This document shows positions 1 to 64,000 of a DNA stretch of 64,000 nucleotides, piece by piece. The stretch is from Octopus sinensis. Lineage: Eukaryota. How positions within the stretch are numbered: the first letter of the stretch is position 1; each line of letters opens with the position of its first letter. Location of the stretch: positions 107,942,001 to 108,006,000 of the forward strand of contig NC_043002.1 in NCBI RefSeq assembly GCF_006345805.1, given 5' to 3'. The position numbers and the translations under genes were made by a program. The notes beneath the pieces are model-generated. The model was given only the letters and a program-made list of their open reading frames with translations, was not told where the DNA came from and searched no databases.

Positions 1-1545
1 TATATTGATAATTGTGGCACATGCTGCTATAGATATATATATAGGATATATGTGTGTATATGATTTTATATATAGATATATATATATATATTCATAATTG
101 TATACATTTGTAGATATATATAATAGCGCATTTGTAGGTATAGATGTATTTATGATATATATGTATTTATTTCTGTGTTCACTGAGGTGCCATGCACCTT
201 CGTAAATGTGTATTGTGAGAGTGTATATGATATATATGATAGAATTTGAAATAGAAAGTCCTTGCTACAATATTATATATTTGAAAAAAATGAATGGAAA
301 ATGGCATTTCTGATTATTTTTCCGCTTTAATAATAAAAATGTTTATAAATTATGTGTTTATAGATCAACACCTAATAATTTATAAACTCATAATAAAATG
401 GAGAAATTGCTAGAAAAGCCATTTCTATTCATTTTTTTCAAATATATACACACACACATATATACATAATGTATATATAGTGTAATGATGGGTGGCTTTC
501 AGAATGCTTTTAAAGTGTGTTTTGTAATGCCTAGTTCATTACATATCCAGGAAGAATACCAAATCTGAAGAACAAAATCATCAAAGAATTAACAGGAATA
601 TCTTAAGTACAAAATTCTCAAGTTGCTAGATTTGATACAGTTGAAGAAATTGGTAAGTGGTATTGTAAAAAGTGGAACTTTTAAGTAATCTTGAAACAGA
701 ATACGGCTCCCACCCCAAATTAATATTTATTAAACTTTTGAAGGAATTGGAAAGAAATCAGAAACAATTACAAGCCTAGAGAATAGGGTTGTACCCCTAA
801 TATATTGTGTTTCTCAAAAATGCTTTCAATACACCATAATTTCTTTTTTCCAGAATGGAATTAAATATTAATGGAGAATCTTTGTTTCACTAACCAAATT
901 TTCTTCAAATACACAAAATTTGAGGAAACTAAAAGTTGATTCTTGAAAGGTCTGAGTAATTTCTGAACATTAACCATTTTATAAGTGTTAGAAAACTAAT
1001 AATAGATATCAATTCCTTGCTACAAATCTCCTGACAAAAGATTGCTCAGACTAAAATTGTTTTTGCATTTTTAGTATTTTTTCTACCATTTTTTTTTTTC
1101 AAATGTCAATTTTGAATGTTTCAGAAATATTTTATTAAATAACCATTTCTGAGCACCATTGGATGCTTATTGAGTTCTTTTTGGGAACTTTTTGGAGCCC
1201 ATTAGGTTTGTCTTTCTATGAACTCAATGTATCATTCAAATATCAATCTATTCAAACTTCGTAAGTATTATTCTGCTAGTGTTTCTATGCAGCATTCTGC
1301 TTACCAGTGAAGGCATGGCTGTGTGATTATTAACTTCACCGCTCTGTGACCTTCAGTTGATGTCATTGTGCTGCACTTTGGACAAGTGACTTCTACCATA
1401 GCCTAGGACCAACGAAAGCCTTTGGAAAGTATAGGAGCTTAATGTTTTTAAATAGAAAATAATTTGTATAAATGTTTTCTGGATTTTTTGTTTGTTTTTG
1501 TCTGGACAAACAACTTATTTCTTTCTGTTTGTAGAAGAAACTTAC

Positions 1546-1661
1546 CTTATAATTTGGCGTCAGCCCTTTAAACCAACCAAAACTGATACGACCAAAGAAT
1601 ACGAGGAGTGTGAAGACCAGAGCAACCAGTGAGAATAGAAACGTCGGTTGAAACGTATCCG
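1546..1661 (-). CDS. TMEM63: TMEM63 exon, last found (DTFQPTFLFSLVALVFTLLVFFGRISFGWFKGLTPNYK)
   Basis: ctgtttag acceptor and GTAAGT donor; 116 nt; final TM helix and FG.FK..S/T.NYK. The donor implies further 3' exon(s), which I did not identify. Confidence 0.93.
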
Positions 1662-3755
1662 CTAAACAGGAGAGAAAAATACAAAGAAATGAATAAATAA
1701 ATGTAGTTTTAATGAGTGATTTGAGGATTTTGAAATCCCAAAGAATTCCTCTCAACACATGGCTATGATTCTCCCCAACTACTACTACTTATTATTATTA
1801 TTATTATTATTACTATTCAGTAGTTTTATCTTTATATTGTGCTTTCACGTCACTACTGAGCGCAGCTTTGTGTGCCTTGGGTATGTACTGTGGCTTGTTG
1901 AGATGCTCTTGTGGTTACTGTATTGAAAGTGTTTTTATTATTATTATTATTATTAACCACTTCACCACATATAATCTAAACATAACATTAAATGTTTGGT
2001 TACCTAATTTCTATCAATTTTAACCAAAACCACATATTTTATACCTATTTCTTTACACTGGCAGAGGTGTGTGATTAAGAATGACGATGACGATGATGAT
2101 GATGTATAGTTCTATAAAGTCAAAGACAAAATCAGAAAGTGTAACATTCATATCTTTTCCAAAAGTTCTATGTGGGTCATAAAGTCTTTTATAATAAAAT
2201 TTCTAACAATATAATGATACTCTTTCAGTGTTGATAGCCTAAGTATCAGTTAAGCACTGGGGTTGATGTAATCAACTTACCCCAGCCCCACCCCAGAAAT
2301 CGCTGGCCTTGTGCAAAAATTTGAAACCAATATTTCAAACCAGAATTTCAAGAAATTAACCAATGGTTATTTTTTGGCTTTTATCATGGTGTTGGGAACA
2401 TAAAAAGGAATTTTGAATATAAACTTTAAGGAAGGAAGGTAGCAACTGACTAGATGAGGACACATATCCATCCAATGTAAATAATGTACAGAATTCCTCA
2501 TCTCAAAAATACAGAACAGTTTTGTAAGGAAGGATTCTGATAGAAGTAGGAAAACTTTAAAAGAAACAGTTTTGTTTCAAAGAAGCAGAAGTAATGTTAG
2601 AATGGGTTAAGTCAAGCAGTTTTAGCCTCCTCCTCCTCACCGTCAGAATGTAACCATCGTTTTTATGTCAAATATTGCCACTGGACAGTATTGATAAATT
2701 CTTCAGGGATGCTGGCTAAAAGTGCATAGCAGCCTCTTCAGCACTTGAGGTATATCTGCTTTCCATTGCTTGCAAGGGTTGGATTGCGTCAAGCTCAAAT
2801 GTCACCTTTGGCATAATTTCTGTGGCTGACCAAAGAGGACAGTGGAGCTTAAATTGAAACCAACCCATTAACTTTCAAACAACTAATTGCTACACAACAC
2901 TAATTTTTAGATGTAATAATCCTCGTTATGTTACAAAGGATGACAGTATCAAAAAGAATATAAAGTAAAATTATTAATGATAATTAGTAACAGTCTTTTC
3001 TACTCTAGGCACAAGGCCTGAAATTTTGGGGGAGGGGGGGCAGTCAATTAGATCGACTCGAGTATGCAAATGGTACTTTATTTATCGACCCCGAAAGGAT
3101 GAAAGGCAAAGTTGATTTCGGCAGAATTTGAACTCAGAATGTAATAAACTGTGCTTGCGAAGACCTGTTGAGGCAAGTGAAGTCATCGTCATGGCCAATG
3201 ACAGTATCGCCTGACTGGCACCTGTGACAGTGGCACATAAAAAGTACCATTCGAGCGTGGTCGTTGCTGGTGCCAGCTGACTGGTCCCGTGCTGGCGGCA
3301 CATAAAAAGCACCATCAAAGCATGGCCCATGCCAGTACCGCCTAATTGACCCTCATGCCAGTGGCATGTAAAATGCACCCACTACACTCTCAGAGTGGTT
3401 GGTGTTAGGAAGAGCATCCAGCTGTAGAAACATTGCCAGATTAGATTGGAACCTGGTGCAGCCTTCTGGCTCGCCAGCTCTCAGTCAAACCGTCCAACCC
3501 ATGCCAGCATGGAAAGCAGACATTAAATGACAATGATGATGACGATGAACATAAAAACAGATGAAATACTGCTAAGCATTTCACCTGGTGCAGTAACGAT
3601 TCTGCCAGCTTGCTGCCTTAAAAACAAGAATCAAAGGAAGTCCATAGGATTCGAAACTGCATTTCCTGCACACATGCCAGGTGTTCTACCATTGGAGCAG
3701 ATCACTCCTCCGCAATAATTAGTAATATTAAAGAGAGAATTATCAAAGTACTTAC

Positions 3756-3923
3756 TTAGACGTAGTGCTGTGAAGAATACTATAACAATTTGGAGTAAGA
3801 TTACAGAGACTATAACAAAGTTCACGGCTGTTGTGTGGATGTGTTTGTTGATACGAGATGGCTTGTATGCAAAATATATATTATAGCGATCAACCATGTG
3901 TTTCATGGCAAGATATATTAGAC
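3756..3923 (-). CDS. TMEM63: TMEM63 exon (LIYLAMKHMVDRYNIYFAYKPSRINKHIHTTAVNFVIVSVILLQIVIVFFTALRLT)
   Basis: tattttag acceptor and GTAAGT donor; 168 nt; KH.VDRYN.Y..Y motif. Confidence 0.97.
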
Positions 3924-4377
3924 CTAAAATAGAAAAACAATAACAAATGATAGCAACAATATATATTTCATAAGAAATTCAATATCATTTTTATATTCTC
4001 GTATATTTTCTTAATTTAATTATAACTTTTCCCCTGCTTATTTTAAAAGCAATAATCAGCTTATTGTATATAGGGTTCAGGGGCACTGCAGCTTACTAGA
4101 AACAAGTAAAAGAGGAGATAGGAAGCACCAATAAAGGAGACAGTGGTCTTATTATTCTCAGTTTTTCTAAATTTGGTTTGAGATTCCTAAAGCTGTAATA
4201 TTTGACCCTTTTCTTATATTCTGTTGAAATACATTGCCTTTGTTACAATGAATTTTGAAAATAATGAACAATTTAGTAGGAAAAAATATATAAATAATGA
4301 ATGAGTGGACATTGAACTTGTGTGTTAGATATTAAGGTAATATGACTCGCCTCAGACACAACAAAACTTTGTTATTA

Positions 4378-4880
4378 TTATTATTGAGTGAGAGAGCATT
4401 GCATGCCATCAAAGTGACACTGGGGTACAAATATATGAAGCTCAGTATACCCATCATGACTACCCGTCTGATAAGGGTACACTAGGCACATGCATCACAA
4501 TCGTGTGTGCGTGACAGGGTGATTTTGTTTTAAGATAAATAGTGCATGACCTTGCAGGTGGAGCCCAGTTAGAATTTTCTTCAGGTCAAGTAACCTATCC
4601 TGCTCAAAAGGTCCCTGAATAAGGGTTATTTAAGGATGATGAACAAAACACCCATGTTTCCAAAGGTGAATTATCCAAATCACAAAGAATTCCTCTCAAC
4701 ACATGGCTATGATTCTCTCCAACTACTTATTATTATTATTATTCAGTAGTTTTATTTTTATAACGTGCTTTCACTTCACTACTGAGCGCAGCTCTGTGTG
4801 CCTTGGGTATGTGCTGTGGTTTGTTGTGATGCTCTTATGGTTACTGTATTGAAAGTGTTTTTATTATTATTATTATTATT
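4378..4880. mobile_element. Composite repeat: unclassified element end, (TTA)n, then a non-LTR-like 3' end
   Basis: Shorter copies at about 1735-1950 and 7872-8145 share the same junction. Confidence 0.6.
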
Positions 4881-5128
4881 ATTATCATTATTATCTATAG
4901 GCTGTAGAGTGGAAGATAAATGAACATGAAATTTTGATGGAAAGTTTTAATATCATTTAAAACAGGAACTTTGTATTATAGAATCAAGGATAGCCTGAGG
5001 TGAGTTGGTAACAAAAGGGTTGATGTAAGTTTTTTTCTAAGTTTGTTTGAACAAGTTGTATTCACTAATAATGTAAGATACTATTAACATTTTAATTCCA
5101 GTAGTAAATTTCAAAAGTTATACACAAT

Positions 5129-5712
5129 AGGCGCAGGAGTGGCTGTATGGTAAGTAGCTTGGTAACCAACCACATGGTTCTGGGTTCAGTCCCACTGCGT
5201 GGCATCTTGGACAAGTGTCTTTTGCTATAGCCTCGGGCCGACCAATGCCTTGTGAGTGGATTTGGTAGATGGAAACTGAAAGAATCCTGTCATATATATA
5301 TATAGGCGCAGGAGTGGCTGTGTGGTAAGTAGCTTGCTTACCAACCACATGGTTCTGGGTTCAGTCCCACTGCGTGGCATCTTGGGCAAGTGTCTTTTGC
5401 TATAGCCCCGGGCCGACCAATGCCTTGTGAGTGGATTTGGTAGACGGAAACTGAAAGAAGCCTGTCGTATATATGTATATATATATAAGCGTGTGTGTAT
5501 ATGTTTGTGTGTCTGTGTTTGTCCCCCTAGCACTGCTTGACAACCGATGCAGGTGTGTTTACGTCCCCGTCACTTAGCGGTTCGGCAAAAGAGACCGATA
5601 GAATAAGTACTGGGCTTACAAAGAATAAGTCCTGGGGTCGAGTTGCTCGACTAAAGGCGGTGCTCCAGCATGGCTGCAGTCAAATGACTGAAACAAGTAA
5701 AAGAGTAAAAAA
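5129..5712 (+). mobile_element. Family B SINE (tRNA-like head, CORE-like ccttgggcaag segment), full copy 5304-5712 preceded by a duplicated 5' half 5129-5292
   Basis: Head aggcgcaggagtggctgtgtggtaag occurs twice; tail tgactgaaacaagtaaaagag; ends about 30 bp from a TMEM63 donor. Confidence 0.85.
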
Positions 5713-5741
5713 GAGAGAGAATATTTCGAATGAATACCTAC

Positions 5742-5847
5742 CAAATGTTGTTACCATTGGACATGGAATACTGTAAGCAATTATCACTGAAAAGATGCAC
5801 AGCATCCATGCATACTGACAACCAAATTGAAATTCCCAGATAACAGC
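5742..5847 (-). CDS. TMEM63: TMEM63 exon (AVIWEFQFGCQYAWMLCIFSVIIAYSIPCPMVTTFG)
   Basis: attccag acceptor and GTAGGT donor; 106 nt; EFQFG..YAWM.C.F motif. Confidence 0.97.
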
Positions 5848-6008
5848 CTGGAATGGAAAAGAGAATTTTGATTTAAGAAACACAACTGATTAATATTTTC
5901 ATTATACACAGATTTCTCTTTAGCCCCTACTCCACTGGTCAACCCCCGGACATTCAAGCCATAACTATTTTGTCTTATTTTTAGTGTATCTAGAACTATA
6001 TTATCAAA

Positions 6009-6503
6009 CTAGCAGTATTGCCCGGTGTTGCTCGGGTTTGTAAGGGAAATAACTATATAAGCATTTTTAGAGAGTTATAGCCAAAAATAGCAAAAAAATG
6101 CATTAAAATGGAAAAAAATGATGGTAAATTTTTTTTTAATCGTTGACTCATCGTAGACATTTTTAGAGAGTTACTTCCCTTATATAATAGCGAAAAAAAT
6201 GCATTAAAATGGAAAAAAATGATGGTAATTTTTTTTTAAATCGTTGACTCATCGTAGACATTTTTAGAGAGTTACTTCCCTTATATAATAGCGAAAAAAT
6301 GCATTAAAATGGAAAAAAATGATGGTAAATTTTTTTTTAAATCGTAGACTCATCGTAGACGTGTGCTAATACCCAGAAGGGGTCGATATGAATCACGACT
6401 ATAAGATGCCCAGTTTTGGTTAAACTGCACCGCAAAATGTGGGAGTAGTTAGGAATCTAAATCGTAGGAGACAGACACACAACTTGACTTTTATATATAA
6501 AGA
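6009..6503 (-). mobile_element. Non-autonomous Helitron
   Basis: Minus strand starts TC (after A), ends with hairpin CCCGAGCAACACCGGG then CTAG (before T); internal ~120-bp tandem unit. Confidence 0.8.
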
Positions 6504-6504
6504 T

Positions 6505-7078
6505 ATCTACGGCTGGATGCCCTTCCTAACACCAACCACTCCGAGAGTGTAGTGGATGCTCTTTATGTGCAACCAGCACAGGAGCTAGTCAGATGACCCT
6601 GGCATTGATCATGTCCGGACAGTTCTTTTTATGTGCCACCAGCACAGGAGCCAGTCAGCGGGCACTGGCATTAGCCATATTTGGATGGTGCTTTTTATGT
6701 GTCACTGGCACGGGAGCCAGTCAGATGACCCTGGCATTGATCATGTCCGGACAGTTCTTTTTATGTGCCACCGGCACAGGAGCCAGTCAGGGGGCACTGG
6801 CATTAGCCATATTTGGATGGTGCTTTTTATGTGTCACTGGCACGGAAGCCAGTCAGGTGGCCCTGACATTGATCATGTTTGGATAGTGCTTTTTACATGC
6901 CACCGGCATGGGAGTCAGTCAAGCAGACCTGGCATCAACCATGTTCAGATGGTGCTTTTTATGTGCCACCGGTATGGGAGTCAGCTAGGCAGACCTAGCA
7001 TCGACCATATTTGGATGGTGCTTTTTATGTGCCACCAGCACGGGAGCCAGTCAGGGAGCACCAGCATCAACCACATTC
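6505..7078 (-). mobile_element. Family C interspersed repeat ((GAT)n-tailed) with an internal ~62-bp VNTR
   Basis: ctacggctggatgcccttcctaac core and tandem gtgctttttatgtgccac units; other copies near 3180-3545, 16375-16945, 30360-30519, 32450-32858, 33890-34332, 39655-40040 and 62962-63395. Strand inferred from the (GAT)n tail. Confidence 0.75.
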
Positions 7079-8006
7079 ATAACAAAATATTAAGTTTGGT
7101 TGAACAACCTTTCATTGTTTTACACTTATAGACTAAAGTAATGCATTCTATGTTAGAGTCATTGACATTGACAGTAGTATTATTTTTACCAAGCTTAGAA
7201 GCATAAAAGGCAGATTAGACCTGAATAGGATTTGAACTCAAGACTGCAAAGAGATGTAACCAAAAATCACACTTTGTCCGATGCTCTACCAATCCTGCCA
7301 ATTCACTGCCCACGTCTTAACAACTCTCAGACATGACAACCTCACAACAGGGATTAAACAGGTCACACTACAATTTATTGCACACTGAGACATTTTATCA
7401 TAAAATAAAACAAAACAATTGCACAGTTCTATATTAAAGAGATGAGGAATTATGTACATTATTTACATTCGATGGATATTTGTCCTCATCTTGTTTGTTG
7501 CTAACATGTTTCAGCTGATATACCCTCCAGCCTTCTTCAAGTGTCTTGGGGAAATTTCGAACTTGGGTTCGAATGTAAATAATGTAAATAATAAAAATGT
7601 AAATAATAAAAACAATTGCACTATTTCAGTAAAGAGTTGTGGAACTTGGACATCTTGCCTTCTTGCTTCCATGCTACAGTACTCAATGTGTCCTTCATAT
7701 TTTAAGGCAGAAGAGTGTGATATGAGGGATATTTGGCTGCTATTTGTAGTGGATTGAGCAAACATGTAGAAGTTTCCTCGTTTAATTATTTCAAAGATTC
7801 TTAATTTACACAAGCTATAAATCAGTTTTTGCTTATTAATATAGAATATTAATAAGCTGGATGCCCTTCCTAACCTATCCTGCTCAAAAGGTCCCTGAAT
7901 AAGGGTTGTTTAAGGGTGATGAACAAAACACCCATGTTTCCAAAGGTGAATTATCCAAATCCCAAAGAATTCCTCTCAACACATGACTATGATTCTCCCC
8001 AACTAC

Positions 8007-8044
<38 letters not shown>

Positions 8045-8196
8045 TAGTTTTATTTTTATAGTGTGCTTTCACTTCACTACTGAGCGCAGCTCTGTGTGCC
8101 TTGGGTATGTGCTGTGGTTTGTTGAGATGCTCTTATGGTTACTGTATGTGTTTCATAAGATAATTGTTTACCTTGAATACAACAAAACCAACTCAC

Positions 8197-8359
8197 CTTA
8201 CGCACAGCAGTTTTTTCTGCTGTAGAACGAGCACACATTATACGGATTCCATAGTTGAACAGTTCGGAGAAACGCATCAACTCCAAACCAGTACCAATAA
8301 ATGCTGATGTTATCACATAATTTACAAAAAAAGCACCATTTCCAGACACAAAGATACAC
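8197..8359 (-). CDS. TMEM63: TMEM63 exon (CIFVSGNGAFFVNYVITSAFIGTGLELMRFSELFNYGIRIMCARSTAEKTAVRK)
   Basis: ttccacag acceptor and GTGAGT donor; 163 nt; GAFFVNYVI.SAFIG...EL.R signature. Confidence 0.98.
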
Positions 8360-9094
8360 CTGTGGAAAACAACAACAACATCAAGTTCATCAACAGCTCA
8401 CAACTTTTTGAAAGAATATGAATGTTATTTTCTTTTTTCATCATTTAACCAACCCTTTAGTATTCAGATTAATCTGTTAAATGTAATACATTTTTCACTT
8501 AAATTGTTTTGAATTAATCATACATTATCTTACAGCTTTGAAGTTTCAATGGTGTGATAGTTTATTCTTAGAATGTCAATGTAGGTTAGGTGTGAGGGGC
8601 CAGATATGGCCAGTTTGAATGTAAAACATGTAGGATATTTGGGCCGGATATGGCCGGCTTAAACACCAAAGGGTTAAGCAGAAGAAGAACAGCAATACTT
8701 GTGACCATGGCATCGAAGATTGGAAGGAGGAAGAAACAATGTTAGAGTAGGAAGCAGAAACCTGGTTCCTCTGGTTCAAATCTTGGTCCAAATGCTTATA
8801 GCAGTGTGGACTCTACTAAAAGCACTTGAAACTAATTGTGCAGTATGGAGAGGGGTTAGAGTTAAGCTGCATAATATGACTGGAATGTTCTTTCCATTTC
8901 TCTGTTTCTTTTCTAAACAGTTATGAATAATTATTTTACTACAAAGAACATAGAATAGAGGGGTAAAGTGGGAGACGTAGGGGTGGATCAGGAAGGAAAA
9001 CAGAACAGAAAGAAGTAGAATGATGTGGAAGGTGGAGGAGCAGTAGAGACGGGGATATAGGGATGCAAAAGGACAAAGGCTTAAGATTACTTAC

Positions 9095-9151
9095 TGCCAT
9101 CTGTAACGATGTTGTTTGTCTTTTACTGCCCATTCAAGTAAGGCTTTGACG
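9095..9151 (-). CDS. TMEM63: TMEM63 exon (VKALLEWAVKDKQHRYRWQ)
   Basis: gtttcag acceptor and GTAAGT donor; 57 nt, phase 2 to 2; bridges the flanking exons in frame. Confidence 0.92.
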
Positions 9152-9673
9152 CTGAAACAGAAGAGAAGAAAACTAATGACAAGAATACTTGGTACCGACA
9201 ACAGAAATGTGTCAAAGTGTAGAATATGGAATACAAATTCTGACTATTTTTGAGGACGTTGGAAGATGGAATTATTTGATAGCAAAGTTGCCTTTTATTG
9301 ATACATTCCCCAAACAGCAAGATAATGGAGGAACTTTTAAATGGTCATTCAACCACTTAGAAATAGCAGTTAAACCGCTGACAAACCACATCTTGCTGTC
9401 TGGAAGATGAAGGGACACATTAAGCAAGGGGTCATATATATACAAAAAAAAGATGAGGTGATCATAGTGAGAATACACAAGATCATGTGTATGTCTGATT
9501 AAAGTCAACTTGGGTGCAAAACAGCACCATGCTGAGTTATTGATTTAAATAATAACCTAAATATGGCAGTAACCAGCAATGAAGCACAATGCCGTGTGAA
9601 TAAAGTGTTTGACATGGTTGACTCATCTTTATTTAAATAGTTTATTAAAAGGACATTACAAAGCAAAATCTAT

Positions 9674-10075
9674 AGGCGCAGGAGTGGCTGTGTGGTAAGT
9701 AGCTTGCTAACCAACCACATGGTTCCGGGTTCAGTCCCACTGCATGGCATCTTGGGCAAGTGTCTTCTACTATAGCCTGGGCCGACCAATGCCTTGTGAG
9801 TGGATTTGGTAGACGGAAACTGAAAGAAGCCTGTCGTATATTTGTATATATATATATATAAGTGTGTGTGTATATGTTTGTGCGTCTGTCTGTCCCCCTA
9901 GCATTGCTTGACAACCGATGCTGGTGCGTTTACGTCCCCGTCACTTAACGGTTCGGCAAAAGAGACCGATAGAATAAGTACTGGGCTTACAAAGAATAAG
10001 TCCCGGGATCGATTTGCTCGACTAAAGGCGGTGCTCCAGCATGGCCGCAGTCAAATGACTGAAACAAGTAAAGAG
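9674..10075 (+). mobile_element. Family B SINE, full length
   Basis: High similarity to 5304-5712 and 61905-62292. Confidence 0.88.
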
Positions 10076-10259
10076 AAAGAGGAATAATAAATTATAATAA
10101 AAGTTATAAATGAGTGCTAATAGGGAAAGCATTAGATATAGACACAACACAAAAGTTAGTAAGAGATAGAAATCAAAAGAACCTGGCACAAAAACAACAC
10201 AGATAATACAAGAGGAGACAAATGCATCAAAATACAATATGACAGGTTTTTTTTTATAC

Positions 10260-10346
10260 CTTGTAAGTCCTAGAGAAGGCAATATCAGAACCATAAATAC
10301 AAGGAAGATAAAGGTTTTTCTCATCACAGCATGGTGCTCGGCACTC
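10260..10346 (-). CDS. TMEM63: TMEM63 exon (SAEHHAVMRKTFIFLVFMVLILPSLGLTS)
   Basis: gttccag acceptor and GTATAA donor; 87 nt; FMVLILPSLGLTS signature. Confidence 0.97.
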
Positions 10347-10502
10347 CTGGAACACAGAATAAAGATGTTTATTGTGAGAAAACTCAGCCAAATATAAGTC
10401 TTGTTACTCAAATAAAAGCAGTGACTCGTAGCCATTGGTAACAAGAATAGAAAGGGTAGGAAGGATAAGTGGATGATTTTGAAAATTTCAATCGCATCGA
10501 TA

Positions 10503-10708
10503 CAAAGGTGGGCAAAAGTAGGTATATTACAGCTGCATTATATGAGTGGAATGATCTTTCCATTTCTCTGTTTCTTTCCTAAACAGTTAGGAATAATTAT
10601 TTTACTACAAAGAACATAGAATTGTTATCCTAAAAAGGAAACAGAGAAACGAAAAGAATATTACACTCATATCAAGCAACTATAGCCTCCCCCTTTTGCC
10701 CACCCCTG
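10503..10708. mobile_element. Tc1/mariner-type MITE
   Basis: TA|caaaggtgggcaaaag ... cttttgcccacccctg|TA; imperfect TIRs with TA target duplication. Confidence 0.7.
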
Positions 10709-11050
10709 TATACAGAATCATCTTTTATTACAAGTTCACATAGAGAATCTTGAAAACCAAATACAAAATATACAAAACCAATTATTTTATAAAAATGAGC
10801 ATTCATAGAGAAAAGGAACCATTTTTTGTCACCAACATTGAGTATTGTTAAATTTAGTGCTAAAGGTACCTTGAGGTATTTGTAGATATTGTTTATAAGT
10901 AGAAATAATTGAGGTAATTAAATAAACAAAACAATATGTATTTTAGAACACAGCCTCCTCTTCTTACTTCCTGAACATCCAATTTCATAGTGTGAAGCAG
11001 GAGAGAGATACACCTCTCCTTAGATAAAACTCCAGTATAACACAGATGGT

Positions 11051-11357
11051 GGAGGCGCAATGGCCCAGTGGTTAGAGCAGTGGACTCGCGGTTGGAGGAT
11101 CGCGGTTTCAATTCCCAGACCGGGTGTTGTGCGTGTTTATTGAGCGAAAACACCTAAAAGCTCCATGAGGCTCCGGCAGGGGGTGGTGGTGACTCCTGTT
11201 GTACTCTTTTGCCCCAACTTTCTCTCACTCTTTCTTCCTGTTTCTCGAGTAACACTGCGATGGACTGGCGTACCGTCCAGCTGGGGGGAACACATACGTC
11301 ATAGAAACCGTGAAACTGGGCACATGAGCCTGGCTAGGCTTGAAAAGGGTGCATAAA
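11051..11357 (+). mobile_element. Family D tRNA-derived SINE (ggaggcgcaatggcccagtggttag head)
   Basis: A-box/B-box-like tRNA head; related copies at 26428-26620 (+), 31432-31834 (-), 55560-55860 (+) and 59369-59664 (-). Confidence 0.8.
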
Positions 11358-11891
11358 AAAAATAAATAAATAACACAAATGACAATGGTACTTATCTCTC
11401 TCTCTCTCTCTGCTAGTTAATCTAAGACAAAGGAAGTATTCTGCTCTGAGACACCATAAAGCCATTTTTGTACTCAACATTTATTCCACTTCTACATCAC
11501 ATTTTAAAAACTCCCCAAAATTGAGGATTTCATGTCACACACACACAAAAAAAAAAAAATTAGTATCTGAATCTTATACTATCATCATTGTTTTATCTAT
11601 GCCTGCATCAGTTGACAAGAGTTTTGTATGATTGGATGACTTTTATGTCATCATATGGGAGTCCAAGACAACCTAACAAACTATCAATTCTTCAACAATG
11701 TTGATGGCCGAGATGGTATGGCCATATAATTAAAAAGAGTGATATCTGAAGAAAGTACAGAAGATAGACAAAAGAGAAGCAATGCTGTCAGATCTCATAA
11801 ACAAGATCTTGTCTAATCCCAGGTCAGTCCTGGTTCATTAAATATTTAATCAAAATATCATTCCATCTATTTTCAGAGAGTCTATCTAAAA

Positions 11892-12146
11892 CAGTGGTTC
11901 CGAAACTTTTCCAGGATGCTGCTCCCTTGACACCCAGGCCACATTCCTAGCTCCCCCACCCCAACTAACCCTCACAAACACAGACCTCTTTCTGAAGCAA
12001 ACTCAAAGCAACTGTATTTCACAAATAAAACTTAACCTAACAAACCCATTACTTTGTTTTTACATGAATCACTACCCCCATTATAACCCCACTTTTCTTC
12101 AATGCTCCCTCGGAACTTTCCATTGCCCCCATTTTGGGAACCACTG
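11892..12146. mobile_element. hAT/Charlie-type MITE
   Basis: TIRs cagtggttccgaa / ttgggaaccactg; 8-bp TSD atctaaaa / atctagaa. Confidence 0.8.
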
Positions 12147-12314
12147 ATCTAGAACTACAATATCCAAAATGTCTTTCTAGGGCGTAATTTGAAGGATATC
12201 TGGTGATCAATTCTAACAAATTGAGTCACCACATGAAACTGAATAAAATGGTGACATGTTATGCCAGAGAAGTAGGAAGTGGATGTTTTAGAAAAAGACA
12301 AAAATACATCTTAC

Positions 12315-12421
12315 CTCGTCCAGTAGCCAATATATTGGTCTGAGTAATAGACAATTATAGGTAGAATGGCCGATAATATCCATATAAGAAACGTAGGAAC
12401 AAACTGTACCAACAACTCATT
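12315..12421 (-). CDS. TMEM63: TMEM63 exon (NELLVQFVPTFLIWILSAILPIIVYYSDQYIGYWTR)
   Basis: ttttcag acceptor and GTAAGA donor; 107 nt; QF.PT.L.W..SA.LP.IVYYS pore-lining helices. Confidence 0.97.
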
Positions 12422-12818
12422 CTGAAAATACATCACAAACATTGTCTAATTAGAGTTCATAATCGAATAAATCTCATTGGTTGAGATGATAATTAGGATA
12501 TCTATCCTCATCCTTTCATAATAAATGATCTGAGTTCAAATACAGCCTTGGGCAGTGTACACATTCAGGCGTAGAACAGCTGAACTGATTGATACATCTA
12601 AAAACACACACACACACAAACAGTTTCATAGTAAGGAAAATTGTAATTTTAATTATCGTGATAATTTAAAGGTTAGTGGTTTCAAGTTCAATCCCACTGC
12701 ATGGCACCTTTGGTAAGTGTTCTCTACTTTACCCTTGGGCCAACCAAAGCCTTGCGAGTGGATTTGCAAGTTATGGACATATAAGATGAGCAGCAGTATA
12801 ACAAGAAGGTTAATAGAG

Positions 12819-13225
12819 AAGGCGGCAAGCTGGCAGAAACGTTAGCATGTCGGGTGAAATGCTTAGCGGTATTTCATCTGCTGTTACGTTCTGAGTTCAA
12901 ATTCCGCCAAGGTCGACTTTGCCTTTCATCCTTTCGGGGTCGATAAATTAAGTACCAGTTACGCACTGGGGTCGATGTAATCGACTTAATACCTGTGTCT
13001 GTCCCCTCTGTGTTTAGCCCCTTGTGGGTAATAAAGAAATAGGTATTTCATCTGCTGTTACGTTCTGAGTTCAAATTCCACCAAGGTCAACTTTGCCTTT
13101 CGTCCTTTCACGATCAATTAAATAAGTACCAGTTACGCACTGGGGTCGATATAATTGACATAATCCATTTGTCTGTCCTTGTTTGTCCCCTCTGTGTGTA
13201 GCCCCTTGTGGTCAGTAAAGAAATA
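12819..13225 (+). mobile_element. Family A tRNA-derived SINE, head plus two tandem body/tail units
   Basis: Head ggcggcaagctggcagaaacgttagc; after the tail aagaaata the sequence restarts at internal ggtatttcatctgc. Confidence 0.85.
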
Positions 13226-13384
13226 AGAAGATTAACAGAGAAACAGTGCCTGCCCCATGGCATATACTAGTATGGGGGAAAAAAACCCCATTAAATAACG
13301 GTGAAGATGATTGAAAGATTAGAAGAAATTAAGAGTGAGAGAGAGAGAGAGTGAGAATCAGAGAGAGCAAGATTGTACACTTAC

Positions 13385-13538
13385 ATGTAAGTCATGAAAA
13401 GCTTTCTGATAATTTATTTCATTAAGTTGGTTCATAATGATAGCTGGTGTAGTAAGAAAAAATAGAAGTACAGTAAGAACTGTGTTGATTAAGATCACTC
13501 GGAGCCACCAGTTCCACACAGGAATGGAGAGGTTTTCC
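13385..13538 (-). CDS. TMEM63: TMEM63 exon (ENLSIPVWNWWLRVILINTVLTVLLFFLTTPAIIMNQLNEINYQKAFHDLH)
   Basis: ctttctag acceptor and GTAAGT donor; 154 nt; WENLS and FFLTTPAII motifs. Confidence 0.97.
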
Positions 13539-13619
13539 CTAGAAAGAAAAAATAAACCAGGATTACATAAATACTAGGGAGGAGGCGGAGGTGTATAGCT
13601 CATGGAATCATTGTATAAC

Positions 13620-13935
13620 ATATGTGCAATCCATGCATTATCATCATTTTTGATCTTCATGTGTCTAACACATGTGGACATGCCTACAAAGTCAGTAAAC
13701 AACATGACTTTCGGAAACATTTTTTCACGCTCAGAGTTGCTGAAGCATGGAACAAACTGCCTGCGTCAGTTGTTGACTGCCATGACACTGCATCCTTTAA
13801 GGCCCTCATGCTTTCCGAAATCCTCCGAAACTACACCTGATTATACATACACTTTAGAGGAGTTGTAGTGCACCTGAGCACTGTACACAATGTTTTTATT
13901 ATTATTATTATTAATTATTATTATTATTATTATTT
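13620..13935 (+). mobile_element. CR1-type LINE 3' fragment
   Basis: ORF 13622..13840 GHAYKV...RKHFFTLRVAEAWNKLPASVV...SFK resembles the CR1 ORF2 C-terminus; followed by a (TTA)n tail. Confidence 0.75.
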
Positions 13936-14219
13936 AACATCCATTTTCCATGCTGGCATGGGTTGGACGGTTTGACAGGAGCTGCAGAGCTGCACCAGAA
14001 TCCAGAATCCATGTTTTGGCATGGTTTCTATGACCGGATGCCCTTCCTAATGCCAACCACTTTATATATTTTTTATCATATTCTCTGCTGATGAATGGGA
14101 AAATCCATTGGATTAATCCCGAAATTGTTCAATTCAGGGATAATGAATTAAAAAAAGATTCCATTAGTTTGCTTTCCTCATTTTCAACATGGCATGCATT
14201 TATACTGATGTATATTGTG

Positions 14220-14616
14220 CTAGCAGTATCGCCCGGCGTTGCTCGGGTTTGTAAGGGATATAACTATATAAGCATTTTTAGAGAGTTATAGCCAAAAAAT
14301 AGCAAAGAAATGCATTAAAAATGGAAAAAAATTATGGTAAATTTTTTTAAAAATCGTTAACTCATCGTAGACATTTTTAGAGAGTTACTTCCCTTATATA
14401 ATAGCGAAAAAATGCATTAAAATGGAAAAAAATGATGGTAAATTTTTTTTTTAATCGTAGACTCATCGTAGACGCGCACTAATACCCAGAAGGGCTCGAA
14501 ATGAATCACAACTATGAGATACCCGGTTTTGGTTAAACTGCACCGCAAAATGTGGGAGTAGTTAGGAATCTAAATCGTAGGAGACAGACACACAACTTGA
14601 CTTTTATATATAAAGA
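14220..14616 (-). mobile_element. Non-autonomous Helitron, second copy
   Basis: Same TC...hairpin-CTAG termini; one fewer internal unit than 6009-6503. Confidence 0.8.
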
Positions 14617-14781
14617 TGTGGTGATTGACGCTTAAAAGTCTATTTCTCAGCATATTGACATAGAATTTCTTTTCTTTTACCCTTATTTATAACTGTTTAT
14701 AATTTTCACCTTAAAAGGTATTTTAATATGCTGGCCACTTGATGAAATTTTTCAGAAAAAAATGTTATCCTATATTAAAAG

Positions 14782-14827
<46 letters not shown>

Positions 14828-14974
14828 AATTGAGATAGGGGTTGTAAATGCAACCCTCCATGGGATAACATATATCCAATATACTGCTAGTGAAGTACCC
14901 AACAAAGTTAATACATAAATGTTAAGGATTGCGGATGCAATCAATTCATTTACTGTATTATATGGGCAATCTTG

Positions 14975-15010
<36 letters not shown>

Positions 15011-15477
15011 TGATGGGCTTCTTTTAGTTTCCGTCTACCAAATCCACTCACAAGGCTTTGATTGGCCTGAGGCTATAGTAGAAGACACTTGCCCAAGGTG
15101 CCATGCAGTGGGACTGAACCCAGAACCATGTGGTTAGGAAGCAAGCTTCTTACCACACAGTCACTCCTGTGCCTATGATGTTTAATGTTCATATTTTGTC
15201 TGTAAGGAAAATGGTGGAATAGCAGAAATCTATAAAGAATTAGGCAGATACTATAAAATATTTAGCTTTGTTGTTCTGTATTATTAGGAAACAGAAACCA
15301 TTTTTGTCTTGCATCTCATTATATTTGATAAAATAAGTAATCTTCTCGAATCTGTAGGTTACAACTTTATTTGAAAAATATCATGTGAAACTCCAGATTT
15401 TTGGTATTTTTCCATAGATGAGCAATTAAGAGAATTTATAAACATAATACAGAAGAGATCACAATATATATGCTAGA

Positions 15478-15892
15478 AAGGCAGTGAGCTGGCAGAAATG
15501 TTAGCACGCCGGGCGAAATGCTTAGCGGTATTTCGTCTGCCGCTACGTTCTGAGTTCAAATTCCACCGAGGTCGACTTGGCCTTTCATCCTTTCGGGGTC
15601 GATTAAATAAGTACCAGTTACGCACTGGGGTCGATATAATCGACTTAATCCGTTTGTCTGTCCTTGTTCGTCCCCTCTGTGTTTAGCCCCTTGTGGGTAG
15701 TAAAGAAATAGGTATTTAGTCTATCTTTACATTCTGAGTTCAAATTCCGCCAAGGTTGACTTTACCTTTCATCCTTTCGGGGTCGATTAAGTAAATACCA
15801 GTTACGCACTGGGGTCAATGGCAGAAAGCTATAAAGAACTTTGTCTGTCCTTGTTTGTCCCCTATGTTTAGCCCCCTGTGGGCAATAAAGAA
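15478..15892 (+). mobile_element. Family A SINE, head plus two tandem body/tail units
   Basis: Same architecture as 12819-13225. Confidence 0.85.
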
Positions 15893-16036
15893 TTAAATAT
15901 ATGTGTCGGAAAGAGTTAAATTGTTACAAACGAAAGATGTAGAAATGAACAAAATTAATGATTTTACTGTTATAAAGTTTAAGCAATTTTGTACCTGATC
16001 AAAAAAGAAAAAGAAAGGACAAGTGTGTTTCCTTAC

Positions 16037-16162
16037 CAGTAAATGTTACCAGGTGAGGGTGCATAAGAGATCTCCCAATGGCCAACACCAATCTCTTCAC
16101 TAACACTAGATACAGCAGAATTATGGACTCCCTGGCAAACAGCTTGGAAATCTTGGTGTACT
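16037..16162 (-). CDS. TMEM63: TMEM63 exon (VHQDFQAVCQGVHNSAVSSVSEEIGVGHWEISYAPSPGNIYW)
   Basis: tttattag acceptor and GTAAGG donor; 126 nt; W...AP.P..I.W motif. Confidence 0.95.
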
Positions 16163-16987
16163 CTAATAAATATTAGAAACAAAAGAAGATATTAATTCAC
16201 AATTACTGAAACTTAATGCCACCTCTATCATGAAAAGTTTCCATCATCTTCATTAATTATTGTTAAAAAATTTAATTAAAATTCCTGATGAAAGCAACAA
16301 AATAATTGTTAAATATTACCTAATTTTCTTCAAAATGTTTTAATTAGCTGCAAATCTATACTCACCAATTGACATCTATGTAAACTTGGGTTGAGCAGTT
16401 TGACAAGAGCTGGCAAGCCGGAGGGCTGCACCAAGCTCCAATTGTCTGTTTTTGGCACGGTTTCTACGGCTGAATGCTCTTCCTAACGCCAACCACTTTA
16501 CAAAGTGTACTGGGTACTTTTAAATGGCACAGGTGCGGGTGCTATTTATGTGGCACAGTCATGGATGCTCTTCACGTGGTGCTGTAAGGGTGCTCTTCAC
16601 ATGACACTGGCACAGGTGCACTTTATGTGACACTAGTATTCATGCTCTTCACATGGCACAGGCACTCTTCATGTGACACCAGCATGTGTGTTCCTTTTGT
16701 GACACTGGCATGTGTGCTCTTCACATGGCATGGGCACAGGTGTTCTTCACATGGCACAGGTACGGGTGCTCTTCACGTGGCATGGGCATGCGTGCTCTTT
16801 ACGTGGCACGGGCATGCATGCTCTTCACGTGGCACCAACATGTGTGCTCTTCGTGTGACACCAACATCGGTGCTCTTCACGTGGTACGGGCATGTGTGCT
16901 CTTCATGTCGTGCCAGTACAGGTGGTTTTTACATGGCACTAGCACATATAAATAAGCTGAAAGACCAATCAATAATTTTTTCCCATA

Positions 16988-17295
16988 CTCTTTACTCTTT
17001 TACTTGTTTCAGTCATTTGACTGCGGCCATGCTGGAGCACCACCTTTAATCGAGCAACTCGATCCCGGGACTTATTCTTTGTAAGCCCAGTACTTATTCT
17101 ATCGGTCTCTTTTGCCGAACCGCTAAGTGACGGGGACGTAAACACACCAGCATCGGTTTCTTTCAGTTTCCGTCTACCAAATCCACTTACAAGCCCGAGG
17201 CTATAGTAGAAGACACTTGCCCAAGGTGCCACGCAGTGGGACTGAACCCAGAACCATGTGGTTGGTAAACAAGCTACTTACCACACAGCCACTCT
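16988..17295 (-). mobile_element. Family B SINE with internal deletion
   Basis: Reverse complement of the family B head and tail; central microsatellite part missing. Confidence 0.85.
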
Positions 17296-17574
17296 TGTGT
17301 ATGTATTGAAAATTTAGGTATCTTAGGATTAAACAAGTTTCTCAACATATACCAAACAAACCAGGTTATGACTAATTGCTCTCACAAAATCCAATGCCTA
17401 GCCTATGAAGAAGGCATCCTATTCTGTAGTTAGATTATTTGTTATGAGATCATCAATATTGCTCTTAGTCTGAAAGTCAGCAGTTTGTTGTGTAAGGTTT
17501 GAAAACAGGTCATGTGTTAAAACAATGAAACTCCTCCTCCTAATACTACTGTTTTTTTCTTTTTTATTCATTTA

Positions 17575-17943
17575 TTCTTTTATTTGTTTCAGTTATTTGA
17601 TTGTGACCATACTGGAGGACCACCTTTAGTTGAGTAAATCGACCCCAGGACTTATTCTTTGTAAGCCTAGTACTTATTCTATCAGTCTTTTTTTACTGAA
17701 CCGCTAAGTTACAGGGACGTAAACACACCAATATCGGTTGTCAAGCGATGGTGGGAGTGACAGACACAAACATATACATATATGATGGGCGTCTTTCAGT
17801 TTCCGTCTACCAAATCCAGACACTAGACTTCGGCCGGCCCGAGGCTACGGTAGAAAACATTTGCCCAAGGTGCCATACAGTGGGACTGAACCCGGAACCA
17901 TGTGGTTGGGAAGCAAGCTTCTTACCACACAGCCACTCCTTCC
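17575..17943 (-). mobile_element. Family B SINE
   Basis: Reverse complement of family B; head abuts the TA microsatellite. Confidence 0.8.
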
Positions 17944-18378
17944 CCTATATATATATATATACATATATATATACATATATATATATACATATATATACAT
18001 AGATATATACATATATATACATAGATATATACATATATATATACATAGATATATACATATATATATACATATATATACATATATATACATAGATATATAC
18101 ATATATATATTACATATATATACATAGATATATACATATATATATACATATATATACACATATATATACATATATTATACATATATATATACATATATAT
18201 ATACATATAATATCATATATATATACATATATATATACATATATACAATATAACATTATATACATATATATACATATATACCTATATATACATTATATAC
18301 ATATATATACATATATATACATATATATACATAATATATATATATATATACATATATATAATAATATATATACATATC

Positions 18379-18427
<49 letters not shown>

Positions 18428-18780
18428 ATATATATATACATATAATATACATATATATACATATATATATTACATAATATATACATATATATACATATAT
18501 AACATATATATACATATATATACATATATATACATATATATATATATATAAATCATTATATATATATATACATATATAATATATATATATACATATTATC
18601 TATATATATACATATAATATATATATTATAATAATATATATATACATATTATATACATATATATATACATATATATATACATATATTATACATATATATT
18701 ACATATATATTACATATATATACATTATATATATACATATATATATACATATATATATACATATATATATACATATATAC
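17944..18780. repeat. Long TA/CATATA microsatellite, left flank of the PLE palindrome
   Basis: Directly visible; the same motif in the same orientation resumes at 23745-23892. Confidence 0.95.
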
Positions 18781-18925
18781 AAAGAGCAATAAAGATTCAA
18801 GTTAATTTAAAAAAATTACTTGAATATGGTACCTAACTTAGATGCACCAAAAAAAACTATACTGATTTAACAATACAGTAATGTGGGGTGATTATAAGCG
18901 AGAAAGAAGCAACAAGAATGGATAG

Positions 18926-19019
18926 GTTTTAGTACGATCGTTTCATACAAGGACAGGTTTTATTAAAAGTTGCAAAGATTACAGCATATAAACAAGTCCC
19001 GTACTCATCAGCTAAAATA
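18926..19019 (-). ncRNA. Type I hammerhead ribozyme, left arm (sense in TMEM63 pre-mRNA)
   Basis: Reverse complement reads gtatttagCTGATGAgtacgggacttg...gtccttgtatGAAAcgatcGTActaaaac; predicted cleavage between 18933 and 18932. Confidence 0.85.
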
Positions 19020-20408
19020 CATGTAAGTTCTCTAGACATCCTAGTGTTTGAGGCTATACTCATGAAGTAATGTAGATAATTAAACAGATTTCTAAAGTTC
19101 ATTAAAGTTCTTTAAAGATGATGTATAGTCTTATCACAGAATTTTAAAAAAGTTTTGATAGCATCACAGAGAAGGTGACCTAATCCATATGAATTTCCAT
19201 AGATATGATGAGGGATTATATACTCACAGAAGACAAATTTATCCATTGTTATTAGCATTACAGAGAGGGTGAATTAATCCTTGTATATATGCACAGATTC
19301 CAATGGTGTAGATGTAAATTTCCAGAGAAATGGAGATGAATTTCATATTCACAGGCGATAAATTTTACAATGGTTGAACACAATGAGGTAGGTACCAATC
19401 CTTGTTATATGATTAGGTGTTTGCCATATTAATCACATTACTGCTATTCACAAGAGGCTGTAGCTATTTAACTCTTAAAGGTTGAAGGGCTTACTAGATC
19501 GGCCAAGAATAGAGAAGGGAATAGAAGAAAAGAGAGAAAATAATGGAGGAGGGAGCAAAAAAGGGGGGGGAAAGGGGGACTAAAAGAGAAGAGAAAAGGA
19601 AACAGAGAATAAGAAGAAGAAAAAGAAGAAAGAGAAAAGAGAAAGAAATAGGGAAAGAAGGGAAAAAAGAAAAAGAAAAAAGAGGGTTCTAGTTATACAG
19701 AAGAGCTAGTAGACTGTAAGTCTGGTTTTAATCAACAGGCCTCTAGGAACTGGAGGGGAATGTTATTCTTTGACCAGTAAACCGTTAATTTATTGCTGTT
19801 GAAATCAGCTATGAGTTTAAAGAGAATCTAAAGAGATAACACAGTCAGGGGTTAAGGGGTCAGATGCTAAAATCACCAGAAAATACATTAGGAAAATCTA
19901 AGTATAATCTTATCAAAAAGTCATTAAAAATTTACTTATTTAATTTATTCATTTTATTGTCTTAAGGAGTTGTCGTTATTATTCATACATTGACCGACTA
20001 CATGTCAAATCTTATAAGATCATTTACAAGGTGTTAGGGGATTGTCTATCCTAATGAAGATAATCATATTATCACCGAGGGAATAGCCTTATTTATTTAA
20101 TTATGAAATAGAATTATGGGGCTACAGTAACTAATTATAATTATTAGAGTTATGCTATTTAAATTAGATTAAGTTAGGAATTAAAATTAAATATTACAAT
20201 TAAGATTTAAAATTAAGAATTTAAAAATTGTGAGTTTGAAATTAAATAAAGCCTCAATTAAGTAGCGAATAAGTACTATTCATTTCCCTGTTCTCAAAAA
20301 ACTGATGTAGATATAAGGAAAAAGATAAAGATAACTGTAATGTGAGAACTCTTAGTTATCTACTTAAAGCAGTGCTATACTAGTAGAAATCAAGTTATAT
20401 CTATCTAT

Positions 20409-20852
20409 CTAGTTATGAATATTCCAATCATTTAAAATATTTAAAGTCTTCAATTTAGCGTGGACACAAACTTGACCTAGTTCGATATGGTTATTCAATA
20501 AGTTTCTATGTTTACTATGCTTTAGAATTTCGTACGTCTCCATGGAGCATAGTTGACAACCAACCCTACTATTTTTATACGGAATTGCTCTCCTAACTAT
20601 TTCCCAATTAAGGGTATAATTTTTGTTATTATTTTTGAGTTCCCAGATTTTGTTTGAAAGTGTGGTGGTACCAGCTTTATGACGTAATTTAAAAGTCGAG
20701 ATGTGATTTCTAACTCTGGCTAAAAAATTAATTGTACAGCCAATGTAAAAATATTTGTTATTCTCCGTGGATATGGTACATTTATAGATTACATTATTTT
20801 CCCTACATAGACCAGGTGCCGGGCATTTTGATTTTATTCTACACTTACACAC
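20409..20852 (-). CDS. PLE-type GIY-YIG endonuclease domain, left arm (open; upstream Asn-rich frame continues with frameshifts to about 21322)
   Basis: CKCRIKSKCP..GLC...VIYKC...YIG....F..R..NH..TF......TTLS.KIW.LK...W.I....Y.....CQLC..E...LLN...EL...C.H pattern, matching GIY-YIG domains of Penelope-like retroelements; ends in TAG. Confidence 0.88.
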   Translation of the reverse strand: MCKCRIKSKCPAPGLCRENNVIYKCTISTENNKYFYIGCTINFLARVRNHISTFKLRHKAGTTTLSNKIWELKNNNKNYTLNWEIVRRAIPYKNSRVGCQLCSMETYEILKHSKHRNLLNNHIELGQVCVHAKLKTLNILNDWNIHN

Positions 20853-21672
20853 AGGAGGAACAACTTCAGGCCTTGGATTATTCCTGGGTAGATGTTTAAG
20901 GTTCCTATTATTTTGATTATCATTTCTATAGTTGGTACTGATATCTAAAGTATTGTTATTATTTATTGATCCTTCCGTTTCATCATTTAGGTGTAAAGTC
21001 CTACCAAGATTCTTATATTATTCGTAATGTTATTATTATTGTTAGTTTTTATCCAACTGTATATTATTGTTATAGATATCACTGATATTTTCATTCTCCT
21101 TATTTTCTCCATTAGCCTTATTTCTATTATTTCTATTATTAACAATATTACTTCTATTAATATCGGCATTGTTATTATTACTATTATGTTAATGTTATTA
21201 GTCATTCTGTGGTTACTAATTTCACCTATGTTTTGATAGTTCCTATTGCTGTTTTTATTGTTGGTAGTATTATTGTTATTGCTATTGGTATTCATTCTGA
21301 TATTACTATTTTTATTTCTATAGAAATTTTTATAGAAATAAAAAATAGTAATATCAGAATGAATACCAATAGCAATAACAATAATACTACCAACAATATA
21401 AAACAGCATAGGAACTATCAAAACATAGGTGAAATTAGTAACCACAGAATGACTAATAACATTAACATTAATAGTAATAATAACAATGCCGATATTAATA
21501 GAAGTAATATGTTAATAATAGAAATAATAGAAATAAGGCTAATGGAGAGAAAATAAGGAGAATGAAAATATCAGTGATATCTATAACAATAATATACAGT
21601 TGGATAAAAAGACTAACAATAATAATAACATTACGAATAATATAAGAAATCTTGGTAGGACTTTACACCTAA

Positions 21673-22250
21673 ATGATTGAAACGGAAGGATCAATAAATA
21701 ATAACAATACTTTAGATATCAGTACCAACTATAGAAATGATAATCAAAATAATAGGAACCTTAAACATCTACCCAGGAATAATCCAAGGCCTGAAGTTGT
21801 TCCTCCTGTGTGTAAGTGTAGAATAAAATCAAAATGCCCGGCACTGGTCTATGTAGGGAAAATAATGTAATCTATAAATGTACCATATCCACGGAGAATA
21901 ACAAATATTTTTACATTGGCTGTACAATTAATTTTTTAGCCAGAGTTAGAAATCACATCTCGACTTTTAAATTACGTCATAAAGCTGGTACCACCACACT
22001 TTCAAACAAAAATCTGGGAACTCAAAAATAATACAAAAATTATACCCTTAATTGGGAAATAGTTAGGAGAGCAATTCCGTATAAAAATAGTAGGGTTGGT
22101 TGTCAACTATGCTCCATGGAGACGTACGAAATTCTAAAGCATAGTAAACATAGAAACTTATTGAATAACCATATCGAACTAGGTCAAGTTTGTGTCCACG
22201 CTAAATTGAAGACTTTAAAAATTTTAAATGATTGGAATATTCATAACTAG
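21673..22250 (+). pseudogene. PLE-type GIY-YIG endonuclease domain, right arm, with 1-nt indels
   Basis: Reverse complement of the left-arm ORF; 1-nt indels near 21844, 22010 and 22033 split it into supplied ORFs 21673..21870 and 21834..22031; TAG at 22248-22250. The indels may be consensus errors. Confidence 0.8.
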
Positions 22251-23621
22251 ATAGATAGATATAACTTGATTTCTACTAGTATAGCACTGCTTTAAGTAGA
22301 TAACTAAGAGTTCTCACATTACAGTTATCTTTCTTTTTCCTTATATCTACATCAGTTTTTTGAGAACAGGGAAATGAATAGTACTTATTCGCTACTTAAT
22401 TGAGGCTTTATTTAATTTCAAACTCACAATTTTAAATTCTTAATTTTAAATCTTAATTGTAATATTTAATTTTAATTCCTAACTTAATCTAATTTAAATA
22501 GCATAACTCTAATAAATTATAATTAGTTACTGTAGCCCCATAATTCTATTTCATAATTAAAAATAAGGCTATTCCTCGGTGATAATATGATTATCTTCAT
22601 TAGGATAGACAATCCCCTAACACCTTGTAAATGATCTTATAAGATTTGACATGTAGTCGGTCAATGTATGAATAATAACGACAACTCCTTAAGACAATAA
22701 AATGAATAAATTAAATAAGTAAATTTAATGACTTTTTGATAAGATTATACTTAGATTTTCCTAATGTATTTTCTGGTGATTTTAGCATCTGACCCCTTAA
22801 CCCCTGACTGTGTTATCTCTTTAGATTCTCTTTAAACTCATAGCTGATTTCAACAGCAATAAATTAACGGTTTACTGGTCAAAGAATAACATTCCCCTCC
22901 AGTTCTAGAGGCCTGTTGATTAAACCAGACTTACAGTCTACTAGCTCTTCTGTATAACTAGGAACCCTCTTTTTCTTTTTCTTTTTTTCCCTTCTTTCCC
23001 TATTTCTTTCTCTTTCTCTTTCTTCTTTTCTTCTTCTTATTCTCTGTTTCTTTTCTCTTCTCTTTAGTCCCCCTTTCCCCCCCCTTTTTTGCTCCCTCCT
23101 CCATTATTTTCTCTCTTTTCTTCTATTCCCTTCTCTATTCTTGGCCGATCTAGTAAGCCCTTCAACCTTAAGAGTTAAATAGCTACAGCCTCTTGTGAAT
23201 AGCAGTAATGTGATTAATATGGCAAACACCTAATCATATAACAAGGATTGGTACCTACCTCATTGTGTTCAACCATTGTAAAATTATCGCCTGTGAATAT
23301 GAAATTCATCTCCATTTCTCTGGAAATTTACATCTACACCATTGGAATCTGTGCATATATACAAAGGATAATTCACCCTCTTGTAATGCTAAACAATGGA
23401 TAAATTTGTCTTCTGTGAGTATATAATCCCTCATCATATCTATGGAAATTCATATGGATTAGGTCACCTTCTCTGTGATGCTATCAAACTTTTTTTAAAA
23501 TTCTGTGATAAGACTATACATCATCTTTAAAGAACTTTAATGAACTTTAGAAATCTGTTTAATTATCTACATTACTTCATGAGTATAGCCTCAAACACTA
23601 GGATGTCTAGAGAACTTACAT

Positions 23622-23716
23622 GTATTTAGCTGATGAGTACGGGACTCGTTTATATGCTGTAATCTTTGCAACTTTTAATAAAACCTGTCCTTGTATGAAA
23701 CGATCGTACTAAAAAC
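23622..23716 (+). ncRNA. Type I hammerhead ribozyme, right arm
   Basis: Stem I UUUAG 23625-29 pairs with CUAAA 23709-13; core CUGAUGA 23630-36; stem II GUACGGGAC/GUCCUUGUAU; GAAA 23697-700; palindromic stem III ACGAUCGU; predicted GUA cleavage after 23708. Confidence 0.85.
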
Positions 23717-23744
23717 CTATCCATTCTTGTTGCTTCTTTCTCGC

Positions 23745-23832
23745 GTATATACATATATACATATATATACATATATATATACATATATATATACATATAT
23801 ATATACATATATATAATATATATATATATACA

Positions 23833-23887
<55 letters not shown>

Positions 23888-23892
23888 ATATA
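23745..23892. repeat. TA/CATATA microsatellite, right flank of the PLE palindrome
   Basis: Directly visible. Confidence 0.95.
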
Positions 23893-24427
23893 CTCTGGAC
23901 CAGATGTAATCAACTGTCCCCTATCCACAAATTTCAAGCTTTGTGCCTAAAGCAGAAATCGTTAATTATTGGCAACTGGCAGAATCGTTAGCACGCTGGG
24001 CAAAATGCTTGGCATCATTTTATACATCTTTATGTTTTGAGTTCAAATCCCAATGAAGTCGACTTTGCTTTTCATCCTTTTGGGGTCAATGAAATAAGTA
24101 CCAGTTGAGTACTGGGGATGATGCAATTGACTTACTACTTCCTGCAAAATGTCAGGCCTTGTGCCTATAGTAGAAAGGATTATTATTATTATTATTAAAG
24201 CAACAAGCTGGCAGAATCATTTGCATGCCGGGTGAAATGCTTAGCAGTATTTTGTCTGCTGCTACATTCTGAGTTCAACTTTGCCTTTCATCCTGTCGAT
24301 TAAATAATTACTAGTTATGTACTGAGATCAATGTAATTGACTTAATCCCTTCCCCATAAATATGAGGCCTTCCAGCTTACCAGCCCTGGTCAAACCATCC
24401 AACCCATTCCAGCATGGACAACGGACA

Positions 24428-25096
24428 TTCACCCTTTTGTTACCAACCCAGCTGAAACCACCTCTGGTTCTGTAATACAAATGTCTTGTTTTCCTAAGTT
24501 TTGTATTAAAATCTTCCACCAAACCTTAGTCACAATTTATGTTCCTAACACCAGCTGAATGATATTTTTACTAAATTCTTTGTTATATTTTAAATTAATT
24601 GAAAAAAACACAGAGCATCTCAACAGAAATATGGTAACAAAAGGGTTAAAATATATAACAGAGAAACAATTCTTAACTCTTTTGATACCAACTCAGCTGA
24701 AACCGCTTCTGGCTCTGTGGTAGAAATGTCTTGTTTTCAAAAGTTCTGAATTAAAATCTTCCACACTAGCTTAATGATAACTAAGTTATTTTACTAAATT
24801 CTTTGTTATATTTAAAATTAATTGAAAGAAACACAGAGCATCTCAACAGAAATATGGTAACAGAAAGGGTTAAAATATATAATAGAGAAACAATTCTTAA
24901 CCCTTTCATTACCAACCCGGCTGAAACCGCTTCTGGCTCTGTAGTAGAAATGTCTTGTTTTCAAAAGTTCTGAGTTAAAATCTTCCACACTAGCTTAATG
25001 ATAACTAAGTTATTTTACTAAATTCTTTGTTATATTTAAAATTAATTGAAAGAAACACAGAGCAACTCAAAATAAAAACAGTAATGAAATGGTTAA
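24428..25096. mobile_element. Three tandem piggyBac-type (TTAA) MITEs separated by a repeated 23-bp spacer
   Basis: TTAA-CCCTTTTGTTACC...GGTAACAAAAGGG-TTAA units at about 24432-24645, 24677-24869 and 24901-25092; spacer aatatataa(c/t)agagaaacaattc. Confidence 0.8.
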
Positions 25097-25124
25097 ATGA
25101 TAACGATGATGAATATTAACTTAC

Positions 25125-25258
25125 TTTTCAGCCATGACATCTGTAGCAAGAGTGAGGAAGGCCATTCCTAGGGGTCGTTGATAGGCACAAACTTTTTCAG
25201 TCTCCACTTTATTGCTTAGTCTCATTTCATCTTCTGTGTAGTACTCAATAGCATCAAC
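25125..25258 (-). CDS. TMEM63: TMEM63 exon (VDAIEYYTEDEMRLSNKVETEKVCAYQRPLGMAFLTLATDVMAEK)
   Basis: gtctcag acceptor and GTAAGT donor; 134 nt; DAI.YY and PLGMAF motifs; within supplied ORF 25121..25315. Confidence 0.97.
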
Positions 25259-25704
25259 CTGAGACAAACAGAGATTTGGACGTTGAAGATTATAGTTAAA
25301 TACAAAGAAGGACATCAGACATGATGGTTATTTTAATCACACATAAATACATATATACACAATCATCATTTAGCATCCGTATTCCATGCTGGCATGGAAT
25401 CTGACAAATCAAAAGGTTGTGTTGAGTGCCAGTGCCTGTATTGGTAGGGTTTCTACAGCTGGATGCCCTCCCTAATGCCAACCACTTTACAGAGTGTACT
25501 GGGTGCTTCCTTTGTGGAACTGGCACTAGTGAAGTCACCAAGTAACTTGCAAGACAAGATTCTTTGACTGAGAGGGTGTCTAGTATTGTGGCAGGTGGCA
25601 CAATACTAGACAAAAATTGGTTTGTTTTGGTGAGCAAAGTTTTAAATTAAAAAAATAAATATCATAACAAATAAATAAAGAAAAGAAAATTAGCATCTCC
25701 TCAC

Positions 25705-25831
25705 ATTTTGACATCCACATCTATTACAGCAACAACAAAACTGACCACAGTGGTATGGACGAAGAGTAGGTCTTTGACCAGTTTTATGGTATTCATTTTC
25801 TGAATTCACTTTAGCTTCCAGAGCTCTTCGC
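25705..25831 (-). CDS. TMEM63: TMEM63 exon (RRALEAKVNSENEYHKTGQRPTLRPYHCGQFCCCCNRCGCQN)
   Basis: gttgcag acceptor and GTGAGG donor; 127 nt; Cys-rich CG..CCC motif of the TMEM63 intracellular linker. Confidence 0.94.
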
Positions 25832-28063
25832 CTGCAACAAACCAAAGTCAAATATTAAGTTTTTGGGGTTTTTTTCACAAACAGATGAAACTTGCAGTAA
25901 AAATAACTGCAAAACAAAAAAATAGAAATTTAAATGGTGATAAAACATATTTTACACATTTTATCACTGAGATGTTTGTTATTAAATTTTAAAAAATAAG
26001 AATGTATTTCTTTACTGCTCACAGGGGGCTAAACATAGAGGGGACAAACAAGGACAGACAAAGGGATTCAGTCGATTACATCGACCCCAGTTGGAAAGTG
26101 GTACTTTATTTATCGACCCCGAAAGGATGAAAGGCAAAGTCGACCTCGGCGGAATTTGAACTCAGAACGTATGCTGCTAACAAAATGAGAGAGGCAGGAG
26201 TGGGTGGGAGAGAAGCTCATGTATAAAATGTTAATTCATCTCAGAAGAAGCAGTGGATGGCAGAACCAGTGAAATGATTGACAAAATAAATATTTGGTGG
26301 TATTTAGTTCTGTTCCTTCCAGTTCTTGTCAAGGTCAATTTTGTTTTTATCCCTCCCCCATGTTACCCACCCTATAATCAATCAAATAAACCAAACCAAT
26401 AAAAGAGCCTGTATATGTTTACATGACTGGGGGCTCATGGCCTAGTGGTTAGAGCAGCGGACTCGCAGTTGAGGGATCGCGGGTTCGAATCTCAGACTAG
26501 GCGATGTGTGTGTGTTTATGAGCAAAACACCTAAGCTCCTTGCAGCTCTGGCAGAAGGTAATAGCGAACTTCTGCTGACTCTTTTGCCACAACTTTTTCT
26601 CACTCTTTCCTCCTGCATCTAGCAGCTCACCATCTTCATTCACTATGCCTAGCTCTCACCCCTTACCTAGCTCTCACTCCCCAATCCTGTCCTCACACCC
26701 CTGTTCCTCTGCAGCATTGCTACCCAGTAGCCCCTCCATCTCTATATATATATACCCAGGTCTTTTGCCACTTACTTGCACACCCTTCACAAAATCCTGT
26801 CACTTAAATTATGGCATTTGAACCCCAAGGGTCTGCCCTGGCACTTGCTACTATTTATCTCTCTCTCTACTTTTACTGAACCATTTCATTTATACTCTGA
26901 TCCCCATTCCTTGTGAGTATACCCAGTATTTTGTCACCATCTTCATCTTGCGGTCTCCCACTCTTTCTCTCCTCCTTCTGCACTTCCCTCAGGTTGAGCA
27001 ACCATGTATTTTCTTTGCGGTAGCACACCAGTTTCTGTCTTCATTCCTGATCTTTCCCTCTCTAGCCAGGTAACCTTGTACTTCCTCTACCACAAGACAC
27101 CTGTATCCAACTCACTATAATCTTTTCATCATCACCTCCTCCAATGCCTCCTCCCCTCTTAAAAGTTTTTGTCATGTAAGTACTTGGTAACCCTGTCAGT
27201 GCAGGTGCCACTTAAAAAGCATCCAATCCACACTGTAAAGTGGTTTGGCGTTTGGAAGGGTATCCAGCTGTAAAAACCTTGCCAAACTGACCTTGCCTGT
27301 GCTTGTGCCACATAAAAAGCACTAAGTCCACTCTGCTGAGTGGTTGGTGTTAGGAATAATCCTGCCAAAACAGTCATAAAAGTCTGGTGCAGGCTTCAGC
27401 CTGGCTGGCTCTTGTGGCACTGTCCCACCCATGCTAGCATGGAACATGGACATTAAATGATGATGATGAACATCATTAAAATCTCAAAGCTACAAGATGA
27501 TGCCTGATAAATTCAAAACAATGTGAATAGATAAAGATTACATTTGCAGAGAGATAATCTGAATACTAAGGAGTTAAGGGCCCCACTCCTTGATTACCTT
27601 TTGGGGTTTGGCTCCCTTAACCTTTTCCAACGCACTCACAAAGATTTGTATTTGGAGTTTACAATCAAGTAAATTAATCCTCTGATAATTAACAGTAAGT
27701 TGTCAAGTTAACAAGGTGGCTTCTACATGGTCACCTGATCTGATAGAAATAACAGTTACACTATAGAGTATTTGAAAAGAAGGACATGTTGGACAATATG
27801 GTCCTCAATGTACTGTGTTGGGGGAAACGACAGGATGGTCATGACTGGAATACATTTGGACTAAACAGCAAAAACAACAACCAGGACTTATATAACTGAT
27901 GCTATGTCTTAGAAAAAAAAAGCTGTCAGATTAAAACAAGAATTGATTTGGTTGATCAGAGGACTGTTGAATCAGGGATACTCAGGGTTAGACAACAACA
28001 GCAATAAAAAACAACACAACAAACATAAATACTGAATTTAGAGTATATAAGTAATCAACTTAC

Positions 28064-28144
28064 CGATTTGAGTCCAATTTAACAAGTTTTGTGATGTCAT
28101 AGGCAAATTGAATGTCCAGAATAGAAATGTCTTCATAGGACTCT
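28064..28144 (-). CDS. TMEM63: TMEM63 exon (ESYEDISILDIQFAYDITKLVKLDSNR)
   Basis: ttattaaag acceptor and GTAAGT donor; 81 nt, phase 2 to 2; resembles EAYP...VQLCYNVAKL. Confidence 0.92.
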
Positions 28145-29789
28145 CTTTAATAAAAGATAAAATTTAAATAATTATAATAATGAAGAAAAAAGGCACTGGC
28201 AATGCAGATAAATTACAAAAATCTGTTTGTTTTTTTTTTTAATCCAAAAATATGATTGAAGTTAAAAGAAATATAGTCAAAGAAGTGAATTTACAATTTT
28301 TCATTTCCACCAGGCACGTGGAAGCAGCTACTTGTATTTCAATTGGTTTTTGCGAAAACATTAAAACATGAGTTGGTCAAGAAATTTGAATGTTATTTCA
28401 AGGGGTTTGGAATTAAAATTAAGAAAAAAATAACGTAAAATGAAGATTCTTCTCCAATTTTTCACTGAAGAAGTGTGTGTTCAAAAAAAAAAACTTTCTA
28501 TGTTCAATAGTTTTACAGTGAAATACTAAAATACAAGTTGACAAAGAAAATCAAAGGTCGTTTTGGAAAGTTCAACATACAAATTATATATATGAGTAAA
28601 ATTTGCAAATGACTAAATAAATGATTGTTCAAATAATAATCATGATTATGAAGAAGAAAGTGAACAAAATTAAATACTTATAGAAAATATTGCATAGAAT
28701 TTGAGAAGTGTTTTGCACTATCTTTCATAGTTCATTGTAGGATATAAATAATATGATCACTGGCTTATTGGGAAATTTGTAAGTTCGATTAAAAATTTTC
28801 TTTTTTTTAAATATCACCATTATAGGTATATTTATACTCCGGTGAAATTCAGATATCAACTTGTAAATAAACGAAACCCTTGAATCCATCACTGTACACA
28901 CAGTCACACACGCATATGCATATCTGTGTATGTATTTATGTATGTTTGAAGATAATCAAACCAAATTTTCATCATTTCGAGCCACTCACTCAATGAGTAT
29001 TTCTGCCAAATTTGGTGAAAATCCGCTCGACCATTTTCCAATAATTTTGCAAACACACAGACAAAGATGAGTGATTACAATACTCTGCTTTTGCATATGC
29101 ACACAGGGTAGTAGTAATAATAATAATAATAATCTTTATTAATTATTAAGGTGCAGGCATGGCTGTGTGACAAGAAGCTTGCTTCCTAACCACGTGACAC
29201 TGGGTTCAAGCCCACTGCATGATAACTTAGGCAAGTGTCTTCTGCTATCGTCTCAGGCACATTAAGCTTTGTGAATAGATTTGGTAGAGAGAAACTGAAA
29301 GATGCTCATCACATGTATTTCTGTGTGTGTATCTTAGTTTGTCCCCAACCACTGCTTGACAACCAATGCTGGTGTGTTTACATCCCTGTAACTTAGCAGT
29401 TTGGCAAAAGGGACTGATAGAATAAGTACCGGGCTTTAAAAAAGTACTAGGGTCGATTCGCTTGACTAAAATCGCTTCAAGGCAGTGCTCCAGTATGGCC
29501 ATGGTACAAGATGATACAATGTGGAATTACATGAAGGGGTACTTCAAAAAAAGATTACCAATGACCATGTTTCAACAGTGAATGATTACCGAAAAGAGAG
29601 ACTTCTGAGGGCTGCTTGTGGAAATCTCACAAAACCATGGGTCACCTTGGACACTAAAACAAGTGCCTTCTCCCTGTTGTACTCCTTCTCTTTAAAGGCA
29701 CATACTCAGAATAAGCCAGGTCATTCAAACCATGCTCTCCACTCCCACCCACTTTTCAACAAATTTACTGGGAGCCAATACTTCTCTCT

Positions 29790-30260
29790 CTCTCTTTACT
29801 TTCACTTTCCAACTTGGAAAAGTTGATGAGAGCAAGGCCAAAGAGAAAAGTCCCTGTCTTCAGCCCTTTCAATCTGGTCCACCACACAACCAATTACACT
29901 AAAACTTTGCTTGCCCCTCTTGACCAAAGGAGGTTGACAGCATGATCTTCACAATGGACTCAGCTGATAACCAGAAATCTCCTACACGTCACCGCAAGTG
30001 TACAACACAACTCCACAAGTTAGCAAGTGTATATAGTATGGTTTCATCACTTTGTGCACATTTGAGGCAGTCCTACCTGACAGCACTTCCATGCCAGCAG
30101 AATTTTCTTAAACTGACAGTGCCTCTTGGCTGCACAGCCAGGCTCAGGATTTATGAAAGTCATCACTTGTAACCCCCAGCTCAAAAGTTCTCTGAAACAG
30201 ACCAGTTTGGTCATGCTCATTGATGCATAAAGTTTCCTTTAGAATGTTGACTAGATCTTT
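29790..30260 (-). mobile_element. Degraded L1/Tx1-like LINE 3' fragment
   Basis: Broken minus-strand frames include DCLKCAQSDETI (zf-RVT-like) and WWTRLKGLKTGTFLFG; several stops. Confidence 0.4.
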
Positions 30261-31200
30261 ATATATCACACATGTAGAATTTCCATCATGTGCAATGCCT
30301 GACTGGTTGAGGGGAGTGAATGCCTGATGGCATTCCATGAGATAATAGTAATAATAATACACTCACGGAATGGTTGGCATTATGAAGGGCATCCAGCTGT
30401 AGAAACTCTGCCAGATCTGACTGGCCTGGTGCAGCCTTCGGGCTTCCCAGACCCCAGTTGAATTGTCCAACCCATGCTAGCATGGAAAGCGGACGTTAAA
30501 CGATGATGATGATGATGATGAATAATAAGGGCACTCAGAGAGCGCAAACCACCACCGAGGTAACACCAACGTCCTTTCAATGATTAACCTGAGATGATTT
30601 TTAAAATGAGAATATCTGAAATAAACTCTACTGCTCTCATAAATGAGAATACTAAAAATGAACTCGACCGCTCTCAAAAATTAAGTAAAAAAACAGGAAA
30701 AATAATTCAGAATCTTTGTTCAGTACCAGATTGATCTAAAAATCTAATCAGTTCATGCTAGCTATGAGGCCAAACATCCCTGAAAGTTTCAATCAAATCC
30801 ATCAAGCGGTTCTTGAGATATCTTGTCCACGGACAAATAAGCAATCAAACACGACTAAAAAACAATACCTCGCCTTCACTAAGACGGAGGTAATAATGGT
30901 GATGATCTTGATGAAAACAATATTAATTTCTGACATAGGCACAAAGCCACACATCTGTGGAGACAGGGTATAGTCAATTACATCAATTCTAGTTACATGA
31001 GTAAGTACTTTACAACTACTACTACAACTACTACTACTACGAATAACAATGGTTTCAAATTTTGTCATAAGGGTAGCTTGAGGGAGGTGGGGATGAGTCA
31101 GTTACATTGACCCCCAGTCTTCAACTGGTACTTAATTTATCCACCCCAAAAGGATGAAAGGCAAAGTCGACCTCAGTGGAATTTGAACTCAAAATGTAAA

Positions 31201-31250
<50 letters not shown>

Positions 31251-31253
31251 CAC

Positions 31254-31327
31254 TGAAAATGTTGTAATACAATGCTTTTGAAACATTTATCTTTTGGGAT
31301 ATTTGATATCATCAAAGTCTTGGAAAC
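31254..31327 (-). CDS. TMEM63: TMEM63 exon (VSKTLMISNIPKDKCFKSIVLQHFQ)
   Basis: ctctctag acceptor and GTGAGT donor; 74 nt; TL.I..IP...HF motif of the cytosolic domain. Confidence 0.94.
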
Positions 31328-33821
31328 CTAGAGAGAAAATTAGAAAAAAATATAAATCAAACACAAAATTATGGACTGAATGGTTACAAAAGAAATGTTG
31401 GCGCCAATACACAGAGATGGTTTCGATTAGTCTTATGTACTGTTGATGTTTTCATGGCACTCTGTCAGTTACAATGACGAGGGTTCCAGTTGATCCAATC
31501 AATGGAAAAGCCTGCTCGTGAAATTAACATGCAAGCTGAACACTCCACAGGCACATGTACCCTTAATGTAGTTCTCGGGGAGATTCAGCATGAATGAGAG
31601 TGTGACAAGACTGGCTCCTTTGAAATACAGGTACAACAGAAACAGGAAGAAAGAGTAAGAGAAAGTTGTGGTGAAAGAGTACAGCAGGGTTTGCCACCAC
31701 CCCCTGCTGGAGCCTTGCGGAGCTTTAGGTGCTTTCTCTCAATAAACACTCACAACGCCTGGTCTGGGAATCGAAACCGCAATCCTATGACCGCGAGTCC
31801 ACTGTCCCAACCACTGGGCCATTGTGCCTCCACTTTTTTGATGTATTAAAAGGAGACTAAACTTTTACTTGAAACACTTTGACCCATTGATGGGTGCAGG
31901 GAAGAAGTTTTCAGACTGGTTATTATTTTTTTTTACTGTTGAAAGAACTCACTGAGAGTTGTTCAACACAAAGTAAAACCTGACCAAGCAGACCCATTAG
32001 TCAAAGGCGTTCCATCCACGACCATCCCAGCTTTTTACAGGTGTGTAGGACAAAATTATATCTCATATAATCCTTTTCTTATTCAAGGTGGCATGATTCA
32101 ATTGAACAACCGTTGTGTGCTATTTCTAGCAGACTGAGGATCTTTTGTAGGTTTAATGCTCCCAAGGGAGCAGAAATATGCTGTGATAGTTGTTTAGCCC
32201 CAGGTCAGCCATGATTCAGCAGATGTGTCATTAAAAGATGGTTAATTTTTGGCTAGTCTAAACAGATCATCTGTAATATGGTGTCCAACATGTCTTTTTT
32301 TAGGACTGCTTTGAGTAATTTTTGGCTTTGCCTTTGGAATATTTAGTTGCTATTTCTAAGACATTAAGCAGTCATGTGAAGGCTCCATTAACTCATTAAT
32401 GCAGACCATCTCCAAAACAAAAAATTATAGAAAGTACTCCAGTGTTGCCTGTCATATGACAAATAACACTCTACAGTGGAACATAAAAAGCATCATTTGA
32501 ATATGGTCGATGCCAGTGCTGCCTGACTGACTACCATGCCAGTGGCCTATAAATAGCACCAGTTGAGCGTAGTCAATGCCAGTGCTGCCTGACTGGCTCC
32601 CGTTCTGGTAGCATGTAAAAAGCACCATCCGAATGTAGCCGATGCCAGTGCCGCCTGACTGGCCCCTGTGCCAGTGGCACGTAAAAAGCACCCACTATAT
32701 TATCAGAGTGGTTGGCGTTACAAAGGGCATCCAGCTGTAGAAACCTGGCCAGATTAGATTGGAGCCTGGTGCAGCCTCCTGGTTTGCCAGATCTCAGTCA
32801 AACCATCCGACCCATGCCAGCATGGGAAGCGGACGTTAAACAATGAAGATGATGATGTGTATGTACACACACACACACACTGTAGAGTGTTGTCGCTCAT
32901 GTGATGGATAACTCTGGAAGTACATTTTTGCCACCATGAGTAATATCAGGAAATATGATGCATATACAATAATGTATTGTTTAAATTTCGTCAAATCTCT
33001 TAGTGCTTAAAAAAAGAAAAATATTACTTTAAAATAAAATCAAATAAAAGATTTCTCATTGGTTTAACTCCTCCCACAACCACTATTCATTTATTTACTC
33101 TCCTCTTCCTTTGTCTCTGATCCCTTCTCTCACTCTGTGAGAGTGTGTATGTGTGTTCTTTTACTCCTTAAGTGCACATGTCCTGCATGTCTTATGTTAA
33201 CTCTCTCACCTCCTCTCTCTACACAATGTAAAGCATGACTTGGAAAATCCAACCAACATTTCTATTGGCTTTTATTAAATAGAGATTTAATTAAACTTTA
33301 TACATTAACAGGTTAACAGGACATGTTATATGTGAAACAAAAGATGTCTGCACCAATTTGTTAACTTAATATTTTTTTCCTTTTTTGTCAAAAAATGCTG
33401 CTAGGTATAAAAGAGGTAATTAGTTTCTTTGTTAATGTTATTTCTAGAATATATAATTGTTAGAATATGTAACAATTTGCGTAATATGATGCACACAAGT
33501 CCACCCAGATTACTTCCAAGACATTTTGAGCTTTCGTTTTTAGTGAAAATATTAGAAATTGTTCTTTTTGTTTTCCATTAAATTAACTTCTAATAAAGAC
33601 ATAAGGTTACAAAATATGGTTTTCCACAATACAGATACACAAATACACAATCCGCATTACAGATAAACAGTCAATTTCTAGTGACCCCTAATATTTGATT
33701 ACGGGATGAAAGAAGGATTTCAACTCAGATACTAAAAAACATAGGACAAAACATTTTCACTGCTATTACATACTCATTATGGTTGGCCTTTTCTGTCATT
33801 GGTTGAAAGTATTGCCGAGAC

Positions 33822-33884
<63 letters not shown>

Positions 33885-34434
33885 GTATGGCATCCGTTGC
33901 TAGTGGAGCACTAAGAGTACCATATAAGTGAGATCGTAGCCAGAGCAACAAGCTGGCCTTTGTGCCGATGGCGCGTTAAACACACCATTCGAGCGTGATC
34001 ATTACCTGCATCACCTTACTAGCACTTGTGCTGGTGGCACATGAAAAAAAACATTCGAGCGAGGTCGTTTGCCAGTACTGCTGGATTGGCTCCTGTGCAG
34101 GTGGCACATAAAAAGTACCATTTGAACGTGGTCATTGCCAGTACCATCTAACTGGCCCTTGTGCCGGTGGCGCGTAAAAGCACCCACTACACTCTCGGAG
34201 TGGTTGGTGTTAGGAAGGGCATCAAGCTGTAGAAACTCTACCAGATCAGATTGGAGTCTGGTTCGCCAGACCTCAGTCAAATCATTCAACCCATGCTAGC
34301 ATGGAAAGCGGACGTTAAACGATGATGATGATATATATATATATATATATATATAATATCTACACATATTGTGGAAAATAAACTATAATTTTAAATCTGT
34401 TGTTTTATATGATGTATTTCAGCTTAATTGTTAC

Positions 34435-34543
34435 CTGATCGTCTTCTTCAAATTGAAGACTGTGAGAGAAATGTTGCATGAAGAATACTGCAATCATTAG
34501 GTAGATTATGGCAAGAAGAACATGGATCCAAAGCAATTGGGAA
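34435..34543 (-). CDS. TMEM63: TMEM63 exon (SQLLWIHVLLAIIYLMIAVFFMQHFSHSLQFEEDDQ)
   Basis: ttttcag acceptor and GTAACA donor; 109 nt; LLW.H transmembrane motif; phases 2 to 0 fit both neighbours. Confidence 0.95.
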
Positions 34544-35044
34544 CTGAAAAACAAACAAAAAATACAGAGAAATAATAGATTGATAGTGAATCATCTTAAA
34601 TCCTAATGCTATAAATAGAATCAATCAATCAATTAATCCAATGACAAACATATCCAACAATGGCAGTGGGGGGGGGGGTCAGTCCCATTGATTTTTTTTT
34701 CACATTTTATTGTTCAGTGAGAAGTGGATGAGCAGTGTCCATGATCCCTATGTAGGGTCCCCGAAACAGATGGGAGTAAGTTATGTACAGATGCAGGCAG
34801 TTTGCTTCCTGGCTGTTGAGTCTATAGTACAAGGGTTCAGTTCATTGTGAGGCACCTTGGGCAAGTTTCTTCTACTATGGTCTCAGGCCAATCAATGCCT
34901 TGTGGGTGGACTTGGTAGATGGAAACTGAAAGAAGCCCGTAGTGTATGTATGTGTATATTATATATATACATATACATATATATATATATATAATCATCC
35001 AACCAATGCTAGCATGGAAAGTGGATGTTAAATGATGATGATGA

Positions 35045-35118
<74 letters not shown>

Positions 35119-36423
35119 TATATATATTATATATATATATATGCCATTGTTCAGTTTTATTTCAAGATTTCTTGCCAATAGCCCATGGCACACCTCACAC
35201 AGCAGACTTAGAACAAAAAGATGTTCCACTCATATGATCATCTTGTCTTTTTTTAGACAGTGTATCTAGGACTATACGATTCAGAGTGACCTTTTTTTTT
35301 GAAGGTAGTAGAGGGTGATTTGAGGGAGCTCCAGTTGATATTTCTACCAGGTTGAGTGACTACATAGAAGGCCCCAGGGCATGGCTGTGTGGTTAAGAAA
35401 TTTGCATCCCAACCATGTGGTCTTGGGTTCAGTCTTATCGCAGGGAACCTTTGGTAAATGTCTTGTACTATAGACTTGAACAGACAAAAGCCTTGTGTAC
35501 AGATCTGGAAGGTATAAACTGAAAGAAGCCGCACATGCGTGTTCTTGTTTTGACATCGTGTGATATAAATAAGCAACACTGTCATATACGGAGTGTTGTT
35601 TATTTGCAATATTCTGTGACAACATGTCTAGCCAAAAGGAAATATTATCTTGCTTGGAAACAAATAAGGATTGGCAACAGGAACTGATGGATGGCAAGCA
35701 GGAAAAGTTAGTGTTCAAAAGATGATGTATGGAGCATTAAAAAAAGCTAACTAGATATAATAATGTTGAGATAAAATAACAGTATTAATCAATAACTGAT
35801 ATTTTAATTATTTCAGCAACGTGTTTCAGTAATTATCTTGACGCCATAAGCAAAATAAACTTGCCAAAATAGTGTTGGGATATTCAGTAAGTGAACATGC
35901 AAGACTGTACACTGGTGGGACAGACAAGGATAGACAAAAAGAACTGCTTAGGTTTCAAACTGAAAGAAATAACTTCCAGTTGCCATCTTGGAAGATACCA
36001 ATGTATATTTAATGCTATACAGTCAGCTGATTTCAAACTGACCAGACAAAAAGCTCCGAGTTCAACGAAATATTTTAGATGTATTGGTACAGTCAATTGG
36101 AAGGAAAAACAACATAACTATTATAAATCTTTCTGATATGAAGCCATTTAAAACAGCCCTTAGTTCCAGAAGGCTAAATTAAAACCTTCAATCTTAAGTT
36201 TCATTACCTTTTAAAATAAAGTTTTAAACATCGGTTATTAATGGTTGTTTAATAAAGCCTTCCAAATTATTTTTCAGAATAAATGGAAAGCAGCCAGTGT
36301 ATTTCATGAGAAAAAGTTTCACAAAAGAATTAAGAAAATGTATATTAATTTATGAATATTTACTAATATGAAAGAATATTTATAAATATTCAAGTAAATA
36401 TAATGCTGGCAAATATTCCTTAC

Positions 36424-36475
36424 CTGGAATCAACGTTAGCAATTGTTGTGTGGCCAAAATCGGTGGAATTACCAA
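36424..36475 (-). CDS. TMEM63: TMEM63 exon (VGNSTDFGHTTIANVDS)
   Basis: ttttcag acceptor and GTAAGG donor; 52 nt; FG.TTIAN motif. Confidence 0.95.
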
Positions 36476-36781
36476 CTGAAAATTATAAAAACAAAATAAA
36501 TACAAAGCAAATCTTAATACATATCTTAAAAGCCAAGAAGGTAAGTTGATTATATCAGCCCTAGTATTTTACTGGTACTTTATTTTATCAATCCCAGAAG
36601 AATAAAAGCAAAGTTGACTTTGGCATGGTTTGAAATCACACTGCAAACAACCATATCTACATACTACATGGAACTTTGTGTAACACTAACACAATTTGGT
36701 TAGTACAGGTTGTAGACTAGTCTTCTCAAAATTGTAGTGACTCATTTCTAAAATAAATTGTACGGTTCAGTTCATACTTAC

Positions 36782-36921
36782 CAAGATTGCCCTGAAAGTT
36801 AACAGGTAACACAACAGCAGTTGAGAGGGTACATATCACACAGAGGTAGACCAAAAGGTACCGCTGGAATGACAGGTACTGTACTGCATCACGGCCACAT
36901 TTGCGAAGAATATCTGCATCT
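36782..36921 (-). CDS. TMEM63: TMEM63 exon (DADILRKCGRDAVQYLSFQRYLLVYLCVICTLSTAVVLPVNFQGNL)
   Basis: tttgcag acceptor and GTAAGT donor; 140 nt; CG.DA..YLSFQR and LPVNF.G motifs of the OSCA/TMEM63 N-terminal domain. Confidence 0.96.
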
Positions 36922-37236
36922 CTGCAAAGAGTGAATCACATAACCAAGTAAATGAGAGAACCAATCAAGTACTGCATTTCATAACAATGTGGTCCCAAAT
37001 TGAAATGGACCCCTAGTATTTACAGGGTCATGCTGGCATTGTTGCTTAGCCTCTGATCAGCTCCGATTCAGCAGACACCCCAGCCAATCATGGATTAACC
37101 TACTTTTACAGCAACAACTACATCATTATTTTCATCAAGTGATATAATTAAAAGGAGGATATTAGATATTGTAATGCTAATTATAATAATTCTTCAATAA
37201 ATAAAGAACAACAGCGAAAGAAAATAGTTTTCTTAC

Positions 37237-37274
37237 TTGACTCGTATAAATGCAGCAATCCATGAACAAAATCC
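37237..37274 (-). CDS. TMEM63: TMEM63 exon (GFCSWIAAFIRVK)
   Basis: ttttag acceptor and GTAAGA donor; 38 nt; resembles human TMEM63B GFCSWLTAIFRIK. Confidence 0.92.
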
Positions 37275-40200
37275 CTAAAAATACAAGAAAATTATATATT
37301 AGCTATATATTAATTATATATATATATACATATATATGGTGCCACATAAAAAGGGTCCAGTCCACACTGTAGAGTGGTAGGCATTTGGAAGGATATCCAG
37401 CTGTAAAAACCATGTCAAAATCTGACCTCACTTCTGAAGGATAGTTGGGGTTAGGAAGGGCATCCAGCAGTAAAAAATCATGCCAAAACAGACACTGAAG
37501 CCTTGTACAGTCTTCTGCCTAGCCAGCTCCGGTCAAACCGTCTAACCCATGCTGCCATGTGTACGACAGTTTGATAGGGAACCATCAAGTGTAGGGCTGC
37601 ATCGAGTTTCAATGTCATCTATAGCATGGTTTCTACACCTGGACATCCTTCCTAATGCCAACCGCTTTACAGAGTATACTGGGTGTTTGTTTTCATGCTA
37701 CTGGCACTAGTGAGATTGCCATGTAAACTTGCAAGACAGGAAAAAACAGAGACAGAAGAGAAGAAAATGGAGGAAAAAGTCACCACTACTGAGAAGTATT
37801 TAGGAAGGGAAGGTGGAAATGAGTGGCTGTGTGTCAGGTATTGAAAAGCTAGTCTGTCTCTTTTATTTATTTCTCATACATACATTCCTCAGTTTATGGT
37901 CTGTTTTCATGCTAGCAAGGGTTGTCATGTTCACATACCAGTATAAAATAACTAAAGTTGTTTCTTATTTGGAGTCACTCCTCCACTAGATGAGTTGGGG
38001 TCTGAGTCTATTTGTACAATCCATTTTTAGCATGGCTTCCATTGCTGGATGCCAGCCACTTTACAGAACGTATTGGATGAATTTTAGATTGGCACCAAAA
38101 CAAGCATTTGCCTTGCTCTTACTAAAACTAATTACATCATTTCATTCAATGCAATGTGAGAGAGAAGGTGAAAAGAAGAGAGTGGAATGGAGGAGAGAGA
38201 ACAGGGATGAGAGAGTGATAGACAAAGTAGTAGTGGAGAGATTGTGATAGGTAGCTACATGATGGTTGTTGGTAAGGACATTGATTAGAAAGCAGTGTGA
38301 TGAGAGAGAGGGATGAGAGCACAGTATATGTCAATAATGAATTATAGGAGGAAGACAGAGTGATGTTAAAACCAAGTGATGAAGGAGGGAGTGTTGAGAG
38401 AAAGATGTAAAAGAAAGATAGTAAAGAAAAGTAATGGGGTCAGGAGTTGAATGCAGACAGATTCAATACCATCTTTTGTTACAAGATGGGGGGGGAGTGC
38501 AGTAAACAATACAGTGTGTTTGATAGATGAGAGGGTAATGAAGAGACAAGAAGGGTAATTAACAGAAAGATCATACACAAGATACCCAAATGTAGACAAC
38601 ATGCAACACAACCATGACCACCACCACCACCATCATTTTAATTTTCAATTGTTTGTGTCTGCATGAATAGGTAGGTCCTCTCCAACACTGTGTGTTGCCA
38701 TTCCTCATGGCCTGTAGTTGTCTCTTTCAGGAGGTTGAGCTTCTTCGGTCTTCATCATTTCTGAGATTTCCCTCTTCTACAGATTCTTAATACAACTGAC
38801 AACCTCTATACACATACCCATACCATCACAATCTTACAAACACTTGCACATCTAATCCCATTCCTCTTATACCCAACTTCTCTGTTTACTTGTGCTCTGC
38901 TGTTCTTAAACATTAATGTTACACATCCAGTGGAGCATATTCATCCCATTTCTTTCCCCCCACCTTTTTTTTTTTGCAAGTCCTCAGAATTTAAGGCCCA
39001 CATCTTGCTCCCATACTTTGAACACAAGCATAACCATCTGCCCTTCAATCTGTGATAGATCCCTTTGTTACGGTCCTTGACTTTTCCCACCTTGTTCTTG
39101 CTATGGTTACTACACATTCACGGTGCCCACCTACACTGCTATTTAGGTCACCTTGGCAACAAAACTATCAGTTACTTTTGTCAAGTCTCAAAGGCATTCT
39201 TTGCGTACATTTACTGCTGACTACTTTTGTTCAACTGGTACATACAAAGGTGACCTACTCTGTTGGCCTGTCTCTGAATCTATCACATCCATACTTTACA
39301 CTGGGTACACCATATGGAAGTTGTACCTTTTCAGAATACTGAGCAAGGCAATTTTTCTGAGAAGGTGGCGAGCTGGCAAAAACGTTTAGTACACCGGGTG
39401 AAATGCTTAGCAATATTTTGTCTACCGTTACATTCTGAGTTCAAATTCCACTGAGGTCGACTTTGCCTTTCATCCTTTTGGGATGTATTAAACATGGTTC
39501 TGGGTTCAGACCCACTGTCCGGTAACTTAGTTAGGTGTCTTCTACTGTAACCTCAAGCTGATCAGAGCCTTGTGAGTAAATTTGGTAGATAGAAACAAAG
39601 AAACTGGAATGTATACTTTTATATACATACAAATCAGAATCGAAATCGATCAATGGAAATTGCAGCTGAGTTACCAGTGCCGGTGGCACGTAAGAGAACC
39701 ATCCGAACGTGGCTGTTGCCAGCGCCACCCTGACTGGCCTCGTGCCAGTGGCACATAAAAAGCACCATCCGTTCGTGGCCGTTGCCAGCCTCGCCTGGCC
39801 CCCATGCCAGTGGCACATAAAAAGCACCATCCGATCGTGGCCGTTTGCCAGACTCGTCTGGTACCTGTGCCGGTGGCACGTAAAAAGCACCCACTACACT
39901 CATGGAGTGGTTGGCATTAGGAAGGGCATCCAGCCGTAGAAACATTGCCAGATCAAACTGGGCCTAGTGCAGCCTTCTGGCTTCCCAGACCCCAGTTGAA
40001 CCATCCAACCCATGCTAGCATGGAAAGCGGACGCTAAACGATGATGATGATGATGATGATATATATATATGCCAAATCAGACTGGAGACTGGTGCAGACC
40101 CTCAGCTTACTAGCCCTGGCCAAACCACCCAACCCATGTCAGCATGGACAACAGATGCTAAACAATGATAATGATATATATAAAACAAAGTTATTTTATT

Positions 40201-40884
40201 CTACATGGGTAGAAATATAGAAAAAACAAGATGATAATACAGTGGAATTTATTTAGATTTTGTATTTAAAATTTTTTAACCAGATTCACAGATGTCTCTG
40301 ATTCTCAAAAGTCGAAACAGAAAGACACAGAGCTATGCAGCAACTGTCTTGCTTCTGATTGGAGTTCAAGAATTCTCTTGTTTTTATAGAGAGAACATAG
40401 CTCACATTAGTATCTGTTTTGGTTGAGAATTATCACATGATTAGGCTTAGAAATTTTTTTTAAGTTTCCATCCCCACTTTGTTAAAGTTTATTCAGTTTT
40501 ATTTTCTTTTATTTTTGTATGAATATATTTTCTTTCTTCATTCATGCTTGGTCTATGATATTGCCTGAACAAACAAAGTGGAAAGACTTGGAATTTAGGA
40601 GATTTGTTTTTTGCACATATGTCTATGTGTCCACTCAGTGGGATTTGTCTAGTACAGGGGTTTCGCATTTGCTGTCTGTGAATAGTTAGTCTATTTCTAA
40701 GAGTGAGTTTTGTTGAAGATATGTAATCTTCATTACATCCTTAACATTTAATAGCATATGTATAATTTTTTGATGAACTGGTAAAAGATCCTCTATGGTA
40801 AAAATCTGTCCTGATTTAAATATACATTTTTTTGAAGACAAAATACGTGTCTGTGTGTGTGTGCATGCATGCGCATGTACACAT

Positions 40885-43800
40885 GTGTCTCCCACCATTT
40901 ATTTCTTTATTACCCACAGGGGGCTAAACATAGAGGGGACAAACAAAGATAACGTGTCTCCCACCATTTATTTCTTTATTACCCACAGGGGGCTAAACAT
41001 AGAGGGGACAAACAAAGATAACGTGTCTCCCACCATTTATTTCTTTATTACCCACAGGGGGCTAAACATACAGGGGACAAACAAAGATAACGTGTCTCCC
41101 ACCATTTATTTCTTTATTACCCACAGGGGGCTAAACATAGAGGGGACAAACAAAGATAACGTGTTTCCCACCATTTATTTCTTTATTACCCACAGGGGGC
41201 TAAACATAGAGGGGACAAACAAAGATAACGTGTTTCCCACCATTTATTTCTTTATTACCCACAGAGGGCTAAACATAGAGGGGACAAACAAAGATAACGT
41301 GTTCCCACCATTTATTTTTCTTATTACCCACAGGGGGCTAAACATAGAGGGGACAAACAAAGATAACGTGTTTCCCACCATTTATTTCTTTATTACCCAC
41401 AGGGGCTAAACATAGAGGGGACAAACAAAGATAACGTGTCTCCCACCATTTATTTCTTTATTACCCACAGGGGCTAAACATAGAGGGGACAAACAAAGAT
41501 AACGTGTTTCCCACCATTTCTTTATTACCCACAGGGGGCTAAACATAGAGGGACAAACAAAGATAACGTGTTTCCCCCACCTTTATTTCTTTATACCCAC
41601 AGGGGGCTAAACATAGAGGGGACAAACACAGATAACGTGTTTCCCACCATTTATTTCTTTATTACCCACAGGGGGCTAAACATAGAGGGACAAACAAAGA
41701 TAACGTGTCTCCCACCATTTATTTCTTTATTACCCACAGGGGGCTAAACATAGAGGGGACAAGGAAAGATAACGTGTTTCCCACCATTTATTTCTTTATT
41801 ACCCACAGGGGGCTAAACATAGAGGGGACAACAAAGATACGTGTTTCCCACCATTTATTTCTTTATTACCCACAGGGGGCTAAACATAGAGGGGACAAAC
41901 AAAGATAACGTGTCTCCCACCATTTATTTCTTTATTACCCACAGGGGGCTAAACATAGAGGGGACAAACAAAGATAACGTGTTTCCCACCATTTATTTCT
42001 TTATTACCCACAGGGGGCTAAACATACAGGGGACAAACAAAGATAACGTGTTTCCCACCATTTATTTCTTTATTACCCACAGGGGGCTAAACATAGAGGG
42101 GACAAACAAAGATAACGTGTTTCCCACCATTTCTTTCTTTATTACCCACAGGGGGCTAAACATAGAGGGACAAACAAAGATAACGTGTCTCCCACCATTT
42201 ATTTCTTATTACCCACAGGGGGCTAAACATAGAGGGACAAACAAAGATAACGTGTTTCCCACCATTTATTTCTTTATTACCCACAGGGGCTAAACATAGA
42301 GGGGACAACAAAGATAACGTGTCTCCCACCATTTATTTCTTTATTACCCACAGGGGGCTAAACATAGAGGGGACAAACAAAGATACGTGTTTCCCACCAT
42401 TTATTTCTTTATTACCCACGGGGGCTAAACATAGAGGGGACAAACAAAGATAACGTGTTTCCCACCATTTATTTCTTTATTACCCACAAGGGGCTAAACA
42501 TAGAGGGGACAAACAAAGATAACGTGTCTCCCACCATTTATTTCTTTATTACCCACAGGGGGCTAAACATAGAGGGGACAAACAAAGATAACGTGTTTCC
42601 CACCATTTATTTCTTTATTACCCACAGGGGGCTAAACATAGAGGGGACAAACAAAGATAACGTGTTTCCCACCATTTATTTGTTTATTACCCACAGGGGG
42701 CTAAACATAGAGGGGACAAACAAAGATAACGTGTTTCCCACCATTTATTTCTTTATTACCCACAGGGGGCTAAACATAGAGGGGACAAACAAAGATAACG
42801 TGTTTCCCACCATTTATTTCTTTATTACCCACAGCGGGCTAAACATAGAGGGGACAAAGAAAGATAACGTGTTTCCCACCATTTATTTCTTTATTACCCA
42901 CAGGGGGCTAAACATGGAGGGGACAAACAAAGATAACGTGTCTCCCACCATTTATTTCTTTATTGCCCACAGGGGGCTACACATAGAGGGGACAAAGAAA
43001 GATAACGTGTTTCCCACCATTTATTTCTTTATTACCCACAGGGGGCTAAACATGGAGGGGACAAACAAAGATAACGTGTCTCCCACCATTTATTTCTTTA
43101 TTACCCACAGGGGGCTAAACATAGAGGGGACAAACAAAGATAACGTGTCTCCCACCATTTATTTCTTTATTACCCACAGGGGCCTAAACATAAAGGGGAC
43201 AAACAAAGATAACGTGTCTCCCACCATTTATTTCTTTATTACCCACAGGGGGCTAAACATAGAGGGGACAAACAAAGATAACGTGTCTCCCACCATTTAT
43301 TTCTTTATTGACCACAGGGGGATAAACATAGAGGGGACAAACAAAGATAACGTGTCTCCCACCATTTATTTCTTTATTACCCACAGGGGGCTAAACATAG
43401 AGGGGACAAACAAAGGTAACGTGTCTCCCACCATTTATTTCTTTATTGCCCACGGGGGATAACATAGAGGGGACAAACAAAGATAACGTGTCTCCCACCA
43501 TTTATTTCTTTATTACCTACCCACAGGGGCTAAACATAGAGGGGACAAACAAAGATAACGTGTCTCCCACCATTTATTTCTTTATTACCCACAGGGGGCT
43601 AAACATAGAGGGGACAAACAAAGATAACGTGTCTCCCACCATTTATTTCTTTATTGCCCACAGGGGGCTAAATATAGAGGGGACAAACAAGATAACGTGT
43701 CTCCCACCATTTATTTCTTTATTACCCACAGGGGGCTAAACATAGAGGGGACAAACAGATAAAACGTGTCTCCCACCATTTATTTCTTTATTACCCACAG

Positions 43801-46227
43801 GGGGCTAAACATAGAGGGGACAAACAAGATAACGTGTCTCCCACCATTTATTTCTTTATTACCCACAGAGGCTAAACATAGAGGGGACAAACAAAGATAA
43901 CGTGTCTCCCACCATTTATTTCTTTATTGCCCACAGGGGGCTAAACATAGAGGGGACAAACAAAGATAACGTGTCTCCCACCATTTATTTCTTTATTACC
44001 CACAGGAGGCTAAACATAGAGGGGACAAACAAAGATAACGTGTCTCCCACCATTTATTTCTTTATTGCCCACAGGGGGCTAAACATAGAGGGGACAAAGA
44101 AAGATAACGTGTCTCCCACCATTTATTTCTTTATTACCCACAGGGGGCTAAACATAGAGGGGACAAACAAAGATAACGTGTCTCCCACCATTTATTTCTT
44201 TATTGCCCACAGGGGCTAAACATAGAGGGGACAAACAAAGATAACGTGTCTCCCACCATTTATTCTTTATTACCCACAGGGGGCTAAACATAGAGGGGAC
44301 AAACAAAGATAACGTGTCTCCCACCATTTATTTCTTTATTGCCCACCCACAGGGGGCTAAACATAGAGGGCACAAACAAAGATAACGTGTCTCCCACCAT
44401 TTATTTCTTTATTACCCACAGGGGCTAAACATAGAGGGGACAAACAAAGATAACGTGTCTCCCCCATTTATTTCTTTATTGCCCACAGGGGCTAAACATA
44501 GAGGGGACAAACAAAGATAACGTGTCCCCCACTTATTTCTTTATTACCCACAGGGGCTAAACATAGAGGGGACAAACAAAGATAACGTGTCTCACCATTT
44601 ATTTCTTTATTACCCACAGGGGGCTAAACATAAGGGGACAAACAAGATAACGTGTCTCCCACCATTTATTTCTTTATTACCCACAGGGGGCTAAACATAG
44701 AGGGGGACAAACAAAGATAACGTGTCTCCCACCATTTATTTCTTTATTGACCACAGGGGGATAAACATAGAGGGACACAAACAAAGATAACGTGTCTCCC
44801 ACCATTTATTTCTTTATTACCCACAGGGGGCTAAACATAGAGGGGACAAACAAAGTAACGTGTCTCCCACCATTTATTTCTTATTGCCCACAGGGGGATA
44901 AACATAGAGGGGACAAACAAAGATAACGTGTCTCCCACCATTTATTTCTTTATTGCCCACAGGGGGATAAACATAGAGGGGACAAACAAAGATAACGTGT
45001 CTCCCACCATTTATTTCTTTATTGCCCACAGGGGGATAAACATAGAGGGGACAAACAAAGATAACGTGTCTCCCACCATTTATTTCTTTATTACCCACAG
45101 GGGGCTAAACATAGGGGACAAACAAAGATAACGTGTCTCCCACCATTTATTTCTTTATTACCCACAGGGGGCTAAACATAGAGGGGACAAACAAAGATAA
45201 CGTGTCTCCCACCATTTATTTCTTTATTGCCCACAGGGGGCTAAATAGAGGGGACAAACAAAGATAACGTGTCTCCCACCACCATTTATTTCTTTATTAC
45301 CCACAGGGGGCTAAACATAGAGGGGACAAACAAAGATAACGTGTCTCCCACCATTTATTTCTTTATTACCCACGGGGGCTAAACATAGAGGGGACAACAA
45401 AGATAACGTGTCTCCCACCATTTATTTCTTTATTACCCACAGGGGGCTAAACATAGAGGGGACAAACAAAGATAACGTGTCTCCCACCATTTATTTCTTT
45501 ATTGCCCACAGGGGGCTAAACATAGAGGGGACAAACAAAGATAACGTGTCTCCCACCATTTATTTCTTTATTACCCACAGGGGGCTAAACATAGAGGGGA
45601 CAAACAAAGATAACGTGTCTCCCACCATTTATTTCTTTATTGCCCAAGGGGGCTAAACATAGAGGGGACAAAGAAAGATAACGTGTCTCCCACTATTTAT
45701 TTCTTTATTACCCACAGGGGGCTAAACATAGAGGGGACAAACAAAGATAACGTGTCTCCCACCATTTATTTCTTTATTGCCCACAGGGGGCTAAACATAG
45801 AGGGGACAAACAAAGATAACGTGTCTCCCACCATTTATTTCTTTATTACCCACAGGGGGCTAAACATAGAGGGGACAAACAAAGATAACGTGTCTCCCAC
45901 CATTTATTTCTTTATTGCCCACAGGGGGCTAAACATAGAGGGGACAAACAAAGATAACGTGTCTCCCACCATTTATTTCTTTATTACCCACAGGGGGCTA
46001 AACATAGAGGGGACAAACAAAGATAACGTGTCTCCCACCATTTATTTCTTTATTGCCCACAGGGGGCTAAACATAGAGGGGACAAACAAAGATAACGTGT
46101 CTCCCCCCATTTATTTCTTTATTGCCCACAGGGGGCTAAACATAGAGGGGACAAACAAAGATAACGTGTCTCCCACCATTTATTTCTTTATTGCCCACAG
46201 GGGGCTAAACATAGAGGGGACAAACAA
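40885..46227. repeat. Tandem array of a 69-bp unit (about 77 copies) derived from a SINE 3' end plus flank
   Basis: Unit gtgtctcccaccatttatttctttattacccacagggggctaaacatagaggggacaaacaaagataac; 23-aa periodicity in the ORF track; 5343/69 is about 77; runs directly into a SINE body at 46228. Confidence 0.97.
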
Positions 46228-46408
46228 GGACAAAGGGATTAAGTCGATTAAATCAGCCCCAGTGCATAACTGGTACTTATTTAAATGACCCCGAAAGGAT
46301 GAAAGGCTAAGTCGACCTTGGCAGAAATTGAACTCAGAACGTAATGGCAGATGAAATACCGCTAAACATATCGCCCGGCGTGCTAACGTTTCTGCCAGCT
46401 TGCCACTT
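46228..46408 (-). mobile_element. tRNA-derived SINE (family A) whose 3' end seeds the 69-bp array
   Basis: Body and head match family A copies at 12819, 15478, 46804 and 63715 (gctggcagaaacgttagc head, gagttcaaattcc B-box-like motif). Confidence 0.85.
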
Positions 46409-46803
46409 TATATATCTTCCACCATTGCTTCACAACTGGTGTTGGTGTGTTTATGTGTCCATAACTTAGCAGTTTGGCAAAAGAGATTGATTGAATAAGT
46501 ACCAGGCTTAAAACAAAAAAGTACTGAGTCAATTCATTTGACTAAAATGTGCTCCAGCATGGTCATAGTCAAATGAGTGAAACAAGATAAAAGACAAAAG
46601 AAAAGGTAAGATTCAATTGCCATAGATGTACAATATCACTAATAAACACACTAACGTATTTTTTGCATGGTAAGTAGCTAGCTCTGGGTTCAGTCCCACT
46701 GCGTGGTACCTTGGGCAAGTGTCTTCTAGTATAGCCTGAGGCCATCCAAAGCCTTGTGAGTGGATTTGGTAGACAGAAACTGGAAGAAGCCTGTCATATA
46801 TGT

Positions 46804-47032
46804 ATTTCTTTACTACCCACAAGGGGCTAAACACAGAGGGGACAAACAAGGACAGACAAAGGGATTAAGTCGATTCCATCAACCCCAGTGCATAACTGGT
46901 ACTTAATTTATCGACCCTGAAAGGATGAAAGGCAAAGTCGACCTCGGCGGAATTTGAACTCGGAACGCAACGACAGACGAAATACGGCTACGAATTTCGC
47001 CCGGCGTGCTAACGTTTCTACCAGCTCGCCGC
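46804..47032 (-). mobile_element. Family A SINE, full monomer
   Basis: Reverse complement of the family A consensus. Confidence 0.85.
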
Positions 47033-47884
47033 TGGTATATGTGTGTGTGTGTGTGTATATGTTTGTGTGTGTGTTTGTCCCCCAAAACATCGTTTGACAA
47101 CCAATGCTGGTGTGTTTACATCCCCGTAACTTAGCAGTTCAGAAAAAGAGGCCAACAGAATAAGTACTAGGCTTACAAAGAATAAGCTCTGGGTTGAATT
47201 TGCTCGACTAAAGGCGGTGCTCCAGCATGGCCACAGTCAAATGGCTGAAACGAATAAAAGAGTAATATACAAGAGTTCATTAGTGGTTAGCCACATAAAG
47301 AGATCTCTAAATTATTTCAACAAACAAATGAAAAAGGCCCTCACTCAACATTTTTATTAAATCATCAAAGAGTTAATGTTTCCTACATTAAATATCTTAA
47401 GAATAACTTAACTAAAACTAATACAGAGTTTGGTGTTTGCTTTCTTTTTTTGTTTAGTTTTTCTTGTCTTGGTGGTGGGTGTTCAAAGCTAATGAAAAAA
47501 CATTCCAGAAATATACACAATAAATGTACTGTTTACTGTAATGATCTTTGCCCATCCCCAACCACAGACACCTCTTAACAACTCCTGGAGCTGGGCCATT
47601 GTGCCTTGGTGAGGAGAATGCAGTCAAAAACAAGATGTTAGTGAAGCATAAGAAGGTTTAACCAAGAGAACATTTAAAATAGAGCTTTTCATTAAAGAAT
47701 GATTTTAATTTTATACAAACACCTGTGATATTGTATGAATGAATGAAGCTCTTAAAATATTATGCAGTCAAGCAGAAAGTGACAGTGTGACTTTGTCTTT
47801 TGTCTTTTTGGCATAGTTTACCCTAGTTGGCAAATAGCTATCTCCCACATTGAAGATCATACCCAAGTGGTTACTGCTAAAATT

Positions 47885-47978
47885 ATATATGTACACATAC
47901 ATATATATATATATAGATATATATATACACACACACCCATACATATATATATATATATATATACACACACACCCATAC

Positions 47979-48012
<34 letters not shown>

Positions 48013-48385
48013 CCATACATATATATATATATATATTATACACACACAACCCATACATATATATATATATACACACACACCCATACATATATATATATAA
48101 TATATATATATATACACACACACACACACCCATACATATATATATATATATAATATATACACACACACACCCATAATATATATATATATATATATATATA
48201 CACACCACACCCATACATATATATATATATAATATATACACACACACCCATACATATATAATATATATATATATATATACACACACACCCATACATATAT
48301 ATACACACACACACATACACGCAAATACATACAAACACATACATATATACACACACACATATACAAACACATATACACACACAAA
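47885..48385. repeat. Compound (TA)n/(CA)n microsatellite with repeated cccatac unit
   Basis: Directly visible. Confidence 0.9.
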
Positions 48386-48394
48386 TACATATGT

Positions 48395-48725
48395 TCTTTT
48401 GTTTCAGTCATTTGACTGTGGCCATGCTGGAGCACTGCCTTTAGTCAAGCAAATCGACCCCAGGACTTATTCTTTGTAATCCTAGTACTTATTCTATCGG
48501 TCTCTTTTGCCAAACCGCTACATTACAGGGACGTAAACACACCTGCATCGGTTGACAAGCGATGTTGGGGAAGACAAACACAGACACAGAAACATATACA
48601 CACACACATTATATATATATACACACACACACAACAGGCTTTCAGTTTCCCTCTACCAAACCCACTCAAAAGGCTTTGGTCAGCGTGAGGCTATAGCAGA
48701 AGACACTTGCTCAAGGTGCCATGCA
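48395..48725 (-). mobile_element. Family B SINE (head truncated)
   Basis: Reverse complement of the family B tail and body. Confidence 0.8.
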
Positions 48726-48762
48726 GTATATACACACAGACATGTATATATATATATATATA

Positions 48763-48797
<35 letters not shown>

Positions 48798-49052
48798 TAT
48801 ACTTGAAATTTACAGGAAAACAAAAGATGAAGACAGGTGAAGGAACAACAAGCAGGTGTATTAGTGTAATGTTCGGGAAGAATGGGAAAGACTTTGACAT
48901 TTTGAGCCTATGCTCTTCGACAGAAGGAAATAAGAGGGAAAAAATGTAGAAAAAAACGGAAAAGAAATCGATAGAGAAAAACTGTGTAGAGTTCAGCAGT
49001 CAAACATGGTGAGTTATATATATATATACACACACACGCGTGTGTGTGTGTA

Positions 49053-49105
<53 letters not shown>

Positions 49106-49211
49106 TCATCATCGTTTAACGTCCACTTTCCATGCTAGCATGGGTTGGATGAATAACAGGGCTGGCGAACCAGATGGCTGCACCAGGCTTCAATCTTGAT
49201 CTTGTAGAGTT

Positions 49212-49243
<32 letters not shown>

Positions 49244-49493
49244 TGTATACATACATACGTATATACATATACACACACACACATACATACGCACATATAC
49301 ATATACACTTATACACACATACACATATATACATATCCATACATACATGCATATACCTACATACACACACACGCACACACACATACATACATACAAACAT
49401 ATACACATACGCATACATACATATACACACATATATCACACAGCTTCATCCTCGTTACAGGAGAAAAGTCATTGCCAAGAAAACTCACTGAAA

Positions 49494-49721
49494 TTATTCA
49501 TGATTGTTGCCATGTGATGCCCTTATATGGCTTTTAAGCCCGGCCAAGGTTTCAAACATCTTATTACATACTAGACAACTGTGCTGGCTGGCAGGAGAAA
49601 CAGGTGCCACCGTATGCACTCACTTAACATGTCTTTTTAGACCGCCAACCGAGAGGCACACCCTTCCACATTCTACACATGTTCCGTTGTCAATTTTAAT
49701 AGCGACATCATTGTTTATCAT
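49494..49721 (-). pseudogene. Double C2H2 zinc-finger relic, probably the C-terminus of an RTE-type LINE ORF
   Basis: CVECGRVCLSVGGLKRHVK*VH and CLVCNKMFETLAGLKSHIRASH in one frame with a single internal TGA. Confidence 0.6.
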
Positions 49722-49906
49722 GGGTCAATTTCTATGAGAATTTTGATGGCTCACCAGGCCTGCATGAATGAAACACCTCCACCCACAAACCACACACATA
49801 CATACACACACACATGTATACACAAAACTTACCCGATCTTGTAAGTGAATTGTATCCAAAGACTCACTTGAGCCTGACATATTTTGATCATGGCTGCAGT
49901 AGAATA

Positions 49907-49947
49907 TACATATATACACACACACATACATATATAGACATACATAT

Positions 49948-49990
<43 letters not shown>

Positions 49991-50465
49991 TATACACACA
50001 CATGTATACACACACATACACACACATATACATGCACAGACACACACATATATACATATACACACACATTTATATACACACATATATACATACATATACA
50101 CACACATTTATATACACACATATATACATACATATACACATACATATATATATATACACACATGCACACATATATACCACATGCATACATACATACTCAC
50201 ACACATACATATATACTCACATGCATACATATATACTCACACACATACATATATACTCACACGCATACATATATACTCACACGCATACATATATACTCAC
50301 ACACATACATACACGCACACATACATATACATACATACACACACGCACACATACATACACACATGCATACATATATATATATACAAACATACATATACAC
50401 ACACATACATACATATGCACACACATACACACACACATACACATACATATACATATACACACGCA
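49907..50465. repeat. Compound (CA)n/(TA)n microsatellite between the exon duplicate and the parent exon
   Basis: Directly visible. Confidence 0.9.
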
Positions 50466-50640
50466 CAGATTCTTGCAAGTGAATTGTCATGCAACAATGT
50501 TTTGCACAATAAGTTTAAGCTGTCACAGTTGAGTGAACGTGTCCAGTGACAATCCCAAACAGTCCTGGTTATCAAATTTAGCATTCTCTTATCCTTTTAC
50601 TTGTTTCAGACTCTTGGCTGCGGCCATGTTGCAAACTTAC

Positions 50641-50728
50641 CCGATCTTGTAAGTGAATTGTTGTATCCAAAGACTCACTTGAGCCTGACATGTTTTGATC
50701 ATGGCTGCAGTAGAATAAAGTCGTCCAC
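50641..50728 (-). CDS. TMEM63: TMEM63/CSC1-like channel, most 5' exon found in window (xWTTLFYCSHDQNMSGSSESLDTTIHLQDR)
   Basis: ttcttcag acceptor and GTAAGT donor; 88 nt, phase 2 to 0; joins in frame to the GFCSW exon as in TMEM63 proteins. Confidence 0.85.
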
Positions 50729-51475
50729 CTGAAGAATAACAACGAGAGAATATATTAGTTTAGCTGCAAACTATCAATAAATAGATATCTATCTCTATGG
50801 AGAGAAATAATATATTTATATTTGTGTATCTACAAAACTATAGAAATAAACGGATATGTTGCCACATAGACTCTTCCCTCTCATAAAAATATATTGGAAA
50901 TAGATCTCATATTGATTTCGATTAATGATCATTCCAATAGTTTGGTCAATGGAACAATTCACTGAATAAATAGCAGAATATTCCAATACTTTGGAGAAGA
51001 TAATATAGCTTAAAAAGTGATGAGAATGACATCACTTCAAAAGGAAAATGTTACATAAAAGCAATACATTTTCAAAGCAATAAATTCTTCTACATTAAAT
51101 GATAAATCAAGAGACGAAGATGAAAACTAGAATTTTAATTCTAATCTTGAACTCTTGTGTAGTGAGGTGCTTTCTTAATAACCTATTTAGATAAATAATC
51201 CTTGAAAACATAAATGATTACTACATACAATAGCATAAAATAACTAAACTTTTGCACAAGTCAAAAGATAAACCCAGTCAGGGTTTGACTGGTTTCCCAT
51301 TCAAATATTTTATCAACATATAAGGAGTGGTTGAAAGCTGATGAATACAATCCCAGGACATTGTTAATATTTATTGTCTCAAGTCTTTATGGGCAAAATA
51401 GATGGTGTGAGTGTGTGGTGGAGATAGATCAAGCACAAACATCACCATACCTACATATATTTATATAAGGGTAAA

Positions 51476-51800
51476 GACCCCCTTCGGTCATGAATGACCA
51501 TGGGATTGCACCTAGAAAGTTACCCTCCTAGACACAAGTCCGGGCAAGGTTGTTTATGGAAGACCAGCAGTCGCCCATGCATACCAGCCTCCCCTCTCCA
51601 CGCCACCAGTGTTATCCAAGGGAAAGACAAAGGTCGATACAGCTTGGCACCAGTGACATCACAACTCATTTCTACAGCTGAGTGAACTGGAGCAACGTGA
51701 AATAAAGTGCCTTGCTCAAGAACACAACATGCAGCCCGGTCCGGGATTCGAGCTCACAACCTCACGATCGTAAGCTCGACGCTCTAATCACTGAGCCATG
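51476..51800 (-). mobile_element. tRNA-derived SINE, separate family
   Basis: Reverse-strand tRNA-like head (gcatggctcagtgattagagcg...gagctcgaatcccgg) followed by a gtgttcttgagcaaggcac segment typical of SINE central domains. Confidence 0.65.
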
Positions 51801-51885
51801 CATATATACAAACATAGTTTATTCATTGGTAAACCAGGAAGTATGAGACAGGCAAACACTAAAGAAGGCAGAACCTTAAATATAA

Positions 51886-51917
<32 letters not shown>

Positions 51918-52249
51918 GGAGAGAGAAAGAGGGAGAGAGAAAGAGGGAGAGAGAGATGAATTGATAGACATTCAGGTATCCAGAGAAGATGAGCACAAAC
52001 TGATAGAAACGAACGAAATGTCATCATTATCATCATTATCATCATGCTGGTGTGGATCGCACGCTCCAATAGGATCTGATGAATTGGAAAACTGGGACAT
52101 TCTTCAATATCTGCCTTGGCTGGATGCCTGCAGTTGGGGGGTCCTTCCTCACACCAACCACTTTACAGAGTGAACTGGGTGCCTTTTGTTTTTGTTTTTT
52201 TTTTAAGTGCTAGCACGAGTAAAGTTATCCTGTAACTCACAAGGCTTAA

Positions 52250-52469
52250 CCCTTTAGTGTTTAAACCGGCCATATCTGGCCCAAATATTCGATATGTTTA
52301 TATTCAAACTGGCCATATCTAGCCTATCACACCTAACCTATAATGCCATTCTAAAAATAAACAATCACATTATTGAGATCTCAAAGCTACAAGATAATGC
52401 ATGATTAATTCAGAACAATATGAATAAATAAGTATTACATTTTAACAAAGTAATCTGAACACTAAAGGG
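52250..52469. mobile_element. piggyBac-type MITE
   Basis: Perfect 12-bp TIR CCCTTTAGTGTT / AACACTAAAGGG flanked by TTAA; related copy at 8453-8673. Confidence 0.8.
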
Positions 52470-54477
52470 TTAAAGACTGCTTGACTGAGTAGGAAATTAG
52501 TAGAAAAGGTGTGGGGGGTGACTGTGTGAAAAGTTAAGAGATTACAGTTACAAACTTGTTTCTGTCCCTTCCTCCATATTTTAAAAAAAGTAAATGGTAA
52601 GCTCACTACATCCATATTTAAAGTCCAACTTTAACTTGACCCAAATTAATCTGGGTTGAGTCTTGAGTTTCAAACACAATTTGATCCTAAGTTGCAAATA
52701 TATGGTTTCACTTACATGAAGAAAGAGATAAACATCACCTAATTCCATATCCCTTCTCTTATCATAAAATTACTTCTATGTACAGAAATCAATAACAGTC
52801 TTTAAAATGTCAATTAATTTGATAAGTAAATTTCTTGGAACTTTCTTTCCATTAAGTAGAACTGCACTCTTCACCAGCTGCTTCTTGATTCCACTTATTC
52901 TTCTTACTACCTGGAACCATTTTACTGATTACCCATCCTTCTTAATACTGTCCTCTCCACCTACTTTTTACATTGATCATTGTTAACCACACATCATCTC
53001 TCTCTCTCTCATCCTTCCTCTATTAAACTATTATTACTATTCTGTTGCTTTTCATCCCCACCTTTTTCTGCACTGTCAGTCACTTCCTACTCTCCCACAC
53101 CTCATATATATCATTGGTCACCCGCCACCCCTTATCCACCATTCATTATATAACCCCTCAACCCTTAATTTCTACAGACATCACCTACTCTCCCCTTCAT
53201 ACCATCCTCAGCATCAATTCTTCATTGTATTCACACACCCTCTCAACCGTTTCCCATCTCTAACCATCCCTCACTCTCTCATACACTCATTTAACCTCTA
53301 CCCATCCACACTTCCTCTTGTTCTTCTCCACCCCCTCACTTCTACTCATGACCCCTATTTTATCTATTTATCCTACTCCAGCTCCATCCACTCCCACCTC
53401 TTCTTCTATAATGTAAGTGGCCATGTAGCAAGAAATCCCGTTCTGTTCTAGCCCCTTCTTTCGCACTTTAACCCCTTATCTCATAGCATAAATTCACTTC
53501 CCAGTCTGTGTAGTTCTACTCAATTGAAGGGGGTTTTGGTCTTGTGAGCTACATAGTGACGTGACTAATGCTGGGGCCACAAAAAAAACCCACCCAGTTT
53601 GCACTCCATAAAATGGCTGACATTAGGAAGGACATCTAGACACAGAAACTATGGCCAAGGCAGATATTGGAGCACAATGGAGTCTTTGGACTGATTAGAT
53701 CCTAACAAACCATTTTACTCATGTCAGCTTGGAACATGGACATTAAATTATAATGGTGAAGATTTCTCTTTGATTTTACTAGTCAGTAGCAACTAAACTT
53801 TTCTGAGCTTTGTTCTCATTAAGACAACAATCATTTGTCTTTAATGAACAGTTATTTCTCATCATAGCTAAAACACTTATCTTCAGTTATTGGACTGTGG
53901 CCATGCTGGAGTACTATCTTAATAACTTGCCATGTCTACAGATCTGTAACCACACAAGTTTTTGGGAGGAAGCTGCTAATATCTTTGAATATCTCTAAGC
54001 AATGTTCTACACCTCACCTTGCTCTCAATTAATCAGACAAATGAATGACAAAATCTACGATTGATTTGAGAAACAGAACATGACAAACAGAACAGTAATG
54101 CTTCATTAGTTTTGATTGATTGATAAACAAATAATGAGCAAAGAAGACATTTGCTCAGCATGCACATGATTAAACATGAATGTTAGTCGTTAAATAAACA
54201 AATGATGACCTACTTTATATTTTTGGGGATTAACATATATAATGATAATAATAATCTTTTCTGTTTTAGGCAAAAGCCTGAAATTTTTGGAGAAGAAAGC
54301 TATTTGATTAGATAGGGCCCAGTGCTCAACTGGTATTTATTTCATTGACTCCAAAAGGTTGAAAAGCAAAGCCAACCTCAGTGGAATTTAAACGTAAAGC
54401 TGGATGAACTGCTTCTAAGCATTATGTCTGGCATGCTAAAGATTCTGCCAATTTGCCACTTCATATAAAAACAATAA

Positions 54478-54842
54478 TAACAAGAGCACTCAGAGAGTGC
54501 AAACCTCTGCCAAGGCAACACCAATGTTCCCTTAACGATTAGCTAGAGATGATTATTAAAATGAGAATATCTGAAATAAACTCGACTGCTCTCACAAACC
54601 AGCATACTAAAAATGAACCTGACCGCTCTCGAAAGTTAAGTACAATAACAGGAAAAGTAATCCAGAATCCTTCTCTTGTACCGGACCAATCCCAAAATCT
54701 AATCAGTTTGAGCCAGTCACAAGGCCAAGCATCCCTGAAAGTTTCATCCGAATCCATCAAGTGGTTCTTGAGATATCTTGACCATGGACAAACAAACAAG
54801 GAAACGCGACTGGAAACAATACCTCCGCTAATGCAGAGGTAG
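54478..54842. mobile_element. Helentron-associated (HINE/DINE-1-like) non-autonomous element
   Basis: Terminal palindrome tacctccgctaatgcagaggta and (AAAC)n microsatellite, set in (AAT)n; other copies at 30527-30897 and 59338-60000 (the latter interrupted by a family D SINE). Confidence 0.55.
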
Positions 54843-56491
54843 TAATGGTTGCAAATTTCAGCACAGAGCCAGCTGTCTTTGATGGGAGTGGGGAATTGAT
54901 TACATCAACCCTAGTACTCAACTGGTACTTAGTTCATTGACCACCACAAAAGAATGGAAGGCAAAGTCAATCTCCTCGAAGGAATTTGAGCTCAGAATAT
55001 AAAAAGAAGGCTGAACTGATGCTAAATATTTTTACCCAGCGTGTTTAATATTCCTTTCTACTATACGCACAAGGTCAGCAATTTTGGCAGAAGGGGGCTA
55101 GTTGATTACATTGACCCCAATGCATAACTGGTATATATTTTATTGGTCCCAAAAGCATGAAACGCAAAGTCAACTTCAGTGAAATTTGAATTCAGAAGAT
55201 TAATTGCCAATAAGCAATTTGTCTGGAATGCTAATAATAATAATAATAATCCTTTCTATTATAGGCACAAGGGCTGAAATTTGGAGGAGGGGGATAGTCA
55301 ACCATACTGACCCCAGTACATAACTAGTACGTAATTTATCAACCCCAAAAGGATTGATAAACCCCAAAAGGATGAAAGGCAAAGTCAATCTTAGTGGAAT
55401 TTGAACTCAGACTGTAAAGACTGGCAAAATGCCACTAAACACTTTACCCAGTGTGCTAACGATTTTGCCAGCTCACCGCCTTAATAATAATAATGGTTTC
55501 TAAATTAGGCAGAAGATCAGAAATTTGTTGGGGACAGGTAATTAGTCATTCATTCATGTGGAGGCGCAATGGCCCAATGGTTAGGGCAGCAGACTCGCGG
55601 TTGTAGGATTACAGTTTCGATTCCCAGACCGGGTGTTGTGAGTGTTTATTGAGCGAAAACACCTAAAGCTCCATGAGGCTCCGGCAGGGGGTGGTGATCC
55701 CTGCTGTACTCTTTCACCACTCTTTCTCCCACTCTTTCTCCTGTTGGCCTGCTCGCTTAGCCAGCGGGGTGGTGTCATTCGATGGGTAAAACAATGCGAA
55801 CGCATTGTGACCAGCGATGTGTAACTACATCTGATGGACTGGTCGGTCACGTGATCACGTGAATTAGTCATTCATATCAACTCTTGAAGGATGAAAAGCT
55901 AAGTTGGCATCATCATCATCATCATTTTAACATCAACTCTCTGCTCTTTTCCTTTTAACTTCTCTTTGACATGCTAAAACGGCCATTCAAAGCCAGAAGA
56001 TTTTGTTAAAATGTCAGACAAAATGCTTGGCAGCATTTCATTTGGTTCTTTACATCCCAAAGTCAAATCTTACCAGAGTCAACTATGCCTGTCTTCCCTT
56101 CAGGCCCAACAAAATAAGGGACCAATCATGTATCAGGATCAATGTAGTCAGCTTTTTCCCTCCCTTCAAAAATCGCTGGCCTTGATTCCTGTGGCAGTCC
56201 AGTGCCTCATTCAAGAGTCACATTGTGATCTTCATCACTTATACACTGTGGAAATCAAGAAAGCAGCCTTGGAGGGCTCAAGAAACATGAAAAGAAGAAA
56301 GAGCAAATTAACTTTGAGAGATTAATTACTCAGATCAAATCAAATCTCAGATCAAATCACTTGCTATGCAAGTACATCTCCGTAAAGATTAATTACTAAT
56401 TTCTAGAAATTATCCTTGCTTTTCTTTAAGGGTTGTTAATTATTCCAAGGTTTTTGCAATCTTTCTCCAAGAGAGAAGTTAGGATCTTTTA

Positions 56492-56536
<45 letters not shown>

Positions 56537-58743
56537 TGTGTGTGTGTGTGTGCCAATCAGTCCATTCAGCTGCCAAAAATGGGTAATACCTGTAATTACA
56601 AAGGCCAGCCTTGTCACTTTCTGTGTGGTGCTGACTCTCCCTGGGAACTACATTAAGGGCACACATGTCTGTGGAGTGCTGAGCCACTTGCATATTAATT
56701 TCACAATCAGGCTGTTCTGGTGATTGGATCAACTGGAACCGTTGTCATTGGAACCAATGGAGTGCAAATAATGGTAAACCAATCAGTAAGTCACTCATTA
56801 ATTATTATCTTCTTTGTATCTAATTAACAAAATACAATGTTTGTTATATGACGATGTCTCCGGATGATGTCTTTAGCCACTGGATGCTATAAAGGAGCTG
56901 TCGAGGTAGCGAACCACGAAACATAGTTGGAATTCCTCAAAAGTATCTTATTTAACCAACTGGTTTTGGAAAATACTAAAAATGTTTTTACATAAAATTA
57001 TAATAGTTTTAATTTAAATGTGAAAACTTTAAACCTGACAGTTTTGTATCATGATTTTAAGTGAGTTGGAATAAAAGGGTTAAACTTTCAGAGTTGGATA
57101 AGAAATGTTGCTGTTGTTGGTGTTGTTATTGTATTTCATAGTCTCAAGTTGGACAAGCTGGAGCAAACCCCCTCAGATGAAATGTGTTCCTGTATTAGGT
57201 TACAAAACATCATCATAGTATATCTTTTACAAAGAAACTCAAAGGAAAGGATGGGAGAAGACAGAGCCACTTCAATAAACCAACAAGAACCATTCCACTA
57301 TTTTATTCTATTACTAGCTCTGAAAGAAACAAAAATGTCATCCTCAAAAGAATTCAAACTCAGAACAGAGAAAAGCAAATCCTGGTGACTTTATAAAATT
57401 TTGCTGGATTCTCTCATGTTTCAGCCACGTCACTAATTTCATGAAATATCATACAACTGATTTTATTTTACAAACCACTGCATTCAAATAATGTTGCTTA
57501 GAACCAGTCGACCATGGTTGAAAAGGTTTATAATTAAAGCTATTCCAACCATGAACGTCTTGTCTGACTGTGTGTCACGTTATTCAATGTAACTTCTTTT
57601 TAAAATTGATGGCTTGGGTTGATAGCTGCTACTTCTAGCAGGTTCAACTGTAAATGGAAGGGGAGAGTCAAAAGATTTAATTTCTCACAGTGTTTTACTG
57701 ATAAACGTGATTATGTTTACCAAGCCCAGCAGAAGAACCTGGACTTAGAATGTACAAGAATGAAATCGGATACTTCATGGTATTTGGAGAGAGAGTGACA
57801 TTACAGTGCTGCACTTTGCTACTTCTGCCAAGACACAACCTGAACTCAATAATGAAACATTATTGATTAGCCGAAATTAGCATCAAGTTATTTTCGAAAC
57901 CATGTGGTGCCAACTAAACAGAATGCAGACAATGCCGTGTCAAGGTGGTTTATAGGAATGGTTCAGGAGTCTGTATTCTTTGGCATGCTTGGTATTTTTT
58001 AAACTTTGATTTGATTTTTTTTTGAAAGAAAGAGGAAAAGAAGGACTGGGAGACGGGGCAGGGGATAGCTGACAGTCATTTCGTTAGTAATCAGGTTAGA
58101 AATGTGGGACAAAAGATCAGAACGCAATTTCTTTCAAAATTTATCTGTGCCAAATATTTTTAGCAACAAGGACCTGTGGAAATTCAACATTTTATAGAAA
58201 TTGTTGATTCTATTTTGAAGCATATAGATATATAGATCTTTGTAAATATTATTTCATTGGGTTAAATATTCCAGTTCTGTCTTCAATTTCCTTCCATATT
58301 TTTAGAGGTTAACATTCACCGAAACAAACAGAGCAACCATTTTCTTTTATCTTTTACTTGTTTCAGTCATTGGACTATGACCATGCTGGAGCACCACCCT
58401 GAAGGGTTTAGTCCAGCAATTCAATCCCCAAATTTATTTTCAGTCCAATGCTTTTTCTACCAGTCTCTTTTGCTGAAGCGCTAGGCCACAAGGACATAAA
58501 CAAACCAACACCAGTTGTCAAGCAGTGGTGGGGGACAAATACAAACACATTTTAGATTTATTTTTATCAAAGTTTCATTACTTAGTTAATTTTTTTGTGA
58601 GAAATTAAAAAAAAATTTATAACCAACCACTTGGTTCTGGGTTCAGTCCCACTGCGTGGCACCTTGGGCAAATGTCTTCTGCTATAGCCTCGAACTGACC
58701 AAAGCCTTGTGAGTGGATTTGGTAGACGGAAACTGAAAGAAGC

Positions 58744-58792
<49 letters not shown>

Positions 58793-60570
58793 CCACAATA
58801 TCACTTCCCAACTGATGCCGGTGTGTTTACATCCCTGTAACTTAGCAGTTCAGCAAAAGAGACTGATAGGAAAAGTACTAGGCTTATAATTAATAAGTCC
58901 TGGGGTCGATTTGCTTGACCAAAGGCAGTGCTCCAGCATGGCCGCAGTAAAATGACTGAAACAAATAAAAGAATAAAAGAGAAACTAAAGGAGGCACAAG
59001 ATTTAGTAGAAATCTTGAGAGAATCGGTAGAGCAACAATATAAATGTATATTTAATTGGTTCTTTTTAGATTCCCAATAAAACTCTGTCTGGCTTTGCTT
59101 TATCATTTTCCAAGTTTGATCAGATAAATACCAATCAAGTATTGAGTATTGATACAAACAGCCATTCCATTCCCGCCAAAAGTTGTAGCCTTCAACCTAC
59201 ATTGGAGATGGAAAAAATATAGTCGAATCAACAAGGAAGCATTTAAATGGTTGCTTAATCTGTTAGAAATAGCACCCAACTCACCCACATAACCTGAAAT
59301 ATTTTTCCTCATAATCCAGTAATGAAAGAAATAATTACAACAAGAGCACTGAGAGAGTGCAAACCTCTTATTTGTTCCTTCTCGAGCCTGGCTCATAAGG
59401 GCCAGTTTCCCGGTTTCCTTGGTGTATAGGTTCCCCACCTGGATGGGATGCCAGTCCGTCGTAGGTGAGCTGCAAGATGCAGGAGGAAAGAGTGAGAGAA
59501 AGTTGTGGTGAAAGAGTCAGCAGAAGTTTGCCATTACTTTCTGCCGGAGCCACGTGGAGCTTAGGTGTTTTGCTCATAAATACACACATCGCCCGGTCTG
59601 AGATTCGAACCCGCGATCCCTCGACCGCATGTCCACCGCTCTAACTATTAGGTCATGTGCCTCCCCAGCACAAACCTCTGCCAAGGCAACACCAACGTCC
59701 TCTCAATGATTAGCCAGAGATGATTTTTAAATAAACTCGATTGCTCTCATAAGCAAGAATACTAAAAATGAACCCGACCGCTCTCAAAAATTATGTAACA
59801 AAACAGAAAAAATAAGCCAGAATCCTTGTCCTGTACTGGATTAACCCCAAAATCTAATCAGTTTGTGCCAGTCGCAAAGACAAACATCCCTGAAAGTTTT
59901 ATCTGAATCCATCCAGTGGTTCTTGAGATATCTTGTCCACCAACAAACAAACAAACACAACTGAAAACAATACCTCTGCCTTCGCTAAGGTGGAGGTAAT
60001 AATTAGTATTATAGAGAGTCACTAATGCAAGACAGCTAATGAGGAGCATCTTCCTAACTGTTCAACCTGCTAGAAATAGAAACAAAATCTTCCCTTTTAT
60101 AACTTACTTATATACATAGAAAAAGAGCACATTGAATATTATAGTCCTTGCTACACTGTGTCTGAATAAAAGATGAGATGGTCACAGCTTGAACAGCTGA
60201 TTAGAGATTTGCTGAATCAAGATTAACCTAGAGCTTAACAACAAAAAGTTGTAAATAAATCAATCTGTTATTTCAATAAACAGCGGTATAATGTTCGTTA
60301 TGTAAAAGAGTTAATTAACTGAAGTCACCTTTTTCTCAAACATGGAATGTTAGAAAGATGACACTGTCAGGAAATTTGAAGAGAATTTACCCTTTTGTTA
60401 CCATATTTCTATCAATCTAAATTACTTTTATTTCAATTAATTCTTAAAATAAAAAATTTAGTAAAATAACATTGTAATTATTAACCCTTTTGTTATTGTG
60501 TTTCTACGCCACTTTTCGTTTTAGGATTTGGTTTGCAAGATTCTTTATATGAGTTCGTGTGTTGAAGCAT

Positions 60571-60805
60571 ATTCTGTTGTGTCTGGGAAGTTTCATTTTC
60601 TTTTTGTGCCTTATAATGTAACACACTCACCAGTAAAATTTCAACTTATTTCTTATTTTTATTTTCCGAAAATTTTCTTTGCGTCTTGCAACTTTTTCAA
60701 TAGTCTTAGGAAAATAAAAATAAAAAATAAGTGGAAATTTTACCGGTGAGTGTGTTACATTTTAAGGCACAAGAAGAAAATGACTCTCCCCAGACACAAC
60801 AGAAT
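60571..60805. repeat. Fold-back inverted repeat (~95-bp arms, ~41-bp spacer), MITE-like
   Basis: attctgttgtgtctggg...attttcc (60571-60667) is the imperfect reverse complement of ggaaaat...cccagacacaacagaat (60709-60805). Confidence 0.8.
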
Positions 60806-61904
60806 GCACCACTTTTGTTTCAGTTAATTTCTAAAATAATAAAGAATTTAATGAAATAAGTCATTTTTAAGCTGGTGTTTAGAATTAAGAAATTTTGATG
60901 AATGGTTTAATCTGGATCGCTTTAACCTTTTAGCACTTAAAACAGGTAGATTTTTTTGGCCAGGTATGGTCTGTTTATGTTCAAACTGACCAGATCTAGC
61001 CTCTCACACCTACCCTACAATGTCATTCTAAAAACAGACAATCACCTCCTCAAAATCTTAAAGCTTTGAGATAATGCATGATTAATGCAAAACAAGATGG
61101 ATAAATAAGGATTACTTTTGACAGGATAATCTGAATGCTGAAGGGTTAAACCAGAAGTTTGCATCACAGAACTGAGGAACAATCTTAGGCAGGTTGGTAA
61201 CAAAAGTGCTGAACCATTAATTAAATACCTAAATAACTGAGATGGGTTATTATTGTTAATCAGATTCTGATTAATTAAGTTATTAGCATCTTCGCATATG
61301 AGATTAATTTTTAAATATTTACATCTTCATGACATATCAGTCAGTTTAATGTCAAACCACAATTAGATATCACTAAACCAATAAATCAATGGCTCTGGGT
61401 CGGAGCATGTACAAAAAGGGATGGACAACAGAACCAGAGAAAGTTGGCTGTGTCTAAGAGCATTGTTAACATTTACTTAAGAAACCAAATACTCGAATGC
61501 AACCCGTTACTATGTACGTAACCAAGAATAAGATGACAAATGGAAACCAAATGATGATGATGAGAGCCGATGTCAATATTGGTTTCAAATTTTGACACAA
61601 GACCGGCAGTTTGGGGTGGGGGTGGAGTGAGTTGATTACATCAACCCTAGTATTTAAATGGTATTAATTTTATTGACTCCGAAAGGATGAAAGGCAAAAT
61701 CAACCTCAGTGGTATTTGAACTCCAAACGTAAAGTCGAATGGAATGATGCTAAGCATTTTGCCTGGGGTGCTAATGATTCTGCCAGCTTGCTCCTCTTTG
61801 CAGTGGCACAAACCCTGAAAAAGGTTTCATTTTTAACGATGAGGTTCACAGTCTGAAAAATTATTAAACACTATTATAACATATTATTATTATTATTATT
61901 AAAC

Positions 61905-62292
61905 AGGCGTAGGAGTGGCTGTGTGGTAAGTAGCTTGTTTACCGACCACATGGTTCTGGGTTCAGTCCCACTATGTGGCACCTTGGGCAAGTGTCTTCTA
62001 CTATAGCCTCGGGCCGACCAAAGCCTTGTGAGTGGATTTGGTAGATGGAAACTGAAAGAAGCCTGTCATATATATGTATATATATATATGTGTGTGTGTC
62101 TGTGTTTGTCCTCACAACATCGCTTGACAACCGATGCTGGTGTGTTTATGTCCCCGTTACTTAGCGGTTCGGCAAAAGAGACCGATAGAATAAGTACTGG
62201 GCTTACAAAAGAATAAGACCCGGGGTCGAGTTGCTCGATTAAAGGTGGTGTCCAGCATGGTCGCAGTCAAATGACTGAAACAAGTAAAAGAG
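61905..62292 (+). mobile_element. Family B SINE, full length
   Basis: Head aggcgtaggagtggctgtgtgg, tail gaaacaagtaaaagag. Confidence 0.88.
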
Positions 62293-62656
62293 TACTAGTT
62301 TTTTTTTTTTTTTGACATGGAAAATCCAAAAATGCAAATGAAAGTAATCTGGATGATTTTTTAAAAAAAGTCTTTTCATACCAATGTATGATACACACGG
62401 TCCCAGAGAGAAGCCTCATAATGATCACTCAATCTGCATGAAATAACACCCAAACCATCCTCAAATTGCATCCTCTCACTTTCAAAAAACAATGACCCGC
62501 TGACTAATGTAGTCCTAGATTTACAACACAAGAGAGAAGGAAGCCAAGATGCTTAGGACTAACTGTTTTGGTCATAGATCAACTCGGTCACACCTTACTT
62601 GGGGTTAAACAACACCATTGATAAATTGCAGGGACATGGATCCAGGTATTTCTAGC

Positions 62657-62691
<35 letters not shown>

Positions 62692-63714
62692 TTCACTAAA
62701 TTGTTCAAAATTTATTTGCCACAAGGGTGATGAGAGGACATTAAAGGAACAAATTATGAGAATTTATGAAGAACTTATGGAGAAAAGGAAACCGGTTTAG
62801 AAAACAGATGTATATTAAAAAGTATCAAATGAGATGTTAATAGGGGCCATTAAGAAACTTTGGACCCAGGATTCCTCTAAATATTGATGGTAAGTATCCC
62901 AACTCAGCTGTATTCTCTAATAATAATAATAATAATAATAATAACAACAACTGTTGTTTAATCATCATCGTCGTCTAACATCTGTTTTCCATGCTGGCAT
63001 GGGTTGGATGGTTTGACTGAGGACTGGCAAGCCTGTAGGCTGTATCAGGCACCAATCTGATTTGGCAAATGTTTCTACAGCTGGATGCCCTTCCAAACGC
63101 CAACCACTCCATGAGTGTAGTGGGTGCTTTTTACATACCACTGGCATGAGGGCCAGTCAGGCAGTACTGGCATCGGCCATGCTTGAATGGTGCTTTTTTA
63201 CATGCCACCGGCACAGGACCAGTCTGTCGGCACTGGCAATGACCATGTTCAAATGGTGCTTTTTACATGCCACTGGCATGGGAGCCAGTCAAGCGGCACT
63301 GGCAATGGCCACGCTCAAATGGTGCTTTTTACATGCCACTGGCATGGGAGCCAGTTGAGTGGCACTGGCAACGATCAGGCTTGAATGGTGCTTTTGCCAT
63401 AAGGGCAGTAATTTTGGTGGAGAGTGGATGAGTTGATTACATTGACCCGGTGTTCATTTGGGACTTCTAATGTTAAGTACAAAACCAGCTGTTTGGGGAT
63501 GGTGGGTTAGTTGATTACCTTGATATCCTGAGTACTTGATTGGTGCTTTATTTTATCAACCCCACAGGGATGAAATGCAAAGTTGGCCTAGATGGGATCG
63601 GAACTCAGAACCTAAAGAGTTGAAAGAAATACTACCAGGCATTCATTCAACACTAACGTTTCTGCCAGTGTGTGTGAGTAAGTCAAAGTGATTATGTAGA
63701 AGGTATGATTGTGT

Positions 63715-64000
63715 AGGCGGTGAGCTGGCAGAAACGTTAGCACGCCGGGCGAAATGCGTAGCCGTATTTCGTCTGCCGTTACGTTCTGAGTTCAAATTCC
63801 GCCGAGGTTGATTTTGCCTTTCATCCTTTCGGGGGGTCGATAACTTAAGTACCAGTTACACACTGGGGTCAATATAAACGACTTAATCCGTTTGTCTGTC
63901 CTTGTTTGTCCTCTCTGTGTTTAGCCCCTTGTGGGTAGTAAAGAAATAGTCATTTCGTCTGCCGCTACGTTCTGAGTTCAAATTCCGCCGAGGTTGACTT
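63715..64000 (+). mobile_element. Family A SINE; second body unit runs off the window end
   Basis: Head aggcggtgagctggcagaaacg; restart after aagaaata. Confidence 0.85.

Follow-up and report, generated by a model that had tools for sequence, protein, structure and literature searches.

The integration of Penelope-like elements (PLEs) is poorly understood, and the origin of their inverted copies and one-sided tails has been raised as an open point (PMC8557442, PMC3846280, PMC11167929). In a canonical PLE insertion, pLTRs are accompanied by a 5'-truncated copy in inverted orientation on the 5' side and by a 'tail' at one side only (Evgen'ev and Arkhipova 2005, as cited in PMC8557442; Arkhipova et al. 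2013, PMC3846280). Palindromes at the inverted junctions of PLEs have been interpreted as self-priming, and Asn-rich inserts occur between the reverse transcriptase (RT) and the endonuclease (EN) (PMC3846280). The Hydra clade, described by Craig, Yushenova, Rodriguez, Arkhipova 2021, comprises PLEs with a C-terminal endonuclease (EN+) and has been reported from Mollusca (PMC8557442). Its members possess a CxCX5C linker in place of CX2-5CxxC and the motif DKT as a modified DKG; they are described as lacking CCHH in the GIY-YIG core and as having CxxC and CxH beside the conserved E and N (PMC8557442).

The window analysed here is a stretch of 64,000 nucleotides from Octopus sinensis (NC_043002.1). 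It contains a head-to-head pair of mirror-image, truncated PLE copies in an intron of an octopus TMEM63-like channel gene. This is a very symmetric case of an arrangement already known for PLEs, and not a new kind of thing. Most likely, a non-autonomous, 5'-truncated PLE of the Hydra type entered a (TA)n-type microsatellite within a TMEM63-like intron of an octopod in a single, recent event. The features of the locus are as follows.

16037..16161 (approximate), (-) strand: next TMEM63/OSCA-like exon (Pfam PHM7_cyt)
17946..18780, no strand: left target flank, microsatellite (TA)n/(CATATATA)n, ~830 bp (TRF, sequence)
18781..18897, (-) strand: 'tail', 117-nt 3'-terminal extension of the left copy only (alignment A1)
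18898..21326, (-) sense: left arm, 5'-truncated PLE copy, 2429 nt (arm alignment)
18927..19017, (-) strand: hammerhead-like type-I motif, left arm, CTGATGA...GAAAC at 18940-19011 (descriptor/manual inspection)
20409..20852, (-) strand: GIY-YIG endonuclease ORF, left arm, intact, 147 aa, with the CxCX5C motif upstream (ORF and homologue alignment)
20853..21326, (-) strand: Asn-rich RT-EN linker remnant, left arm (aligns to the linker of the 809-aa ORF of L001, from ~aa 524 onward)
21315..21338, no strand: centre, two tandem copies of the 12-nt palindrome TTTCTATAGAAA, the second with one C>T; axis 21326|21327
21327..23744, (+) sense: right arm, 5'-truncated PLE copy, 2418 nt, with the tail-less end (arm alignment)
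21808..22250 (approximate), (+) strand: GIY-YIG region, right arm, frameshifted (ORFs 21673..21870 and 21834..22031; tblastn)
23624..23714, (+) strand: hammerhead-like type-I motif, right arm, CTGATGA...GAAAC at 23630-23701 (descriptor/manual inspection)
23745..23892, no strand: right target flank, microsatellite (TA)n/(CATATATA)n (TRF, sequence)
25125..25261 (approximate), (-) strand: upstream TMEM63/OSCA-like exon (Pfam PHM7_cyt)

A global alignment of 18898-21326 with the reverse complement of 21327-23744 revealed identity in 2398 of 2444 columns, and the arms adjoin at 21326/21327 with a spacer of 0. The arms are distinguished by 35 indel events, mostly of 1 nt and located within homopolymers or beside them (22 of the gaps fall in the right arm and 13 in the left arm), and by five mismatched columns, two of which make up one adjacent homopolymer shift. 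The comparison set of 25 other repeat pairs of the window contains 38 gap openings against 374 mismatches. Since indels dominate in the arms and mismatches dominate in the other repeats, the arm differences look like consensus error and the arms appear to be essentially identical. If they are identical in reality, as is probable, they are young or were copied from one another. The axis reads ...TTTCTATAGAAA|TTTTTATAGAAA..., with a single mismatch, G21323 versus T21330. A sequence-only reading of the window had claimed near-perfect inverted arms of ~2.42 kb, a spacer-less centre at this position with one G:T mismatch, and arm differences consisting mostly of 1-nt homopolymer indels plus a few substitutions; all of this is borne out, and its view of the locus as a PLE-derived, RT-less, head-to-head pair in a TMEM63-like intron is supported.

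The host gene is assigned as TMEM63-like from the predicted cytosolic PHM7_cyt domain in the flanking exons. When joined, the exons give one uninterrupted match to positions 92-172 of Pfam PHM7_cyt (PF14703), with E=3.2e-14 and 53.9 bits (cut-off 27 bits). This indicates that the flanks are colinear and that the palindrome is intronic, in agreement with the earlier claim that the exons are consecutive and in frame and that the contig as a whole is not folded back.

The ends of the insertion are unequal. The left copy runs 117 nt past the palindrome, so the insertion unit is 18781-23744; the extent of 18898-23744 given in the sequence-only reading missed the tail at the left end and is corrected here. 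The tail is homologous to that of the direct copy (tail at ~11911-12015, alignment A1) in L001, a full-length Octopus sinensis relative, and is missing from both the right arm and the inverted copy of L001. The right arm ends in ...CTTTCTCGC, at the same point as the inverted copy of L001. The tailed end thus matches the direct copy of the relative and the tail-less end its inverted copy, which indicates that both outer ends are genuine PLE termini. The left and right microsatellites have the same orientation, so the element sits inside one microsatellite.

Each arm is the 3' part of a PLE, comprising the Asn-rich RT-EN linker, the GIY-YIG EN, a UTR of ~1.5 kb and a hammerhead-like motif. Outward from the centre, the order in each arm is an AAT-rich frame, the GIY-YIG region, ~1.5 kb without ORFs and the CTGATGA...GAAAC motif. 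The GIY-YIG region of the right arm has indels relative to the left arm at 21845, 22012 and 22034. An HMMER search with the GIY-YIG ORF found 3434 relatives at E<=1e-3 and 820 at E<=1e-10, and the Pfam GIY-YIG match, with E=0.0014 and 19.3 bits, falls short of the cut-off of 22.6 bits. The window EN keeps 23 of the 23 invariant columns, including Y68, Y81, G83, R91, H95 and N165, as well as E150; the catalytic R, H, E and N residues are retained, and the sole change among the nearly invariant columns is K89 to L (alignment A5). As was claimed earlier, RT is absent: tblastn with the RT half of the full-length relative as a query gave no match throughout the window, so the window copy is non-autonomous.

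The order of the arm contents proposed earlier holds for the Asn-rich frame, the GIY-YIG domain and the ~1.5 kb of non-coding sequence; its last member, the hammerhead, was recognised by the descriptor and manual inspection only, and the Rfam covariance models gave no hammerhead match even at E<=10. The type-I hammerhead ribozyme (HHR) descriptor (helix I of 5-6 bp, palindromic loop) matches both window arms and both copies of L001, where the core of the motif is conserved, and it agrees with the published architecture of metazoan HHRs (PMC4209133). The left-arm motif contains the CUGAUGA and GAAA cores, a helix I of UUUUAG/CUAAAA with 6/6 pairs, a helix III of 1 bp that is closed by GAUC as its palindromic loop, and a putative cleavage site with GUA; in the right arm, a 1-nt indel reduces helix I to 5/6 pairs. 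Helix II has a large insertion, with 60 nt between the two cores, and the fold of the motif is not better than that of shuffles (z=-0.63). The motifs are set back from the insertion ends by 30 nt on the right and by 146 nt on the left. The earlier expression 'ribozyme-capped ends' is therefore too strong, and the motifs are best called hammerhead-like, as a putative assignment.

L001 shows ~71% nucleotide identity to the left arm. Its ORF 8255..10684 (809 aa) contains RT motifs, the Asn-rich linker and the C-terminal EN in a single frame and aligns along its length with relatives of 450-800 aa, with common F.FD..YPSI, MGS.DGAE, GLYRDDGL and FLD blocks upstream of the EN. Pfam gave zero matches in this ORF; the relative P0152 has a weak RVT_1 match below the cut-off (E=0.0044). 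A PDB sequence search with a single sequence and with a profile found no RT, the former giving one unrelated weak match. On its 5' side, L001 has an inverted 257-bp 3'-terminal copy in (TA)n; L002 and L003 possess direct pLTRs, and the insertion is in (TA)n at the window locus, L001 and L003. The linker motif CxCX5C is CKCRIKSKC in the window, and C47, C49 and C55 are invariant across the relatives. The DKT motif is seen in relatives with a C-terminal EN (...PADKTGN at the start of the L001 ORF, SDKTGN in P0145), and CxxC (GCQLC..E) and CxH (CVH) are present and conserved around the conserved E and N. In the GIY-YIG core, Cys is lacking in most relatives; the two octopus copies have one Cys following VIYK and another following YIG, and so the absence of CCHH cannot be asserted for them. 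Taken together, the DKT, CxCX5C and CxxC/CxH motifs and the (TA)n target suggest the Hydra clade as the best fit for the family. The clades named previously (Penelope/Poseidon, Neptune and Naiad) are not the best fit to these diagnostic motifs.

It is quite probable that the palindrome is real and was born in one retrotransposition event via a switch of RT onto cDNA. The particular version in which the nascent cDNA folds back intramolecularly is put forward tentatively, as a reading that could well prove wrong. We infer that target-primed reverse transcription would start from the element RNA's tail end and proceed for ~2.5 kb. RT would exit the RNA template in the AT-rich, Asn-coding RT-EN linker, at the short hairpin-capable palindrome TTTCTATAGAAA, and would reverse onto its fresh cDNA, giving a mirror arm of equal length. 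The re-copy would exit the cDNA at the first TA-rich patch (TTATAAT, the tail start) and would be resolved into the (TA)n target, leaving one end with the 117-nt tail and the other without it. Such a fold-back is consistent with the truncation of both arms at an identical nucleotide, their spacer-less junction and probable identity, and the genuine termini at both outer ends. L001, with RT, Asn-rich linker and EN in one ORF and an inverted copy in (TA)n, also argues for it. The perfect 12-nt palindrome is located at the turn-around, as the exact inner end of the left arm; such palindromes occur at 2 of 2403 positions in the arm (p ~4e-4 per position by composition), a base rate of ~1e-3 or less. 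Against this, the simple version predicts one 12-mer at the axis and two are found; the 12-mer hairpin is very weak (4-bp stem, -0.4 kcal/mol as DNA); the homologous place in two relatives has a non-palindromic sequence; and, locally within the arms, the consensus is of lower quality than in other regions. Besides, a zero-loop turn within one strand is sterically impossible, which calls for an additional step; nor does plain snap-back, unless an additional step is again assumed, lead to a pair of ends of which one has a tail and the other has none. The nascent-cDNA fold-back of the sequence-only reading, close to the published 'self-priming' (PMC3846280), was thus a reasonable proposal as regards the 12-mer at the inner end and did not account for the tail asymmetry or the two 12-mers.

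A rival route to inverted copies is provided by in vitro work in which a PLE protein cut the two strands of its target and extended both of them (PMC11167929). The RT-EN, probably as a dimer, would nick both (TA)n strands, and each of the two 3' ends would prime, one at the site with the tail and one at the site without it. One of the cDNAs would stop in the Asn-rich linker, pair via the self-complementary 12-mer with the cDNA of like polarity and copy it, giving equal arms with each side already anchored. This two-strand model fits about as well, and we regard it as possible but rather unlikely. The PLE protein starts at two adjacent internal sites, the interval between which is the 'tail', and is a predicted dimer (PMC11167929); those data come from a Poseidon-clade element with a 30-40-nt tail, which belongs to a clade other than that of the octopus family. 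The architecture of a tail-less inverted copy followed by a tailed direct copy is common to the window and L001, and independent priming on the other strand simply explains why the inverted copy of L001 is only 257 bp beside a full-length copy. Pairing of like-polarity cDNAs needs a self-complementary motif, and one is present. On the other hand, the model needs a second cDNA of at least 2.4 kb, single-stranded and trimmed exactly at the pairing site; it likewise predicts one 12-mer at the axis instead of two, and the TTATAAT/(TA)n microhomology explains the tail-less end equally well. An assembly artefact, in which a fold-back chimeric long read or a mis-resolved repeat hides a single copy or inverted copies of other lengths, seems distinctly unlikely. 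Inverted and tandem PLE structures are known to trouble assembly (PMC8557442, PMC3846280), and the indel-dominated arm differences, with a gap-opening rate at least twice that of the other window repeats, point to a locally poor consensus. Polishing would be expected to fail on a true palindrome too, since a read can be placed just as well on one arm as on the other. A fold-back read would give flank-X-X'-flank', but the actual flanks differ and are colinear with consecutive exons, the microsatellite orientation is identical on both sides, and the right arm stops at a genuine tail-less terminus shared with the L001 inverted copy, not at a mirrored left tail and flank; such unequal ends count against a fold-back read. 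In many genomes, fold-back inversions and palindromes start from short inverted repeats, and the 12-nt palindrome at the axis might have served a post-insertion, DNA-level inverted duplication of a single 5'-truncated copy, through replication template switching or fold-back repair. This is highly improbable: the second breakpoint must coincide by chance with the end of the L001 inverted copy, flanking host DNA is not duplicated, and interstitial resolution needs a second switch back into the microsatellite. The (TA)n tracts are a preferred target of the Hydra clade (PMC8557442), as two independent opposite-orientation insertions of 5'-truncated copies into one microsatellite would suppose, but these require an identical truncation nucleotide, no microsatellite between the copies and arms without real divergence. 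The identical truncation point makes such a coincidence very unlikely, and its probability is close to negligible.

Being very young and perfectly symmetric, and having a tail at only one of its ends, the pair provides a clean natural example for PLE integration. Such palindromic loci are also spots of degraded long-read consensus and polishing, and they merit a flag in cephalopod assemblies. It would be a bold and improbable conjecture that the palindrome is a frozen integration intermediate, formed by an RT switch from RNA to cDNA at a hairpin-capable motif, and, separately, that the ~2.4-kb intronic hairpin gives rise to small RNAs directed against its own family or, as a substrate of ADAR, affects the processing of the host transcript. 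The cruciform-prone DNA site proposed in the sequence-only reading is likewise conjectural. The ADAR reading, if true, would bear on the transcript of a channel gene in a heavily RNA-editing host; for dsRNA or editing to influence TMEM63 expression, the hairpin would have to be real, transcribed and persistent.

Like members of the Hydra clade, the octopus family includes a full-length relative with a C-terminal GIY-YIG EN after the RT and DKT in its ORF, and the octopus copies have CKCRIKSKC, with CxxC preceding the conserved E and CxH following the conserved N, and are inserted in (TA)n; they also bear a terminal motif that is putatively of the hammerhead type. Unlike that clade, they possess a long Asn-rich RT-EN linker and a 3' UTR of 1.3-1.5 kb, which bring the octopus unit to ~4.2 kb as compared with <3 kb, and the octopus copies carry two Cys inside the GIY-YIG core (VIYKC, YIGC), for which the clade description gives no CCHH. 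The locus shares with canonical PLE insertions the head-to-head inverted copies, the single-end tail, the palindrome at the inverted junction, the AT-rich simple-sequence target and the Asn-rich segment between RT and EN. It differs from them in that both window copies are cut at the same nucleotide and a full-length copy is absent, so the insert consists entirely of two 2.4-kb arms that form a spacer-less palindrome, and in that its tail is 117 nt, not 30-40 nt.

Among other retroelements, twin priming of L1, reportedly described by Ostertag and Kazazian in 2001, is said to involve the priming of both target strands on the element RNA, resulting in inverted segments within one insertion. The priming of both strands and the inverted segments within one insertion resemble the situation here, but twin priming inverts different parts of one copy and yields no duplicated mirror image, and L1 further differs in its APE endonuclease and poly(A) priming. 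In the hairpin-primed second-strand synthesis of classical cDNA cloning, known in vitro, the 3' end of the first-strand cDNA folds back and extends itself; in the octopus locus, unfolding and chromosomal integration would have to follow.

The window harbours a large spacer-less inverted repeat whose centre lies at 21326/21327. In a global alignment of 18898-21326 with the reverse complement of 21327-23744, 2398 of the 2444 columns are identical, and the arms differ by 35 indel events and five mismatched columns. The axis reads TTTCTATAGAAA|TTTTTATAGAAA, with a single mismatch (G21323 versus T21330). The sequence-only reading had described a spacer-less palindrome with this axis, whose arms differ mostly by 1-nt homopolymer indels plus a few substitutions, and on both points it was correct. 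The sense strand of either arm runs outward from the centre, and the arms comprise the following parts:

Both arms, about 470 nt from the centre outward: AAT-rich, Asn-coding frame
Left arm, 20852..20409 (-): intact ORF of 147 aa with CxCX5C and GIY-YIG
Right arm (+): ORF with CxCX5C and GIY-YIG, frameshifted
Both arms, about 1.5 kb outward of the GIY-YIG ORF: ORF-less stretch with a CT-rich tract
Both arms, outermost of the parts listed: CTGATGA...GAAAC motif

The GIY-YIG match of the window ORF was below the threshold in Pfam (E=0.0014). An exhaustive HMMER search collected 3434 relatives of this ORF, often as the C-terminal part of proteins of 450-800 aa, and the alignment with them revealed that the window protein conserves all invariant columns, including the GIY/YIG tyrosines and glycine, R, H and N, and retains the nearly invariant E. 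An exact look-up of the window's EN ORF in public assemblies gave no entry. Only one close homologue turned up in the indexed protein database, an Octopus sinensis gene model (62% identity) at L001, a locus with a full-length relative of the element. Its ORF of 809 aa consists of RT-type blocks (F.FD..Y.SI, MGS.D.AE, LYRDD, FLD), an Asn-rich linker and a C-terminal CxCX5C-GIY-YIG module. No RT model of Pfam matched this relative or the long homologues, and PDB searches using the single sequence and a profile returned nothing useful. The alignment of the arms with L001 starts at approximately residue 524 of the ORF, within the Asn-rich linker, and the RT half of the ORF has no match anywhere in the 64-kb window, which agrees with the initial remark that a reverse transcriptase is missing. 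It follows that the arms are 5'-truncated, RT-less copies of a Penelope-like element (PLE) with a C-terminal endonuclease (EN), and that the Asn-rich frame is the RT-EN linker. Rotifer Penelope elements are known to possess Asn-rich segments between RT and EN (PMC3846280).

The main new point of the locus is the asymmetry of its ends. Alignment of both arms with the direct and the inverted copies of L001 showed that the left arm extends 117 nt past the palindrome (18781-18897) up to a microsatellite, and the direct copy of L001 ends in a stretch homologous to this extension. The right arm terminates at ...CTTTCTCGC, directly abutting the microsatellite, at the element position where the inverted copy of L001 also ends. 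Thus, the window and L001 have a common architecture, a tail-less inverted copy followed by a tailed direct copy, and the full insertion unit in the window is 18781-23744. The (CATATATA)n microsatellite runs in one and the same direction to the left and right of the insertion (17946-18780 and 23745-23892); the element is therefore located inside one microsatellite. A "tail" restricted to one of the two ends is a known trait of PLEs (PMC8557442), and in vitro the tail is the interval separating two alternative RT start sites (PMC11167929).

The Hydra clade was characterised by a C-terminal EN, a CxCX5C linker motif, DKT replacing DKG, CxxC/CxH around conserved E and N, the absence of the CCHH motif, detectable hammerheads and (TA)n insertion, in phyla including Mollusca (Craig et al. 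2021, PMC8557442). Across the window and L001, CKCRIKSKC, GCQLC..E, CVH, ADKTGN and (TA)n targets were found. The octopus elements probably belong to this clade, an assignment based on motifs and target and not proven, in which the absence of CCHH is not clear-cut, since two Cys lie within the GIY-YIG core. It differs from the Penelope/Poseidon, Neptune and Naiad clades that were proposed initially. Other relatives were also noted. A copy at 9732-14354 of locus L002 (O. sinensis CM016887.1) is full-length, preceded by a direct pLTR fragment, and is situated within a gene model of the ankyrin-repeat type, the protein annotated there being in part derived from the PLE. An ENA metagenome contig of 6.7 Mb (locus L003, 1-17854) carries a Hydra-like PLE that has direct pLTRs and is located in (TA)n, surrounded by densely packed same-strand ORFs, including a Pox_A32-like ATPase; the surroundings may be a giant-virus-like or endogenised viral region.

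A palindrome of this kind raises the question of assembly artefacts. Had a chimeric fold-back read produced it, the left tail and flank would reappear in mirror image on the right. The right side instead shows a genuine tail-less PLE terminus, a directly oriented microsatellite and unique DNA unlike that on the left, and on these structural grounds a plain read fold-back was rejected. The flanking exon pieces, when joined, match positions 92-172 of Pfam PHM7_cyt unbroken (E=3e-14), which also speaks against an artefact and bears out the initial claim that the flanks are colinear parts of one gene. On the other side stands the nature of the arm differences, nearly all of which are length changes of 1-2 nt within or beside short homopolymers; a shift between an adjacent A-run and T-run accounts for two of the five mismatched columns. 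For the arm pair, BLAST counted 9 mismatches and 33 gap openings, whereas 25 other repeat pairs of the window (identity of 88% or more, length of 150 nt or more) have 374 mismatches and 38 gap openings over 5616 aligned nt. The spectrum of the arms is thus inverted compared to ordinary divergence, and their gap-opening rate is at least twice that of the other pairs. The simplest reading is that, as genomic DNA, the two arms are practically the same and that the consensus is of poor quality at this place. At a true palindrome this follows from reads mapping equally to both arms, so that polishing fails, but it is equally expected of a weakly supported artefact, and the sequence alone cannot discriminate between them. 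Altogether, an artefact seems improbable. At a minimum, the locus holds a pair of inverted PLE copies that end in proper termini; the strict equality of its arms and the bases at the centre are as read from the assembly consensus. The consensus quality is seemingly lower at 18893-23749 than in the rest of the window, maybe a useful flag for unpolished assembly regions.

As for the origin of the palindrome, two independent insertions are excluded in practice by the identical truncation point and the absence of a spacer, and a later, DNA-level duplication of the inserted copy in inverted orientation needs a second breakpoint that hit the tail-less terminus of the family by chance. It is therefore most likely that the palindrome was made in a single retrotransposition event, the RT switching from RNA onto cDNA. 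The mirror arm would be made by intramolecular fold-back of the cDNA, as the sequence-only reading proposed, or both target strands would be primed and one cDNA would then copy the other. The fold-back is tentatively preferred because equal arms follow from it directly; palindromes at inverted PLE junctions have already been read as "self-priming" (PMC3846280). Priming of both strands accords with the in vitro behaviour of the Poseidon-clade protein PAc, a predicted dimer that cleaves and extends both strands (PMC11167929), and is rated as the less likely of the two.

The left arm has a perfect 12-nt palindrome, TTTCTATAGAAA, precisely at its inner end, where the fold-back would turn. Such palindromes occur at two of 2403 other arm positions, with about 4e-4 expected per position by composition. 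Either route could use it, and both leave the doubling of the motif at the axis unexplained. Two relatives carry the non-palindromic GTTAGCCAGGAAT at the homologous place, and the first 6-7 nt of either arm match the relatives poorly; short fold-backs in the course of the event may thus have generated some of the motif. The idea that a parental AAA 5' of the truncation point gave a self-complementary AAATTT at the axis was dropped, the relatives, only 71% identical, reading AAG. The tail-less end could be a second RT start site or could reflect microhomology of TTATAAT, the start of the tail, with the (TA)n target; with two explanations available, this feature does not separate the fold-back from priming of both strands, and the L001 structure can likewise be derived from either.

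The outer parts of the arms contain a credible putative hammerhead motif, recognised by inspection and a relaxed descriptor:

Helix I, UUUUAG/CUAAAA: 6 bp in the left arm; 5/6 pairs in the right arm, owing to an indel
Both arms: CUGAUGA and GAAA cores
Both arms: helix III of 1 bp, capped by a palindromic GAUC tetraloop
Both arms: GUA cleavage triplet

This is the architecture of published metazoan type-I hammerheads, which are thought to act as dimers (PMC4209133). In both L001 copies the cores are invariant, AAUU (palindromic) or AAAU forms the loop, and the changes in helix I preserve G-U pairs. Rfam reported no hammerhead at the gathering threshold in the whole window or at E<=10 in 18300-24300, probably because helix II is long and irregular, with 60 nt separating the CUGAUGA and GAAA cores. 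Its miRNA-like matches on the palindrome centre and microsatellites are spurious. By RNA folding, the region was no better than shuffled sequence. The outer edge of the motif lies inside the insertion ends by 30 nt on the right and 146 nt on the left, and the putative cleavage site by 36 and 152 nt, respectively; with no Rfam match either, the initial term "ribozyme-capped" was an overstatement. Another hammerhead-like type-I motif at about 14088-14150 (+), with helix I TCTCTG/CAGGGA (6/6 pairs), CTGATGA, a GGGA/TCCC stem and GAAA, is unrelated in sequence and was not reported by Rfam; it could be a retrozyme remnant, a PLE remnant or chance. At locus L004, from an unrelated host, a compact hammerhead motif in inverted orientation (GAAAC GATTC GTA) at about 7540-7609 (-) lies just 5' of a PLE ORF (8001-9407), the layout again being an inverted copy at the 5' side.

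A TMEM63/OSCA-like gene on the (-) strand hosts the palindrome in one of its introns, which measures about 9 kb. A search for the TMEM63 orthologue, meant to supply the corresponding intron of another octopus, returned only a metagenomic fragment of 67 aa. If the palindrome is real and transcribed, the pre-mRNA would carry a near-perfect hairpin of about 2.4 kb, of which editing, small-RNA production and cruciform instability may reasonably be expected.

The window is also rich in other repeats. SINE-like repeats are common to the window and O. sinensis loci, with up to about 90% identity; together with the 71% identity between the window PLE and the O. sinensis copy, this places the DNA in an octopod. 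A tandem unit of 66/132 bp (TGCTTTTTATGTGCCACCGGCAC...) occurs at 6557-7061, 32506-32692, 33984-34179, 39677-39891 and 63123-63395, and repeats near it have tRNA-like SINE-type heads (e.g. 5127-5479, 17880-17945); together they probably form a composite SINE family common to O. sinensis. A 5.3-kb satellite array at 40885-46227 consists of about 78 units of 69 bp (95% matches), and extended (TA)n and (ATAC)n/(AC)n microsatellites at 47884-50467 show a strong GC skew.

Inverted 5'-truncated partners, one-sided tails, Asn-rich linkers, palindromes at inverted junctions and (TA)n targeting have already been described for PLEs (PMC8557442, PMC3846280, PMC11167929). Against this background, the chief value of the locus is as a clean test case for the mode of PLE integration: it shows these features in a cephalopod element, probably of the Hydra clade, that is young and exceptionally symmetric.
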